From an uncultured Thermoprotei archaeon (GTDB taxonomy: Archaea > Thermoproteota > Thermoprotei > Thermofilales > B15-G2): DNA of 64,000 nt. The notes beneath the pieces are model-generated. The model was given only the letters and a program-made list of their open reading frames with translations. It was not told the DNA's origin and did not search any database. Location: NCBI GenBank assembly GCA_965367815.1, contig CBDUKN010000006.1, positions 41,391-105,390 on the forward strand, given 5' to 3'. The position numbers and the translations under genes are program-made. Below are positions 1 through 64,000 of this stretch, in pieces. The first letter of the stretch is position 1. The number at the start of each line of letters is the position of its first letter.

Positions 1-890
1 AAGCTTCTTTCTAAAGCAGATCGAGCTTTATCGGCTATCTTCTTGTCTACAGCTACTACATATTTTTCTTCAAGCAAGGCTCGAAGAATTTTCTCTAAAG
101 TTATTTTCTTCATGTCCTCGCATACTGCTTCAAGTGTAGCTGGATAAGCTTTCTTCGAAGGATACTCTTTCCTTATTTTATGTAGCAGGCCTACTTCTGT
201 TCCAATAACGTACTCTTCTGCATTTAGAGATCCTACTGCTCTAACCATTTGGCTTGTGCTTCCAATAAAGTCTGCCAGCTTCCTTACTTCTGATGTGCAC
301 TCGGGGTGAACAAGTATTTTTGCTCGAGGATATTTTTCTTTAGCCGCTTTAATGCAGTCGACTGTTATCTTCATGTGAACTGGACAATGGCTATCAGGTG
401 GAATAGGAATAACTGTTTTCCCTGTCTGCTCAGCTACGTATGACGCGAGATTTCTATCAGGTCCGAAGAGAACTGCTTCTGCATCTAGCTGAGAAACTAT
501 CTTAACGGCGCTGCTGCTCGTTACAACGTAGTCTGCTTTAGCTTTAACAGAAGCCAGCGAATTGACGTAGACTACGAGAGGTGCTTTAGGGTGTTTTCTG
601 CGGTAGTAGTCTACTATTTCGGGTGTAAGCTGGTGTGCTAGAGGACAGGTAGATTCTTTCTCAGGATGCAGCACTTTTTTCTCGGGATTCAGTATAGCTG
701 CCTGCTCTGCCATAAAGTCTACTCCGGCGAAAACTATTACTTTAGCTTCAGTCTTCATGGCTTTAATAGAAAGCTCCAAGCTATCGCCGGCAAAATCGGC
801 TATGTCTTGTACTTCAGGCCTCTGATAATTATGGGCCAGTATAACCGCGTTCTTTTCACTCAACAAACGCTTGATTTTATCCTCTAACAC
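1..890 (-). CDS. nadA: Quinolinate synthase A (3' end runs off window)
   Basis: Manual translation from GTG at 890: MLEDKIKRLLSEKNAVILAHNYQRPEVQDIADFAGDSLEL...VDFMAE...CPLA...YVNS...HCPVH...VHPEC...GSTSQM...CEDMK. These are the NadA motifs with three Fe-S cysteines. Missing from ORF track because there is no stop in the window. Confidence 0.93.
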   Translation of the reverse strand, partial: MLEDKIKRLLSEKNAVILAHNYQRPEVQDIADFAGDSLELSIKAMKTEAKVIVFAGVDFMAEQAAILNPEKKVLHPEKESTCPLAHQLTPEIVDYYRRKHPKAPLVVYVNSLASVKAKADYVVTSSSAVKIVSQLDAEAVLFGPDRNLASYVAEQTGKTVIPIPPDSHCPVHMKITVDCIKAAKEKYPRAKILVHPECTSEVRKLADFIGSTSQMVRAVGSLNAEEYVIGTEVGLLHKIRKEYPSKKAYPATLEAVCEDMKKITLEKILRALLEEKYVVAVDKKIADKARSALERS

Positions 891-936
891 ACTAATCCTG
901 TTTTACGATGAAGACTAATATATAAGAGGAGTTTTA

Positions 937-987
937 CTGGCAAATTTTGCCGGAAACACGAAGTCTTCTTCGGCAACTTTCGCCGAA
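937..987. promoter_or_regulatory. Two related imperfect palindromes upstream of the nadA TATA box (candidate operator pair)
   Basis: GGCAAATTTTGCC (939-951) and GGCAACTTTCGCC (972-984), 33 bp apart; minus-strand TATA-like CTTATATA at ~919-926. Confidence 0.45.
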
Positions 988-1006
988 CCAGTATTCTTCC
1001 ACTACA

Positions 1007-2122
1007 TTAGTAGCAGAAACAGTGCAAGAATATTAGCAGAGTATTTTCAGCCATATTGAATACTTTAATCAGTTTGCCGCGTCTTTTCTTTAAAACACTT
1101 AGTTTTCTAGCTAATATTGATGAAACTACCGTTATCGCCAATAGAGGAGCCACGAAAATAGCATTATATAATAGCAGCAGTAAAGGCAAAGCTTCACTTA
1201 AAGGATATTTTCCGATGTAGTATAGCGCTATCAAGTAGGGTCCAGCACTGCATGGTAAAAAGAGATGTACTAACTGTTGCTCCAAGAGCAAAAGCTAAAG
1301 GAATACTTGCGGATTTTTCGGTGAAACGCGATAGCTTCTCTCTAATAGATTTGGGAAGAATATTGTAGCGCTTTCCTTTCGCCATCTTAACTAGTGAATA
1401 CAAGCCTACCGCTAAAGCAGATCCTCCAATAAAATATTTCACTACTTCATATTGGCCGATAATTTTCACTAAGTTAAGTCCTGTAAGGAGATAAATGATA
1501 CACACTGCTGTAATAAACGAGAAGTCGGCTAAAAACATGCGATGTCTGCCTGCTACATGAAAAACAATTAAGAGAAGACTGTGAAAACAGCAAAAGTACA
1601 GGGATTAATTGAGTCTACTAGAGCACAAGCAATTATTACAGGTAAAACAGGCCTATAGCTTTGCGACCTATTTTCTAGTACTACATGAGGATTCTTGAAT
1701 ATTTCTTCTACTTCCCTTACTTTACTCTCGTCAACAATTCTTTGCCCCTCATGCACAATAAGCACTCCTTTACTAGGAACATTCTTAAACAATGATTTTA
1801 AGTAGTTTAAATCATATGAACCAACTATAACCATCTTAAGCTTTCCGCCAATAAATACTCCTGATAAAGGAATAGGTTTAAGAGAGGAATTCGGGAAGAG
1901 AATCTCGTATATAGTGCGGTAAGCCTTCAAGTAGACTTTACTCTCATAAATATCGTAGAAAACAATACTGTCTTCTCCTACTAGCTTAGCCATTTTCTTC
2001 TTAAAATCACTACAGGCATGGCAGCTGGCCGTACCGAAAACATATATATGTATAGGCTCGGCAAAACATACTGCTAGAAAAATTGAGCAGAGCAAAACAT
2101 GTAACAAAAGATGCTTCTTCAA
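1007..2122 (-). pseudogene. Glutaredoxin/thioredoxin-CcdA (DsbD-like) fusion, split by two frameshifts
   Basis: Signal peptide + CHAC redox motif + DSINPC (1568..2122); TM segment (1194..1538); LPCSAGPY (1007..1291). The three frames join across indels at ~1570 and ~1260. Confidence 0.75.
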
Positions 2123-2281
2123 GCTCCTACCTCCTTAAGTATTCAATAAAACGCATAATAAAATCTATGCACTCAGAGAAGCTTGCTTCACACAAAATTT
2201 CAAGCGACTGTATTGCAAAGTAATTACTTTATTTAAAGTAGCATAAAGTTTATCACATAAACTATTCTGCTTATATTAGAG

Positions 2282-3370
2282 ATGATTGAAGAACATGAAA
2301 TACGTAAACTGGGACTAGTTTCTTTTTCAGAGGACTTAGACATAGTTTCTGTTTTTACTAGACTAGCTAAGCTTAGCGGGTTTAGTGTAGAGCTTCTTGA
2401 AGCAAAAGAATTGAGTTCGCTAAGTGATGTAGATGCTTTAGTAGTTATAGGTACTGATAGAGATTTATTGGATGTTTTACAGATGCTCGGAGAGGGAGTT
2501 AAACCTATTCTTGGTATAAGTCCTCCAGAGTATGTTAGTTTTCTTATGCCCGTGTCTTTTAATGAGATTGATAGATGTTTATCTGCTTTAGCTAAGAAAC
2601 AGTATAAGATAGTAAAATACACTAGGATTAAAGGCAAAGTTGATCGAAAGGAAATAGTGTATGCTTTAAACGAAATAGCTATTTTCTCTTCTAAAAGCGC
2701 TACTCTAATAGAATATGAGTTGCTCGTTGACGGTGAGCATGTATGGCGTGACCGCTCAGATGGTGTAATAGTTGCTACGCCCGTAGGCTCTACTGCTTAT
2801 GCTTTTTCAGCCGGAGGCCCGGTAATAATGGAGAATACGCCTGTATTAGAGATAGTGCCTGTGAATAGTCTTGATCCTCTTAAGAAGCCTCTAGTAGTTA
2901 AAAATACTTCTAAAATAGTTATTAGGGATATTTCTAGCAGGTATCCTTGTGAAGTAATAGCTGATGGCTGTAAAAGAATTAGAGTAAAAAAGAGAATTGA
3001 GATAACGAAAGCAAAGACACCTGTTCCTGTGATTAAGATAACTGCTGCCTCGATAACTAAAGAGAGTCTTGAGAAAAAGTATGCTCTTATTAAGGAGATA
3101 CAAGAGATTCCGCCTAGCGCTAAATATGTTCTAAAGGTACTTGAAGCTGAAGGCCCCTTGTCTGTTAAAGAAATCGCTGAGAAAACTTTGCTTTCGCCTC
3201 GAACAGTAAGGTATTCTTTGACGCTTTTGGTTAAAAGAGGGCTTGTAAAGAAGTTGGTTAATTTGAGGGATACTCGTCAAACATACTATGAGGCTGTTAC
3301 GTCGCCTTGGAAAAATGAAGTTAAGTCTATTAGAGAGAAATTAGAGCACTTTAAGCTTAATTCCCGTTAG
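2282..3370 (+). CDS. NAD kinase-family protein fused to a C-terminal winged HTH
   Basis: ALNE and DGVIVATPVGSTAYAFSAGGP motifs; GGDGT replaced by GTDRD; C-terminal PPSAKYVLKVLEAEGPLSVKEIAEKTLLSPRTVRYSL wHTH. Confidence 0.85.
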   Translation: MIEEHEIRKLGLVSFSEDLDIVSVFTRLAKLSGFSVELLEAKELSSLSDVDALVVIGTDRDLLDVLQMLGEGVKPILGISPPEYVSFLMPVSFNEIDRCLSALAKKQYKIVKYTRIKGKVDRKEIVYALNEIAIFSSKSATLIEYELLVDGEHVWRDRSDGVIVATPVGSTAYAFSAGGPVIMENTPVLEIVPVNSLDPLKKPLVVKNTSKIVIRDISSRYPCEVIADGCKRIRVKKRIEITKAKTPVPVIKITAASITKESLEKKYALIKEIQEIPPSAKYVLKVLEAEGPLSVKEIAEKTLLSPRTVRYSLTLLVKRGLVKKLVNLRDTRQTYYEAVTSPWKNEVKSIREKLEHFKLNSR

Positions 3371-4687
3371 CTTCGAGAATAGTTCTAATTCTCTAGTGTA
3401 GTCGCCGTAGACCATCGCGTGGTGGAACGCATAAGCGTTGTCCGCTATTTCTCTAGCATTTCTAACTTTTATCCAGGCGGAGAACCTGCAGTGAATAGTA
3501 TCTTCTACTCTCATTATTTTTCCTTTAATAGCGATCATTTCGCTTAAATCTGGACTTATTCTCAGCAAAGTCACATCAGTGCCTGTTTTCAGCGGAACAT
3601 ACGCTGTTGCGCCTTTACCCATGTTATGGTAGTCTTCGAGAATCCACTTGTCTTCAATACCCATGGTTAACGGAATTACGTCATGTGTAAGCCTCACAAC
3701 ATTAGTTCTTAAGCTTTCCTCAATATCTTTGATTTTTGTCTCAGAGGGAGGAAATCCAGGCCCAGGCCAGGGTCTGAATAGATATATGTTTCCCATGAGC
3801 ACTGGGCTTCTTGAAATAAAGCTCAGTATCATCATAGAGAGAGCGACATTTATGTCTGCTTCACAGCCAGCTACAATGCCCTCGTCTATGAGCTTAGCTA
3901 ACGCGATACACGGTGGGACAAATTTCTTGCCGAAAAGGTCTTCAAGGCAGTTTATTGTAAAAGCATTTGCTTTCTTTTCTTCGAGAATATCTTTAATCGC
4001 TAAATAGAGTTTAGCTACTTCTTCGAGTACTTCTCTATTAAAGTTAGTGAAGAGACCTTGCCACCCAGCAAGAGTTTTCTCTAAGTGCTCTGCGTCGACT
4101 TGCTCTGCTTTCTCCAGTAGATAGTCTATCGGAATGCTTTCGACTATTACTCCTAGCTTTCTTTCTATTTCTTCAAGACACCACTGGGAAGCAACATTTG
4201 GTGCAGGTATTTTTCCGAAAACTATTAGCTTACTTACTTTAAGCGCGTTAACTGCCGAAATTACTTTAGCTACGCGCTTATGTTCCTCGGGCCCTATAGG
4301 TGTAATTACTTCGACTCCCCAGTGTCTAAGAAAACCTCTAATATCCCACGAGGCTGCATGACAGTAGCCTCGTTCATCCCATATTATAACCGGTAATTTC
4401 AGCCAAGAAAGTCTTCGGTAAATATATCTTCTGCCGTGGGCTTTGAGAACAACTGCGTCTACTTTTCTGTCAATAATAAAGGGAAGAAATCTAGCTTCAT
4501 ACTCAGAAGTAACTACTATTGGTTCGAGTACTTCTTCGTCTTTATAGACTTTTTTAAGTTCATTTAAGAAGTCTTTCTTCAGCTTTTCTGCTCTCTCTTT
4601 ACTTAAGCCTATATCGAAGACTACAGGCTGAAGTACTGCACGTATTCCATAAAATCCTTTACCCAAGTCTACTTTCATTATTATCAT
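3341..4687 (-). CDS. L-fucose/L-arabinose isomerase-like protein
   Basis: INC...PPCIALAKLIDEGIVAGCEAD and C-terminal CR...HHAMVYGD motifs. Confidence 0.75.
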   Translation of the reverse strand: MIIMKVDLGKGFYGIRAVLQPVVFDIGLSKERAEKLKKDFLNELKKVYKDEEVLEPIVVTSEYEARFLPFIIDRKVDAVVLKAHGRRYIYRRLSWLKLPVIIWDERGYCHAASWDIRGFLRHWGVEVITPIGPEEHKRVAKVISAVNALKVSKLIVFGKIPAPNVASQWCLEEIERKLGVIVESIPIDYLLEKAEQVDAEHLEKTLAGWQGLFTNFNREVLEEVAKLYLAIKDILEEKKANAFTINCLEDLFGKKFVPPCIALAKLIDEGIVAGCEADINVALSMMILSFISRSPVLMGNIYLFRPWPGPGFPPSETKIKDIEESLRTNVVRLTHDVIPLTMGIEDKWILEDYHNMGKGATAYVPLKTGTDVTLLRISPDLSEMIAIKGKIMRVEDTIHCRFSAWIKVRNAREIADNAYAFHHAMVYGDYTRELELFSKLTGIKLKVL

Positions 4688-4733
4688 AGATTATATTCTC
4701 TGAAAGTATATAGCACTAAGTACGTCAACTGCT

Positions 4734-4757
4734 TAAGTCAGCGAAACAGCTGACTTA
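4734..4757. other. 9-bp inverted repeat (terminator- or operator-like)
   Basis: TAAGTCAGC-GAAACA-GCTGACTTA, immediately after the ABC ATPase stop and upstream of the isomerase gene. Confidence 0.4.
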
Positions 4758-4760
4758 GTA

Positions 4761-5558
4761 TTAGGCGTGAAAATCGCAGATGTGTATATGGTTGTGCATA
4801 AGTATTGCTGCCTCTCCATAAATTTCTTTCATCTCCTCTATTCTCAAGAGTTCTTCCGGCTTTCCTATTTTGAAAACTTTTCTATTCAATAAGATAATAG
4901 TATTCGTGTAAGATAGAAGTAATTCAGGGTCATGGCATGTAGATATCACTAGTTTTCTTTTACTGAGCTCAGCGATTACCTGCACTAAATCTATTCTACC
5001 AGCAGGGTCTACCGCGGAAAACGGCTCATCCATTACTAGAATAGGTGGATCGTGGACTAGTGCTCTAGCAATAAGTACTCTCTGTCTTTGCCCCCCTGAT
5101 AAATGCCATATATTTTCTTTCCAGAATTCTCTAGGTAAACCTACTGTAGTTAAAGCTTCTTCTACTCTTCTTCTGTCTTCTATTCTTGTGAATAGTCTAG
5201 GCCACTTCTTTTTGTGCATAAGTAGGCTTGATTCAACTAACTCCCATGCAGTAATAGGGTATTTCGAAAACTCTGCGATAGCGAGCTGGGGAACATATCC
5301 TACAAATAGTCCGGCTTTTTCAGGTCGCCCTGTTACATCAACTCCATTTATTACTACTCGTCCCTGCATAGGCTGTATTAGCCCGAGAATAGCTTTAAGC
5401 AAAGTTGTTTTACCTGCACCATTAGGTCCTAAAATCTGTACTAGGGCTGGCCCCTTTATCTTGAAACTGATATTCTCTATAATTACTTCATCTCCATAGC
5501 CTGCTGTCAAGTTTTCTACAGCTATTTCTTGTGTTCTGGAAAAAATCTCCTTGTGCAT
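4761..5558 (-). CDS. Zn/Mn ABC transporter ATP-binding subunit (ZnuC-like)
   Basis: GPNGAGKT, YVPQ, LSGGQRQR, DEP; His-rich C-terminus. Start likely ATG 5558 rather than 5615. Confidence 0.9.
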   Translation of the reverse strand: MHKEIFSRTQEIAVENLTAGYGDEVIIENISFKIKGPALVQILGPNGAGKTTLLKAILGLIQPMQGRVVINGVDVTGRPEKAGLFVGYVPQLAIAEFSKYPITAWELVESSLLMHKKKWPRLFTRIEDRRRVEEALTTVGLPREFWKENIWHLSGGQRQRVLIARALVHDPPILVMDEPFSAVDPAGRIDLVQVIAELSKRKLVISTCHDPELLLSYTNTIILLNRKVFKIGKPEELLRIEEMKEIYGEAAILMHNHIHICDFHA

Positions 5559-5614
5559 ACTTTCCGTAAGCTTTATTAGCGACTGTGCACATATAAGCTT
5601 AACGGTGGTGATCA

Positions 5615-6583
5615 TTGAGGCTTACTGTTTTCATATTCTTGGCTATACTCTTCACCTCGCTAGCAGTAGCTCAGCCTAGAAAACTTATTATTGTAGCTAC
5701 TTTTCCTAACTTAGTTAAAGACATTAAGCTGGTTGCCTGTAGTGAAGAAGTAGTTTCCTTAGTACCTGCTGGAGCTGACCCCCATGAATACCAGCTTACT
5801 TCAAGAGATTTAGATTTAGTTAAAAGAGCAAATCTCATAGTCTCTACTGCACACACATCATTTGAAATAGATTTAAGGAAAAAAGTTGAGCAAAAAGAGT
5901 TCAAAGCGGTTTTAATCGAGCTTACTAAAATTCCCGGCATAGTTATTTTAAATAATCCTGCGCTGAACCAGCCTAATTACCATATGCCGATATATGATCC
6001 AGGTAACTACAAGCTTTTTATAAAATACTTGGCACTTAAGCTAGCTGAAATAAATCCTCTTGAAGCTGAAATATACTTAAATAGAGCTGAGAGCGTAGCT
6101 AGGAAAATAGATTCTATAGTGAATTCTACTCCTAAACTTAATGTTGTTGCCGCAGCAGACTATCCTTTTACACAGTATGCTGTTTCTTGGCTAGGCATTG
6201 AAATAAAGTATCTTGTAGTGAAAGAAGCCGGTGTATCGGCTACGCCGAGCGATATAGAGAAGCTCAAGGAAGCTTTAGCTAAAAAGGAAGTAAAAATAGT
6301 TGTTGTGGCTGAGCCTGTAGAGCTTCCTGCATCAAAGCTCTTGAAGTCTCTTGCCGAGAAATATGAAGTTCCCGTGCTCTATATTCCATTGCCTTTCTCT
6401 AAAGGAAGTATTTTAAGTAAACTTGAATATATTTCTTCTCAAGCCAAGTCTATTAAACTTCAGCTCGGTGAAAAAGGAGCTTTGCTTAATGAGAAATCGC
6501 CCTTCCTAGAAATTGCCGCAGGTATACTCTCTCTACTGATTATAGTGGAGCTCTACTTCTATTACTGGAGGGTGAAAGAATGA
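5615..6583 (+). CDS. Zn/Mn ABC substrate-binding protein (ZnuA/TroA family) with C-terminal membrane anchor
   Basis: Signal peptide, GADPHEY motif, C-terminal TM helix. Confidence 0.88.
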   Translation: MRLTVFIFLAILFTSLAVAQPRKLIIVATFPNLVKDIKLVACSEEVVSLVPAGADPHEYQLTSRDLDLVKRANLIVSTAHTSFEIDLRKKVEQKEFKAVLIELTKIPGIVILNNPALNQPNYHMPIYDPGNYKLFIKYLALKLAEINPLEAEIYLNRAESVARKIDSIVNSTPKLNVVAAADYPFTQYAVSWLGIEIKYLVVKEAGVSATPSDIEKLKEALAKKEVKIVVVAEPVELPASKLLKSLAEKYEVPVLYIPLPFSKGSILSKLEYISSQAKSIKLQLGEKGALLNEKSPFLEIAAGILSLLIIVELYFYYWRVKE

Positions 6584-7455
6584 TATTTAAAAAGATTTTA
6601 GTTACAGCTCTTGTCCTCACGCTAATCGTTGAGGCTATTATTTTAGCTGAGATAAGTGAATTAAAATGGGTTTTAGTGCTTATGGCCGCCGCTACTGCCT
6701 ATGGCTTCTTAAGCTCTATTATAGCTGCTAGGCGTTTATATTTCTTGGCTAGTGCTTCGCCTCACTCAGCTCTGCTCGCTGTTGTTTTAGCTATTCCTTT
6801 GGCTAGAGTACTGGGCTTCGGGGACGAGTATTTCTGGGCAGTAATAATAGGCACATGCTTGGTATACACAATAGGGTATGCTATACACAGAGGTATAGAC
6901 CCTGATACTGCTACAGCTACATTTGTTGCTTTTACAGCGTCTCTCAGCGTAGTTGCTATATACTTTGTTTTAACCAGTTTTCCCGTTGAGACAAATATTA
7001 TGGACATTATTATAGGAGACCCTCTTTTAGCTGAATGGAGCGATGCTTTTTACGCGACTGCTGTTGCTACTATTACTGCCTTATCTGTACTTATAACTTA
7101 TCGTGAGCAAATATGCCTTGGTATTGATAGAGACTCTGTGAGACTTTCGGGTATCAGAACTGCTTTCTACGACGCTTTAGTATTCACGCTACTTGCTTTA
7201 GCTACAGTGGCTTTAATTAAAATAGTCGGCTTCGTACTAGAACATGTTTTACTGCTTTTGCCTGCCGCAATAAGCTCTACTACAGCTGTTAGCTCTAGAG
7301 AATCAGTATTCATTAGTGTTGTGTCAAGTATCGCGGCAAGCCTCGTAGGGCTCTACTTCTCGATAATAGCTAACTTGTCTCCGGCCGGCGTAACCGGACT
7401 TGTGCTCATGGTCATATATGTCTTAGCACTAGTTGCTAGAAGGAAGAGAGGCTGA
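6580..7455 (+). CDS. Zn/Mn ABC permease (ZnuB-like)
   Basis: Multi-TM, PHSAL motif, GDPLL, VGFVLEHVLLLLPA; overlaps the SBP gene. Confidence 0.88.
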   Translation: MIFKKILVTALVLTLIVEAIILAEISELKWVLVLMAAATAYGFLSSIIAARRLYFLASASPHSALLAVVLAIPLARVLGFGDEYFWAVIIGTCLVYTIGYAIHRGIDPDTATATFVAFTASLSVVAIYFVLTSFPVETNIMDIIIGDPLLAEWSDAFYATAVATITALSVLITYREQICLGIDRDSVRLSGIRTAFYDALVFTLLALATVALIKIVGFVLEHVLLLLPAAISSTTAVSSRESVFISVVSSIAASLVGLYFSIIANLSPAGVTGLVLMVIYVLALVARRKRG

Positions 7456-7460
7456 TTAAA

Positions 7461-7853
7461 ATGAAGCGAAGATTCGGAGTATCTATACCTAAGGACCTCG
7501 CAGATAGACTAGATTTGCTCGCCAAGGCTCTTGAAACAGACCGCTCTAGTCTTATCGAAGCCGCTGTGAGAGAATATATACATGACCATATGCACTACTT
7601 AGTGCCCCACGACTGTACAGGCATAATGGTGCTTTACGGTGCCTGCAGAAAAGAAGACTGGTTCGATATAATAGACCGCTACATGGACATAGTAGTCTCC
7701 TACAACCATATACATAGAAAAAACATATGCATAGAAGTGCTAATAGTGTCGGGTCCCTCAAAGAAAATAGCTAGTCTACATAAAGAACTAGTAGAATCAG
7801 GAATAAAAGCAAGATATCTTCCAATATTCTACTGTGTCAGCGAGAGGTCTTAG
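7461..7853 (+). CDS. NikR-like ribbon-helix-helix metal-responsive regulator
   Basis: MKRRFGVSIP...DRSSLI RHH plus C-terminal HIH...CIEV metal-binding domain. Confidence 0.8.
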   Translation: MKRRFGVSIPKDLADRLDLLAKALETDRSSLIEAAVREYIHDHMHYLVPHDCTGIMVLYGACRKEDWFDIIDRYMDIVVSYNHIHRKNICIEVLIVSGPSKKIASLHKELVESGIKARYLPIFYCVSERS

Positions 7854-8724
7854 CAGGCTCGGTTCTGTGAGGTAGTTTAGGTACATAGGGATAAGGCACG
7901 TACTCTACGCCAGGCCTAACAGGCATTGCTTGTGGATACAGCTTCATGAGCTCATAGACTTCAGGAGGTATTTCTGTCTTAACATGCAGTCCCAGTTCCT
8001 TAGCTTTCTCTGCAGTAATAGGATAGTCGTGAGTCCACTTTCCTTCAGTTAAAATCTTCGCCAGCTCTCTAGCTTTTTCTTCACCGTATTTATCTTTAGT
8101 TAACTCGACTATAAGCTCCTGCATTTGCTTAATTGCTTTCTCAGCAATATCTGCGAAGAGCAGTGTTTCATCAGATACTTTATCGACGCCCTTTTCTGAC
8201 ACTACTCTGAGTATAGATGGAGCTGGCACAGCTAAGCCGGGCTTAATTGACAACTGCGGGTCAAGTGGCCCCAGTACAGCATGAGGATCCATCCATATTT
8301 CGTCGGCAGCTAAAGCAATCAACGTGCCTCCGCTCATCGCATAGTGAGGTACAATTACAACCTTTTTAGCCGGATGATTTTTTAGTGCCTGAGCTATTTG
8401 AGCAGCCGCTAATACAAGTCCTCCTGGCGTATGCAAAATAAGTGCTATAGGCATGTCAGGCGGAGTACCGCGTATAGCTCTAAGTACTTCCTCTGAATCC
8501 TCTATGTCTATAAATCTATAGAGAGGTATTCCAAGGAAACTTATTCTCTCTTGGCGATGAATAAGTGTAATAAAGCGCATTTTGTATTTTTCTTCAAGCC
8601 TGCGCAGCATCGATAGTCTTAGGCTAAGTATGTGCCTATATCTCATTTGAGGCTCAAGCAGTATTATGAATAAGAGTAGCCAGAAAAGTAGTCCTATTAT
8701 ATCTATCATATAGTATATACTCAT
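7837..8724 (-). CDS. SDH-family ClpP-fold serine protease (DUF114-like)
   Basis: LHTPGG, AMSGGTLIALAADEI, LGPLDPQ, WTHDYPI. Confidence 0.9.
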   Translation of the reverse strand: MSIYYMIDIIGLLFWLLLFIILLEPQMRYRHILSLRLSMLRRLEEKYKMRFITLIHRQERISFLGIPLYRFIDIEDSEEVLRAIRGTPPDMPIALILHTPGGLVLAAAQIAQALKNHPAKKVVIVPHYAMSGGTLIALAADEIWMDPHAVLGPLDPQLSIKPGLAVPAPSILRVVSEKGVDKVSDETLLFADIAEKAIKQMQELIVELTKDKYGEEKARELAKILTEGKWTHDYPITAEKAKELGLHVKTEIPPEVYELMKLYPQAMPVRPGVEYVPYPYVPKLPHRTEPAKTSR

Positions 8725-8783
8725 TAAGCAGAATATATAAGTTTAGAACATACTCATATATTCTTACCCAGCGAAAATTATTC

Positions 8784-10073
8784 ATGGGAAAAATTAAAAT
8801 AAAGCCCGTATTTGTGTCTTATGAAAAAGGATTTTTCAGAGAACTGCCTTCAGCAGAAGAATTTGAAAAAAGAGTTAATGAAGTGTACTCGAAGCTAAAG
8901 AAACTCTATCCTGAAGTCGATTTCTCTGAGCCAGCGCTCATCACTGATGTAGCTGGCTTAAATAGACTAAAGAGCGAGTTGACATACGATACTGACGGAA
9001 TACTAGTTTACAGGCTCGGCGGTATAGCTCATAAGCTTTTAGCAGATATCGGATTAATAGGTCCTCCTCTCATTATGGTAGGTAGAGGAGTGCTTAACCA
9101 CGATATTGTAGCCTACTTGAGGCAAAGAGGTAGAGAAGCCTATGCTGTAGTCGACGAAAAAGACCTCTCTAGACTATTTTTCTTCCTTACTGCAAGAAAA
9201 AGAGTTAAGTCTACTAGAGTACTAGTAGTGTCTTCGAAAAGCCTTCCGTCGTTCTCCGCTATAAGCTCTGCCTACGACCTTGACTTAATGAAAGTAAAGC
9301 TGGGTATAGACTATGAGTGGATTAGTAGCGAGAAACTGTTAAGTGAAACGGAAAAAGTGAGTGATAAAGAGGCTAGAGAAGTGCTAGATGATATTTTAAG
9401 TTATGCCATTAAGGTTGAAGTTAGTGAAGAAAACTTATTGAAGGCTGTAAAACTTTATATTGCTTTAAAGAAACTTTTAAAGGAAAATTACTGTAATGCT
9501 GTTGCCGTAGACTGCGCCGAGCCAATATACTTTGAGCACCGAGTAACTCCCTGCTTAGCATTTACTCTTCTGAAAGACGAAGGCATACCTGCTTCCTGCG
9601 AAGCAGACTTAAGCGCACTTACGGCAATGATTATATTAATGTACTTGTCGAATAAACCCGCCTTTATGGGTAACTTGTGGCTTCACAGCGCCGAAGAGAA
9701 CATTGTACGCTACTCTCACGACGTCCCTCCGACAAGAATTCTTGGCGAAGACCGTAAACCTTTTGAGCTACATGATTTCCACGACAAGAACTACAGCGCT
9801 ACAGTGTATGTTGAAGTACCTAAAGAACTAAAAATAACATTAGCTAGAGTAGATTCTTCCTTCAGCAAAATACTAGTATTTAAGGGAACTGTAAAAGCTT
9901 CTCACGAAGGAGTAGGCTGCAGAGAAACACTTGACATAAAGGTAAATAATGCTCTAGACCTTGTCGAGAAAGTAGCGAACTACGGACATCATTTTGCGGC
10001 AGTTCTAGGCGACTACACGGAAGAATTAATTAAACTAGCTAAAATGATGAAAATAGAACCAGAGTGTGCATGA
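8784..10073 (+). CDS. L-fucose/L-arabinose isomerase-like protein (paralog of 3341..4687)
   Basis: TPCLAFTLLKDEGIPASCEAD, FMGN, HD, GCR, GHHFAAVLGD. Confidence 0.75.
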   Translation: MGKIKIKPVFVSYEKGFFRELPSAEEFEKRVNEVYSKLKKLYPEVDFSEPALITDVAGLNRLKSELTYDTDGILVYRLGGIAHKLLADIGLIGPPLIMVGRGVLNHDIVAYLRQRGREAYAVVDEKDLSRLFFFLTARKRVKSTRVLVVSSKSLPSFSAISSAYDLDLMKVKLGIDYEWISSEKLLSETEKVSDKEAREVLDDILSYAIKVEVSEENLLKAVKLYIALKKLLKENYCNAVAVDCAEPIYFEHRVTPCLAFTLLKDEGIPASCEADLSALTAMIILMYLSNKPAFMGNLWLHSAEENIVRYSHDVPPTRILGEDRKPFELHDFHDKNYSATVYVEVPKELKITLARVDSSFSKILVFKGTVKASHEGVGCRETLDIKVNNALDLVEKVANYGHHFAAVLGDYTEELIKLAKMMKIEPECA

Positions 10074-10126
10074 GTCTGACAGTTAGTTAACAAGACTTAT
10101 ATATAATATCTGATATCTAATTAACA

Positions 10127-11542
10127 ATGTCTCTAAAAATACAGCACTTATTAATCCAGAATCCTTGGTGGGAAGATCCTAGCGAAGTACTTAGAGATAG
10201 TAAAGTAATCGAAGCACTAAGCAGAAAACCTCAAAAAACATATTCTTTCGAAAACATCAAAAACACTATTCTTCTGGGCCCTCGCCAAGTGGGCAAAACA
10301 ACTTACCTCAAATTAATGATCCGACACCTACTACTCGAAAAGAAAATAGATCCACGGAGAGTACTTTACTTCTCCTGTGAATTACTAAATACTAAAGAAG
10401 ATATAGTAGAGCTACTTAAACTATACGATAGACTTTTTCCTGAAGTTAAAAAAGCCAAGTATATTCTACTTGATGAAATAACTTTTGTAGAAAACTGGGA
10501 AGCAGCAGTCAAACATATGCTGGACACACAAATTTCAAGAAATAAAGTCATCTATATTACTGGCTCTAGCTCAATATGGTTACTAAAAGGATCTGAAAAA
10601 ATGCCCGGCAGAGATATCTCAGTAAGGCTTTTCATGCCTATGTGTTTTAGAGAATATGCTGAATTATTTGGCTCAATAAAACTTCGCGAAATAATAAGTT
10701 CTCTTAAACCAGTCAACTTAAGTAAAATAGATAGTGTTAAAAAACTGTACAGAGAAGCTTTAAAAACATCACTTGTGCTAAACGAACTAAATGAGCTTTT
10801 TCTTAAGTATTTAAAGACAGGAGGCTTTTATAAATCTTCATATGAATACTTATATTCAAGTAGAATAAGTGAAGAAACTTACTTAACGTACGTCAAGTGG
10901 ATTGAAGGAGATTTAGCTAAACTAAATAGGAGAATAAGTCTTCTTCGCCCCTTAATAACAGCTATTGTAGAGAAACTATCTACGAGAATCTCTTACGCCT
11001 CTTTAGCCAAGATCTCTGAGCTCAAAAGCCATATTACAGTAAGAGATTACATAGAGATACTTGAAGGACTTCTTCTCCTCAGAGTATTTTATCAAGTAGA
11101 TATTTCTTCAAAAACACCTAATTACAGAAAAGAAAAGAAAGTATATTTTACAGATCCGTTTCTCTACAATGTTTTTAAGGGATACTCTCATGAAGTATAC
11201 AGAGACTACTCTGTAGAAAATGCAGTCATACTAGTAGAAAATATTATAGGAGAACATTTAGCAAGACAATTTAGAAGACACGAAACAAGAGTAATGTATT
11301 ATTGTGAAGTAAAAGAAACAGACTTCGTTTTACTCAAAGAAAACCTTAAGCTACTTGGAATAGAAGTTAAGTGGCAAAAAGATGTTAAACCCGAAGACTT
11401 TGCTAACAGACATAGATTTAAAGAGAAAATTCTAGTAACCATGAATGATCTAGATTACTGCGAAAAATATAATATGGCTTTAATACCGGCTTCAGTTTTC
11501 TTAATACTACTTGATAAACACCAATTATATAAAGTAAGTTAA
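10127..11542 (+). CDS. AAA_14/DUF4143 family archaeal ATPase
   Basis: QNPWW, GPRQVGKTT, LLDEI, TGSS, GR, KKVYFTDP, ETDF...IEVKW. Confidence 0.88.
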   Translation: MSLKIQHLLIQNPWWEDPSEVLRDSKVIEALSRKPQKTYSFENIKNTILLGPRQVGKTTYLKLMIRHLLLEKKIDPRRVLYFSCELLNTKEDIVELLKLYDRLFPEVKKAKYILLDEITFVENWEAAVKHMLDTQISRNKVIYITGSSSIWLLKGSEKMPGRDISVRLFMPMCFREYAELFGSIKLREIISSLKPVNLSKIDSVKKLYREALKTSLVLNELNELFLKYLKTGGFYKSSYEYLYSSRISEETYLTYVKWIEGDLAKLNRRISLLRPLITAIVEKLSTRISYASLAKISELKSHITVRDYIEILEGLLLLRVFYQVDISSKTPNYRKEKKVYFTDPFLYNVFKGYSHEVYRDYSVENAVILVENIIGEHLARQFRRHETRVMYYCEVKETDFVLLKENLKLLGIEVKWQKDVKPEDFANRHRFKEKILVTMNDLDYCEKYNMALIPASVFLILLDKHQLYKVS

Positions 11543-11660
11543 GGGCTTTTCCATACTTCCTACTTTCATTAATTCATAACAGTAAATTGTTTAACTAAAT
11601 ATCATTCCTAAGTTTATAGAAAGCTTTAAATACTTTTATAGGAAACATCTATGAGTCTTA

Positions 11661-12986
11661 ATGCAAAATAGGAATCTTAGTAAAAAATGCCCAACAGGTA
11701 TCAAGGAGCTCGATAATATTCTCGAAGGAGGATTCGAGCGTGGAAGCGTAGTATTGATAGCAGGACACCCAGGCGCGGGGAAAAGCACGTTTGCTGCTCA
11801 ATTCATATACAGGGGAGCAGTAGATTACCGTGAACCAGGAGTATATATTAGCTTCTCTGAAAACAAGAAAGAATTCTATGAACACATGAAAGCATTTAAC
11901 TTCAACTTCAGTAGCCTAGAGAAAATAAATATGTTTAAATATATTCCCTTAATAAGTATTGCAGACGAAAAAATGGTATGCGATATTATAAGCAATATTT
12001 ATAGCGCAATAGAAGAAATAAGGGCTAAACGCCTTGTAATAGACTCTATTACATCTATTCTAGGAACATTCTCAATAAAAGAGGCTAGAGCATTTCTTCA
12101 CACAAATGTTCTCTTAGGGCTAAAACCCTACAACGTTACATCGCTATTAATAGCGGATCTGCCTTGGGGAAAAGAAATAATAGGCTATGGTTTCGAAGAA
12201 TTCTTAGCCGATACTATAATAGTCTTAAAGCTAGATGAGAAAAGAGGACTAACTAGAAGAGTACTAGAAATAAGGAAGAATAGAGGAGCACCTACTCCTA
12301 GAGTATCCTACGATTTTGTTATAACTAAAGAAGGCATAAAGCTCTACGTACCACTTGAAGCAAGTCTTTCAGGAGGCTTTACTAAAGAAAGGGCAACAAC
12401 AGGAGTACCTGAGCTAGATAAAATGCTCGGAGGAGGTGTACTCAGAGGCTCAGTAGTCCTCATAAGTGGTCCTTCAGGTACAGGAAAAACACTTATTTCG
12501 CTCAGCTTTGCTATAGAAGGAGCAAAAAGAGGAGAAAAGGTAATTTATATAAGTTTTGAAGAACCAAGAGACCAAATTAAAACAGTTATAGAAAATATGA
12601 AAGTAGACTACAGCGAAATTAAAGACAATCTACACATATATGCACTGAGCCCTAGACTCTTTACTCCGGCAGCACTTTACAGCTTCTACGAAGAACTCAT
12701 TAAGAAACATTCGCCTTCAAGAGTAATTATAGACGGGGCTTCAGCCTTATCGAGACACTACGAAGAAGAAGAGTACTTGAAGTTGATACGCAATATAAGC
12801 TTGCTGTCAAAATTACACAGGATAACTCTCCTAATAACAGCTCTCTCAAACATAATATTACTTGAAGAAATAGGTGTGAGCAGTATAGCTGATGTACTAA
12901 TAGCTCTCTGGTTTGATACACAGGGAGATAAAATAAGAAAAAAGATAACTGTATTAAAGCAGAGAGGAAGCTGGGTAAAAACGTGA
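11661..12986 (+). CDS. KaiC/RAD55-family two-domain ATPase (C-terminus appears truncated)
   Basis: Two RecA domains: TGIKELD..GG, GHPGAGKS; TGVPELD..GGG, GPSGTGKT, SFEE. Ends abruptly at KQRGSWVKT. Confidence 0.88.
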   Translation: MQNRNLSKKCPTGIKELDNILEGGFERGSVVLIAGHPGAGKSTFAAQFIYRGAVDYREPGVYISFSENKKEFYEHMKAFNFNFSSLEKINMFKYIPLISIADEKMVCDIISNIYSAIEEIRAKRLVIDSITSILGTFSIKEARAFLHTNVLLGLKPYNVTSLLIADLPWGKEIIGYGFEEFLADTIIVLKLDEKRGLTRRVLEIRKNRGAPTPRVSYDFVITKEGIKLYVPLEASLSGGFTKERATTGVPELDKMLGGGVLRGSVVLISGPSGTGKTLISLSFAIEGAKRGEKVIYISFEEPRDQIKTVIENMKVDYSEIKDNLHIYALSPRLFTPAALYSFYEELIKKHSPSRVIIDGASALSRHYEEEEYLKLIRNISLLSKLHRITLLITALSNIILLEEIGVSSIADVLIALWFDTQGDKIRKKITVLKQRGSWVKT

Positions 12987-13252
12987 TAGCAATTCTGCTA
13001 GCGAACCTTAGGGCTGTGTACGATGCTCTCTTAGAGCTAAACAACAATATCGAAGACCAGACAGATAACTTGATAATCGAGCTAGTTTCAGCAATAAGCG
13101 GAAAATACAATATAAATATAGACCCCCATGAAGTCCTCGACGCACTTAAAGAAAACAATAGCCAAAAAATAGAGAGAATAACTAGACAGCTAGTAAACAG
13201 CAATAGAAAAAATCTAGTACTTAAAGGCACTCAAGTAACTCGGCTACCCTGA
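12983..13252 (+). CDS. Hypothetical helical protein, possibly a gene fragment
   Basis: Plausible codon usage, overlaps the KaiC stop; no motif recognised. Confidence 0.4.
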   Translation: MIAILLANLRAVYDALLELNNNIEDQTDNLIIELVSAISGKYNINIDPHEVLDALKENNSQKIERITRQLVNSNRKNLVLKGTQVTRLP

Positions 13253-13438
13253 TTGTCTAGGCTCTAAGTACATTTCTACTACGTAACCGCACTTAGCGCA
13301 AAAAAGAATCCTTAGTCTACGCTCTTCAAGCCAGTCAGGAATTTTAATAAACGACTTCACTATAGGAAACTTCTCAGCAATCTTAGAGACATCGATGTGC
13401 TTCTCTAAGACTTCTCCTTCGCACTTAGGACACTCCAT
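13244..13438 (-). CDS. Small zinc-ribbon protein
   Basis: CPKC...CAKC. Confidence 0.75.
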   Translation of the reverse strand: MECPKCEGEVLEKHIDVSKIAEKFPIVKSFIKIPDWLEERRLRILFCAKCGYVVEMYLEPRQSG

Positions 13439-13469
13439 GAAAACTACTGCAATTACAAGTATTAAAGCT

Positions 13470-14105
13470 TTAGGGACTAGTTAGCGCTGCATACCAGCTA
13501 GCTATACCTCTCATAATCATTTCAGCTGCTATAGCAGCGACAATAACTGCCATAAATCTGCCTACTGCTCTCACTACGCTAGGCTTCATTAACTCTATTA
13601 ATTTCTCGCCGAATCTCAGAGTCAAGTAAGTAGCTAGTACCGCTAAGTACGCCGCTACTAGTACAAAAACAGTGTTCATTAAAGACACTTTCCTGGTAGT
13701 CAATAAAATAAGAATAGTCATTGTGCCTGGACCTACAATTAAGGGAGTAGCTATAGGCACTACAGCAATATCCTCTGGATCAAGCTCTCTTGTCCGGGGA
13801 GGCCCGCCGAGCATCTCAGCAGCTATAATCATTAGAAGTACTCCTCCTCCCACCTGAAGCGAGCTAACGCTAATATCGAAGAAAGCCAGCAAGTAGTCTC
13901 CAGCTAGCGTAAATACTGTTACTAAGAATAAGATAACTATGCTGGCTCTAAGCACAATAGCATTTCTCTTTTCTTTGCTAAAGTCTTCTGTGAGTGAAAT
14001 AAATACAGGTAGGACCCCAGGTGGATCCATTATAGCGTATATTTGAATAAAATAAACAATTAAATCAGTCAGTGTAGGCTGACTCACAGCTTCTTGAACT
14101 AACAC
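13470..14105 (-). CDS. MarC family integral membrane protein
   Basis: IMDPPG.LPVF, IAVVPIATPLIVGPG. Confidence 0.92.
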   Translation of the reverse strand: MLVQEAVSQPTLTDLIVYFIQIYAIMDPPGVLPVFISLTEDFSKEKRNAIVLRASIVILFLVTVFTLAGDYLLAFFDISVSSLQVGGGVLLMIIAAEMLGGPPRTRELDPEDIAVVPIATPLIVGPGTMTILILLTTRKVSLMNTVFVLVAAYLAVLATYLTLRFGEKLIELMKPSVVRAVGRFMAVIVAAIAAEMIMRGIASWYAALTSP

Positions 14106-14117
14106 TAGTTAAAAATC

Positions 14118-14921
14118 TTACTCTTTAACAATATGAAAAATACACTTATCGTCTCCAGCACTAAGACACTCTACTTCCTCTACTCTGTACCTCGATTTAA
14201 GTCCTCCCTCTAAATATCCTGCAAGATAGCCTCTAGTCCAGTGACAAGACGGCTCTCCCTCTTTTCTACAACATATTGCCTCGAAATTGTCTAGTATTTC
14301 AATATAGTATTCTCTAGGCTCAATTTCCTCGATTTTAAAAACATAGCCGCGCCCCGTAAACATCCATATAGCCGAAAATCTCTTTAGCACATCTACTTCA
14401 CTAAAAAACTTCACTCTCTTAGCTGCATCGAGTTCAGCTAAAGTAAGACCCCATGTTCTACCAAGCAGAAAAAGTAGAGCTTTTCCCTCGTCTCCCCACC
14501 GCTCTTTAATAACAGCCATACCTTTACTAAAATGTTCTGCATCAAAAAGTACAGCTCTCCTCAAAGTACCGTGGTATACTAGAGGAAAAACTCTCGAAAA
14601 CCTTACTTCGGGATCAGCCCTTTTAACATAGTACTCTACTTTAATTACTTCGGGTAGAGAATCTATTTCGTCAGCAGCCTTCTCGACTGACTTAAAGCTT
14701 TCAACGAGCTCAGCTATAATAAATAGAGGCCTAAAGCCTTTAACAGCGACTCCGGTGCCTATTTCTTCTGCCTCTATACCATTTTCGCACAGCTTCTCAA
14801 TGACTTTAGGTAGTGCTCGAGATAAGTCAGTTACGAGAACAATAAGCTCGACAAAAGTTTTTCCTGGAGCATAGACATAGCCGAAAACTTCTCTAGCATA
14901 AATGTCTTTAACTCTGTGCAT
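14118..14921 (-). CDS. ACT-like + V4R domain protein
   Basis: C-terminal V4R signature NFE..C...SCHWTRGYLAG...VEEVECLSAGDDKCIF. Confidence 0.8.
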   Translation of the reverse strand: MHRVKDIYAREVFGYVYAPGKTFVELIVLVTDLSRALPKVIEKLCENGIEAEEIGTGVAVKGFRPLFIIAELVESFKSVEKAADEIDSLPEVIKVEYYVKRADPEVRFSRVFPLVYHGTLRRAVLFDAEHFSKGMAVIKERWGDEGKALLFLLGRTWGLTLAELDAAKRVKFFSEVDVLKRFSAIWMFTGRGYVFKIEEIEPREYYIEILDNFEAICCRKEGEPSCHWTRGYLAGYLEGGLKSRYRVEEVECLSAGDDKCIFHIVKE

Positions 14922-15253
14922 ACGTGTACAAAAAGAACCAGCGCATATATACCTTTTTATTTTAACTGAAATAAATAGTGTTCAATATTTCAGGAAACCA
15001 TAAAAACATTTTTATTCTTTTTTATTCTTTTCTCTAATACCCCTTAAATAAAATCTAAGCGATACACTATATATTTCCGAAAAAATCAACAAATACTCAA
15101 AAAACAGTCACTTTTATAGCTGTTCAACTTATATTTACTTTGCGTAAAAATATTAACTAAATTATTATTTTTACTCAATTTTTCCCTTAAAATCAGGCTC
15201 AGTTCCACTTCACTAGGTAAGTATTTTAAAGGAAAGGCTGATAGTAGTACTGT

Positions 15254-16369
15254 ATGTCTGAAGTATATCTTATCAAGTTTACTAGGCATACTCACAACAT
15301 ATTAAAGTACACTAGAATACTTCTCGAAGCTACTAACTTCAAAAATAATCTGAAAGAAGGAGAGCTAGTTGCAGTAAAACTGCATTTCGGCGAACGAGGA
15401 AATATGCGTCATCCAAGACCCCAAATAGTTAAAGCTATAGTAGACTACATTAAAGAAAATGGAGCACTCCCGTTTTTAACAGACACTACCACTCTTTACT
15501 CGGGGTACAGGCGAAACGCTGTTGAGTACTTAGAGACAGCTGCTATTAACGGCTTTACAATAGGGACTGTTGATGCGCCGGTAATAATTGCCGACGGTCT
15601 CCTTGGAAGAGACTACAGAGAAGTAAAAACTCCCGGTGAACTAGGATCCGTTGCAGTAGCTTCAGCTATTGCTGAAGCAGACGCTATGGTAGTTTTATCG
15701 CACTTTAAGTTCCACGTGTCATTTGGCTTCGGAGGAGCATTAAAAAACCTAGCTATGGGCTGCGTTGCCCGTAAAACTAAATTTGATATGCACGCTGTAG
15801 CTAAGCCAGAAATCATACCGGAGCGCTGTATTGGCTGTGGACTTTGTGCAAGACACTGTGCATGGGGCGCTATCTCTATTAAAGAAGGAAAAGCAGTCAT
15901 AGATTACAGCAAGTGTGTTGGCTGTGGAGACTGCGTTGCTATATGTAGGCAGAAAGCCGTCCGCATGCCCTGGGGTACAGGTGAACACGTAGAGAAAATG
16001 CTTAAGAGAGCAGCTGAAGCCGTATGTGGTGTTTTAAAAACATTTGATAAAAATAAAGTACTTTACATAAACTTACTTGTGGAAATAACTAGACTATGTG
16101 ACTGCGCTACTTCACTTGAGCCCCCAGTAGTAGTTGACATAGGTATGCTCGCTTCCTATGACCCCGTGGCAATAGACCAGGCTTCGCTCGATTTAGTCAA
16201 TAATGCTCCAGGATACTATTTCAAAGAAGACGGGTCTTTAGAAAAAATAGAAGCAGGCGTAGATAAAGTAAAGTTCTTCTTCCCTGAAGTAAAGTACTGG
16301 ATACTACTAGAAGAAGCAGAAAAAATGGGAATAGGTCAAAGAAAGTACAAATTAATTAGGCTAGGATAG
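15254..16369 (+). CDS. DUF362 Fe-S protein with inserted 2x[4Fe-4S] ferredoxin
   Basis: VKLHFGE, HFKFH..FGGALKN, CIGCGLCARHC, CVGCGDCVAIC, CDC, DPVAIDQA. Confidence 0.9.
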   Translation: MSEVYLIKFTRHTHNILKYTRILLEATNFKNNLKEGELVAVKLHFGERGNMRHPRPQIVKAIVDYIKENGALPFLTDTTTLYSGYRRNAVEYLETAAINGFTIGTVDAPVIIADGLLGRDYREVKTPGELGSVAVASAIAEADAMVVLSHFKFHVSFGFGGALKNLAMGCVARKTKFDMHAVAKPEIIPERCIGCGLCARHCAWGAISIKEGKAVIDYSKCVGCGDCVAICRQKAVRMPWGTGEHVEKMLKRAAEAVCGVLKTFDKNKVLYINLLVEITRLCDCATSLEPPVVVDIGMLASYDPVAIDQASLDLVNNAPGYYFKEDGSLEKIEAGVDKVKFFFPEVKYWILLEEAEKMGIGQRKYKLIRLG

Positions 16370-16630
16370 CGCTGTTTCTTTAAGCCATGTTTCCAGCTTT
16401 TCTCTCTTAAAAACGTATTTATGTTTAAGTGAAGTAGCTTTAAGCTGCTTAGCTAGCTCCTTTAAAGCTCGAGAAAAACATATGACTTCACGTTTACTTG
16501 TTTTCCTCCCTCCATAATATCGTCTCAAGTCTTTTGAACTTAAAGTAACAATACCTCCTTTTGTTTGAGAAAGCTTTTTCTCAGCAACTATCCTCACCAG
16601 CCTAAACCCCTCAGCCATCCATCTATCCAT
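16361..16630 (-). CDS. Small basic hypothetical protein (possible DNA-binding)
   Basis: Lys/Arg-rich 89 aa ORF with RBS-like GAGGGG upstream. Confidence 0.55.
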   Translation of the reverse strand: MDRWMAEGFRLVRIVAEKKLSQTKGGIVTLSSKDLRRYYGGRKTSKREVICFSRALKELAKQLKATSLKHKYVFKREKLETWLKETALS

Positions 16631-16790
16631 TAACTTCCCCTCAAAACACTTTTAGTAACTATACTCATAGGGAATTTAAGCCTTTTGTCCGGCAGTCCTA
16701 CTATTAATTGAATAATTAACAAAATAAAAATTTTTCGTATTCAAAAAAGACCAGACTATATTTGTTTATAAAAATAGATAATTTGATAAT

Positions 16791-16961
16791 TTAACCCATC
16801 ATTAGGCCTCTTCTTTCAGTTCTAGAGTAAAGCTCTCTATTAAGTAGATCTCTTACAGCGACGCGAATCGCTTCACTGCGACTAGGATAGCGTCCTCCCT
16901 CAACAAGTTTTTCGAGACCCTGAACAAGATGGTCGGGAAGGTGTACTGTTATTAGCCGCAT
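16791..16961 (-). CDS. Small RHH (CopG/Arc/MetJ, CdrS-like) regulator
   Basis: MRLITVHLP...LVEGGRYPSRSEAIRVAVRDLL; start probably ATG 16961. Confidence 0.85.
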   Translation of the reverse strand: MRLITVHLPDHLVQGLEKLVEGGRYPSRSEAIRVAVRDLLNRELYSRTERRGLMMG

Positions 16962-17222
16962 GTTGGATTTTCTGCCCACAGCCCCCAGCTTCCTCATGTT
17001 AAGCATAGTATCCAAGAGATTTAAAACCGTACCCGGGGGGTCGTGAATAAGAGCGTATTATACAGATATTTTACCTACTCTTTTACCCAAAAATATTCGA
17101 AGATAGCTGTAAAAATACATTTTTATGTGCCTACTATTTCACAGAATACTTTATTAACAAAAGTTTTTCTCAAAAGAGAAGAGAAAAGGTCAAGAAAAGT
17201 TAGCTACAATGATACTTAAATT

Positions 17223-17906
17223 CTATATATTTTGCACAAACCGTCTAGCATTGAGTATAAGTTTCTCTAGAACAGTATACGCTTTGAGAGCTTCTCTTCT
17301 ATCTACTATGAGAATAGTGTCAGTGTGACATGAGATAAACTGAGTTATGTTTATTCCTTGACTAGCTAGCGCTGAAAGAATGTAGGCTATTACTCCAGGA
17401 GTTTTGATTATCTCACGGGGGCTCGTAATGAGTATTGCTGTCTGATTTTCTAGAACTTCTACATCGCCTATTTTAGCTAAAGTTTTTTCGATTAAGCTCC
17501 GTATACTATTGTAGAGGTCTTTATCCATCATTATAGTCATGTGTCTAGAACTCTGAGTCACTTGAAGAAAACCAGTCTTTTTTAGAAAAACTTCTTTAGT
17601 TAATACACTAGAACCCTGTACTCCACAAATAGTGCACACGACAATATCATTTATTAATTGTAGAGAACTAGAAGCAATTATTTCTCTTACACGGTCTTCG
17701 GTGAAACTCTTTTCTTCAAGTTTCTCAGCAAATCTTCTTAAAGCCATTTTTACTGCAGGAATATTTTCTTTACCTAAATTTAGCTCAGAGACAATTAATC
17801 TAGCCAGGGCGCTATAGTTTACTATTTTTTTCGATAGTGCTTCAAGTAAATAGGGTCTTGAGGAAACATATTCTCTCACAATGTTACTTATATTCTCTCG
17901 TCCCAC
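17223..17906 (-). CDS. N-terminal HTH-like + ACT domain protein (putative amino-acid-responsive regulator)
   Basis: IVNYSALAR N-terminal motif; C-terminal TPGVIAYILSALASQGINI ACT domain. Confidence 0.8.
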   Translation of the reverse strand: MGRENISNIVREYVSSRPYLLEALSKKIVNYSALARLIVSELNLGKENIPAVKMALRRFAEKLEEKSFTEDRVREIIASSSLQLINDIVVCTICGVQGSSVLTKEVFLKKTGFLQVTQSSRHMTIMMDKDLYNSIRSLIEKTLAKIGDVEVLENQTAILITSPREIIKTPGVIAYILSALASQGINITQFISCHTDTILIVDRREALKAYTVLEKLILNARRFVQNI

Positions 17907-17908
17907 AA

Positions 17909-17962
17909 GTTACATTTGTAACAGGAATATTTCAATCTTATGCTATATGTTACATTAGGAAT
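17909..17962. promoter_or_regulatory. Palindrome and partial repeat in the divergent promoter (candidate operator)
   Basis: GTTACA-TT-TGTAAC (17909-17922) and GTTACA-TT-AGGAAT (17949-17962). Confidence 0.5.
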
Positions 17963-17991
17963 ATATTTGTCCCAATTTAAACCTAGACGAG

Positions 17992-18825
17992 GTGATACAT
18001 GTGAACAAGAATCTGTTAATAGGAATAGCCGTAGGTCTAGTAATAGGAATCATTGTAGGAGCGACAGCCTCTGCCGTGCTGCCACTCCTCCATAAACATA
18101 AAGAAGAAAGCTTACTCGAGAAAATTAAGAAAAGAGGAGTCTTGATAGTCGGGACTAGCGCTGACTGGCCTCCATTCGAGTACATTGATAAAAGCGGGAA
18201 TTATGCCGGAATAGATATCGAGATAGCTAAAAAGATAGCTGAAGCAATTGGAGTAAAACTTGAGATAAAAGACATTAAGTTTGACGCGCTTATTGCTGCT
18301 CTTAAGGGAGGAGAAATAGACATGATTATAGCTGACATGACTCCTACAGCTGAAAGAGAAAAGGAAGTTGATTTCTCTACGCCGTACTACTTAGATGTCT
18401 TTGTCTTCGTAGTACTCAAATCATCCAATATATCTTCTCTAGAAGACCTATACGGTAAAACAATTGGTGTTCAGCAAGGAACTATTCAAGAAGAATGGGC
18501 TAATGAGCATCTTAAAGGCAAGTGCACTATTAAGAGCTATACTAAAGTCTACCCCGACATGGTCTTAGTTCTCGAGAGAGGAGATGTTGACGCTATACTA
18601 ATATCTAAAACTGTAGCAGAGGTGCTTATGGCTAAAGACCCTGAGCTCAAAATAGCTTTCCTAGTAAAGGGAACAGAGGAATACGCAGCTATAGCAGTGC
18701 CAGAGAATGCCGAGGACTTAAAGTATGTTGTAAACAAAGTAATCGAGCAGTTAAAGAGCTCCGGTGAACTAGACAAGATTATTCAGCAGGAAATAGACAA
18801 GTGGCTTAAAGAACAGGGCGGCTAA
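17992..18825 (+). CDS. Polar amino-acid ABC substrate-binding protein
   Basis: GTSADWPPFEY, GIDIEIA, FDALI..L, EREKEVDFS.PY, GVQQGTIQE. Confidence 0.93.
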   Translation: MIHVNKNLLIGIAVGLVIGIIVGATASAVLPLLHKHKEESLLEKIKKRGVLIVGTSADWPPFEYIDKSGNYAGIDIEIAKKIAEAIGVKLEIKDIKFDALIAALKGGEIDMIIADMTPTAEREKEVDFSTPYYLDVFVFVVLKSSNISSLEDLYGKTIGVQQGTIQEEWANEHLKGKCTIKSYTKVYPDMVLVLERGDVDAILISKTVAEVLMAKDPELKIAFLVKGTEEYAAIAVPENAEDLKYVVNKVIEQLKSSGELDKIIQQEIDKWLKEQGG

Positions 18826-18846
18826 CATTAGTAAAGGGACCCTTAT

Positions 18847-19509
18847 ATGAATCCTGTATTTTTTATAATTGAGATACTGCCTTTTCTCCTACAAGGGCTC
18901 TGGATGACTATCTACGTAAGCTTCGCTTCCTTTGCACTAGGCTTTCTGCTAGCAGTACTATTTGCTCCCCTCAGGATATTCGCAAAAGAAATAGCAGACC
19001 CACCTATCACAGCGTACGTCGAAGTCTTCCGAGGAACCCCTGTACTAGTACAGCTACTCTTCATATACTTCGGACTACCCTCTCTAGGAATAAAACTAGA
19101 CCCAGTACTCGCAGGTATAGTCGCCTTAGGACTAAATAGCGCTGCCTACCAGTCAGAAATCTTCAGATCTGCCCTAAAGGCGATACCCAACGAGCAAGTC
19201 TTGGCAGCAGAGTCTCTCGGGCTATCTAATATACAGATCTATAGATACGTTATACTGCCGCAGGCACTTAGAGTAGCTGTCCCATCACTCATAAATGAGA
19301 TAGTAGCATTAATTAAAGAAAGCTCCCTCGTATCAATTATCGGCGTAGCTGAATTAACACGCCGCGGAGAATACTTAGTGGCCATAACATTCAAGCCCCT
19401 CGAAGTATTTACTGCAGTAGCGCTAGTATACTTCATTGTCTGCTACACTACATCAAGGCTAGCTAAAGTAGTAGAAAAGAAATTTAAGATCCCCGGCTAC
19501 AGAGAGTGA
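18847..19509 (+). CDS. Polar amino-acid ABC permease
   Basis: YVEVFRGTPVLVQL, SAAYQSEIFRS, IKESSL. Confidence 0.93.
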   Translation: MNPVFFIIEILPFLLQGLWMTIYVSFASFALGFLLAVLFAPLRIFAKEIADPPITAYVEVFRGTPVLVQLLFIYFGLPSLGIKLDPVLAGIVALGLNSAAYQSEIFRSALKAIPNEQVLAAESLGLSNIQIYRYVILPQALRVAVPSLINEIVALIKESSLVSIIGVAELTRRGEYLVAITFKPLEVFTAVALVYFIVCYTTSRLAKVVEKKFKIPGYRE

Positions 19510-19513
19510 AAAC

Positions 19514-20287
19514 ATGGCCTTCCTAGAGATCATAGACCTAGTCGCGGGATACGATGACAACATAGTCATCAAAGGACTCTCGATGAAAGTAGAGGAAGGA
19601 GAGAAAGTAGTTATCATAGGGCCAAGTGGCTCAGGAAAATCGACACTCCTAAAGTGCATCGTAAGGCTAGTTGAGCCTAAAAGCGGCAAAATATTCTTCA
19701 GGGGAGTAGATGTAACATCAAAGGACATCGACATAAGGAAAATTAGACAAAGAACAGGCTTCGTGTTCCAAAACTACAATCTTTTTCCACACATGACAGT
19801 ACTACAAAACATACTCCTTCCGCTCCGAGTAGTAAAGAAAATGCCTAAAGAAGAAGCCTTGAAGAAAGCACTATCAGTCCTGGAGAAAGTAGGAATGCTA
19901 GAGTACAAAGACGCATATCCGCTCCAGCTCTCGGGAGGACAGCAGCAGAGAGTAGCTATAGCAAGAGCACTAGCAATGGACCCTGAGCTAATGCTACTAG
20001 ACGAACCTACTTCAGCTCTAGACCCAGAGCTAGTAGACGAAGTACTAGACATATTGAGAAAAGTAGCTAAGCAGGGAATAACACTCCTAATAGTAACACA
20101 TGAACTAGACTTCGCCGAAGACGTAGCAGACAGAATAATATTCATGGAAGACGGAAAAATAGTAGAAGAAGGGCCACCTCACAAACTACTCTACAACCCA
20201 GAGAAACAAAGAACAAAACTTTTCTTAAGAAGGATACTAAAGAGACTTCACAATAAAACTATAAACCAAGAAATAAACAGCAATTAG
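19514..20287 (+). CDS. Polar amino-acid ABC ATPase (GlnQ-like)
   Basis: GPSGSGKST, VFQNYNLFPH, LSGGQQQRVAIARAL, DEPTSALDPE. Confidence 0.95.
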   Translation: MAFLEIIDLVAGYDDNIVIKGLSMKVEEGEKVVIIGPSGSGKSTLLKCIVRLVEPKSGKIFFRGVDVTSKDIDIRKIRQRTGFVFQNYNLFPHMTVLQNILLPLRVVKKMPKEEALKKALSVLEKVGMLEYKDAYPLQLSGGQQQRVAIARALAMDPELMLLDEPTSALDPELVDEVLDILRKVAKQGITLLIVTHELDFAEDVADRIIFMEDGKIVEEGPPHKLLYNPEKQRTKLFLRRILKRLHNKTINQEINSN

Positions 20288-20389
20288 AGTCAAAACAACT
20301 AAATACTTTAATCAACAATAGTGAAAATATCGACTCAAATAAGTAATGGAATTACCGCTATTTATAATCGATATCATTTACATTAAATG

Positions 20390-20793
20390 CGTTAACCATA
20401 TTCTCTTCACCCAGTCTATTTTATCGTACTCAGAGTCTTCTGAAGCAATAAACATAATGTTGTTTCTTTCATAGCTCCTAAGTGTAGTGCATCTGAAGGC
20501 TTTATATTGTAATCAGATAATATTTTTGCCACTTCAATGTATTCATCCTCTCCTAACTTTAGTATATTCACATAGGGTAGTATGGATGATTTGATAAAAC
20601 TTAAAGATATTCGATAAGGTATCTTATATTTTTTCCTAGATACATATACTAGTTCATTCGATACTAGTACATCTGTATAAGCTTTATATTTTCTCAATAT
20701 ATTGAAATAAAAGTTATCATATATTAGTCTTATCGTATTATCTGTAATAGTATTTAAGTATATAAACAGATTAGCATTAATAAATACTTTCAT
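20390..20793 (-). pseudogene. VapC PIN toxin, decayed
   Basis: MKVFINAN (catalytic Asp lost), PSDALH; frameshift at ~20465, and the alternative frame continues NNIMFIASEDSEYDKIDWVKRIWL. Confidence 0.75.
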
Positions 20794-21052
20794 TCAAACT
20801 CCTCCTCTAAATGAATTCCTGCAAGCTCGCCCGGCTTAAGTTCTCTCCTATTTTGAATATTTTTATGAGCTCTACATGTTTTTTGAGAGCCTCCCGAAGT
20901 TTTTCAATATCCACTTTTCTAATAGGCTTAAGTAAAATACAATCCTTGATTTCAACAATCAGTTCATCTCCCTCTTCAATACCCACAGCCTCACGAACCG
21001 CTTTGGGAAGAATAACATAACCCTTTTTACCAACCTTTATTTTCAGTGTCAA
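20790..21052 (-). pseudogene. AbrB/VapB antitoxin with late frameshift
   Basis: IKVGKKGYVILPKAVREAVGIEEGDEL; alternative frame after the A-run gives ...KPGELAGIHLEEEFE* overlapping the toxin ATG. Confidence 0.7.
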
Positions 21053-21769
21053 ACCAATTTCACCTACAGTTAAACTGAAGTTAATCTATATAAACTTTTT
21101 CTATTAAAATAGTTGTTTGCACTAACAATAATTTAAATTTATTTAGTTTATCTTCATTTCACAACTACTAAAATAACTCTATTTGTTTTTAGAATAGTTT
21201 AGCAATAACTATATAGTTTTAGGCCTTAATTGAGCCAACTCTGCAGAAAATCCAGCGTCTTTTCTCCTAAACTCATCTAAAATTACTTTAGTCCTACCTT
21301 TACTGAAAAATATATCCACCCAATTTCTTTCTTAAAAATTCTTTAGGCAGATTTAGCTTATTTCCTTTAGTCCTCAGAACATGTAGTACCTTTATCACAG
21401 CTTCTTTACTTAACTTTATGACAAATAATGAATAAAAATAGATTAAATTATTGTAGTGAATAACTTAATGGCTTACTTTAGCTATTATTACTAAAATACA
21501 ATTACTTTCATAAAGATTTTACTTTCATGTCGGAGAAACTTTATAGAAAAAGAATATCTAAGAAAATTCTGCTTTAAAATTTAATAGAAATTATCTTATA
21601 TAAAAATAAAACAAATAGTTAAGCATATACTGCAAGCTAGTTATATAACTTTGTTAAATACTAACACTAAAAATACATGTACTTGAAATCTTTTTACGTA
21701 TTCTACAATACAAGTACAGCATTTTGAGAAAATGAGTTAAGAATATATTTCATCACATGTATCTGAATT

Positions 21770-22015
21770 ATGTCTCAAGCTAGCATAATAAATTTATTAT
21801 CTGAGCTAGAGAAATGGCTGCGAAATAAACTACACAATGTTAAATGCCCTGCATGCGGACACATAATAGTCTCAAATCATCCTCCTCAGTGGGTTAACGA
21901 GCATTTACCACATATAACAGTAGGAGAAGAAGAAATTTCAGTAAGCTATAGATGCAAAAAGGGAGGCCTTATAGAAATCTGTAGACTTCCTAGAACAGTT
22001 GAAGAAAAAATTTAG
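21770..22015 (+). CDS. Small Cys-containing (Zn-ribbon-like) hypothetical protein
   Basis: CPACGH...C...C in 81 aa. Confidence 0.55.
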   Translation: MSQASIINLLSELEKWLRNKLHNVKCPACGHIIVSNHPPQWVNEHLPHITVGEEEISVSYRCKKGGLIEICRLPRTVEEKI

Positions 22016-22351
22016 TGGAAATACTACAAGAATATTTGAATAGTTTAAGATAGTTTTATTTAGATAAATATATCACCTAGAATACTAGTTCTATCAATTT
22101 TACTTCAATAGCATCTCTGTTTCTGAGAAAACTGATGCTTAAAGGGCATCTGTATACTATATTCAGTAACTTTAAGGAATCAACATTACGTCGCATGTTG
22201 CTAAACTACCTAACTTTCTTCTATGATTTCATCGAAGAAAAATAGAGCTTATTGGCCATAGCAGTATTAAGCGGTAAATTATTTTGAAATAATGATTTTG
22301 AATTTATTTTATTCAAGAAAACTATAAATTCTTGTATGTATCATTTGATGC

Positions 22352-23098
22352 GTGAAGATGCGTGAATTTGATTTAGCTAGAGTACTTAAATATCTTTATT
22401 CTGCACGGGAAGCTTGTTATGAAATACTATTACATGTTAAGGATGAGTCTACTACTTATGGTGAATTGAGAGAACCTTTAGAAAAAATAAGCCTTTATTT
22501 GAGCCCGCTCGAAGGATTACATAGAGTAGTAGACGAAATAATTAGTGAAGTACGAGACTATATTGAATTGTATAAGCTGAGAATTTTTGAGAAAGTTAGT
22601 CCCGAAGATATGAAGCTCTTAGCAGAGTCTGCTAAAATATGGGAAGAGAAAGTAAGATTCCTGATAGATAATATAGATGCTATAATTGGCTCTAAACAAG
22701 TTTTCACGCCGCCGCAGCCTCCTGCTACCGTAACTAGGCCTGTTTCAGCAAGCCTCATATGTGAAGACACAGGTGAGAAAGTACGTATATCAGATTACTG
22801 TATTATTGGGAGAGACCCCTATACAAATAAGGTAACAGTGTATGATAGCAGAGGTAGAATTCTCTACCAGTTAAATAAAGTTGATAGATATGTCACTAGG
22901 TACAATCCCCGTATAGGCAAGTACGGCCATGCTATTTTACTCTATGAAGAAAACAAAGGGTGGCTTATTGAAGACGAGTACAGCACTAATGGAACCTATT
23001 TAAATGGAAAACTTATACCGCCTAAAGCTAGAGTAAAGCTTAGAAACGGAGACATTATAGAAATAGGCTCAACAAAATTCAAGTTCATACTCTACTAA
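22352..23098 (+). CDS. Helical N-domain + Pro linker + FHA domain protein
   Basis: IIGRD...VTR...GHA...IEDEYSTNGTYLNG...LRNGDIIEIG is the FHA signature. Confidence 0.88.
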   Translation: MKMREFDLARVLKYLYSAREACYEILLHVKDESTTYGELREPLEKISLYLSPLEGLHRVVDEIISEVRDYIELYKLRIFEKVSPEDMKLLAESAKIWEEKVRFLIDNIDAIIGSKQVFTPPQPPATVTRPVSASLICEDTGEKVRISDYCIIGRDPYTNKVTVYDSRGRILYQLNKVDRYVTRYNPRIGKYGHAILLYEENKGWLIEDEYSTNGTYLNGKLIPPKARVKLRNGDIIEIGSTKFKFILY

Positions 23099-23187
23099 TC
23101 TATCTATTCAAATCTTTTAGAGTCACACAAATTTACCTTACTAAACTTATATGAAATCTCAAGTTTTAAACAAGTGCGGTAACTTAT

Positions 23188-23715
23188 TTACACATTGTTG
23201 CAGAAACTTTCAGTTGATTTAAGTTTTTTAAGTCTTTCTAGTTTTAGAGTTTTGTTTTGTAGCTCATTTTCTATTTTTTCTAGCTGTTTTAATAATTTAT
23301 TTTTCTCTTCTCCCTTAGCTTTACTTAATTTATTTAGTAATATGCTTTTAAGCTGTTCTAATGTCTTAATATCTTCTTCAATTAGTTTTATTTCAGCTGA
23401 AATATAGGGCTTTACAGAAAACCGTATTTGAGAATATTTTGCCAATAATTTGGCTAGTTCTTGTTCAAGTTCCCTTCTAATAATTGTTTTATAGCTTGTA
23501 GGTGCTTGCTGAATTATTTCAGTTAATTTCTTACTTAGCGCTGTTTTCTCTTGAGGAGTTAATGTTTCTCCTTTAATTAGTTTGTTTACTGCTTCAGTTA
23601 ACTGAGGATATATTAGTTGCGCTAGTAGAGCGTAATAAAGTCCGCGGGCAGTTTCTACTCCTAGTGTTTGCACTATTGTCTTAGCTACTTTCATCCAGTC
23701 GATGTTTCCGCTCAT
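23188..23715 (-). CDS. Hypothetical helical/coiled-coil protein (paralog of 28167..28730)
   Basis: W.KVAK.I...LG.E.ARGLYYA.....YP.L motif shared with 28167..28730; C-terminal coiled coil. Confidence 0.75.
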   Translation of the reverse strand: MSGNIDWMKVAKTIVQTLGVETARGLYYALLAQLIYPQLTEAVNKLIKGETLTPQEKTALSKKLTEIIQQAPTSYKTIIRRELEQELAKLLAKYSQIRFSVKPYISAEIKLIEEDIKTLEQLKSILLNKLSKAKGEEKNKLLKQLEKIENELQNKTLKLERLKKLKSTESFCNNV

Positions 23716-23768
23716 ATTCTGTACCTCATACTTAATGTTTTCTTATAAGAGTTTGTTTCTATTTTAGT

Positions 23769-25418
23769 TTACTCTAGGTCTTTTAGTAGTTTTTCAGCTT
23801 CATCGAGCAGTTTCTGTACTTGTTCGAGTTGTTTTAAGTACTCTTCTCTGCTTATTTCTCCTTTCTCATATTTCTCTCTGAGCTCTCGGGCTTTTCTAGC
23901 AGATTCGAGTATTAGAAGTCTCAGAGCCTTTCTTACTTCTTCTCTAGAGACTGTTTTCTTTTCTTTTACCCCTTTAAGTAGCTCAGATACAAGAGCTAAG
24001 ACGACTGCGCTTGTGGCTGTAGTGAGTGCTGTTAATCCTATTGTTTTGAGTATTTCGTCTTTTGTTTCTTTTTCAATAGTCTTTCTTTTAGCTAAAGCAA
24101 CTAAATGCTCTTTTTCCTCATCAAGGTACTTGAAGGCGTTTTCAATATTTATTAGGCCGTATCCTTGAGAATACTTATCGTAGCCTAAGTCGACAGCTGA
24201 TTTTATGAGCACTTCTTTTACTATAAAAGGTGTTTGTTTACCGTAGTCGAGCCCCCTTTCTTTCATGTACTGTAGTACTAGTGCGCATGCTCCAGCTACA
24301 TGTGGTGTAGCCATGCTTGTTCCCTGTAGCGACAAATAGTGTGGTTCTACTAAGAGGTCTAAGTCTAGGTAATTTCTGAGGATTTCTGGATCTATTGTAG
24401 TTGAGCGCGCAGAGACTATTCCCTCGAACTTGTTTACTACTCTACCCTCTTCTTTCACCATGTAGCCTCCCGGAGCAACTACTTCAGGCTTCACTTCGCC
24501 TTTAGGTGAAGGCCCTCTACTGCTGTAGGGGGCTATTTTCTTGTGTTTGTCTACTGCGCCTACTGTTATAGCGTTACTTGCTATGCCGGGACACTCTATC
24601 GTGCCTTTGGCTGGACCAGAGTTTCCTGCTGCTACGCAGAATATTTTGCCGTATTTTTCTGTAATAGTGTCTACTGCCTCTACTAGCAGAGATTCGTAGT
24701 CTCCTGGGCCTCCTAGACTTAAATTGAATATGTCAGCTCCTTTGTCGAGAGCCCATTCTATAGCGGCTACTACGTCGTCTTCGTAGCCGTAGCCCTGTGT
24801 GTCGAGACACTTAGCATTAATTACTGTAGAGTCTGGTGCTACACCTCGGTAAATGCTTCCTGCTCCAGCAGCTATGCCTGCTACATGCGTTCCGTGTCCG
24901 TTGTAGTCTAGCGGATCTTCCTCTGAAACAAAGCTTTCTGAAGCAGCTACTCTTCCCTTTAAGTCAGGGTGAGAAGAATCTACTCCTGTGTCTATTATCG
25001 CTATTGCTACTCCTTTTCCGGTGAAGCCTGCTCGCCAAGCATAGTCGCCGGCAATCATTGGTACAGAAACGTTTAGGCAGGTTCTAACTCTATGTACTCT
25101 ATGTACTTTAGTGAAAGGAACTTCGATTACTCCTTTAATAATGTCTAGTAGGTGTTTAGCTGGGAGCTCTGCGCTAAAAGCACTTACTGTTTTATAGATA
25201 TGTCTAGGCTTCAAATTAAGTGTCTCTACTAAACTCTGCTTTACTCCTATTCCTTCGAGTATAGAAAAAGCTTTAGATAGATTCTTGAAAGCAGAATACA
25301 GAGCTTCAGGAGGCACTGTTTTAGTCCAGAAAACAGCGTTTATTGGCTCAAAGGGATTTCTTGAAACTACTTCGCTGAGAATTTTTTCAAGTCCTTTAGC
25401 TACAAACATTGCCTCCAC
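23769..25418 (-). CDS. S8 subtilisin-like serine protease with N-terminal prodomain and C-terminal hydrophobic helix + helical tail
   Basis: IIDTG, GHGTHVAG, AAGNSG, GTSMATP catalytic motifs; no signal peptide. Confidence 0.93.
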   Translation of the reverse strand: MEAMFVAKGLEKILSEVVSRNPFEPINAVFWTKTVPPEALYSAFKNLSKAFSILEGIGVKQSLVETLNLKPRHIYKTVSAFSAELPAKHLLDIIKGVIEVPFTKVHRVHRVRTCLNVSVPMIAGDYAWRAGFTGKGVAIAIIDTGVDSSHPDLKGRVAASESFVSEEDPLDYNGHGTHVAGIAAGAGSIYRGVAPDSTVINAKCLDTQGYGYEDDVVAAIEWALDKGADIFNLSLGGPGDYESLLVEAVDTITEKYGKIFCVAAGNSGPAKGTIECPGIASNAITVGAVDKHKKIAPYSSRGPSPKGEVKPEVVAPGGYMVKEEGRVVNKFEGIVSARSTTIDPEILRNYLDLDLLVEPHYLSLQGTSMATPHVAGACALVLQYMKERGLDYGKQTPFIVKEVLIKSAVDLGYDKYSQGYGLINIENAFKYLDEEKEHLVALAKRKTIEKETKDEILKTIGLTALTTATSAVVLALVSELLKGVKEKKTVSREEVRKALRLLILESARKARELREKYEKGEISREEYLKQLEQVQKLLDEAEKLLKDLE

Positions 25419-25713
25419 CTAAAGCTCGTACTCTGCCAACTAAAGACACTTTTATTACAGCGCTATGTGAAGCTATCTTAGGTATTAGCGAAACTCTAGT
25501 TTCCACCGAAACAACGGGCTTGAATTTGTATCGATGGAGAACTCTACAGCCCAAATTCTCAAGAAAACTCAAGACAATTTCTTCGCATCCCTCAGCGCAG
25601 TATACGAATACTTTTACTTCGCTATCTTTTTCCCCCTGTTTCCAAGACTCAAGTATCTGAATTAAACTGGAGTCGAGTTTCGATAAGTAGTCTTCAGACA
25701 CCACAGTACTCAC
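25396..25713 (-). CDS. Stand-alone subtilase propeptide / I9-like inhibitor
   Basis: SKLD..L, VKVFV, VLHRYKFKPVVSVE, IPKIASHSAVIKVSLVGRVRA. This is the beta-alpha-beta pattern of S8 prodomains; it overlaps the S8 gene start. Confidence 0.65.
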   Translation of the reverse strand: MSTVVSEDYLSKLDSSLIQILESWKQGEKDSEVKVFVYCAEGCEEIVLSFLENLGCRVLHRYKFKPVVSVETRVSLIPKIASHSAVIKVSLVGRVRALGGGNVCS

Positions 25714-25808
25714 TAAGCATTGTAGTTAATATACTTCGCGATAGAATAGTTTAGTGCCAATAATTTGGGTAAATTACTTTAAGGAAAACGAGTCTTAATC
25801 AAACTCTA

Positions 25809-27971
25809 CTAAGTAAACATACGCGTTAATTCTTCTCTTATTTTCTCGTAGCGCTCTAGGTCTTCGGGCTTAAGACTAGGCTTAACTACTTTCATTGCTT
25901 TTTCAAAGTGCCTCATATGTACTTTAGTAGGTTTGCCTGCTTCTCTTAACGCTGTCATTGCTGCTTCTCGGCATAAGGCGGCTAAGTCGGCGCCGCTATA
26001 TAATTCTGTTCGCTCGGCTATTTTCTTTAAGTCGACATCTTCTGCTAAAGGCATTCTCCTAGTATGTACTTTCAGTATTTCGTAGCGGGCTTCAAGGTCT
26101 GGTGGAGGAACATATATTAGTCTGTCGAAGCGACCGGGCCTTAGGAGAGCTGGGTCTATTATGTCGAGGCGGTTAGTTGCCGCCAATACTACTATTCCCT
26201 CTAGTTTCTCTATTCCGTCCATTTCTGTTAAAAGCTGGTTAACTATTCTATCGGTGACGCCTGAGTCGAATCTAGTGCCTCTTCTAGGCGCTATAGCGTC
26301 TATTTCGTCGAAAAATATTATGCAGGGAGCTACTTGTCTGGCTCTAGCGAATATTTCTCTGACTGCTTTTTCGCTTTCACCTACCCACTTGCTTAGAATC
26401 TCGGGGCCTTTAACTGAAATAAAGTTTGCTCCGCTTTCTGTTGCAGCTGCTTTAGCCAATAGTGTTTTACCGCAGCCTGGCGGCCCGTAGAGTAGTACTC
26501 CTTTGGGAGGATCTATGCCCATTTCCTTGAAGAACTCCGGGTGCTTAATAGGCCACTCGACAGCCTCTCTTACCATCTGCTTTGCTTCTTTAAGCCCGCC
26601 TATGTTCTCCCAGTGTACTTCAGGTACTTCGACGTATACTTCTCTCATAGCTGTAGGCTGAATATCTTTGAGTGCCTCCATGAAATCCCTTCGAGTGACT
26701 TCTATTTCCTCTAAAACTTCTGGAGGTATTTCGCCTTTACTGAAATTTATTTTAGGCAGAACTCTCCTTAGAGCATTCATTGCTGCTTCTCGACACAGTG
26801 CAGCAAGGTCTGCTCCCGTATATCCGTGAGTAAGTGCCGCAATTTCGTCGAGATCTACATCTTTTGCTAGAGGCATGTTTCTCGTATGTATAGCTAGTAT
26901 TTCTCTACGCGCTTTTTTGTCAGGTACCGGAAAGAATATTTCTCGATCAAATCTACCAGGTCTCCTGAGCGCTGGATCTACATCATTTATTCTATTTGTA
27001 GTAGCTATCACTACTACTTGTTCTGCTTCCTCAAGCCCGTCCATTAATGTCAATAGCTGAGCTACAATTCTTCTTTCAACTTCGCCTACTTCTTCTCTCT
27101 TAGGCGCTATAGCATCTATTTCATCAATAAATATTATAGCAGGAGCGTTCTCTTTTGCTGCCTTAAATATTTCTCTGAGTCTAGCTTCGCTTTCACCATA
27201 GTACTTGCTTACGATCTCCGGACCATTTATAGCTATAAAGTAGGCGCCAGACTCATTTGCCACAGCTTTAGCTAAAAGGGTTTTACCTGTTCCAGGCGGC
27301 CCGTAAAACAGTACACCTTTAGGCGGCTGTACACCGAGACGCTTAAATACTTCGGGGTATCTTAAGGGAAACTCCACCATTTCTCTTACTTTGCACTTTA
27401 CTTCCTCCAAGCCTCCTATATCTTCGTAAGTGACTTTAGGTATAGTGAGCTCAAGTTGTTCCGGCTTCCTGCGGATAATGACTTCAGTTACATCACTTAT
27501 CTGAACTACTCCTGGAGGAGCTGTGCTGACTACAATAAACTTAAGAGAAGTTCTAAGTAAGGGTACTTCAATAATACTTCCCCGACAAAGAGGTGTAGCT
27601 TTAAGCCTAGATTTAACGTAGTCTACGAATTCTCTTGAAATATCTTCAAGAGACGCCTCAAGAGGCGCTAAAACAATTCTTTTAGCGCGATCTACTTTAA
27701 CCGCTTTTCTAATTTTAATTACTTCACCTAAACTTATTTCAGCGCTTTTTCTCAGCAATGCATCTATTCTAATAATACCCTGCCCCCAGTCTTCAGGATA
27801 AGGCGACGCTACAGTAGCTACAGTACTCTTTTTGCCTTCTATTTCAACAACATCTCCCACAGATAATCCAAGAAGACTCATTACTTTACCGTCTATCCTA
27901 GCAATGCTTTTGCCAACATCCCATGGTTTAGCCTCAGCAACCTTTAAAGTCACTTCACGAACTAAACTCAT
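25809..27971 (-). CDS. cdc48: Cdc48/VCP-family AAA+ ATPase
   Basis: N-domain ([16 protein letters not shown]), D1 [23 protein letters not shown]2 [22 protein letters not shown]. Confidence 0.97.
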
Positions 27972-28166
27972 TAATTAAATTAACTGTTAATAGTTAATTA
28001 GTTTTCTCATAAAAAGATAGTACACAAAGTTCAATATACTTTCAGATACTTTAATGAAAAATATTTGTATAGAATAGTATTTTTAAAAGAAATCGATTAA
28101 AGAATAGCTCTTATTTCTTCACGCAAAATTTATTAGCATTTAGACTACATTTACTTACTGATAATT

Positions 28167-28730
28167 ATGAGTGAAGAAATTCCATGGGATAAAGTCGCAA
28201 AAGAAATCATTAAAATTTTAGGCACAGAAAGCGCGAGAGGACTCTACTATGCTTTCATCTACCACTCGCTTTACCCTATGCTAGTTAACATAATTTCTCA
28301 AAAAGTCAGAGGAGGAAGTAGAGTAGATGAAAAAGAGCTTATCGAGGCTGTTAGACAGGAAGTAAGAAAACTTCAGCAGACAGTAGAACCTCAGCCCGTC
28401 CAGCCAGCTGTAAGTGAAGATGAGCTAGCTAAGAAAATAGCTCAGATACTAAGACAAATGACTATTACTGCACAGCAGCCTCAAGTAGCTCAAGTTCATA
28501 CCATAGTTTCACGGTCTTCTCAGCAGCCAGCAGCTCTACCTGAGCTAAAAATGATTGAAGGTGAGATCAAAGCTCTCGAAGAAGCTAGAATAGAGTTAAA
28601 GAAAATGGCTTTACTTGAATTCAATGAAGAAAAACTCAAGAAAATTAACGAGAGATTAACTCAAATAGAACAGCGTCTAAGAGAACTGTATGCTCAAAAA
28701 GCCTACTTGACAGCTACCCAAAAGAAATAG
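28167..28730 (+). CDS. Hypothetical helical/coiled-coil protein with Q/P-rich linker (paralog of 23188..23715)
   Basis: 22/39 identical N-terminal residues to 23188..23715 by manual alignment. Confidence 0.78.
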   Translation: MSEEIPWDKVAKEIIKILGTESARGLYYAFIYHSLYPMLVNIISQKVRGGSRVDEKELIEAVRQEVRKLQQTVEPQPVQPAVSEDELAKKIAQILRQMTITAQQPQVAQVHTIVSRSSQQPAALPELKMIEGEIKALEEARIELKKMALLEFNEEKLKKINERLTQIEQRLRELYAQKAYLTATQKK

Positions 28731-28897
28731 CTAGAATTCTTAAGTAAAAGCCCGCACTAGAAGCTACTCAATTTTATTTAACTTAAGTGCTTGAGAGAAA
28801 TATTAAGCTAATAGCTGAAGTAAAGAGAAAGGATCTTTGGCTACTGGAAAAAGAATTTAAGTAAACTAAAGTATTCTTGAAATAGGGGGACGGTACT

Positions 28898-29305
28898 TTG
28901 AGTGAAAAGTGGGCTATTTTAGCTCCATTTATACTTGGCTTAATTCTCGGCAAGAAATCTCAAGTAGTTGAAGCTGAAGTTCCCCCTCGCATAGTGTATT
29001 TCCCTCTAGAAGAAAAAAGTGATACATTCAGTGAAATTTCTTTAGATGAGATAAAGAATCTACTAAAAGACATTGCTTCTAAAAGCGGATTAAAGCTTAA
29101 TGAAAATGATTTAGAGATATTAGCAAATAAAACTAAATATTACTTAGATTTATATAGAGAAAAAGCATACTGTTTGAAAATGATTAGAGACCTTTCTAAA
29201 GCATTTATGGAAAGACGAATATCTAGTTCTCTATACACTTCGCTTGTAAGAATATATAAACAAAGGCTCATTGAAATAGAATTGAAGTTAAGTAAGATCA
29301 GCTAA
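28898..29305 (+). CDS. Hypothetical protein, N-terminal hydrophobic helix and C-terminal helical hairpin
   Basis: WAILAPFILGLILGKK; TTG start with GGGGGA RBS. Confidence 0.7.
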   Translation: MSEKWAILAPFILGLILGKKSQVVEAEVPPRIVYFPLEEKSDTFSEISLDEIKNLLKDIASKSGLKLNENDLEILANKTKYYLDLYREKAYCLKMIRDLSKAFMERRISSSLYTSLVRIYKQRLIEIELKLSKIS

Positions 29306-29314
29306 GGTGAAAAA

Positions 29315-31252
29315 TTGTACAGAAGATCGCCTATTAGTACTGCAGTCGAATACTATAGGAAGCTTAAAGAAACGGAGTTTATTGAAGTGCTGTCTGCTGA
29401 AGAACTTAAAGCTAATTATAGCAGAAAAGATTTAGTAAAGTATATCGATTTTCTGTCAAAACTCCGTAGCGAAGTACTCTCAGCAGACCTATATCCACAC
29501 CACCGCAAAGATATCTTAGCCAAAATAGATAGAAGACTAAGTAAACTAAAAGTAGTTCTAAGCGGAGGCAAAGAAACTCCAATGCTGGAAATTCTAATTG
29601 AAGCAGATAAAAGTGAAGTATTTGAAGAGGAAGTAGCAAAAATATCGTGTCTGCTTGTAAACAACTATTTTAGAGAAGCTAAAGTAATATTGAGCTTAGA
29701 GGGAGTCGGAGTATCTTTTCCAAAAGGCAGGAGCTACACTGTATATCTTGCTTCAGGCGAAAAATACTCACTAGAAATACCTGCTGTAGCCGAGAAAACA
29801 GGAGAAGCTACTATAGGACCTATTGTAGCTGAAGCAACTTTCTCTGACGGCAAAAGAATTAACGTAAAGTCAAAGCTACTTAAGATTAAGGTTAAGCCGT
29901 ATAGACCTATGCTTGAAGTAGTGCGTAGAGTTAAGTCTAAAAACATTATAGAAGGAAAACCAGCTGAAGTAGAAATTATTCTTCGTAATGTAGGTACAAC
30001 TGCTCTTGGCGTAAGTGTAGTAGAACCTATAGAAGGTATGAAAATTGAAGGCGAGTACAAGTGGAGAGGTGTACTCAAGCCCGGCGAAGAAAAAGTACTT
30101 AAGTATAAGATATACTTGCCCTCTGGTTCACATACACTACCTTCAACTAAAGTAATATACAGAGATCCTCGAGGAAGCACTTGGGAGAAACTGCTTAAAG
30201 AAGAAGTAATTGAAGTAAAGCCTATTGAAGCGGAGAAAACAGACTATAACTCTCTCATAGACCTATTTTTCAAAAGTGCTTTTTCAGCAGGATTAGGCTA
30301 TTTAGTAGGAAAATATATTGTAGGGAAAAAGCTTCCCGAGATAAAGAAGTACTCTAAGCCAGTTTTTATTCAAGGAAACATACCTTGGAAGAAAATTGAG
30401 GTTAAAGGACAAGAAGTAACAATTATATTTGAACATCCTATAGCGACTGTTACAGAAGATAGAGGTAGCTATATTGCATTAAGGCCGGCTACTCTAGAAG
30501 AAATATTATTGGCTACAGATATCCACTTAGCCAGAACACTTCAGCTAGAATTCTGTACAAAAGTTGAAAACATTTTTAAGTACTGGAGACCCAGACTAGG
30601 GGGAGAAGTTAATTTAAGTTATAAGAGAATAGATTTATCTAAGGAAGAAAAAGAAGCTATTAGAAAAGAATTAGAAGCAAAAAGAGAAGTTATTAATGAA
30701 AAGAAATTAAGTATGCTTCCCGAAAACACTCTACTAGAATTTATTTATTACATGGGAGGCTTTTTCCGGAAAAAAGAGTTCGCCATATATGTGCTTACTT
30801 ACTCTAGACTTAAAAAACTCTTTTACAATGAAATAGACCACAAGCCTCTAGCTAAAGCTGAAGCCCTTAAGGCTATAGAGAAGAGAATTAGAAAAGATAT
30901 AGAGTATGTACTCATATTAGCTTCTCCTACTGGCTGGGATCAGAAAAGTATAGAGGAAGTAGAGTCATTTATTCTACCTAACTCTCACATACTTCTAGTA
31001 GATCTCAAGACTGGTGAAGTATACTTTAATAAAAACGACCCTATTGCCTGTGAAATAGCCTCACTTATAGCTAAAGAAACTACAGGTCTTCCACCTATAC
31101 CTAAAGAAGCTAGAAAAGAATTCGATAAACTCACAGAAATGCTTGTTAAAGGAGAAATAAACGAAAAAGAATATTTAAATAAAATATTAGAGCTTCTAGG
31201 AGTTAAAATAAAAGTTAAAGAAAAAGCTAGCAGAGCTAGCTTTTTGCTCTAA
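29315..31252 (+). CDS. Multidomain protein: helical N-terminus, two Ig-like (CARDB/BatD-like) domains, hydrophobic helix, alpha/beta domain, SHOCT-like tail
   Basis: VEIILRNVG...GVLKPGEEKVLKY...LPSTKVIYRD Ig-like pattern; FSAGLGYLVG helix; GEINEKEY tail. Confidence 0.7.
   Translation: MYRRSPISTAVEYYRKLKETEFIEVLSAEELKANYSRKDLVKYIDFLSKLRSEVLSADLYPHHRKDILAKIDRRLSKLKVVLSGGKETPMLEILIEADKSEVFEEEVAKISCLLVNNYFREAKVILSLEGVGVSFPKGRSYTVYLASGEKYSLEIPAVAEKTGEATIGPIVAEATFSDGKRINVKSKLLKIKVKPYRPMLEVVRRVKSKNIIEGKPAEVEIILRNVGTTALGVSVVEPIEGMKIEGEYKWRGVLKPGEEKVLKYKIYLPSGSHTLPSTKVIYRDPRGSTWEKLLKEEVIEVKPIEAEKTDYNSLIDLFFKSAFSAGLGYLVGKYIVGKKLPEIKKYSKPVFIQGNIPWKKIEVKGQEVTIIFEHPIATVTEDRGSYIALRPATLEEILLATDIHLARTLQLEFCTKVENIFKYWRPRLGGEVNLSYKRIDLSKEEKEAIRKELEAKREVINEKKLSMLPENTLLEFIYYMGGFFRKKEFAIYVLTYSRLKKLFYNEIDHKPLAKAEALKAIEKRIRKDIEYVLILASPTGWDQKSIEEVESFILPNSHILLVDLKTGEVYFNKNDPIACEIASLIAKETTGLPPIPKEARKEFDKLTEMLVKGEINEKEYLNKILELLGVKIKVKEKASRASFLL
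31221..31245. terminator. 11-bp perfect inverted repeat at convergent gene ends
   Basis: AAAAAGCTAGC-AGA-GCTAGCTTTTT, with a T-tract on both strands. Confidence 0.5.
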
Positions 31253-31611
31253 TGACTGCTCCTAATACTCCTCCTACAAGCCCTATTAGAGCTCCTTTGA
31301 GCGAAAGAACGACTACTAGTAAAGCTAATCCTATTCCAGCATGAGGTGCATAGGGAGCTAGAGGAGGAATTACTATTGTTAAGAGAAACGGGGAAAAGAA
31401 TTGCTACTAGTGTTGCGAGAATAAGACTTCCAAGTATACCCGCTAAGAAGCCTGCAAGAGCACCTCTACCCATTCCGCCTCCAGCTATAAAGCCTGCAAT
31501 AAGCCCTGCTATGAAGTCTCCTATAAGCGGTAAAGGACCACTTAATACTGCGTGTAGAATAAAGCCAACTATTACTCCAAGCAAAAAGTTGCCTTTTGTG
31601 GTGGTCATCAC
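31236..31611 (-). pseudogene. DUF5518-like Gly-rich membrane protein, frameshifted
   Basis: PLIGDFIAGLIAGFIAGGG...; after a frameshift at ~31385 the other frame gives LTIVIPPLAP...ALIGLVGGVLGAVIRAKS*. Confidence 0.65.
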
Positions 31612-31986
31612 ATTACTTAAACATAGGTGAAATAAAAATTTAACTTAAATGACTTTAGTCGCATTAAAATTACTTCACAAGCTTTATCTTCGAGAATCTT
31701 CAATCGAAAATAGTTTTCTCTTTGTTCTAAACCAGATAATTATAATACTTGTTGAAAATCTCCTTCATTGGACTGTCAACAGAAAACAAAATTACTCTAT
31801 TAAAGTTCTCAAAAATTTCAAGAACTAGAATACTTTTAAAAGTAATAAACATTAGAGTTTATTTAAATGAGCTACATGGGGGTTATAAGTTTAAAAAGTT
31901 TTAGAGGAGTATTACTGAGACTTTAATAAATGCTTACTTGAAATTTAATTAAATGTAAAGAAGAATAGTTCTTTTAGGGAGTTTAA

Positions 31987-32743
31987 ATGAAAGGAATTAG
32001 AGTAGTGTTTAGGAGCCCTCATGCATCTCATGTGACAGTGAGTGCAGAGAAAGTGTTTTTCTGTGCCAGAAGACTTAAGTCTCGAGGAGGCATCGTTTTT
32101 TGCTTTAGGAGCAATATGTTTACAAGGCGTTAGAAAAGCGGGAGTTGAGATAGGTGAATCTGCTTTAGTTATAGGATTAGGGCTTGTCGGCCAGCTTACG
32201 GTTCAGCTTTTAAAACTTAGTGGTGCTATGCCTGTAATAGGGCTAGACCTATATGAGGGAAGACTTAAGTTAGCGAGAAAATTGGGAGCAGATTATGTTT
32301 TTAATCCTTCTAAAGTAGACGTCGAAAAAGAGATCCTTAGGTTAACCGAAGGTAAAGGAGCTTCGCTCACAATAGAGGCTTCCGGTAGCCCCGAAGCTGT
32401 AAATCTAGCATTCAGGCTTACGAGAAAGTTAGGTAGAGTAGTTTTGCTTGGGAGTAGTAGAGGCGAGACTACTGTAGATTTCTATAGAGATATTCATAGG
32501 AAAGGGCTTCATGTAATAGGGGCACACGTGTCTACAGTGCCTGAAGTAGAATCTTTTAGATACTACTGGACTCTCAAGGACGAGATAAAAACGTTCTTTA
32601 AGCTTCTTAAAATGAGAAGCCTCAATGTTAAGGACCTTATATCAGTTAAGTTAAGTTTCAAAGACGCGGGTGAAGCTTACGAGTTGCTGAGAAAAGAAAA
32701 AGACAGAGTTATAGGAGTCCTCTTGGACTGGACTAGTGCCTAA
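31987..32743 (+). pseudogene. Zinc-binding MDR dehydrogenase with internal deletion and frameshift
   Basis: ATG 31987 MKGIRVVFRSP joins directly to HASHVTV, so most of the GroES domain is missing; frameshift at ~32050; GLGLVG Rossmann motif downstream. Confidence 0.75.
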
Positions 32744-32831
32744 GTTTAAGTATTCTAGAATACAGTGTTATCCGGTTAACTAAACAACTTTTACATATTT
32801 GAGCAATAGTATTGTTACTTGGTGGATCTAA

Positions 32832-33068
32832 TTGATTGCTATTGGTCGAGTGGGCTCGAAAGGAGAGCTTTTTCCTCCTAAAGAAATTAGAGAAAAGTTA
32901 GGTCTCAGACCTCACATGAAGGTAATTTATAGAGTTGAGAAAGGGAGGCTTATTGTTGGGCCTATTCCAAGTATAGAAGATGTCCTTAAGGAGCCTTGCG
33001 AAGTAGAAATAACTTTAGAAGGGTTTCATAGGTTTAGGAAAAAGCTTTCACATGAAGCTGAATCATGA
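32832..33068 (+). CDS. AbrB/VapB antitoxin
   Basis: GRVGSKGELFPPKEIREKLGL. Confidence 0.8.
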   Translation: MIAIGRVGSKGELFPPKEIREKLGLRPHMKVIYRVEKGRLIVGPIPSIEDVLKEPCEVEITLEGFHRFRKKLSHEAES

Positions 33069-33540
33069 AAATCTTGCTAGATACGACCTACTTTTTACCT
33101 GTAACAGGAATTTCTGTAAAGAATTTTCCGGTAATATTGTTGTAGATTTAATAAACGAAAAGTGTACCATTTTGATGAGCGAAATTACTCTCCTTGAAAT
33201 TTTAGCTAAGGGAGCTAAATATGTTGCATCGAGTCTTCTTAGAGCTGAAAGAGTAATTAAAGGTATAAGGTCTCTTTTATATGATGATAGAGTTCATAAG
33301 ATCCCTATACACGATACTTATGTGCTACTGACTGCTTTAGAACTAAGAAAACTGCTGAACGACTTCATAGACTGTCTTATTCTTTCAGCAACCATAAATT
33401 ATGCTAATATTCTATTGACAGGAGACGAAGATATTCACAGGCTACTAGGTAATGAAAAATTCTTGGAAATAGTTCAAGAAATAAACCCAGAGTTTAAAAT
33501 AATGTGTTATAGTGAACTCGAAAAGATTTTAAGTGAATAG
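33065..33540 (+). pseudogene. VapC PIN toxin, frameshifted near N-terminus
   Basis: ATG 33065 gives MKILLDTTYFLP...; the frame shifts at ~33130 into the annotated frame containing SEITLLE and DFIDCLILSA. Confidence 0.75.
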
Positions 33541-33627
33541 ACTTTTAAGATGCTGTTAATGCTTGTTTCTGCTTCAATAGTAATACTTCTGCATTATATT
33601 GAATACATATAAGTAGCTTGTAGTACA

Positions 33628-33918
33628 GTGTTATATGTGTTGTCAAAAGAACCTATTGATTTAAGTAAAGTGAGTAAAGAAGACGTTGATAAAGAAATTT
33701 TGCGGCTAGGTATTATTGCTGAATTAGACGCTATTAGTCTTTATGAGCAGCTAGCAGCTATGACGAGTAATGAGAAAATAAAGAAAGTTCTCCTTGATAT
33801 TGCTAAAGAAGAAAAAACTCATGTAGGGGAGTTCTTAGCCTTACTACTTAAACTTGATGAAGAACAAGCTAGAGAGCTCGAGGAGGGGCGCAAGGAAGTA
33901 GAAGAAATTACCGGATAA
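33628..33918 (+). CDS. Ferritin-like protein (encapsulated-ferritin/Flp type)
   Basis: ILRLGIIAELDAISLYEQ...DIAKEEKTHVGEF...DEEQ. Confidence 0.85.
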   Translation: MLYVLSKEPIDLSKVSKEDVDKEILRLGIIAELDAISLYEQLAAMTSNEKIKKVLLDIAKEEKTHVGEFLALLLKLDEEQARELEEGRKEVEEITG

Positions 33919-33919
33919 A

Positions 33920-33969
33920 TCAGCAACGGGGCATTTCATCATAGCTCAAGCGTCTCTACCTCTCATCAT
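33920..33969 (-). ncRNA. Box C/D methylation guide sRNA
   Basis: Minus strand reads C ATGATGA - gaggtagagacgc - D' TTGA - gct - C' ATGATGA - aatgccccgttg - D CTGA, with canonical 12-13 nt guides. Confidence 0.82.
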
Positions 33970-34202
33970 AGCATAATAGTAGTAATAATACCTAGGTTTA
34001 TTTTTATTGACTTTATTACTAGTGCCGTCAAATTTAATCATCTCTTTGTGCTATGATTTAAGTCTTTCTAGCTTATTTGCTCTCAAGCATAGAGCGTGGA
34101 GTCTCTAGTCAAAAACTTCACTTGATAGCACTCTCTACGTAGAGTCTCTACTCAAGAAAGATTTATTATTTTGAATTTTGTGTTTTTATTGGGGCTTGGT
34201 AT

Positions 34203-34613
34203 TTGAGTGAGGAGGTTTTGTCTGTTGTTTTAGCTGAAGTTTCTAAGGTTATTTTAAATAAGGTTAAGAAGGGTAAGAAGCTTACTGCTGAGGAAATACT
34301 CCTACTATACTTGGATTTAATGTATAGAGAAATAGGTGATCTCAGAAGCGAAATAAGAGAACTAAATAATGAAGTAAACAATCTACGTAGCGAAGTAAAC
34401 AAGAGATTTATTGAAGTAAACAGTAGATTTGATGGGGTTAATAAAAGAATAGATAATAACTATTTAGAGATTTCGAAGAAAATTGATGATATTAATAAGA
34501 GAATAGATTTAATTCACTTAGAGTTATCTAAGAAAATCGACGATATAAATAGAAGAATAGATGAAACAAACAAAAGAATAGATAAAGTATACGAGCTTTT
34601 AATCAAGAAATAA
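34203..34613 (+). CDS. paREP-like coiled-coil repeat protein
   Basis: GKKLTAEEILLLYL head followed by heptad repeats (KRIDxxN). Confidence 0.75.
   Translation: MSEEVLSVVLAEVSKVILNKVKKGKKLTAEEILLLYLDLMYREIGDLRSEIRELNNEVNNLRSEVNKRFIEVNSRFDGVNKRIDNNYLEISKKIDDINKRIDLIHLELSKKIDDINRRIDETNKRIDKVYELLIKK
34360..34590 (+). repeat. Coding heptad/hendecad repeats
   Basis: Recurrent GAAGTAAAC and AAGAATAGAT units encoding EVN/KRID. Confidence 0.6.
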
Positions 34614-35036
34614 CATATAGCAGTAAATTAATTAAATTCACAAATATTCAAGAGGACAAAGAAAAGAAAAGTTAAGCTGAGTGCTTCTTTTAACTTATAA
34701 ATTTATGAAGAATTAAAATAATCTGGTTTTAATAGCATAGTCTGCTATTTTCTCAGGAATTGGATCTTTATTATAAGTAGTTATATCAAGTAACTTGTTC
34801 TTACTTAAATAGTTTTAATTCATATATATTCTCTCAGTAAAGCAATATTGCTTCTACTAGTACTTCGTATAGCTTAACTGAGACTTATTTCCTTAAAAGT
34901 TCTTCTTTCTACTCTGCTTTAGTTTAGCGTAGCGTTCTGTATCTTTACTTATTTGACTCGTATTTTCACAAGCGATTTTCTATATGTTAGAATAATTATT
35001 TTAATAAAACTAGACAATTACTAGAAGTGTGAAAAC

Positions 35037-35846
35037 ATGATTAAGGTGCTATATGCCGGAGACGCGGGTGTCGTTATCGGTCCTATAATATTCGAGTCGC
35101 CGTTTATTATCGAGATAAAGGACGTGTACGTTCGAGACTGGAGCCACTACCTTATAAATGCTGTCAAAGAGACTGACCCAGAAATATCCTTTGACTATAT
35201 TCACTCAATAGATGCCTACAGACGTTTTCCAAGAAAATATGAGGACTTAAAGAAATACGACGTAATAATTCTAAGTGATGTGTCTAGTGAGGTATTAGCC
35301 TTCTACCCCGAATTCTTCCCTATAGAAGAGCTTAGAGAAGTCGAGTTACTTGAGAAACATAAGTACGTGGGAATGCCTAATAGGCTAAAACTAATTAAAA
35401 GATTCACTGAAGAAGGAGGCGGCCTCTTGATGGGCGGTGGCTGGTATTCTTTCTCAGGGCGATTCGGGCAAGGAGCATGGTACGATACTCCTGTAGCCGA
35501 AGTTCTTCCAGTGAAAATAAGTAAACTTGATGACCGCGTTGAAGCCCCAGATGGAGCCTTCGTAAAAGTCATCGATAAAGATCATCCAGTTACTAGAGGC
35601 CTGCCGTGGGAGACTTGTCCACCGTTCTTAGGCTACAATAAAGTCGAGCCAAAAGAAAACGCCAAAGTATTAGCAGTTATAGGGGATGACGAAGACCCGT
35701 TCATAGTTGTTGGAGAATACGGTAAGGGAAGAGTTATGGCGTTTACTTCAGATCCAGTACTGCACTGGGGCATAAACTTCATTAAATGGAAATACTACGG
35801 CAAATTCTGGGCTCAAACACTAAGATGGTTAGCTAAAAAAGACTAG
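35037..35846 (+). CDS. GATase1-like (DUF1355) protein
   Basis: YDVIILSDV, GGGLLMGGGWYSFSG, GKGRVMAFTSDP..HWG. Confidence 0.85.
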   Translation: MIKVLYAGDAGVVIGPIIFESPFIIEIKDVYVRDWSHYLINAVKETDPEISFDYIHSIDAYRRFPRKYEDLKKYDVIILSDVSSEVLAFYPEFFPIEELREVELLEKHKYVGMPNRLKLIKRFTEEGGGLLMGGGWYSFSGRFGQGAWYDTPVAEVLPVKISKLDDRVEAPDGAFVKVIDKDHPVTRGLPWETCPPFLGYNKVEPKENAKVLAVIGDDEDPFIVVGEYGKGRVMAFTSDPVLHWGINFIKWKYYGKFWAQTLRWLAKKD

Positions 35847-36781
35847 CTTTCTTTAAACTTTCTCGAATATATTTTTGTTATGTAGAGATAATTGTACCCG
35901 TATTCTAGGCTAGACTCTATTTCAGTTCCTTCAAGCCACTCATTCCACGAAGTTATTAGTATCCAGTCTGCACCAGCTTTAAAAGAGGTCTTCCGGCAGT
36001 CAATATAGTATCTGCCGCCTTCACGCGGTATAAAGATTCCTGGCTGTCTAATTCTCCTATCATCATATCCTGGGCAGACAGTAGCAGCGAATAGTTTGTT
36101 TTTCTCCTTTATTTCCTTCGAAACTTCTAGGTAAATGTCTTCTAGTGGTATTCCTCGCTTAGAGTAGCGGACTGGAGTATAGATGTGGAGACCATCGAAT
36201 ACTTCCAAGTAGTTTAAGTCGAAAGTGTCTCCTAAGAGAAAGAATTCATGATTCTTTTCAAGCTTCTCTCTAATGTACTTCCACTCTTTAACTGAATACT
36301 GGTCTGCAATATATATTACGAGTAACGGCTTGCCGTCGACTTTTATCCAAGATTCTTTCGAGGCATATTCCTCTAAAAGTCTTTTAAGATCACTATAAAT
36401 TCTTTCAATAGCAGCCTCTCTTTTCTCATCTCTTAGCTTTAAGGTCATAGCTGTCTCATAGTATATCGTGATGAAGTTTTTTGGAGCAAGATTGAGAAGT
36501 TTCTATAGAGCTTTATGTGAATAGTGTTCAAATCCCCACCACGATAATATAAAGCCATCTATTTCAGCAAACTCTGCTTGTCGAAGATGTCTTCTTAGAG
36601 TATATTCGTCGCAGCTATCATACACTCCATCCAAGGGATACTCTGCTGTAGCAATTTGTCGCCTGCCCCATACAACTATATCAGGGTTGTAGCCAACAGC
36701 ATTCCAGCCAAGCCACTTACTAGCGGGACCCCAGGGAGTGCCGTACCAAGCATAGTAAAAAGTCAAGACTTTCTTTTCCAT
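35843..36781 (-). pseudogene. Glycoside hydrolase family 99-like (endo-alpha-mannosidase-like) interrupted by one in-frame TAG
   Basis: FYYAWYG, IDGFILSWWG, IYYE, PGYDD, ITSWNEW.EGTEIE; TAG at 36503-36505 is in frame with both ORF-track pieces. Confidence 0.8.
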
Positions 36782-36922
36782 TTTAACACCAATTAAGAGG
36801 CCGGCGAGTTTATATAAGTTTAACAAAGAAATGTGTTTTATGGCCTTGTTTAACAAAGATACATGTTCTGCTAACACCTATATTTCCTAATACTATTTCA
36901 GCTTAGCTTACTTAATGTAAGC

Positions 36923-37945
36923 TCAGAGAGTAGCTATGTTTTTAGCCTTTCCTTGTTTCCACTGGTATAGTTTAATTTCTCCATTTGATATTTTGATAAA
37001 TGTGTTGCAGAGTGCTTCTTTTTCACGTATCCAGCTTCCAGTGTTTGCAATTAGTAGGTTGTTCCACTTTATTACTCCTGGTACGTGAGTGTGTCCAAAA
37101 ATTATTCCGTCTAAAGGATTTATTATACTTTTATAGAATTCTATATATTTTACGAAAGATTTTTTCTTAATTAGCTGACCTAATGTCTTTCCACGAGTTC
37201 TTCCTTTAAGTACACTTGCTGATAGCGGTTTTATTAGAAGGTACCAGAACTTGCTTTGTAGTGTTCTCCATACTAGTATTATGAGGGGTAGAATTAGCAC
37301 TGCTGAAGCATAGTAGAATATTAGGTCCAGTGGATGCGGTAACGGCGGCGTGACATACACTAATGTCACTGTAGATAAGGCGGATAGTATAGCTATACCC
37401 CATTCTAGCGGACCTGGTAGTGCTAAGAGTGCTTCCGAAAGGGTATAGATGTAGGACTGTATTTTCCATAATCCTTTAGTTGCAAGAAATAGTCTGTCAA
37501 ATTGGTGTCCATGAATTAAGAGGAATGTTTTTCCACCTGACTTGAGTAAGAAAAAGTCTGGTACTACGTAGATGTCTCCTTTACTACTTCTCAGAGCTAT
37601 CTTAGCTACAATTCTGTCATGGTTTCCTGCTGCATAGACTATCGTAGCGTCTAGCTTCATCAGCTCTCGTATAAATTCATAAGAAGAATTCATTAAGTCT
37701 GAAGCATCTGCTTGCCAGAAATCGAAAATGTCTCCTAGGAGTACTACTAGCTTTATTTGCTTGCCTTTTTCTCTAATGTATTCGGCTAGTTTTGCGAGCT
37801 GCCTATAACTTGTCGCATAATTACCTTTTATTCTGAGCCCGAAGTGCGTGTCAGAAATAATTATTGCTTCTTCTCCCTCTTCGAGAACTATTTTAAGCAC
37901 AGTTTTTCCGTTTAGCTCTGCTGACTCCACTTTCAATGTGATCAC
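36923..37945 (-). CDS. Calcineurin-like metallophosphoesterase with inserted TM hairpin
   Basis: SDTHFG, LGDIFD, GNHD, HGH, GHTH, NTGSW. Confidence 0.88.
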   Translation of the reverse strand: MITLKVESAELNGKTVLKIVLEEGEEAIIISDTHFGLRIKGNYATSYRQLAKLAEYIREKGKQIKLVVLLGDIFDFWQADASDLMNSSYEFIRELMKLDATIVYAAGNHDRIVAKIALRSSKGDIYVVPDFFLLKSGGKTFLLIHGHQFDRLFLATKGLWKIQSYIYTLSEALLALPGPLEWGIAILSALSTVTLVYVTPPLPHPLDLIFYYASAVLILPLIILVWRTLQSKFWYLLIKPLSASVLKGRTRGKTLGQLIKKKSFVKYIEFYKSIINPLDGIIFGHTHVPGVIKWNNLLIANTGSWIREKEALCNTFIKISNGEIKLYQWKQGKAKNIATL

Positions 37946-38016
37946 CGTTCAGCGTTCGAAAAACAGTACCTCCCTGTATATTTAACTAGCTTTCAAACAC
38001 TTAAGCTGTTTGCTTA

Positions 38017-39171
38017 CTAGTTGCTTCTGCTAATAAACTTGAGCAACAGTATTAGCGCCGTGTAGAAAACTAGGATTAGCGCTAAAACTACAAAAGCTGC
38101 TTCGTGGCAATATATTTGCGCAACGTATCCCCCCAGAAGAGGCCCTGTCATCCGGCCTAGTTCTTGAGCAAGCCCTATTGCTCCAAATGCTTTGCCATAG
38201 TCTTCTTTACTGATAATCTTGGAGATGTAGGCGTTTCTCGGAGGAGCCGCGACAAATACTTCGTGCATCGATAAAGCTATGGTCAGTGCCAGAGGATCTT
38301 TTACGCAGGAAAGAGCCAATAGAGCAGCTATTCTAGATAATCCTACAAGCGCTAGTAGATTTAGGTCTCCGAGCCTATCAGCTAAAGTGCCTGAATATAT
38401 TCTCGAAAGAGAAGCAGTAATGTTTCTCGCTAAAAGCATTAAGCCTAAAACCGTATAGCTATACCCCAGCTTTTCTACAACCCAGTGTGAGAAGATAGGG
38501 ACTAGTGCTGCTAGGGAAGCGAAGAGAAAATACGTTGAAATCATTAAGATAATGAATTCTTTTTGCCAAATAGGCTTCCCTGCTATGGTTTCTTCTTTAG
38601 CTGTTTTCTGCTTCTCTATGTTTACTTTACATAAGAGAAGAAAACTTGCTAGCGATAGGAGAACCCCTGTTAAGAAAACTGCTTTAACTCCATAGTTATC
38701 TGCAATAAAGCCTGTGAGCACAGGCGCTACTACTACAGGTGCACTCCTAATAGTGAGTATTACTCCGAAAAGAGTTGCTGTAAAAGCTGTATCTGCAACA
38801 ATAGTAGCTGTAGCCGACATGAATGCCGGTAGCTCAAATCCCATCGCTAAAGCTGAGAGCAATAGACCTAAAGCTACGTGAGAAATATTGCTTGATAGGA
38901 AGAGTATGAGGAAAGCTAGAGCGTAAAGCACTCTACTTAGAAGAAAAACAGGTTTATCGCCTAGGCGGTCTCTTATAAGGCCGCTAGCTATTTTCGACAA
39001 GGCTCGTGCTACTGATATAGCTGAGTAAATAGCTCCTATAAGGAATATATTGCCTCCAAGGCTAGCTATGTAAGGCGGAATAACTATGTAGAGCCCTATT
39101 AATCCGACAAGAGCTAGCGACAAAGAGATACCTACTAGCTTTAAGAGCTCTTTCTTTAACTCACTTCGCAT
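38017..39171 (-). CDS. MFS transporter
   Basis: 12-TM pattern, G.I.DRLG motifs. Confidence 0.88.
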   Translation of the reverse strand: MRSELKKELLKLVGISLSLALVGLIGLYIVIPPYIASLGGNIFLIGAIYSAISVARALSKIASGLIRDRLGDKPVFLLSRVLYALAFLILFLSSNISHVALGLLLSALAMGFELPAFMSATATIVADTAFTATLFGVILTIRSAPVVVAPVLTGFIADNYGVKAVFLTGVLLSLASFLLLCKVNIEKQKTAKEETIAGKPIWQKEFIILMISTYFLFASLAALVPIFSHWVVEKLGYSYTVLGLMLLARNITASLSRIYSGTLADRLGDLNLLALVGLSRIAALLALSCVKDPLALTIALSMHEVFVAAPPRNAYISKIISKEDYGKAFGAIGLAQELGRMTGPLLGGYVAQIYCHEAAFVVLALILVFYTALILLLKFISRSN

Positions 39172-39354
39172 TACTCTGCTTTCTACTATACTTCAAAATA
39201 AATTAATTTCTATAGACATTTTTTCAGCAAAAATTAGGAAATATTAAGTAGCTTTACGAGTTACCGAATTACTATAGAAATAAGGAAAATAAATGAACAT
39301 TAGTGGATCTATTCTTAAACGCTTCCTCTAAATCCCGTGTAATTAGTTTCTATG

Positions 39355-40401
39355 CTATTTTCTAAGCACTACGGGTATTTCGCCAAAGTATTCGGCTACA
39401 GTCATCACTCTTACTCCTTCTTTTTCTGCTAGCTCGTATACTTCACGTATTCTTTCAACATACTTTGGTTCTCTCGGTAAATGATGGTCTAGAAAAATAA
39501 GTTCTGGAGCCGCGTCAGTAATTATTCTCTTTATGTTCTCGATAGCTCTCCTCAAGTTTGTTTGATTTAACATATATCCGAGAGTATATGTAGCCGGACC
39601 ATCTAGCAGTAAAATGTTTGGTTTTTCGCGTATAATCCAGTCGGCGTAGTCCTCTATTATAGGCCCATTGATATCAGATGAGAAAAGAAGTTTTTTGCCA
39701 CTGTAGTCTACTACAACTCCTATTACCCATCCTACTCTGCTGTACTCTATTCCGTGGAAAAGAGGCTTAGTGAATCTAATGACAGTGCTCCCGTAACTGA
39801 ATTCTCTGCCGTCAGCGAAAAAGAGCTTGAATACTTCGCCTTCATGTTCAGGTACACGCTTATAGGACTTCCACTTTTTTACACGGCCTTTGAACCACTC
39901 GAAGCCTTTCTCTAAAAGCTCCTTTTTCCTACGGCTATAGTCGCCGTAGTCTATGCTAGTTGCGTGAGGCAGGTCTTCGAGCGGATGAGGATACTCTTTT
40001 TCAACAGGCTCTTCCATCACTTCATCGAGCGAAATTTCTTCTAGCCCAAAAAGCTTAGAGTAAAATCTCAGTGCTCTTCCTCTTTGAGAATCATTAATGT
40101 ACTCGTTGGGTGATTTAGCTAAAATAGTCTTGTTTCTGTAAAGTACTTCGTCAAAGTCTGTGAAGTGGTCATAGTGGTAGTGTGTTATTACTACTACTTG
40201 AGCTTTCTTTGATGCCTCGACTACTTTCTCGTAGCCTACTTCAACCCACTGTTCTTTAAGGTCAGGTGGAGCAGGAAAAGACCCGTGCATAATGGCTACT
40301 CCAGGGTCTATTAGAATAGTTACGTCAGGAGTCTCGACGAGCGTTGAGAAAGATTTTGCTCCAAGTGAATCAGCCCAGACGGGTTTGAATTTAAGGCTCA
40401 T
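39355..40401 (-). CDS. Metallo-beta-lactamase-fold hydrolase (UPF0282-like)
   Basis: WADSLGAKS, ITHYHYDH, FHG, SDI.GP, LDHHL.R. Confidence 0.85.
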   Translation of the reverse strand: MSLKFKPVWADSLGAKSFSTLVETPDVTILIDPGVAIMHGSFPAPPDLKEQWVEVGYEKVVEASKKAQVVVITHYHYDHFTDFDEVLYRNKTILAKSPNEYINDSQRGRALRFYSKLFGLEEISLDEVMEEPVEKEYPHPLEDLPHATSIDYGDYSRRKKELLEKGFEWFKGRVKKWKSYKRVPEHEGEVFKLFFADGREFSYGSTVIRFTKPLFHGIEYSRVGWVIGVVVDYSGKKLLFSSDINGPIIEDYADWIIREKPNILLLDGPATYTLGYMLNQTNLRRAIENIKRIITDAAPELIFLDHHLPREPKYVERIREVYELAEKEGVRVMTVAEYFGEIPVVLRK

Positions 40402-40474
40402 TTCTTTGATTATGTGTAATCAGTGACTAAAAATTTTAGCTAGCTTTCGCAAATATAATACCGGGTTAAATTAA

Positions 40475-40816
40475 ATGTCTCTCTTTGAAAAAGTACTAGA
40501 AGAGGAGCTATTGAAAAGAGAAAGACTTAGGCAAGAAACTTTATTTAAAACAAAGAAAGTTTTAAGAAAGCTAAGAGAAAAAGTATTTTTTGAAAAAGCT
40601 TATATTTTTGGCTCTTTAGTCCGTCCAGGAGAATATAGCATACAATCTGATATAGATATTGCCTTCGAGAAACTAGAGCCAAACAAGCTTTTCTACACAG
40701 TAGCTTTTCTCAGCAGCGAGTTAGGTAGAGAAGTAGATGTAATTGAATTAGAGAAAGCTCCAAGTTTTTTCCGCAAAAAAGTACTAAAAGAGGGAATTTT
40801 ATGGAAGCCCGATTAG
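40475..40816 (+). CDS. Minimal nucleotidyltransferase (MNT antitoxin)
   Basis: FGSL...SDIDIA...VDV. Confidence 0.88.
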   Translation: MSLFEKVLEEELLKRERLRQETLFKTKKVLRKLREKVFFEKAYIFGSLVRPGEYSIQSDIDIAFEKLEPNKLFYTVAFLSSELGREVDVIELEKAPSFFRKKVLKEGILWKPD

Positions 40817-41328
40817 CAGTTCTTTTTGCAGAAATAGATTATCAGTGGAATCAAATACTAAAGATATATAAAAGTATTGAAGAAAAATTAAAGAGACTTA
40901 AAGAAAATAAAGATAATGAAGATCTCAGAGATTCTCTCGCGTATAGACTTCACAATCTTTACTGCGCTTATGAAGACTTATTTAAAATAATAGCGAAGTT
41001 CTTCGAAAACCGTATCGAGGACCCTGCTCGATATCACATAGAGCTTTTAAGGAGGATGCTTATTGAAATCAAAGGAATTAGACCAAGCCTTATTTCTGAA
41101 GAGAGTTATACTTATTTAAATGAACTTAGAGGCTTTCGTCATGTATTTAGACACGCTTATGCAATAGAGCTTGATGTAGATAAAATTATTGCTCTTGCTG
41201 AAAAATCTCTTATATTAAAATCGTTATTTGAAGAAGATTTAAAAAGATTTAAAAGAAAGCTTTATGAAATGTTCTCTAAGAAAACTGACTGCTCTAAGCA
41301 ATTTTATACTAGTGAACATTGCTATTAA
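40801..41328 (+). CDS. HEPN RNase toxin (HepT-like)
   Basis: LHNLY...ED, ELRGFRHVFRHAY (Rx4H); overlaps MNT. Confidence 0.85.
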   Translation: MEARLAVLFAEIDYQWNQILKIYKSIEEKLKRLKENKDNEDLRDSLAYRLHNLYCAYEDLFKIIAKFFENRIEDPARYHIELLRRMLIEIKGIRPSLISEESYTYLNELRGFRHVFRHAYAIELDVDKIIALAEKSLILKSLFEEDLKRFKRKLYEMFSKKTDCSKQFYTSEHCY

Positions 41329-42429
41329 AGTTAATAGAACTACTGCATAGGCTTGAATTAAGCAATAGGGTCCGATAGTATCATATATATGGCCTAGTAT
41401 TAGTGGGCCTACTACTGCTCCGAGGTTTCCTGTCAAGTTTACTAAACCTATCAAGAGTCCTCTACGAGCTGCCTTTACTTTACCCATAACAGCTCTAGTC
41501 AAAGGATACATTGCTGAGAATGAGCCTAAAAGGATTCCTAGAGAAGCCGCTAAAATAACGTAGTCGTGGCTGTAAACGCCCGTCAGAGAAAGTATTCCTA
41601 TGATAAAACCTATTAGCGACCCTATTATCCAGTCGGTTTTATCTGCAAGAAAACCTATCATTAGGCTCAATGTAAGGCTTATAAAAGTCACTATAGACAT
41701 TGTGCTTGAAGCCAGTTCTTCGCTATACCTGGGAACATCTCTGAGGTAGAGTAAGACTAATGGACGTGTACTAACAATCAGTCCTGCTAGAAACATTGCC
41801 GTGAGAGCGAGCGCTACTTCAGTTACATGAATTTTCTCTGTTACATGCTTTTTCTCAACTATAGTAGTGTAGCGGCGGGCTAAAGGTGTAGCTGAAAAAG
41901 CCATGAGGATTAAAATGGATGAAGCACATAGAAATGCTTCAAAGTAGTTGCCAGCATAGAAACTCGAGTAAGCAAGATAACTTAGTACAGAGCCTAGAGA
42001 GCCTAGCGCAAAGTAAATAGACATTATGCTTGATCTCCAACTAGACGGTGATAACTCTACTACGATAGTTTGAACACTTGGCCATAGTACGCCTGAGGCA
42101 ATTCCATTTAGAAACGAGAATAATATTAGCTGAGTCCATGCATTGGATAAAGCATACCCTAGTGCCACAAAGGAATTTAAAGCGAATCCCATTACAGCGA
42201 ACACTCCTCTACGCTTAATCTTGTCACTAATGTAGCCGGAGACAACTGCTGCGAGTCCTCGAGTAATCATGAAAGCTGAAGTAAAGCTACCTATCACTAG
42301 TGCAGAAAAACCAAGAGCTCTAGCCTTGAATGTGAGAGCGGTGTTTGACATTATTTGAGCAAAGTTTCCTAAAAGCGGAAAACATGCTACCGTCCACAGT
42401 AACAGCGGTAGCGATATTTTCTTAGACAC
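41239..42429 (-). CDS. MFS transporter
   Basis: 12-TM pattern, GYISDKIKRR, GFLADK. Confidence 0.88.
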   Translation of the reverse strand: MSKKISLPLLLWTVACFPLLGNFAQIMSNTALTFKARALGFSALVIGSFTSAFMITRGLAAVVSGYISDKIKRRGVFAVMGFALNSFVALGYALSNAWTQLILFSFLNGIASGVLWPSVQTIVVELSPSSWRSSIMSIYFALGSLGSVLSYLAYSSFYAGNYFEAFLCASSILILMAFSATPLARRYTTIVEKKHVTEKIHVTEVALALTAMFLAGLIVSTRPLVLLYLRDVPRYSEELASSTMSIVTFISLTLSLMIGFLADKTDWIIGSLIGFIIGILSLTGVYSHDYVILAASLGILLGSFSAMYPLTRAVMGKVKAARRGLLIGLVNLTGNLGAVVGPLILGHIYDTIGPYCLIQAYAVVLLTLIAMFTSIKLLRAVSFLREHFIKLSFKSF

Positions 42430-42460
42430 TCAACTTAATATAAAGCAGTTTATTTAAGTC

Positions 42461-43585
42461 TTAGTAATTAGTCTGAGTCGGAGCCTTGTGCTCGTAGTAA
42501 GGACTATAAGCTACTTTTTTCGAAGGCTTGTAGGATATACCGTATATAACTATGATTAAGCCGACAATTATTACTGCAATAGATACTATTCTAAATATTT
42601 GAAGAAACATGAGTTCAGATGGTTTTCTGCGAAATTCCTTTAGTTCCTTTAACACTACTTTTTTCCTATCTAATATACTGTTCCCCGATAATAGCTCTAC
42701 TACTACAACTTCGCTGCTTTTTCTTCCTAATAAAGGTACTTCGACAAATATTTGTTCCCCAGCCTTAATGTAGACTTTAACTGTCTGCTCTAAGTCTTCA
42801 GCAAGAACCCTTAAGTAGAAATACCCAGAAGTACTTGAATTGTTTTCTATAGTTACTTCTATACCTGCAGGTACTTTAGATACATTAACTATTTTTCCAT
42901 AGAGCTTAGGTCTTGAAGCAAATTTAATTCTGGGTAGTTTAACGTAAAAAATATAGTAGTCGGGTGCTTGTAACTCGTTGTAGTTTACCCAGAGTAAACT
43001 TGATTTTGTTTCTTTGAGAGGCCCGTGAGCCGATGCAGGTAGCCAAGTATAATTGACTAGAGTTGCTCCTTTGCTGAACTCAACTGAGAGGATGTCTATC
43101 CAGCTTCTTGGGTCTCTGTGCGTATAGCTATCTCTTATTGTTATTTCGTAAAGGTTTTCGTCTATTTTTCGAATAAACTCGCTTGTATTAAGGTATATTA
43201 GCACTTCGATAATGTATGCTCCTTTCATTTTACTTAACTTACCGGTGTTTCCTACGTCGCATAGTACTATTGTATTATCGTTTTTACTGAATTCTATTAG
43301 AACTTTATACTTTATTGTGTCTGGTGAGTTTGCGAACATCAAGAGTATTTCTTCAACTATCTGTCTTGATGAAGCTTTTAAGTTTTCTTCTATTCTTCTA
43401 TCTCCGTAAAGGCTTTTTCCTTCAGAAGTAAATGGATGTAGCTTAGCTTTAACTATTGTAGTGCCGTCGCCCGATATGTTTACTTCAAAGTTGAGTGCAA
43501 TCCAGTAGCGCTCTTCTTGAGATTTTACTTCTGCTAAGAGAGCTAATGTAAGTAGAATTACTATAAGGAGAACTATTTTTCTCAT
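42461..43585 (-). CDS. Secreted/cell-surface protein with signal peptide and C-terminal TM anchor
   Basis: N-terminal signal peptide, beta-rich body, C-terminal TM. Confidence 0.7.
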   Translation of the reverse strand: MRKIVLLIVILLTLALLAEVKSQEERYWIALNFEVNISGDGTTIVKAKLHPFTSEGKSLYGDRRIEENLKASSRQIVEEILLMFANSPDTIKYKVLIEFSKNDNTIVLCDVGNTGKLSKMKGAYIIEVLIYLNTSEFIRKIDENLYEITIRDSYTHRDPRSWIDILSVEFSKGATLVNYTWLPASAHGPLKETKSSLLWVNYNELQAPDYYIFYVKLPRIKFASRPKLYGKIVNVSKVPAGIEVTIENNSSTSGYFYLRVLAEDLEQTVKVYIKAGEQIFVEVPLLGRKSSEVVVVELLSGNSILDRKKVVLKELKEFRRKPSELMFLQIFRIVSIAVIIVGLIIVIYGISYKPSKKVAYSPYYEHKAPTQTNY

Positions 43586-43597
43586 AACTTACCCCCT

Positions 43598-44632
43598 CTA
43601 CTTAGGTTTGAACTTCATTTCAATATACTCTAGAGTCAAGTAGCTTGGTGCACAGAGATTACCTAGAGCTGTTCCATAGTACTTTGTTTCCTCTATGCCG
43701 AAAACTATGTGTAAATTGGAGTAGTCTCCAAGCTTTACTCGAGGTTCTTCTAGAAGCTCTACGTCGACCCAGCCCCATGGAGGCAAATATACTTGGCTCC
43801 ACATATGGCCTCCCCAGTGTCTTAAGAGTTTTTCTCCTTCATACCAGGCAGTAGACATATTGATCCATAATTTGGACTCGTGTTTGCTGAGAAGCATTCC
43901 GAAAACTGTGCGCGCAGGTATGCCGAGTATTCTCATAAGCGTTACATAGACATCGGCTACTTCAGTACAGTCTCCTCTAATGATATAGCCTAGAGATGTC
44001 TTGACTAAAGCTCCGTCTGAGCCTACACGTGTCATGAGAATTGTATATGATATGTGGCTTTGAACCCATTTAGCCACATTTATGGCTATTTCAAGCGGCG
44101 TAGACCCCTTTCTCAGTTTATACGCTAGATCTACTACATCTTCTCTTTCAGTATTCCATAGTCTTGTTTTAACAGTATATTTTGCGACCATAGAGTAGCT
44201 AGGCCACTTGCTTTCATTGACATTAAAGAATATCTTGTAGCCAGAGACTTTCACTAAGTAAGTGGCATTAATCCACACTTTTTCGCCAGGCTCTGCTTTA
44301 ACAACAACTACTGCAAAAGTATTTCCGTCTTCATCTCTCTCAATTTTAGTGGGCTTAGGTATCATTGAGAATAGATATGCTTTCTGGTAAGTAGTATTAC
44401 GGGGTAGTGTTACATAAACATAGTCCTTGATAGGTATTTTATATGTGTTTACTACAAGATATTTTGCTTTAACAACATATGTTATATTGTAAAATACTAT
44501 TGATGATTTTTCGAAGGACGGAATAGTTTCTTCTTTAATTTGAATTCTGTTCTCAATTTCGACTGAAATATAGTACAAGAAAATTCCTATAATAATAACC
44601 ATTAAACCTACAGCTACTTCTATCTTCTCCAC
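43598..44632 (-). CDS. Membrane-anchored transglutaminase-like protein
   Basis: GDCTEVA...RILGIPAR..FG, GHMWSQVY..WGWVDV (Cys-His-Asp triad). Confidence 0.88.
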   Translation of the reverse strand: MEKIEVAVGLMVIIIGIFLYYISVEIENRIQIKEETIPSFEKSSIVFYNITYVVKAKYLVVNTYKIPIKDYVYVTLPRNTTYQKAYLFSMIPKPTKIERDEDGNTFAVVVVKAEPGEKVWINATYLVKVSGYKIFFNVNESKWPSYSMVAKYTVKTRLWNTEREDVVDLAYKLRKGSTPLEIAINVAKWVQSHISYTILMTRVGSDGALVKTSLGYIIRGDCTEVADVYVTLMRILGIPARTVFGMLLSKHESKLWINMSTAWYEGEKLLRHWGGHMWSQVYLPPWGWVDVELLEEPRVKLGDYSNLHIVFGIEETKYYGTALGNLCAPSYLTLEYIEMKFKPK

Positions 44633-44697
44633 AGTTTAAATAACTTAGAGATCATTAATAAAAGCTTGGCGAACAATAAACACTCAATTATAGCTGA

Positions 44698-45933
44698 CTA
44701 TTTGCCTCTAACTGCTTTTCCCTCTTCTGCCCTTCTAGCTATTTTAGCCGCTATATTGATTAAGTCTTGTGCTGTAAGCTGCTCGTCACCTATCTCTGGT
44801 ACTTCTCCCGTTAAGCTTATTAGCCCGGATCTAGGAATTCCCAGTTTCTTCATGTTTTCCATAGCTCTGCGCGCTTCACTTGAAGTAATTGAGCCTATTT
44901 TCACTTCGTAGCCTATAATGGGAGTATTTCCGCTCAGCAGTATTATATCTACATCTTCGCCTCCTGGTAGTACTACATAGGCTCTCGTGAGATTCTTATA
45001 CTGCGCTAGCAGCTCTCCTATAAAGAACTGGACTTCTAGTCCGAGCTTTCCTACTATAGTTTCACGCGAAGGATAAAGTCCTAACTCACTGTACTTTTCG
45101 TCAAGATAAAGTAGAATTGATAGAAGACTTGATCTATGTTTATAAAATGCTCTTGCTCCACGTGTTCGCCATAAACGAACTTTCTCTACGAGACCCATGT
45201 CGACTAACTGATTAAGAATTCCTGTAACGACTCCGGCTTCCGGTCTTTGAATAAGTTTAGCTTCATAGAGTTTTTGCGCCAAGTCTCGAGAAGACCAGTA
45301 TCCAAGTGCAAGAAATCTCAAAACAGCGTCATAAAGCCTTGTAAGTTTCCTCTCCTCTTCCTCAAAAATTTCGCCTACAAGACCAGTAGCTGAACTGGCT
45401 AGAAGCCTATAATTCGACTTCAATTTATCTACAATTTCTCCCCCTACTTTCATAACTCCGAGAATCCAGGGATCACGAGCTATGCAAGCCCAGAGTATAG
45501 CGTTCTTATAGTCAAATATTTTTGCGAACGCGAGAATAGAGTCTGCTGGAGAGACTAAGTCTACTTTAAATGGCACAAAAAGACCTAGTAGAGGACTTTT
45601 CTCGCTAAAAACTTTTCTAGTAACAGATAAACTAGACCCACATAGAACTAGTCTTCCATGAACATCAAGTTTCTTAAGAGCTATAAAGCCCCATAAATGT
45701 TCAGGAAGCCTCTGAAACTCATCTACTATACCTAGACCCCCGCCTGAAATAACCTCAAATACTCTCTTCAAAGCGCTTTCATAATTCTGCACCTCAATAC
45801 CTTTTCCCCTTTCTTCAACAAAGCACATCCCTGTCCGAGAAACAAGAATATAAATGTTCCAGTCTAAGTACTTCCTTAACATAAATGTCTTACCAGTTTT
45901 ACGCCTTCCGTAAACAAGAGTCCACGCATCCAT
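44698..45933 (-). CDS. Archaeal ATPase with C-terminal PD-(D/E)XK-like domain
   Basis: YGRRKTGKT, VDEFQRL, CGSS, EDVD...YEVK. The frame is open ~25 codons further upstream. Confidence 0.85.
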   Translation of the reverse strand: MDAWTLVYGRRKTGKTFMLRKYLDWNIYILVSRTGMCFVEERGKGIEVQNYESALKRVFEVISGGGLGIVDEFQRLPEHLWGFIALKKLDVHGRLVLCGSSLSVTRKVFSEKSPLLGLFVPFKVDLVSPADSILAFAKIFDYKNAILWACIARDPWILGVMKVGGEIVDKLKSNYRLLASSATGLVGEIFEEEERKLTRLYDAVLRFLALGYWSSRDLAQKLYEAKLIQRPEAGVVTGILNQLVDMGLVEKVRLWRTRGARAFYKHRSSLLSILLYLDEKYSELGLYPSRETIVGKLGLEVQFFIGELLAQYKNLTRAYVVLPGGEDVDIILLSGNTPIIGYEVKIGSITSSEARRAMENMKKLGIPRSGLISLTGEVPEIGDEQLTAQDLINIAAKIARRAEEGKAVRGK

Positions 45934-45974
45934 TTCCTTGAGTTTACTACATTCCCATCTATCTATTATAATCT

Positions 45975-46016
45975 GAATATTCTCACTAGAATATTCGCGC
46001 CAGAATATTATATAAA
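45975..46016. promoter_or_regulatory. Three GAATATT(C/A) palindromic boxes with exact 14-bp period, abutting a TATA box
   Basis: 45975-82, 45989-96, 46003-10; minus-strand TTTATATA at ~46009-46016. Confidence 0.55.
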
Positions 46017-46208
46017 GCTAGCTTACCTACTTCAATGACCGCTGATATTCCTAGCTAATTTAATATTGAAGTAAAATTTCATTTAAGTGCTCTTAAAATT
46101 ACTTATATATCAATTTTTCACAACTAAAGTAAATAGTTTAAATATTGGTCATTATATAGCTTCAATTAAATATTACAATATTTTAAAATAAATATTTAAA
46201 TATTCGGC

Positions 46209-47441
46209 CTACTTTAGCTTAGAGAAATATTTTGTTTTCATTTCAATGAATTTTTCTGAAGCCTTTTCTCCATAATCTTCTATAAGTTTTTTAGCGAAGT
46301 TCTTGAAGTCTTCTAGGAAAACTGTTTTTCTTCCCTGCATTTCAGAGTAGTAGGCTGAGTCAATAATTGCCATTACTTCAGCTGCATATTCTTCATTTAG
46401 TATCGACTTTGTTCCTGTTAGAATGCATTTGCACATATATCTTATTTCGCTCAAGATGGGAGATTTTGCTCCCGCAACCTCTATTAGCCTCGATGAACCA
46501 GAGTACTCTCGAAACTCTAAGTAGACTTTATCGTCTTTTCTAACATCTCTCAAGACTCCTTTTGTACCAAAAACCATTATTGACTCAAACTCTTTTCCAC
46601 TCCACGCTCCCTCTATGAGAGCTGTTGTCTGCGAGAAGTCTTCAGGGTCTTCAAATCTTATAATGACATGAGCATCGTCCTCGACTTTTATTCTAGTGTA
46701 GTAGTCGTCTATAAAGCGGTACTTTGAACGAATAGTTATGCCAGTAAATTTTTCTGCCTTAACTGCTACTGGCTCTTTATTTAAGCCCGCTAAGTACCAT
46801 GCTATTCCTATTGCGTGAACACCCATATCGAGGAGGGAACCTCCTCCGCCGACTTCGGAATCCCAGAACCAGGCTTTTCCCTCAGGTCCTAAGTGCGAGC
46901 ACGGAACAATGAGATACTCTATTTCGCCTAATAGCCCTGTCTCTAGAGTTTTTCTCATTAAATACACTACTGGTGCAAAAATATAGTTCTCGTTTACTTG
47001 GAAAAACTTGCCTGACTCTTTAACTGCTTCAACTATTTTCAGGGCCTCAATATAGGTTCTAGCAGGAGGTTTTTCTACCATAGCGTTTACTCCAGCTTTA
47101 AGGGCATCAACAGCTATAGGCGCATGGTACTTGTGAGGCGTACATATGTCAGCTAAATCTAAGTCTTCTTTATTCAACATTTCTTTGTAGTCTCGGTATA
47201 CTTTAATCTCGGAAACTATTTGCGACAATCGGTCGGCTTCGTCGTCGAGCCCTGTTTCTTTTAGATGCTGAATTTCCTTTGAAAAGACTTCTTTTACTCT
47301 CTTTAAAGCAAACTTAAGGGATTTTTCCGCAGGATCTGCTAAAGCTACTAGTCTAGCTTCCTTTATTTTAGGATATGCTGGAAGATGTCCCCATGTAAAA
47401 ATTCCTCCAACGCCTATCGCACCTACTCTGACTTCTTTCAT
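46209..47441 (-). CDS. Gfo/Idh/MocA oxidoreductase
   Basis: IGVGG, ICTPH..H, VEKP, GGGSLLDMGVH. Confidence 0.92.
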   Translation of the reverse strand: MKEVRVGAIGVGGIFTWGHLPAYPKIKEARLVALADPAEKSLKFALKRVKEVFSKEIQHLKETGLDDEADRLSQIVSEIKVYRDYKEMLNKEDLDLADICTPHKYHAPIAVDALKAGVNAMVEKPPARTYIEALKIVEAVKESGKFFQVNENYIFAPVVYLMRKTLETGLLGEIEYLIVPCSHLGPEGKAWFWDSEVGGGGSLLDMGVHAIGIAWYLAGLNKEPVAVKAEKFTGITIRSKYRFIDDYYTRIKVEDDAHVIIRFEDPEDFSQTTALIEGAWSGKEFESIMVFGTKGVLRDVRKDDKVYLEFREYSGSSRLIEVAGAKSPILSEIRYMCKCILTGTKSILNEEYAAEVMAIIDSAYYSEMQGRKTVFLEDFKNFAKKLIEDYGEKASEKFIEMKTKYFSKLK

Positions 47442-47486
47442 TGCTTACCGAAAGCCTTTCACTTAGTTAAAATAAATGATTTTTGC

Positions 47487-48509
47487 TCACCACTTGACTC
47501 CATATTTTTCAACTACTTCTTCTATTCTTTTAACGTCATAGTCTGTCAGCTTAATTTCCAGTGCGCCGAGGTTTTCTTCTAAATGCTCTAGCTTTGATAC
47601 ACTTACTATGGGGACTATGGTTACGCCTAACTCTTTCTGTTTATGCAGAACCCATGCTATAGCTAGCTGAGCTATAGTAGCGTCTTTTTCCTTAGCTATT
47701 TCCTTAAGCTCTTTGAGCATCTCGTAGTACCGCTTTAAACTAATGATGCTTTTAAGCTTCTTAGAAATAGTTGCTCTCGAGAGCTCAGGTATTCCCTTCA
47801 AGTATTTCTCTGTAAGAAGTCCTTGAGCTAGCGGAGAATAAGCCATAATTGCTAAGCTGTATCTCCTAGCTATAGGTATCTTCGTTTTCTCGATTTCTCT
47901 ATTCAGGAGACTATAGGGCTCCTGTATTGTAATATAGCTGTGAAGCCTATACTCTCTAGCTAACTCCATTGCTTCAATAATTTTTTCTGGCGGATGATTT
48001 GAGGAACCTATGTAGTGGACCTTACCCTGGCGCACTAGGTCGTCAAAAGCCATCAGTGTTTCGAGGAGAGGGGTATTTGGATCATAGATATGCGCTAAAT
48101 ATACGTCAACGTAGTCCATTTGCAGCCTCTTTAAGCTCTCTTTAACCTGCCACATAATATGCTTGCGCGAAAGCCCTTCAGCATTAGGCCAGGGAGCCAT
48201 ACGTCCTCCAACTTTAGTTACTATAACAAAGCTCTCTCTATCGTATTCTTTAAGCACTTCACCGAGCACACACTCAGCATTGCCTACATGCGTGAGAGGC
48301 ACAGGTGATACAGCTCCATGATACCTGTTGGCAGTATCAATGAAGTTTATTCCGTGGTCAAAGGCATATTTAATGATCCTTCTTACTTCATTTACATCTA
48401 CTTTATGCACGCCATACTCGTCTACTTCCTTTGATCTAGGTAAGAACCATGAGCCCATACAGAGCTTCGATACTAGCAGTCCGCTTGAACCAAATCTGAC
48501 ATACTCCAT
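47487..48509 (-). CDS. Aldo/keto reductase
   Basis: GINFIDTA..Y, TKV, SLKRLQ.DYVDVY..H, IGSSN, YSPLAQGLL. Confidence 0.95.
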   Translation of the reverse strand: MEYVRFGSSGLLVSKLCMGSWFLPRSKEVDEYGVHKVDVNEVRRIIKYAFDHGINFIDTANRYHGAVSPVPLTHVGNAECVLGEVLKEYDRESFVIVTKVGGRMAPWPNAEGLSRKHIMWQVKESLKRLQMDYVDVYLAHIYDPNTPLLETLMAFDDLVRQGKVHYIGSSNHPPEKIIEAMELAREYRLHSYITIQEPYSLLNREIEKTKIPIARRYSLAIMAYSPLAQGLLTEKYLKGIPELSRATISKKLKSIISLKRYYEMLKELKEIAKEKDATIAQLAIAWVLHKQKELGVTIVPIVSVSKLEHLEENLGALEIKLTDYDVKRIEEVVEKYGVKW

Positions 48510-48582
48510 GTTATCCCCTAAATTAGGTTCGCTGCAAATAAAATAGTTAGCGCTGGATCTAAGAAAAGCTGAGCCTTTGCTG

Positions 48583-48783
48583 CTACTTAGCTAAAAGAAG
48601 GTATTTTGAATAATTCCAGTAGCTACAGGGCTTGTTGACTGTCCTTGAAACTCTTTCAACAGACTCTCTTCCCTTTAATATAGTTTCATAGTAGGCGAGA
48701 ACAGCTGCTATTACTACAGCCTTTTCTTCTTCAGATAAATTGTCAGCGCCCATTATTTTAACTTTAATACCCATATTCTGCAT
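48583..48783 (-). CDS. Small protein resembling decarboxylase/carboxylase accessory subunit tails (OadG/MmdD-like)
   Basis: EEKAVVIAAVLAYY...S.W pattern. Confidence 0.45.
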   Translation of the reverse strand: MQNMGIKVKIMGADNLSEEEKAVVIAAVLAYYETILKGRESVERVSRTVNKPCSYWNYSKYLLLAK

Positions 48784-48866
48784 ATGTCGTCTATTTTTTG
48801 CACAATTGTCGAATTAAAAGATTATGCTCCGGCAGGGCTAAATACTAGCTTAATACTGAATAATTA

Positions 48867-48914
48867 GTGATGAACGAGGGCGAGCCTGAAAAATGATGAA
48901 TTTCTCCCAACTGA
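48867..48914 (+). ncRNA. Box C/D methylation guide sRNA
   Basis: C GTGATGA (48867-73), guide ACGAGGGCGAGC, D' CTGA, C' ATGATGA (48893-99), guide ATTTCTCCCAA, D CTGA (48911-14). Confidence 0.88.
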
Positions 48915-48967
48915 GACTTCTCGAGAAAACATTATAAAGCGCTTTCTCAAGACTATAAGGAGACAGT

Positions 48968-50653
48968 ATGCACTTAGAGCTACAGAGTGAGCTAGGATCT
49001 CTACTACACTTAATACTCACCGCTGCATTAGCAGTAATTTACGCTAAGAACAGATCTATTGTTATTTTACCAGCTCTCATGCTTGCTTCGCTTATAGGCG
49101 TAATGGTTGGTCTAGAAGTCCACCCATTCATAATAGGTATATCGAATTTTGCTGCCGCTCTAATCGTATTTATTGCTGGACTTGAACTAGACCCCTGCTT
49201 TATTAGAGTAAACAAGGAGAGAGCCTTGTTTATATTCGTATTTGAAGCTGTTCAAATCCTCACATTCTACTACATTTTAATAAACTTCTTTCCAATAGAA
49301 ATAGCTACTGCTCTTACAGCCATAATGGTCGCATCTAATGAAGCTTTTGCTCTAGAGCTGAAGAAATATAAGGGCGGACATCTAGCTCAGTTCGGTATTA
49401 CGCTTTCTGTTCTCGAAGACGCACTAGCAGTATTTCTTCTCTCAATAGGATTTTTCACTTCTCCTAAAACACTTCACTTAGGAGTTCTTGAAACAATCAT
49501 TGTAACAAGTCTCTTCTTGATACCTCTCATATACTTTGTTTCAGGGCTATATGTCAAGATACTCAATAGTCTTGAAAGAAAAGATACGAAAATACTCCTA
49601 GCTATACTTTACTTAGTTATACTGATGGCCATAGCCGAAGCACTAGGTATACCGGAGGCGATACCTGTATTCATAGGAGCCGTTTCGCTGTCTTTCCACG
49701 GCTTTGATAGAGAAACATTCAATGCTATAGAAAGCTACTTTGTTCTAGCTCTAACAGGCTTCGTTTCATCGCTTCCATACACTGTTTACAAGGCGACTGA
49801 AGCTGAACTTACACTAGACCTCTTTATTCAGGCAACGCTGCTGGGAGCTATGCTGGCCGTAGTCGCCTACGTAGTTAGGCTAGCCATAGTCTTTACTGCC
49901 TCCATAATGGGGGGACTAAACGTAGATGACGCTTTTTCGCTGGCAGCCGCTTTAGCCAATACAGGTGAATTCGGGCTAATTGTTCTCTCTACTCTCGTAG
50001 TGACAACAGGACTTGTTACAAGCAATATAGCTTACGCCGCGCTATTCGCTTACGCCTTTAACTTAACTCTAGTCTCCGAAGCTGTTAAAAGACTTTCAGG
50101 TATAAGACGTAGAGTACTAGAACTCATGAAACCTAAACTCTACGACTTCTTAGTAAAAGTAAGTGAAGAAGCCAATACTGTTGTAGAGACCTTAGCTAAA
50201 GATATTCAGCTTAAAGAAAGTATTCTCGAAATCACTATAACAGTCTTCATAGTCTACTTAGTTACAGGACTCTCTGGAATATATCCAAATCCCGTATCGG
50301 ACTACATTTTCATGCTCTTTCTTCTATCAGCATTCATTGCCTCAACTCAAGAAGTTTTCCAAATACTAAGCTCTGCTCTCAGCAGAATAGGCTCTTCTAG
50401 AACATTTTTCGCATTCTTCTTTAGACTAATGGTACTCTACATAGTAGTAGCACCTCTCCTACACTCAATGAAATACTTTTACAGCAGAGGCAGGTTTCTC
50501 CAGCTAATTCACCCAATAGACTCTCCTCTAAGTCTACTCATAATAATAGTGCTCACTATTGCAATAAAGAACTTAGCCGAGAAAACAGCTAAATTTACAT
50601 TAGGTCACTCAGTATCTGAGCCAGAAAACGTATCTGAGAAAAAACAAGACTAA
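48968..50653 (+). CDS. Cation:proton antiporter (CPA2-like)
   Basis: FIAGLEL, VLEDAL, GEFGLIV; multi-TM. Confidence 0.8.
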   Translation: MHLELQSELGSLLHLILTAALAVIYAKNRSIVILPALMLASLIGVMVGLEVHPFIIGISNFAAALIVFIAGLELDPCFIRVNKERALFIFVFEAVQILTFYYILINFFPIEIATALTAIMVASNEAFALELKKYKGGHLAQFGITLSVLEDALAVFLLSIGFFTSPKTLHLGVLETIIVTSLFLIPLIYFVSGLYVKILNSLERKDTKILLAILYLVILMAIAEALGIPEAIPVFIGAVSLSFHGFDRETFNAIESYFVLALTGFVSSLPYTVYKATEAELTLDLFIQATLLGAMLAVVAYVVRLAIVFTASIMGGLNVDDAFSLAAALANTGEFGLIVLSTLVVTTGLVTSNIAYAALFAYAFNLTLVSEAVKRLSGIRRRVLELMKPKLYDFLVKVSEEANTVVETLAKDIQLKESILEITITVFIVYLVTGLSGIYPNPVSDYIFMLFLLSAFIASTQEVFQILSSALSRIGSSRTFFAFFFRLMVLYIVVAPLLHSMKYFYSRGRFLQLIHPIDSPLSLLIIIVLTIAIKNLAEKTAKFTLGHSVSEPENVSEKKQD

Positions 50654-50671
50654 AGTTTTATACGTCTTTAG

Positions 50672-51280
50672 ATGAAATATTTTAAAGAAAGTATGGAAGA
50701 CAGAGTACGGCCAGTACACGCGCTATGTTTTTTCACAGTTAGCTTACTTGGCAATATAAATCAGCTGATAGTTTTCGACTACTATGACCCAGATAAGTAC
50801 TACGCTAGCTTAATTGAGAGAGAGCTTATAGACGAAGAATTAGAGGCAATAGCATCTAAAATGCAAGACTACCTTGACGAAGAAAAAGTGTTAATTAACG
50901 GTAAAAGAGTATATCCTGAGCTAAGGTACATAGACTTAGCTTTTCGAGGAAGTCTTAAAAGACCATCACTTTACTTTATTATTCACTTTAAAGGAGACTT
51001 TAAGACGGGAATAAATGTATACGAAGACTATTACGACAGAGAGATAGCTGAGTACGACTACGAGTTTTACTGGATTTTCCCTCCAGGCGTAGTAATTAAA
51101 GACATCATTGTAGACGGTATTTACAGCAGAATTGGAGACAATATCTTAGCTGTTTATGTAGATAAAGGAACAGAGATCAGTGGATTCGAGAAAATAGTCT
51201 TCGAGATACCCGACTACCTAGCCGAGCACATAAGAAAAACTACTAACAAATTTGAAGTGAAAACATTTAGCAATAATTAA
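50672..51280 (+). CDS. Conserved hypothetical acidic protein
   Basis: Clean 202 aa ORF downstream of the antiporter; no motif recognised. Confidence 0.7.
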   Translation: MKYFKESMEDRVRPVHALCFFTVSLLGNINQLIVFDYYDPDKYYASLIERELIDEELEAIASKMQDYLDEEKVLINGKRVYPELRYIDLAFRGSLKRPSLYFIIHFKGDFKTGINVYEDYYDREIAEYDYEFYWIFPPGVVIKDIIVDGIYSRIGDNILAVYVDKGTEISGFEKIVFEIPDYLAEHIRKTTNKFEVKTFSNN

Positions 51281-52674
51281 GGTATTAGACCGAAAGTTCT
51301 CGCGTAAAGTACACCTAAAGCGAGTATAAGTGGAGCTACACTAAAAAGTGGACCGTACTTCATCCAGTCTTTAAGCGTAATTTTACCAGCTCCTCTTGAC
51401 TCAAGAATACTCACCGCCGTTATATTCGCTGTACTTGCTACTATCGTGAAATTCCCGAAGTATGTCGCCGCGAAGAGCATACTCCACCAAAGCGGAAAAA
51501 CATTTACCCCCATAGCCTCCAAATTCCTTATCACCGGTATAAAGAAAGCTACCGCTAAGACATTGTCTAAAACACTGCTTAAAAGACCTACAATAATGGC
51601 TACTAAGAAGACTAGCTGAGCAACATTACCTCCCATAATTTCTTTGAGCGCAGAAGCCATTATTTCAGTCACTCCTACTTGCTCTAAGGAACCTATCGAA
51701 GCAAAAAGGAACATGAAAAAGAGAAGAAGAGGCCAGTCTACGCCACTTTCAAGAAAATCTCGTAGTCTGCTTCTCTCGAGAAATAGAGCCATTATAGCGC
51801 CTCCCAGAGCAGCTACAATAAGCATAGAGCCCTTCTTTAAGTGAAGAATATGTTCTAGAGTATCGTGAATAATAAGTGGAGTAAGCACAGCTATTAGCAG
51901 AAGCCATGCCTTGACAAGCTCTCTTCTAGGAATCCTATCCACTCGCATTGACTTCAAGTCTAGCGACGACAGACTCTTGTTTAAGGACTCAATATCTCTT
52001 GAGAATATTTTGAAAGAAAGAGCTGTTATCAGTAAAACAGCTGTAAGTGTAGAAGGAGTAGCCCAGTTCAAGAAATCGTGGAAAGAAAGCCCTACTTCAA
52101 GCGCTATCAACACGCCTACCGGATTGCCTACTACAGTGGCGCTACTACCTATGTTTGCCGCAAACGATATCATGTAGATAAACGGCACAGGATTTACTCT
52201 ACAGAAAAGAGATATTCTTAAAACCATGGGTACGAGAAAGAGTATAGCTGTAACTATACCTACGAGAGAAGCTGAGAACGCGGAAACTACTATAAGTAGC
52301 GCTACTAGGAGAAAAGCATTAGACCCTGTTTTTTCAACCAGACTCGCTATAGTATACTCGAAGAAACCTTTTTCTTCAAGATAGTTCACAACAATCATCA
52401 TGCCTATCAAGAAAACAATCACATCTAAGTGAGTCGACTCAACAAAGTGCTCGATATCCATTACTCCAGTCAAAAAGAGAAGGAATATCCCGAGAATAGC
52501 GAAAAGGACTTTGTATTCCCAGAAAGCCATAATACTGGCTGTTTGAAAAGTAATGATAGTTACAGCTATAGTCTGCTTTAGATTCAGCCCCCCTACCACA
52601 GATAAAACAATAGCGGCCGCCGTAAGCCCTAATACAGCCAGTACTCCGCGCTCACTCCCCATACTCATCACCAC
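51277..52674 (-). CDS. ArsB/NhaD/SLC13-family permease
   Basis: LIGMMI, AANIGSSATVVGNP, SSVLDNV, GNFT..ASTAN. Confidence 0.9.
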   Translation of the reverse strand: MVMSMGSERGVLAVLGLTAAAIVLSVVGGLNLKQTIAVTIITFQTASIMAFWEYKVLFAILGIFLLFLTGVMDIEHFVESTHLDVIVFLIGMMIVVNYLEEKGFFEYTIASLVEKTGSNAFLLVALLIVVSAFSASLVGIVTAILFLVPMVLRISLFCRVNPVPFIYMISFAANIGSSATVVGNPVGVLIALEVGLSFHDFLNWATPSTLTAVLLITALSFKIFSRDIESLNKSLSSLDLKSMRVDRIPRRELVKAWLLLIAVLTPLIIHDTLEHILHLKKGSMLIVAALGGAIMALFLERSRLRDFLESGVDWPLLLFFMFLFASIGSLEQVGVTEIMASALKEIMGGNVAQLVFLVAIIVGLLSSVLDNVLAVAFFIPVIRNLEAMGVNVFPLWWSMLFAATYFGNFTIVASTANITAVSILESRGAGKITLKDWMKYGPLFSVAPLILALGVLYARTFGLIP

Positions 52675-52798
52675 TCAGGCAGGATTCTGAAGCTAACCTA
52701 GCTTAAAGTACTTGCGCTTTTAATAAGTTTTTCCTTGAAGAATCAAAACGCATGAAATAACATAAATATCTTTATAAATCTCAATAGGCTTTCTTAGG

Positions 52799-53839
52799 AT
52801 GATGGCTGTGAACACCCTAGAAGAGTTATTAAAAATGCTCATAGAAAATATACTAGCACTATTACCGCAGATAGCTAAAACACTGCTAATTTTAGTCATA
52901 GGATGGATTATAGGCAAGTGCATTTACATAGCAGTTAAAAAATTTATAGAAAAAATAGGAGTAGACTCAACATTTAAAGACAGTATTCTAGGCAGAGCTC
53001 TAGCGAGATTCGGTATGACCATAAGCTCTTTTGTAGCCTCTAGCATAAAGTGGTTCATATACACTCTAGCGCTAATGTCAGCTATAGACATCTGGGGAAT
53101 TCCCGTACTTTCACACTTCACTCAAATAGCAGTAGAATACTTACCGAACTTCATCGGAGGAATACTAATACTTGTAGCAGGCATGATTATATCTGAAATA
53201 CTAGTCCAAATAATCGACGAATCTCTATCAACAATAAAAGTCCCCTACATAAAGTTAGCTTCTCTCTTCAGCAGAATACTCTTATACGCAATAGTAGTAG
53301 TCACAGCTCTCCTCGTAATGAAAATAGATGTATCTATACTTTATGCACTCCTCAACGCTCTCTTCTGGGGCATCGCTCTCGGAATAGGCGTGGCAATAGG
53401 CATAGCCTTTGGATTAGGACTAAAAGATGAAGTGGCTCGCTCAGCTAGAAGATGGTTCCAGCTAGCTGGAGCAACTGAAGAAAAGGTCGCCGAAAAAGAG
53501 TACGAGAAGAAAATAAAAGAATACAAAAAGAAAATAGAGAATTTAGAAAAAGAACTTGCTAAAGAAAAAGAAACAGTAAAGGAGCTCAAAGAAAAAAAGG
53601 AAGAGAAAATAAAAGAATACGAGCGCATGGAAATGGATCTAAACGGAAAACTCAAATCGCTTATAAAGGATTCAGGAAAAATACTTTGCGCTCACGGAGG
53701 ATACTCTATTGAAGTATCTGAACCCGGAGTCTTCCCGTGGATAGAAGTACTCGTGACACTAGTAGCCAACGGCTACAAAGTATCCTTAGAGAAAAGAGAT
53801 CAAAAATACATTATTGAGGCTACACTTAAAAGAAAGTAA
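52799..53839 (+). CDS. TM_helix-repeat (MscS-associated/CmpX-like) membrane protein with cytoplasmic coiled coil
   Basis: LPQIA..LLILVIGW, YLPNFIGGILIL, IAFGLGLKD, followed by a K/E-rich coil. Confidence 0.75.
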   Translation: MMAVNTLEELLKMLIENILALLPQIAKTLLILVIGWIIGKCIYIAVKKFIEKIGVDSTFKDSILGRALARFGMTISSFVASSIKWFIYTLALMSAIDIWGIPVLSHFTQIAVEYLPNFIGGILILVAGMIISEILVQIIDESLSTIKVPYIKLASLFSRILLYAIVVVTALLVMKIDVSILYALLNALFWGIALGIGVAIGIAFGLGLKDEVARSARRWFQLAGATEEKVAEKEYEKKIKEYKKKIENLEKELAKEKETVKELKEKKEEKIKEYERMEMDLNGKLKSLIKDSGKILCAHGGYSIEVSEPGVFPWIEVLVTLVANGYKVSLEKRDQKYIIEATLKRK

Positions 53840-53879
53840 AGCAGATTATTTAAGAGAACCAATAGAATTTTAAATAGAC

Positions 53880-54666
53880 GTGAAAGAATACCCTAGATTC
53901 TGGCGCCCAGGAAGTAAACCTTTCAATCCGCTCAAGTTAGCTGAAGAAACCGAGAAAATTGTTTGCCGCAAAGAAGACAGCGTAGTAAGCCGTAAGTATA
54001 CGCACTTTTATGTTGCGGGAGTCTATAGAGGAATAGTTACAGCTTGTGGAGTAGGCTGCTGCCTACGCTGCTTCTACTGCTGGGTTCCGCTAAGTAGAGA
54101 TTATCCTGAATACTATGGCAGATACTATAAGCCTACTGAAGTAGCTGAAAACATAGCAAAACTAGCTAAAAAATACAGAGTCAAGAAAGCTAGAATTTCT
54201 TCTGCGAGCCAACCATAAGCCGTGAACACTTGCTCCAAGTGCTTGACATAATTGAAGAAACTAGAGAAATTAAACTATTCGTCTTAGAAACAAACGGCAT
54301 AATTTTCGGAGCCAATAAGAGCTTCATGAAAGAAGTACTAGACTATAGCAAAGTATACACCAGGATATCTATTAAGGCCGGCGAGCCAGAAAGCCTTACT
54401 TGGCGGACAGGCGCCGAAGGACGCTTCTACGAGCTACCCTTTAAGGCAGTAAAGTACTTTAATGACAAAGCAGAGCCGCTTAAAAGATTCCGTGTAGCTG
54501 CAATGACTGACCCGAGAATCATGAGCTCAAGTGAACGTAAAAAATTATTAGGAGGCTATGGGAAATTAACCCTATTTTAGCAGTAACTCTTGAATAGGAA
54601 GTAGTAGACCTCTACGATACCACACTAATTAGACTCAAGAAAGCTGGCGTCAAAATATTCAAGTAG
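53880..54666 (+). pseudogene. Radical SAM protein, decayed
   Basis: CCLRCFYC (CxxxCxxC), ETNG; frameshifts at ~54200 and ~54550, plus an in-frame TAG at 54595. Confidence 0.8.
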
Positions 54667-54700
54667 TACTCTAACTATAATTGTTAAATAGTAGTACTTA

Positions 54701-54931
54701 ATGGTAGTACTCGTGGAATATATTGTTAAAGTAACTAGGAAAGGTCGGGTAACAATACCTAAGGAGCTCAGAGATATCCTAGATATCAATATAGGAGACT
54801 ATTTAGTAGCTAGAGTCGAGGGACATAAAGTAGTATTTGAGAAAATAGCTCCGCCAGAGCTAGGTGAACCTGTAGGCGAAAAAGAGTATAGCAATATTAT
54901 AAGAGAACTCGACGAAATGAGGAGAAAATAG
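54701..54931 (+). CDS. AbrB/VapB antitoxin
   Basis: VKVTRKGRVTIPKELR; three GTAGTACT repeats around its start (54663, 54691, 54704). Confidence 0.82.
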   Translation: MVVLVEYIVKVTRKGRVTIPKELRDILDINIGDYLVARVEGHKVVFEKIAPPELGEPVGEKEYSNIIRELDEMRRK

Positions 54932-55334
54932 CGGTAGTACTTGATACAAGATTCCTCTTAACACATACTTTTCCTCCAAGTGAAGATGACAAAAAGCTCC
55001 TCAAGAAACTTACATCAAAGATTTTCCGCCGTAAAGTCTATTTACCGTTAGTTGTAGTCGTCGAGTACATTAAGATAGCTGGAAAGCGTCTAGGTTCAGA
55101 AGGAGCTGAAAATAGGCTTTTGTCGTGGCTTGCTTCAGGTGCTCATTTAATCGAAATAACTTATGATGACGCTGTAGAAGCAGGAAAAATCTGCTAACGC
55201 ATGACATTCCTGTAGCAGACGCTATTATAGCATCTATAACAAAAAGACTAAAAGCCCTAGTTGTTTCAGATGATCCTCACTTCAGTGAACTAAAAGTCAA
55301 AACAATATGGTATAAAACAGTAAATACTTCTTAA
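54928..55334 (+). pseudogene. VapC PIN toxin, start codon lost and frameshifted (not in ORF track)
   Basis: ATA in place of ATG, then AVVLDTRFLL...VVVVEY; frameshift at ~55190, then IPVADAIIAS...VVSDDPHF...IW. Confidence 0.8.
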
Positions 55335-55647
55335 AACCATTATTAAGGAATAATAGTGTTTATATTAAAACATCTCTATATTCTCACATTAATCTTTATG
55401 AATAGAAAAATCTATGTACTATTGAAGGCTAAATATTATTTAGTGGAGGTTAAAAGAAAAAATCTCCTGTTAGTTAATTTCATGCTATTCACGCTCACTG
55501 TGGTATTAAACGCCCTCCGCTACACTATATACTCTACATACCTTCAAGTACATCACTATGGTATAATGGAAGTGGCTGCTACAATAGGTTCTATCACTTA
55601 CTTCGAAGAGGGGGATCCCTATGCTATTATTCCTCCATAAAAATATT

Positions 55648-56713
55648 ATGAGAAAAATCGTCTACATAGCAATTCTCGTAGCATTCATAGTAATTTCAAG
55701 CATATACGTAGGGCAGTATGTTTCACTGCCCAAAGCTAGTCTCAAAAAAGGTGCTGTATTCTACTATAAAATGGTAAAAGTACCACTATCTACAAGAGTA
55801 TGTTTTTTCAATAATGTCTTCAAGTACGCCGAGTACTTAAGTAAAGTGGAAAATACAACTGTTTACATTATAATCAAGTATAAGAATGGAAGTAAGAAAA
55901 TAGTAAAGTACACTCCTCCAAGTGGAAAGTCGCTACATACTGCTAGAATACACATAAAGGGTGAAGACTTAACGTCACATCATGTAAAATATAGGTATGG
56001 TGTAGAGTATGCTAAAGGCGAAGTTCTTAAAGGAACTCTTATAGTGAAAGTTCTCGAAGTTTAATGGAAGTAAGATTAAGGTTTTTGCGTCAATTAATGC
56101 TACTCTGCTTTACTCTGAGTTCGTTGAAGGAGTTAGAAAAGAAAAAACTAAGCGTGTGTACAGAGAGGGAGTTTATTATATAGATTTAAGTACTATGAAA
56201 GCATTTAAAGAAAATGGGAAAGAATTAGGATATACATTTCTGATACTTAATCCGTTGTTGTTTACCAAAGATAAGATAAGCGTAGATAATAACAAGGTGA
56301 ATTTAGTTGTAGATAAGCTATTTGTAGATCCTTATGACACACCAGCTGGTAGAATAAGATGTGTGAGAGTAAGAATGTATGTAGTTAACTCTACTCTTAA
56401 TATTTATGTGTCAGGTAAGCCTGAAGTAGGCTCATTCATTTACTCTAAGGATACCGGAGTACTTGTTCTTGCACGTAGAGGAGTTATGCCCGACGCTATT
56501 CTAGGCGATCTCTTAGACACAAATTTAATAGGAAACTTCTTCACGAGTGTCTCTCATAGAGGTGCTATAGGATTTTGGTTAGAGAAGTTTGAAGACATTG
56601 AGTTAAGTGAATTAGCTTTAAGTACTCATGAGTACTTAGCGACAGTAACTATAGTCTTTGCCGCGCTTATTTTCTTGACTAGAAGTAGGAAAAGAGGGCT
56701 GCTTATTAAATAA
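55648..56713 (+). pseudogene. Secreted membrane-anchored hypothetical protein split by one frameshift
   Basis: MRKIVYIAILV signal; removing one T at ~56062 joins it to the 56156..56713 frame, which ends in a TM + RSRKR. Confidence 0.6.
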
Positions 56714-56733
56714 TTATTTATTTTTTACTAAAT

Positions 56734-58089
56734 TTATTTAGAGTACTTTTTCTTAACTTCACTGAATAACTTTTTCTGCTCACTGTACCATTTTTCAAAA
56801 TCTTTTGGAGACTCAGGGAAGTTTAAGTATAGGCTTCGGGCGCGATCCATGAAGCTTTTAACTTGTACTAGCTCTTTTAGTAGAGAGGGTCTAGTGAGCA
56901 ATTTAATGGCCTTAGTGGTCTTTGAGACTACTGCTGAAACTAATTCGCCTCGATAGCCCATTTCTGCAAGTTCTTCATCAGACACTATCTTCTTCTCTAT
57001 TACAAAATCAAGGTCTTCTGCTGTAAGTTTCTGCATATATATTCTCAGGACATCAAGGCTCGCCTGCTTTGCACCGTAGGCTTCATGATACAGCTTGTGT
57101 ATTTTCCAGAGATTCTCTACTGTAGGTTCGCCTTTTTCTAAAGCCTCTGTTATTACTTTAGCTGCAGCATCTGCACTTAGCATAGAGGGCCCTATTCCTC
57201 CTCCATGAATAGGATTAGCTGTACAGGCAGCATCTCCTATTACCACGAAGCCGTTCCACGCCATACACGCAATAGTTCTTCTCGTAGGACACAGACCTCC
57301 ACCTTCATTAATTATCTTGGCTCCAGCCTTCTCGAGAACAGGTCGAATATACTTGTTGAAATTGTCTTTAGGGTTAGGCGCACCTGGCTTAGGCTGAACT
57401 CCCAGCCCTACATTAACTACGTGCTTTCCTTTAGGGAACCACCACCAGTAGCCTCCTGGCGCCACTTTGGGATCCAAGTATATTATGGCTAAGTCAGTTT
57501 CCTGTTCTTCCTCGACTTCAGCTATAACTCTGTACGCTATATTGTAGTCTTCTATGGGAGTCTCTTCGGAAACCCACCATTCTCTCGGGAGACGTGTTCG
57601 GAGAACAGGGCTGGCTCCCGTAGCATCTATTGTAATTTTACCCAGTATTTCTACTTTTGCTCCATCTTCGCGGAGAGCTACTAGTCCTTTAACCCAGTTC
57701 TCTTCGATAATAGGCTCTATTACTTTATGTGAGTCATAGAGCTCAGCGCTAGCATCTAAAGCCCACTTAAGTAACTTTTGTCCAAAGGCTTTTCTATTTA
57801 AAGCGTATCCTTTGCCCCAAGCAGTGACATATGCTTTCTTGCTAGGCGAATATACTCTAACGCCCTTAAATAAGGAAACAGCATCCTCGCCTAATTTAGG
57901 AGGCTCTACACCAAGCCTCTCGAAATGATGCTCCCCTACAGCATCGCCGCAGACCTTCTCACCTATCTTGGATTCAGGCTTCATTTCAACTATAGCTACC
58001 TTGAAGCCACTTTTAGCAAGCCTAAATGCCGCGAAAAGTCCTGCAGATCCAGCTCCAGCAACCACTACGTCGTATTTCTCAGATGACAT
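56734..58089 (-). CDS. Digeranylgeranylglycerophospholipid (geranylgeranyl) reductase
   Basis: YDVVVAGAG.AG, GEKVCGDA, APGGYWW.FPK, GDAA...NPIHGGG. Confidence 0.92.
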   Translation of the reverse strand: MSSEKYDVVVAGAGSAGLFAAFRLAKSGFKVAIVEMKPESKIGEKVCGDAVGEHHFERLGVEPPKLGEDAVSLFKGVRVYSPSKKAYVTAWGKGYALNRKAFGQKLLKWALDASAELYDSHKVIEPIIEENWVKGLVALREDGAKVEILGKITIDATGASPVLRTRLPREWWVSEETPIEDYNIAYRVIAEVEEEQETDLAIIYLDPKVAPGGYWWWFPKGKHVVNVGLGVQPKPGAPNPKDNFNKYIRPVLEKAGAKIINEGGGLCPTRRTIACMAWNGFVVIGDAACTANPIHGGGIGPSMLSADAAAKVITEALEKGEPTVENLWKIHKLYHEAYGAKQASLDVLRIYMQKLTAEDLDFVIEKKIVSDEELAEMGYRGELVSAVVSKTTKAIKLLTRPSLLKELVQVKSFMDRARSLYLNFPESPKDFEKWYSEQKKLFSEVKKKYSK

Positions 58090-58152
58090 GCATTACACCC
58101 CTCAGTATATTTAATAAACTTAGTCTACTTAATAAACTATTAGGTATAATTT

Positions 58153-58608
58153 ATGAAACCTGGTGAACCTAAAATAACTCTAAGTCAAGAAATAGCATTG
58201 AAAGTAGAAAAGAAAATTAAACATACAGCACAGGGAGTAGAAGAAACACTTAAAGAAATACTCGAGAAAGGAGAAGTAAGCTTCGAAGACATGAAAATGC
58301 TCCTCGAATCACTGAAACCAAGCTTTAGTCTCTTATCCCAGAAATGGGTTCTCGAAATACTTTACTCGCTTCTCATATTAGGTCCCCTCGGCTTTAATGA
58401 ATTAAAGAAAATTACTGGAGCCAGTTCTCGAAGTCTATCACTTAAACTCAAAGCTCTATCAGATTCAGGATTTATTGAAAGAATAGTAGAGAAAGGTCCT
58501 CCGCTAAGAACATCGTATAGGCTCACAGAAAAAGGCAGAACATCAGCTCTACTATCGTTACCGCTACTATATTACATTGTAACAATGACTCAATCAAATA
58601 CTGCCTAA
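58153..58608 (+). CDS. HxlR-family winged-helix regulator
   Basis: QKWVLEIL...FNELK...SLSLKLKAL...IER...PLRTSYRLTEKG. Confidence 0.88.
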   Translation: MKPGEPKITLSQEIALKVEKKIKHTAQGVEETLKEILEKGEVSFEDMKMLLESLKPSFSLLSQKWVLEILYSLLILGPLGFNELKKITGASSRSLSLKLKALSDSGFIERIVEKGPPLRTSYRLTEKGRTSALLSLPLLYYIVTMTQSNTA

Positions 58609-58963
58609 AAGTCAATATAATTTCTTTAAAGACTAAATATGAAATATGTGTTTATTTCCAAAATACAATAGTTGAAACAAAACCTTATACGCTAACTCTC
58701 TAATTATGCAACAATATAAGAGCAACTAAAATAAAACGAGAATACGAGCACTTAATGCTGCTATTAGTATATAATATCTTGTATTTGTCTATTTAAAGCC
58801 TCAACAAAGTATTATTGATTTTCTTTCAACGTGCTTTTATTCTAATTTATGGTACGTTGTATGAAATGGTATTTCCGCTAGCCCAGCTGTGAAGAATACT
58901 AAATAGCAATTTATTATAGAATTCTGCTCTAGCGAATAAATTTCTGTAAAAAGTTAAACATTA

Positions 58964-59217
58964 TTTATTAAGTGTAGCTCCCAAAATGGGAATAGCTAGT
59001 AATCTTAGTATAGCTATCGAACCCATTATTAATAAAATTATTATTAATCCTATAAAACATATTATTGGATTTGTTAACCATATTCTTCCTTCTATAGCAA
59101 AAAATAATATAGATATAATTAATATAACTATCAAGAAAATTATAATTACTGATATAATCTCAGCAACCGGATATTTCTGTAGGAATTCTCTACTTCAAGC
59201 CTTTTTCTTATTCATCA
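58964..59217 (-). pseudogene. Remnant of a small membrane protein
   Basis: Minus strand encodes two hydrophobic helices after an early TGA; very AT-rich. Confidence 0.35.
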
Positions 59218-59302
59218 TTAATTAACTATTCATAAAGATTTAAAATTTATTTATTTTAGCTGGTAAAGGCACAGTCTTTCGCAATAAGTATATATTGTGA
59301 TA

Positions 59303-60229
59303 TTAGTTTACTTTAATTGAGAGTATTTCTTCATCTTTATGGCTTCTAGATTTTACTAAATACCCTGATTCATTAAATGTTTCTTCTAGTAGAATAATTA
59401 TGCTACTCCTGCCTTCGAAGGAAATATCTAGTATTTGTCCTACAGCCATTGAGCAGAGCCCATACTTTATTTTAAGTTTCTGTACGTGAGCTCAGCAACC
59501 TTTACTCCGTTCTTTCTCTACTTCAGGGCTCCACCTTCCCCAGTAAATAACGGGATTTACTAGAATATTTGCTCCCATTTGCTTTAATTCACGTAAATAA
59601 TTGTAGTTAAAGCAGTCTTCTCCAATAGCTACTCCAAGCAAACCTATGTCGAGTTTAATTAAGTTTATTTTATTTGAAGAAGAGGCTTCAAGAAATCTGT
59701 CTAGAGCACCGAGAACTCTTTTTGCTGAATGCCCACGACTCTACCTTTAGTGTTGAAGACAAAGCAAGTATTGTAGACTTTGTACCCAGTCAAAGTGATT
59801 TTTGAGCCTAGTTTATGAACTTCGGGAATCAGAATTGTTCTGACAACGATATTAGTTTTGTAGATTTTAGCTAGTCTGCTAAATACACTAATGTATGTGT
59901 TTAACATTTCCTTGCTTTTCTTTACCTTAAGAAAAGCAATCCACCTTCTAGCTTTAACCCATATTTTGAGGAGTAAAGAATAGTTGTCTCTAACCATTTT
60001 TCTTAGAGCTACTTGAAGCGAATTCGCTGTTTTCACGATATTTTCCTCACCTAAAGATACTAGGAATGAACCTATGTTTTCGGGAAAACTACTATTGTGT
60101 CTTCGCCGAGTTTTATTTTCGAGTCAGCTAGAGCAAGTACTCGCTCCATTTGCTTCTAAATGTTTCTTCAGAGAGGTAGTAAGTTTCATTAAGCTTGAAC
60201 TGTACTACGACTATTTTCTTAAGTCCCAT
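59303..60229 (-). pseudogene. Nitrilase/carbon-nitrogen hydrolase-family remnant
   Basis: Pieces MGLKKIVVVQFK, VFPE, YNTCFVFN..G, LGVAIGEDCF, GANILVNP lie across several frames and stops. Confidence 0.75.
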
Positions 60230-60287
60230 GTATCCGAGAAATATGTGTAAGTTACAGTATACTAAGATAATTCCTGAAAAATCCTAT

Positions 60288-61286
60288 TTATTCTCGAGTA
60301 GGGGATTCATAGAGAAGAACTCTATCTACTTCGTAGTTTAAGCCTAACTCCGATGAGGGGTCTACTGCCTCAATGAATATGAGAAATCTTTCTTTAAATG
60401 GGTCGTAGACAATATCGCAGTATCCGTGAACAGGGTAGTCTTTTCGCTCGTAAGGTGACTGAGGCTCCCATCTACCTTTAAATAGTGTTTCAAGTCGTTT
60501 CTCACGATAATTGAGCAAGTAAGCTACAAAAGTGTCTGTATAGCCTCCTCCTCTAGTCACGTAGAGTGTTTCGAATCCTAGAAGAATAGGACCTAGTGTT
60601 CCAGCAAATATTTTTCCGCCTAGAAAGAAGTAGTGTGGTTGACGCCCATTATCTAAGCCTAATACACCTAGTTTTCTCCAATTAATGCCGTCGCTACTTA
60701 CAGCTAGAGCCATATTAACTCTAACCCCGTCGTTAACCTTGTATACAGCAAAGTAGACACCGTCAATAATGTCTATTATGGCGTCTCTAGCCTCCTTCAC
60801 CTCATAAAGGTGCTCTCTTCTGAGAACAAGTCCTCTGGGCTCCCAAGGCCCCCTAGGGTCGTCAGCTACTAAAAGTAGAGTGTCCCAGCCAGGATAAGGT
60901 GGCTGCTGGAGATCTACAGCTACGTATAGATAATATTTGCCTGTAAGCGGGTCTTTTAGAAGCTGCTGTCCTTCAATGCTAGCTATATTCAAGCCTGTAC
61001 TCTCCTTAAGCTCCTCTCTAGTAATAGTCGCTACTAAAGAATAGTCTTCGCCGTTAATAGACCTATATATTTCGATAGCATAGCCTCTAACAGGCACTGC
61101 CTTACGGGGCCTTGTAGTCAGCCAGAACTCCTCGTTCTCGTAATCTACTAGAACTTTACCTGCTCCACGCCACGAGCCGGGATTATAGTCGGGTGGCTCT
61201 AAGACAATTTTCTTGAACTTCTTTTTCCTTAAAATTGCTTGAGGAGGATAAAATCCTGACCAGATTCCTTTGCTGGCTAAAATCAT
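60288..61286 (-). CDS. Putative five-bladed beta-propeller glycosidase-like protein
   Basis: RSINGEDY, ARD, AVSSDGINW blade motifs. Confidence 0.6.
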   Translation of the reverse strand: MILASKGIWSGFYPPQAILRKKKFKKIVLEPPDYNPGSWRGAGKVLVDYENEEFWLTTRPRKAVPVRGYAIEIYRSINGEDYSLVATITREELKESTGLNIASIEGQQLLKDPLTGKYYLYVAVDLQQPPYPGWDTLLLVADDPRGPWEPRGLVLRREHLYEVKEARDAIIDIIDGVYFAVYKVNDGVRVNMALAVSSDGINWRKLGVLGLDNGRQPHYFFLGGKIFAGTLGPILLGFETLYVTRGGGYTDTFVAYLLNYREKRLETLFKGRWEPQSPYERKDYPVHGYCDIVYDPFKERFLIFIEAVDPSSELGLNYEVDRVLLYESPTRE

Positions 61287-61343
61287 AGTCTCCAGTACTT
61301 TCTGTAAAAATTAAGTATTTATAGCTTGACTTGAAGTAGAACG

Positions 61344-61853
61344 CTACTGTACAGTAACTTTATCTACATAGGGTTCAGATAGAATCTCCATAATAGCGTC
61401 TCCAGGTATTTCTCCTTCGACAATAATGTAGAGCTTCGGCTCTTCGTGGAGCTTGGGGTCTTCGGCGATAACCTGTACAATATTTATTTTCCGCTTAGCT
61501 AGAATAGAAGTAATAGTCGCTATTATGCCGGGCTGGTCTCTAGTAGGAACTATTACGAGGCACCTGTAGCCGAGTATTTTAGCAACATCTTTTAAGAAGG
61601 GGCCAGCGGGCTTGAGTTTCTCGAAAAACTCTCTAAGTTTATTATTTCTCAATATTTCTTCAACACACTTCTTCACAGTCCTCCTATCAGTACTGCTTGC
61701 ACGAGCTACTGAAGTATAAGGTATTTCGAGTTCTCCGCAGAAAATCCTTCCACTACTATCTATTCTGAGACCATAGCTCAACATTAATTTAACAACTTTC
61801 ATTTTAGCAGAAGACCTCTTAAATACTCTATTTATTTCACTCCAGATAGACAT
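61344..61853 (-). CDS. ACT-domain regulator of amino-acid metabolism (COG2150-like)
   Basis: KVVKLMLSYGL...IARA..DRRTV; C-terminal QPGIIA...INIVQVIAEDP. Confidence 0.88.
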   Translation of the reverse strand: MSIWSEINRVFKRSSAKMKVVKLMLSYGLRIDSSGRIFCGELEIPYTSVARASSTDRRTVKKCVEEILRNNKLREFFEKLKPAGPFLKDVAKILGYRCLVIVPTRDQPGIIATITSILAKRKINIVQVIAEDPKLHEEPKLYIIVEGEIPGDAIMEILSEPYVDKVTVQ

Positions 61854-61956
61854 TCACAATATACATCTAAAAAAGATATTTAAGCTTAGCTATAAAAAGA
61901 TACGTTAATTTAAAATAATTAACAATAGCTACTTATATAGAGCAAGCATCTAGTAT

Positions 61957-62015
61957 TCTGGGTGATGAACCCGACCACTACTGAGAGGTGACGAAAGGGT
62001 AGGTTTCTGACCAGA
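61957..62015 (+). ncRNA. Box C/D methylation guide sRNA (likely 16S rRNA double guide)
   Basis: Terminal stem TCTGG/CCAGA; C GTGATGA, guide ACCCGACCACTA, D' CTGA, C' GTGACGA, guide AAGGGTAGGTTT, D CTGA; TATA-like CTTATATA ~25 bp upstream. Confidence 0.92.
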
Positions 62016-62125
62016 GTGTCTCTCACTCAGACTTCTTCGCTGTTGAAGTGAGCCTCTTGAGTGATTTTATACTTATATGAAAAGGCTTATACGTTTTCCT
62101 AGTACACATAGAGTAGGCGTAACTT

Positions 62126-62500
62126 ATGGAATATAAGAAAGCACTAGCACAGGCTTTGAAAGAAAGAGGATACAGAGTAGTAGTCGACGCTGAAGTAGAA
62201 GGAGAAAGTGGAATCGTTCATAAAATACCTATCTTAGTAGTATTAGGTGGAAAAAAGTATATTGGATTTGAAATTGCTGAAGGTGAAGACGTAGAAAGCG
62301 CCGTAATTAAGTGTTTTATCAAAATAGTAGATGTCTCGGAGATACCGTTTTATCTTCTTGTCGAGAAGAAAGTTTTTCATGAAATGCTAGATAATCTCTG
62401 TAGTCCTAGAATCATAGTATTTGATAACCTTGAAGATCTTTTAACTAAGGTCGAAAAAATAATTTCTCGTCAACTCGCAACTCTAAAACCTGCCGAGTAG
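62126..62500 (+). CDS. Restriction-endonuclease-fold (Mrr-like) small protein
   Basis: V.GESGIVH.I.I pattern typical of archaeal Mrr-like domains. Confidence 0.55.
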   Translation: MEYKKALAQALKERGYRVVVDAEVEGESGIVHKIPILVVLGGKKYIGFEIAEGEDVESAVIKCFIKIVDVSEIPFYLLVEKKVFHEMLDNLCSPRIIVFDNLEDLLTKVEKIISRQLATLKPAE

Positions 62501-62538
62501 TGCGCTAAAGTTTTTTCCGCTAAGCACTAACAGTATAT

Positions 62539-63186
62539 GTGAGTAAGTATTTGCTTGAGTTTAGAGGATTGACTCTAGTTTACTACATACCTGTCGAGAA
62601 AGTAGAAAATTTCCTTTTAAGCGGAGTTACTCCTGTTGTTAGAAGAAATAAAGTAAGACTTTATGTTCAAGTGCTTGAGTCGGTTAGTCTTTCAGGCAAA
62701 GGTGTTGAAGGCCTGAAGGTAAGAGAACTCAACTACATGATTGAAGCTAAGTATAGTGGTCGTAAGGGATATTACGCTGTTAAATTGTATGCTGACAATC
62801 CACAGTACGTAGAGTGGGGAGTTTCGCAAGGTTTTCTTAAGACTTTAGCTGATATAAGTTACCGAGAAGAAAGAAATAGAGTATTCTGTAGCGCGAAGAA
62901 AAATAATAAGGTTTTAGCGCGTATAGAAGCAGATGTTGACATTGGTCTGCTGAGTTCATTTAAAGGAAAACTCTATCCTAGTGTTCTCTCGCTCATATTT
63001 CTGAATAATTTTATTGGAGTAAAAGAAAAGAAGTGTGAAGTGCTACCTATAAAGCTCAGAGCCAGTGTTCTTCCAGCTAGAATAAGTTACATGGATTTAG
63101 CTGAGCTTGAAGAACTCGGCTTACTAGGTGAAGAAAAACCATCTTATGTTTTCTACGTTAAGCGAATTGTTTTAGAGATCTTGTAA
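62539..63186 (+). CDS. Acetoacetate decarboxylase/DUF2071-like protein
   Basis: Y.IP.E.V...L..GV.P, ELNY, G...GF.K pattern. Confidence 0.55.
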   Translation: MSKYLLEFRGLTLVYYIPVEKVENFLLSGVTPVVRRNKVRLYVQVLESVSLSGKGVEGLKVRELNYMIEAKYSGRKGYYAVKLYADNPQYVEWGVSQGFLKTLADISYREERNRVFCSAKKNNKVLARIEADVDIGLLSSFKGKLYPSVLSLIFLNNFIGVKEKKCEVLPIKLRASVLPARISYMDLAELEELGLLGEEKPSYVFYVKRIVLEIL

Positions 63187-63216
63187 AAGGACTATATATG
63201 GTCTTTTTCCTCAATA

Positions 63217-63568
63217 TTGATGGATGAAAAGACTTTAAGTCTTGAAAGCAGAGTCCTAGCGTTTGTTGCATGGGCTTTAAATATTGTAGGAGCTATTATT
63301 GCGTTACTAGTTGCTACAGATAGCAGTAAGTATGTTAAACAGCACGCTATTCAGAGCTTTATTTTCTACATAATATGCGCTATTTTAGCAGTTTTAATTA
63401 AAGTGGCGTCAATATTCAGGCTACCTGCACCCTGTTCGCTCGCAGAATCGGTACTCTACTTTACTTCCTTTCGTAGTAGGGCTTGTGCGTGCAGTTAAAG
63501 CATATGGAGGTTCAGCATTCAGGTTTCCACTGGTTTACAGGATAGCTAAAGCACTAAAGCTGCTTTAA
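63217..63568 (+). pseudogene. DUF4870-like small membrane protein, frameshifted
   Basis: YVKQHAIQS; the alternative frame after ~63450 gives ...AVKAYGGSAFRFPLV...*. Confidence 0.65.
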
Positions 63569-63596
63569 GCAGTAGTCTTTTATTTGTATTGAAGTA

Positions 63597-64000
63597 ATGC
63601 AGCTAGTGCTGATAGTAGCTAATCACTGTCATTTATCTGTTAAAAAAGGCGAGAGACCCGAAGACCTCATAAGAGACCTCGATAAATACGGTATAGCTAA
63701 AGCAGTAGTTTATCCTCCTATACCGCCAATAAGCGATAAAATTCGGAAACATTTTCCTGGAGAAAACCAAAATAAGTGGGTAGCTAAGGTATGCCGAGAA
63801 TACGAAGACAGACTTATTCCCTGGGCTACAGTAGATCTATCTAAGGATCTTGTTCAGCAAGCTGAAGAAGCATATGAATTAGAGTGCCGAGGCTTCAAAA
63901 TGCATCCGCAGGGCCAAGGCTTTAAGCTACTAGGCTCTAAGCTAACTAAGTTCTTCGAAAAACTAGAGGAACTGAAAATGCCAGTTCTCTTCCACACAGG
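63597..64000 (+). CDS. Amidohydrolase family 2 protein (runs off window)
   Basis: Manual translation: NHCH, LDKYGIAKAVV, RLIPWATVD, GFKMHP, PVLFHTG. Confidence 0.88.
   Translation, partial: MQLVLIVANHCHLSVKKGERPEDLIRDLDKYGIAKAVVYPPIPPISDKIRKHFPGENQNKWVAKVCREYEDRLIPWATVDLSKDLVQQAEEAYELECRGFKMHPQGQGFKLLGSKLTKFFEKLEELKMPVLFHT

Follow-up and report, generated by a model that had tools for sequence, protein, structure and literature searches.

Several described systems share parts with the gene cluster studied here, which lies at 21770–31252 of a 64,000-nucleotide stretch of archaeal DNA (the window). According to the accessible part of the source, IetAS (or IteAS) systems combine a serine protease toxin with an ATPase antitoxin and are able to gain extra modules (PMC13069673). 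In archaeal ESCRT variants, as far as the available text of Makarova et al. (2024) goes, a Vps4-like ATPase with a VAT-type N domain and an upstream PspA-like gene are found together with Ig-like adaptin domains, FHA domains, kinases, and Zn-ribbon or SPFH proteins (PMC11188069). The available sections of Ravi et al. (2024) describe PSP SHOCT-like assemblies, in which a short bihelical SHOCT-like module occurs on unlike catalytic and non-catalytic proteins and is predicted to tether these disparate domains, and so position the proteins, at the inner face of the membrane, with Zn-ribbon and Band-7 partners recurring (PMC11237479). In the accessible portion of a further paper, the authors' first experiments gave no support for SHOCT as an oligomerisation domain (PMC3581485).

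The cluster resembles IetAS in having an AAA+ ATPase gene that adjoins an S8 protease gene, in its patchy distribution, and in a protease that is probably restrained by a partner. However, both of these window proteins stay below the IetAS family cut-offs, the ATPase is a Cdc48 with an N domain and two rings, S8 comes without any ATPase in most relatives of the cluster, and p645, p135, helA and the prosegment-like protein have no counterpart in IetAS. The ESCRT variants Halo_FHA, Halo_adaptin and Meth_adaptin, as presented in the available text, come close in having an ATPase of the Cdc48/Vps4 lineage, an upstream helical protein, Ig-like and FHA domains, Ser/Thr kinases and Zn-ribbon/SPFH proteins (PMC11188069). 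On the other hand, homologues of ESCRT-III, PspA and CdvA were not detected for the window system, in which the ATPase is an optional part, seen in 2 of 13 lineages, and S8, the prosegment-like protein, HD-CE and the C-terminal domain of p645 are not described in the available text on the variants (PMC11188069). As in the PSP assemblies, unlike proteins of the cluster carry a short SHOCT-like tail, and Zn-ribbon and Band-7 partners recur in one related locus (L026); unlike them, the window system has no PspA, PspC, Toastrack or LiaF, its tail stays under the Pfam SHOCT cut-off, and its lineage is archaeal.

A literature search found no paper describing this gene system, which is apparently undescribed. 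What the window contains is, on our reading, a trimmed, genus-specific form of a larger, patchy system of Thermofilales-like Thermoproteota.

Gene content of the locus and its relatives

A preliminary description of the window listed nine ORFs between 21770 and 31252, and all of them are present at those coordinates and open. The identities it gave to Cdc48, S8 and FHA are upheld by scores above curated family cut-offs, the AT-rich spacers it noted are real (GC 0.28 in 21001–22000), and the ORFs it regarded as unknown matched no characterised pathway in Pfam, NCBIfam or PADLOC. Its module is real as far as these nine genes go; however, they belong to a larger system, whose HD-CE, Zn-ribbon kinases and ankyrins, p141 and 604-aa membrane protein are found in related loci. 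Next to the cluster, neither CRISPR nor restriction genes were seen, and VapBC-type pairs lie on its flanks. A gene for a DUF5518 membrane protein (31249–31611, minus strand; PF17647, E 4.1e-10) adjoins the cluster in each of the four genomes of the initial comparison. In the window, this gene has a frameshift at about 31390 relative to its relatives, its match being divided over two frames, and in four DNA runs of a near-identical strain it has one base fewer, within a gggg run. Together with an ADH-like gene (about 32056), it differs from that strain by single bases within gggg and ttttt runs, and these differences may be real frameshifts or assembly errors. The decayed genes reported beside the cluster are thus secure in part: the frame differences are seen, but an assembly error is possible.

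The pooled set of 55 related loci, in which ORFs were called by a simple longest-ORF rule, falls into 13 lineages at 70% identity of p645; raw locus counts overstate independence, because related samples contributed many near-duplicates to the 55. In these loci, p645 was found 50 times, p135 43, HD-CE 26, S8 22, helA 18, p141 14 and Cdc48 6 times. Taken alone, the 27 loci that span 8 kb or more have p135 in 26 cases, HD-CE in 20, a kinase in 17, an ankyrin protein in 15, S8 in 14, helA in 12, p141 in 10, and Cdc48 and FHA in 3 each. By lineage, the numbers are 11 for p135, 8 for S8, 7 for HD-CE, 6 each for helA and p141, and 2 each for Cdc48 and FHA. The constant core of the system is p645 with p135, usually joined by the HD-CE phosphohydrolase and by Zn-ribbon-tagged Ser/Thr kinases and ankyrin-repeat proteins, and the protease module (prosegment-like protein, S8, helA and p141) joins this core in about 60% of lineages. 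The family is patchy: it was found in 9 of the 120 class genomes searched, and in 5 of the 73 high-quality ones. Linkage of the cluster genes was also found elsewhere, as they are co-located in G001, G020, G022 and G009, and therefore the cluster is not a chance neighbourhood.

HD-CE, p141, mem604, c9 and c10 were found nowhere in the genome of the window, which is 99.4% complete. In relatives, p141 has three TM helices and a SHOCT-like tail, and its gene sits between helA' and p135 in L020, L037 and L039. This position is taken in the window by a gap of 167 nt (28731–28897), where contigs of three runs pass without a joint, and tblastn found no p141 remnant in the window; the p141 gene has been deleted here.

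The hallmark protein p645 (29315–31252, plus strand; 645 aa) has no family in Pfam or NCBIfam. Its helical N-terminus (1–83) is followed by two Ig-like domains (91–302), a hydrophobic helix (about 314–335), a novel alpha/beta domain (350–590) with the conserved residues D508, SPTGW (537–541) and K565, and a SHOCT-like tail. Fold searches with p645 gave weak, non-significant matches to Mrr, MspJI, AspBHI and UL24. The Ig-like reading in the preliminary description is borne out by AF2 models (pLDDT 85.3 and 89.8), the former of which has two beta-sandwich domains at 91–302, by Foldseek matches to Ig-type domains, and by homologues that match BatD, CARDB or DUF11. Its constant partner p135 (28898–29305, plus strand; alignment A5) consists of a short N-terminal hydrophobic segment, a conserved VPPxI..P strand, helices, and a SHOCT-like (E/G)RIS...Y motif. 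Complex modelling supports binding of p645 to p135: for p645(300–645) with p135, ipSAE was 0.65, 0.64 and 0.69, and the best of 3 controls gave 0.00. Of 80 solved complexes, 58 attained that mark, as did 2 of 110 mismatched pairs; because custom alignments were used for the present models, these counts apply only roughly. At least 48% of contacts are common to the three runs, with a partner pLDDT of at least 70. In the modelled interfaces, the p135 strand 23–39 would extend the p645 sheet at 340–378, and the p135 helices 91–128 would lie against the p645 tail 604–621. Membrane anchoring of the pair is doubtful, because the hydrophobicity of their helices is inconsistent across lineages, with neither reaching 1.1 in L052.

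Protease module and shared tail

The S8 subtilase (23769–25418, minus strand; 549 aa) matches Peptidase_S8 with 208.9 bits against a cut-off of 21.8 (E 1.3e-61), and its translation holds intact catalytic D (IDTGVD), H (HGTHVAG) and S (GTSMATPH) motifs. Translation and hydropathy revealed no signal peptide, one hydrophobic helix at 459–477 (hydropathy 1.83), and a SHOCT-like tail with the sequence GEISREEY. The start of S8 overlaps by 23 nt with the small ORF of I9a (25396–25713, minus strand; 105 aa), previously labelled I9-like. This label stands in part: the best PDB matches of the I9a profile A6 (9 sequences), namely 1spb_P (E 0.033), 3bgo_P (E 0.037) and 1scj_B (E 0.19), are all three subtilisin prosegments and offer a lead, but Pfam gave no match. 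Within these marginal E-values, I9a aligns with the prosegments of subtilisin BPN' and subtilisin E over the hallmark C-terminal half, and in language-model features (ESM Atlas) it resembles CspB_prodomain clusters and one cluster that bears Inhibitor_I9, with matches at 0.93. Unlike a subtilisin prosegment, it is a separate gene and not the N-terminus of the protease. Homologues of I9a adjoin S8 or p645 in 12 loci, and the protein is marginally assignable as a putative free-standing subtilisin-prosegment-like protein. S8 itself seems to retain a weakly similar prosegment-like stretch besides I9a, as hhalign aligns its residues 67–113, though weakly (E 0.0016, probability 16%), with the prosegment-like profile.

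The two helical proteins, helA (23188–23715, minus strand; 175 aa) and helA' (28167–28730, plus strand; 187 aa), are paralogues as previously claimed (BLASTP 63.9 bits, E 6e-18, 30% identity across 175 residues). In the helA family, about 50 conserved N-terminal residues (W..VA...LG.E.ARGL.YA) are followed by a variable P/Q-rich linker, present in helA' as well (alignment A4), and by a C-terminal coiled-coil tail. Homologues of helA' occur in 6 of 41 related genomes.

A SHOCT-like C-terminal motif is common to p645, p135, S8, helA and p141, and the shared tail motif of the earlier account proved to be enriched in the cluster families. Within the last 80 residues, the motif G-x-I-x4-[YF] occurs in 39 of 51 p645, 20 of 44 p135, 7 of 25 S8 and 7 of 29 helA sequences, compared with 3 among 263 unclustered neighbours and none among 104 proteins of the Zn-ribbon family. 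Against Pfam SHOCT, the S8 tail stays below the cut-off (E 0.0019, 18.4 vs 27).

A cell-surface or envelope apparatus, in which the Ig-like domains of p645 would be outside and a mycosin-like anchored subtilase would process envelope proteins, could account for some of these features. Among the matches to the Ig-like region of p645 are large repetitive proteins (up to 6317 residues), which, like the homologues that match CARDB, BatD or DUF11, we presume to be surface proteins. The best NCBIfam match of S8, though below cut-off, is to the T7SS mycosin (E 1.3e-41); mycosins have their C-terminal helix as the membrane anchor. Furthermore, positive charges follow the hydrophobic helices of both p645 and S8, and the membrane proteins DUF5518, p141 and mem604 are linked. 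However, such an apparatus is very unlikely, as neither S8 nor p645 begins with a signal peptide or a hydrophobic stretch, in some lineages the helix of p645 lacks hydrophobicity, and the partners (Cdc48, FHA, kinases, ankyrin, HD-CE) are of cytoplasmic type.

The cluster-linked Cdc48

Cdc48 (25809–27971, minus strand; 720 aa) scores 1119 bits to TIGR01243, with a cut-off of 802.65. Its full architecture of an N domain and two AAA rings, with intact Walker A, Walker B and aromatic pore loops, is like that of archaeal Cdc48/VAT acting with the 20S proteasome. In contrast to that system, it is a third copy, located in an operon with a subtilase and not near proteasome genes, and it ends in ...TRMFT without the HbYX-type C-terminus, which in this order is found in the type B paralogue only. 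The possibility, raised at the outset, that this is the sole housekeeping cdc48 does not apply, as the window's genome holds three full copies. Three copies are present in G000 and in G001, and the other 23 genomes searched have two copies (20 genomes), one (two genomes) or three pieces (G006). The 5 cluster-linked copies form one clade (SH-aLRT 100, stem 0.34). Identity of the linked copy to type A is 47.9% in the N domain, compared with 61.6% among type A orthologues, and 77.0% in D1, compared with 86.6%; its maximum D1 identity to type A is 79.6%, while type A pairs have a minimum of 81.0%. The linked Cdc48 is a third, fast-evolving copy, with the N domain as its most diverged part.

An ordinary housekeeping Cdc48 that came to lie by chance within an unrelated accessory island, with no functional tie, would fit the ML tree, where the linked copy is nested in the type A clade beside family f5, and its type A-like C-terminus. 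The ancestral type A position in G000, beside a conserved 428-aa neighbour, has no Cdc48, so the linked copy could be a relocated type A gene. A within-genus duplication with the C18 copy was not rejected by the AU test (p 0.415). However, 6 loci, and two species with p645 only about 54% identical, have Cdc48 inserted at the same point, between I9a-S8 and helA', the linked copy sits on a long stem with D1 further from type A than any type A pair, and the C18 copy, whose C-terminus is almost the same as that of the basal type A copy in family f6, may therefore be the native type A. We accordingly assign little probability to a chance association.

The cluster might also act as an IetAS-type toxin-antitoxin or abortive-infection pair, with S8 as the toxin, Cdc48 as the antitoxin and the rest as accessories, which would agree with partial matches to the NCBIfam and PADLOC IetS/IetA models, with the patchy distribution and with the VapBC pairs flanking the cluster. 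However, the scores are far under the curated cut-offs (IteS 78.8 vs 900, IteA 253 vs 510), and PADLOC gives only a generic subtilase and partial IetS and IetA matches, of a type expected from any S8 or AAA protein. Moreover, the ATPase is a full two-ring Cdc48, 6 of the 8 lineages with S8 have it without an ATPase, and the prosegment-like protein is a more direct candidate inhibitor. IetAS membership is not sustained, and a system of this type is quite improbable.

The reading originally put forward, in which a Cdc48-centred unfoldase-protease remodels or recycles membrane polymers of helA and helA' in an ESCRT- or PSP-like, FHA-gated manner, draws on the position of cdc48 at the head of the I9a-S8-helA operon, divergent from helA' across 195 nt (27972–28166), on the distinct, diverged clade of the linked copy, and on the similar parts list of archaeal ESCRT variants in the available text (PMC11188069). 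However, Cdc48 is not the hub, as it is linked in 2 of 13 lineages only, both from the window's genus, and the cluster exists without it. In two complete genomes p645-p135, HD-CE, S8 and helA are together without Cdc48, their own Cdc48 genes being hundreds of kb off, and in G020, G022 and many metagenome loci helA accompanies S8 and p645 with no AAA ATPase alongside. Membrane polymers likewise left no sign: hmmscan (E up to 0.1) and genome-wide family searches gave no PspA_IM30 or Snf7 signal in helA or helA', the P/Q-rich centre is unlike the ESCRT-III hairpin, and a search of the PDB with the helA profile yielded generic coiled coils only. We consider this reading unlikely.

Proposed explanation and signalling parts

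Of the overall interpretation in the preliminary description, linkage, the extra Cdc48 and phospho-signalling are retained, while the Cdc48 hub, membrane polymers and IetAS membership are not. The explanation we propose, which in our judgement is about equally likely to be right or wrong, is a phospho-regulated, tail-assembled complex with a latent protease output, to which Cdc48 is a genus-specific add-on. The shared tails would assemble unlike proteins into one complex, probably beneath the membrane because of the hydrophobic helices in S8, p141, DUF5518 and the 604-aa protein. Kinases, FHA and Zn-ribbon proteins would provide the input, and the output would be a subtilase held latent by the prosegment-like protein, plus HD-CE where present. 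The window's genus would have gained a third, fast-evolving Cdc48 by insertion at the head of the prosegment-S8-helA operon, where it would most plausibly unfold the prosegment-like inhibitor or pass substrates to the protease. The window's species may later have lost HD-CE and p141, leaving the FHA and Zn-ribbon proteins as its only regulators. Because the distribution is patchy, variable and eroding, the role is most likely one in conflict or stress response rather than housekeeping.

The claimed phospho-signalling link has been reinforced by Ser/Thr kinases in 17 of the 27 related loci of at least 8 kb; the window cluster itself has no kinase inside. The FHA protein (22352–23098, plus strand; 248 aa) consists of an N-terminal helical domain and a C-terminal FHA domain (48.4 bits vs a cut-off of 20.7). 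Its N-terminal part matches a 322-aa protein of L018 (E 5e-6) and a 272-aa protein of L025 (E 7.6e-4), neither of which has a match to the FHA domain, and this helical domain is specific to the system. FHA homologues occur in 3 of 50 p645 loci. The 81-aa Zn-ribbon protein (21770–22015, plus strand), with weak Zn-ribbon Pfam matches that are all below cut-off, aligns with the C-terminal end of an ankyrin-repeat protein from the locus in G022 (40% identity over 55 residues, E 7e-11). Zn-ribbon tags in related loci are found on kinases, ankyrin proteins and one 388-aa protein, and the 81-aa protein is a stand-alone copy of the module that tags ankyrin proteins and kinases elsewhere.

In Thermoproteota, a Zn-ribbon and FHA theme together with Ser/Thr kinases is present in the phospho-signalling proteins ArnA/ArnB with ArnC/ArnD of Sulfolobales. 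The window differs in that no vWA protein or archaellum genes were seen, and its Zn-ribbon and FHA are separate genes. The theme of the cluster itself is repeated in a Phycisphaerae locus, where a p645-C-like domain is flanked by a kinase, a Znr-FHA protein and a Band_7 protein that carries Zn ribbons.

Conservation and core of the gene cluster

The nine open reading frames at 21770-31252, encoding a Zn-ribbon protein, an FHA protein, the helical protein helA, the subtilase S8, the 105-aa protein I9a, Cdc48, a second helical protein (helA′), p135 and p645, were all found to be open at exactly the positions claimed for them in the preliminary description, and the cluster which they form is real and conserved. 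Curated models for Cdc48, S8 and FHA all matched above their cut-offs (for FHA, 48.4 bits against 20.7 in Pfam, over residues 193-239 of the window protein), and the proposed paralogy of helA and helA′ was borne out (E 6e-18). The 81-aa ORF of the window is a free-standing copy of the Zn ribbon found on ankyrin proteins and kinases of related loci. Linkage was searched with helA′ first and with the other cluster proteins next, and the cluster genes were indeed co-located in a sister species (G001, where the cluster is split over two contigs), in two complete genomes belonging to a different family (G020 and G022), and in one further genome (G009). The observation is confirmed, while its interpretation, a Cdc48-centred unfoldase-protease module gated by phosphorylation and acting on membrane polymers of the helical proteins, is partly supported.

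In regard to the composition of the wider system, a word-index search with p645 retrieved only 2 close relatives, and an exhaustive profile search gave about two dozen full-length representatives at 50% clustering, with many additional matches covering the Ig region alone. The search for p645 loci with a 6-row alignment found 3 genome loci, and a metagenome scan 43. After pooling, 55 loci were compared, with ORFs defined by a simple longest-ORF rule and grouped by BLASTP single-linkage clustering. Among them, p645 was present in 50, p135 in 43, a merged Zn-ribbon-bearing cluster in 38, the phosphohydrolase HD-CE (used here purely as a label of Pfam, PF24391) in 26, S8 in 22, helA in 18, the small membrane protein p141 in 14, a 604-aa membrane protein in 9, prosegment-like proteins in 8 and 4 (two clusters), and Cdc48 in 6. 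According to Pfam, the Zn-ribbon cluster is mixed, holding ankyrin-repeat proteins with a C-terminal Zn ribbon and Ser/Thr kinases with an N-terminal one, and it also includes larger kinases and a 388-aa Zn-ribbon protein. Literature matches for HD-CE comprised unrelated uses and one preprint on a Calcineurin-CE defence module.

Since many of these loci are near-duplicates, they were recounted by size and by lineage. The 27 loci of at least 8 kb contain p135 in 26 cases, HD-CE in 20, a kinase in 17, an ankyrin protein in 15, S8 in 14, helA in 12, p141 in 10, and Cdc48 and FHA in 3 each. When lineages are defined at 70% p645 identity, p135 accompanies p645 in 11 of 13, the two without it being short contigs, followed by S8 (8), HD-CE (7), helA and p141 (6 each), and Cdc48 and FHA (2 each). 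The core consists of the pair p645-p135 and of phospho-signalling proteins, to which a latent subtilase is often added. Cdc48, present in only 2 of the 13 lineages, does not hold the central place given to it in the preliminary description; in G020 and G022, helA, a prosegment-like protein, S8, p135, p645 and DUF5518 stand together without it, and the Cdc48 genes of these genomes lie hundreds of kb from the cluster. Within the class, members of the p645 family turned up in 9 of 120 genomes, and in 5 of the 73 of high quality; among viral contigs, 73 pattern matches included no relative of p645.

A full arrangement can be followed in locus L052, where two ankyrin-Zn-ribbon genes enclosing a Zn-ribbon kinase are followed by genes for a 408-aa protein, HD-CE, a prosegment-like protein, p645, p135 (on the opposite strand), S8, helA, p141, a short helA, the 604-aa membrane protein, a 285-aa protein, a Zn-ribbon protein and a kinase. 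The cluster of G009 is flanked (L025:508-3324 and 14561-16812) by genes for a 938-aa protein that combines WD40, PEGA and kinase domains, a PCI-domain protein (E 1.8e-9, above cut-off, with weak sub-cut-off HTH matches) and a second Ser/Thr kinase. A gene pair of cluster c9 recurs in eight loci (e.g. L052:2-2464 and L058:2476-5308) and encodes one coiled-coil protein of about 300-390 aa, for which the matches are weak and apolipoprotein or DUF948-like, and another of 513-597 aa, with a weak AAA_13 match.

A domain resembling the C-terminal part of p645 was also found in one bacterium, fused to HTH_17 on a Phycisphaerae contig (L026:7360-16654). Its neighbours there are a Zn-ribbon-FHA protein of 602 aa, a 684-aa Band_7/SPFH protein that bears Zn ribbons, and a Ser/Thr kinase of 770 aa, which together flank it. 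Judging from this locus, the tie to Zn-ribbon-tagged phospho-signalling is not limited to archaea.

p645, p135 and the shared tail

No family of Pfam or NCBIfam matches p645. Its AF2 model (pLDDT 85.3) starts with a helical N-terminus (1-83) and continues with two Ig-like sandwiches (91-302), in agreement with its initial reading as an Ig-like multidomain protein of 645 aa, and these are followed by a hydrophobic helix of poor model quality (about 314-335), by an alpha/beta domain (350-590) and by terminal helices. Foldseek with the full-length model matched Ig-type domains alone, the profile found only Ig-like designs in the PDB, and homologues match BatD, CARDB or DUF11. Modelled separately, the C-terminal domain gave a confident model (pLDDT 89.8, pTM 0.78), which had no match at E up to 0.001 in fold searches of the PDB and BFVD. 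Its top matches in three libraries were repeatedly of Mrr or PD-(D/E)xK type, none of them significant: AspBHI and MspJI (E 0.03-0.04, TM 0.22-0.25) and Mrr and UL24 (E 0.05-0.1) in Foldseek, and Mrr_cat rows of the Atlas (TM 0.29-0.34). Among the candidate catalytic residues, D508 and K565 are conserved and D542 and D563 are not.

The tail motif said to be shared by cluster proteins was recovered as G-x-I-x4-[YF], enriched near the C-terminus of p645 (39/51), p135 (20/44), S8 (7/25) and helA (7/29), compared with 3 of 263 unclustered proteins and none of the 104 in the Zn-ribbon cluster. An HMM built from p645 tails recovered those of helA, and in p141 a tail of the type G-R-I-T-x-x-K-Y was seen by eye. 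The tail resembles SHOCT (PF09851) and is enriched in the cluster families, yet it falls under the Pfam cut-off both in S8 (18.4 bits against 27, E 0.0019) and in a neighbour in L025 (21 against 27), and we therefore call it SHOCT-like only. SHOCT-like domains have been predicted to anchor disparate domains at the inner membrane face, as stated in the relevant part of Ravi et al. (PMC11237479), and the corresponding part of Eberhardt et al. (PMC3581485) reports that their first experiments did not support SHOCT oligomerisation.

Complex models of p645 (residues 300-645) with p135 reached scores of 0.65, 0.64 and 0.69, and the best of three controls 0.00. The mark of 0.65 was reached by 58 of 80 solved complexes and by 2 of 110 mismatched pairs, a calibration which is only rough because the alignments were custom-made. 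The runs had at least 48% of contacts in common, with a partner pLDDT of at least 70. In the modelled interface, the conserved p135 strand VPPxI joins the first sheet in the C-terminal domain of p645 as an additional strand, and p135 and p645 also pack against each other through their SHOCT-like helices. Such models support binding between p645 and p135 rather than showing it.

The helical proteins were previously taken for membrane polymers, a role for which no polymer features and no PspA or Snf7 signal were found. Neither helA nor helA′ matched Snf7 or PspA_IM30 at E up to 0.1, none of the genome-wide matches of these families lies at the cluster locus, and the helA profile found only generic coiled coils in the PDB. 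In the alignment, 50 conserved N-terminal residues are followed by a variable linker rich in P and Q, and then by a helical tail. On these sequence features helA resembles an adaptor and not a polymer.

The subtilase, its prosegment-like neighbour and the linked Cdc48

S8 matches Peptidase_S8 of Pfam with 208.9 bits against a cut-off of 21.8, and the motifs of the Asp/His/Ser triad (IDTGVD, HGTHVAG and GTSMATPH) are present in its translation. It has no signal peptide and a single hydrophobic helix (459-477). The ORF of I9a overlaps the start of S8, and its family adjoins S8 or p645 in 12 loci. The I9-like label given to this protein stands as a lead only: there is no Pfam match, but in the PDB search with a profile of nine sequences the subtilisin BPN′ prosegment came out on top (E 0.033 and 0.037), the subtilisin E propeptide ranking fifth (E 0.19). 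Language-model features (Atlas) place it at 0.93 to CspB_prodomain clusters, and residues 67-113 of S8 align weakly to the family profile. On this marginal evidence, I9a may be a prosegment-like chaperone or inhibitor with a gene of its own.

The linked Cdc48 is recognized by TIGR01243 (1119 bits against 802.65) and holds, according to Pfam, CDC48_N, CDC48_2, two AAA domains and two lids, with Walker A/B motifs and pore loops intact in both rings (including GPPGTGKT, IIFFDE, KYYG and KWVG). Cdc48 proteins that dock to the proteasome carry an HbYX motif at the C-terminus. Such a motif is absent from the end of the linked copy (...ELTRMFT). The order has two Cdc48 paralogues, types A and B, and an HbYX-like end occurs only in type B, whose copies end in F/Y-Y/F-x, while those of type A do not.

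At E up to 1e-100, three Cdc48 matches each were found in the window's genome and in the sister species; among 23 other genomes of the order, two matches occur in 20 and a single match in two, while the remaining genome, which is fragmented, has three pieces. The linked gene is therefore an extra paralogue and not the sole housekeeping copy, the further ones in the window's genome being located at C18:59375-61531 (L001/L106) and C8:98099-100225 (L002). A quick ML tree built from 32 sequences unites the five cluster-linked copies in one clade (SH-aLRT 100, stem 0.34) inside type A, beside family f5, and a separate long stem near the A/B split carries the copies C18 and C94 of the genus. Such a placement could reflect horizontal acquisition from f5. 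Alternatively, the linked gene may have arisen by duplication within the genus, and as grouping of the linked clade with C18/C94 was not rejected by the AU test (p 0.415), both origins stand. The tail of the C18 copy (YEEMAKKLKRLIR) hardly differs from that of the basal type A copy in family f6, which hints that C18 is the native type A gene; the gene that in other families is a conserved neighbour of type A is found in the window's genome without an adjacent Cdc48. Identity of the linked copy to type A is 47.9% in the N domain and 77.0% in D1, compared with 61.6% and 86.6% among type A orthologues. With its motifs kept and its divergence beyond the type A range, the linked Cdc48 appears as a dedicated-looking paralogue of this genus only, and is a genus-level addition to the cluster.

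Membership of the ATPase-protease pair in the IetAS/IteAS systems is not supported by sequence, as both partners fall under the curated cut-offs. The protease scores 78.8 bits against 900 for the IteS equivalog, with only partial PADLOC matches to IetS, and the ATPase 253 bits against 510 for IteA, with only the D2 ring matched. IteA is a single-ring ATPase of about 370 aa, whereas the linked ATPase here is a two-ring Cdc48. A similar list of parts characterizes the ESCRT variants, as far as the relevant part of Makarova et al. (PMC11188069) describes them, yet the searches here detected no protein of ESCRT-III type, and the ATPase is an optional component. PSP/SHOCT assemblies have the tail logic alone in common with this system. 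Literature searches yielded no published account of the combination, although supplementary tables might list the families, and nothing relevant to Thermofilum, Cdc48 and subtilisin was present among the matches listed.

Possible role, the reduced window and its surroundings

Among the putative roles of the system, a conflict or stress response is the most likely. It is also conceivable, if rather improbable, that it represents a new signalling-effector class which occurs in archaea and is echoed in bacteria. Kinases tagged with a Zn ribbon, together with ankyrin and FHA proteins, would then control a complex built via SHOCT-like tails, whose outputs would be the latent intracellular subtilase and the HD hydrolase, and in one genus the dedicated Cdc48 paralogue would switch on the protease by unfolding the separately encoded prosegment. 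If true, this would be the first Cdc48 committed to a protease other than the proteasome. Such a reading would add a conserved multi-gene system to the scant knowledge of regulated proteolysis and Ser/Thr phospho-signalling in Thermoproteota, and would provide a function for p645, p135, helA and p141, families currently without one. It would also offer a test case for the role of SHOCT-like tails, as those of p135 and p645 are set together in the model. Finally, the genus-specific capture of Cdc48 beside I9a and S8 would raise the question of whether an archaeal unfoldase can activate a protease by removing its inhibitor, which bears on how Cdc48/p97 gained specialised clients.

Compared with related loci, the window holds, by its gene content, a reduced variant of the larger system. 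In its 99.4%-complete genome, no copy of HD-CE, p141, the 604-aa protein or clusters c9 and c10 was detected. The protein p141, which has three hydrophobic helices and is missing from the window, is found in G001, G020 and G022 and kept in two close relatives (L037 and L039), one of which also has HD-CE and a second FHA gene. Its deletion, at 28731-28897, is spanned by contigs in three DNA runs.

As described initially, the surroundings are AT-rich (GC 0.28 at 21001-22000, the left edge of the region). In regard to the decayed genes reported there, a DUF5518 gene (31249-31611) and an ADH-like gene (32042-32743) carry frameshifts in comparison with close relatives, but both sites lie in homopolymers. 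At 31390 (gggg) and at 32056 (ttttt), a near-identical strain seen in four DNA runs is shorter by one base, and the frameshifts may be real pseudogenes or assembly errors.

A mobile element or provirus was also considered and dropped, as the window has no tRNA and no viral match, and no integrase was found in the scanned flanking ORFs. At 21230-21419, tblastn recovers two short stretches (E ~8e-5) left of a 229-aa gene without a Pfam family, which in the sister species lies between helA and S8 (L023:672-1361). VapBC-type pairs are present on both sides of the cluster, on the left a PIN gene with a MazE/AbrB-like antitoxin (20416-21052) and on the right a PIN gene with a small upstream ORF without a Pfam family (32832-33540). 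Directly right of the second pair, a 96-aa rubrerythrin/encapsulated-ferritin-like protein is encoded at 33628-33918.
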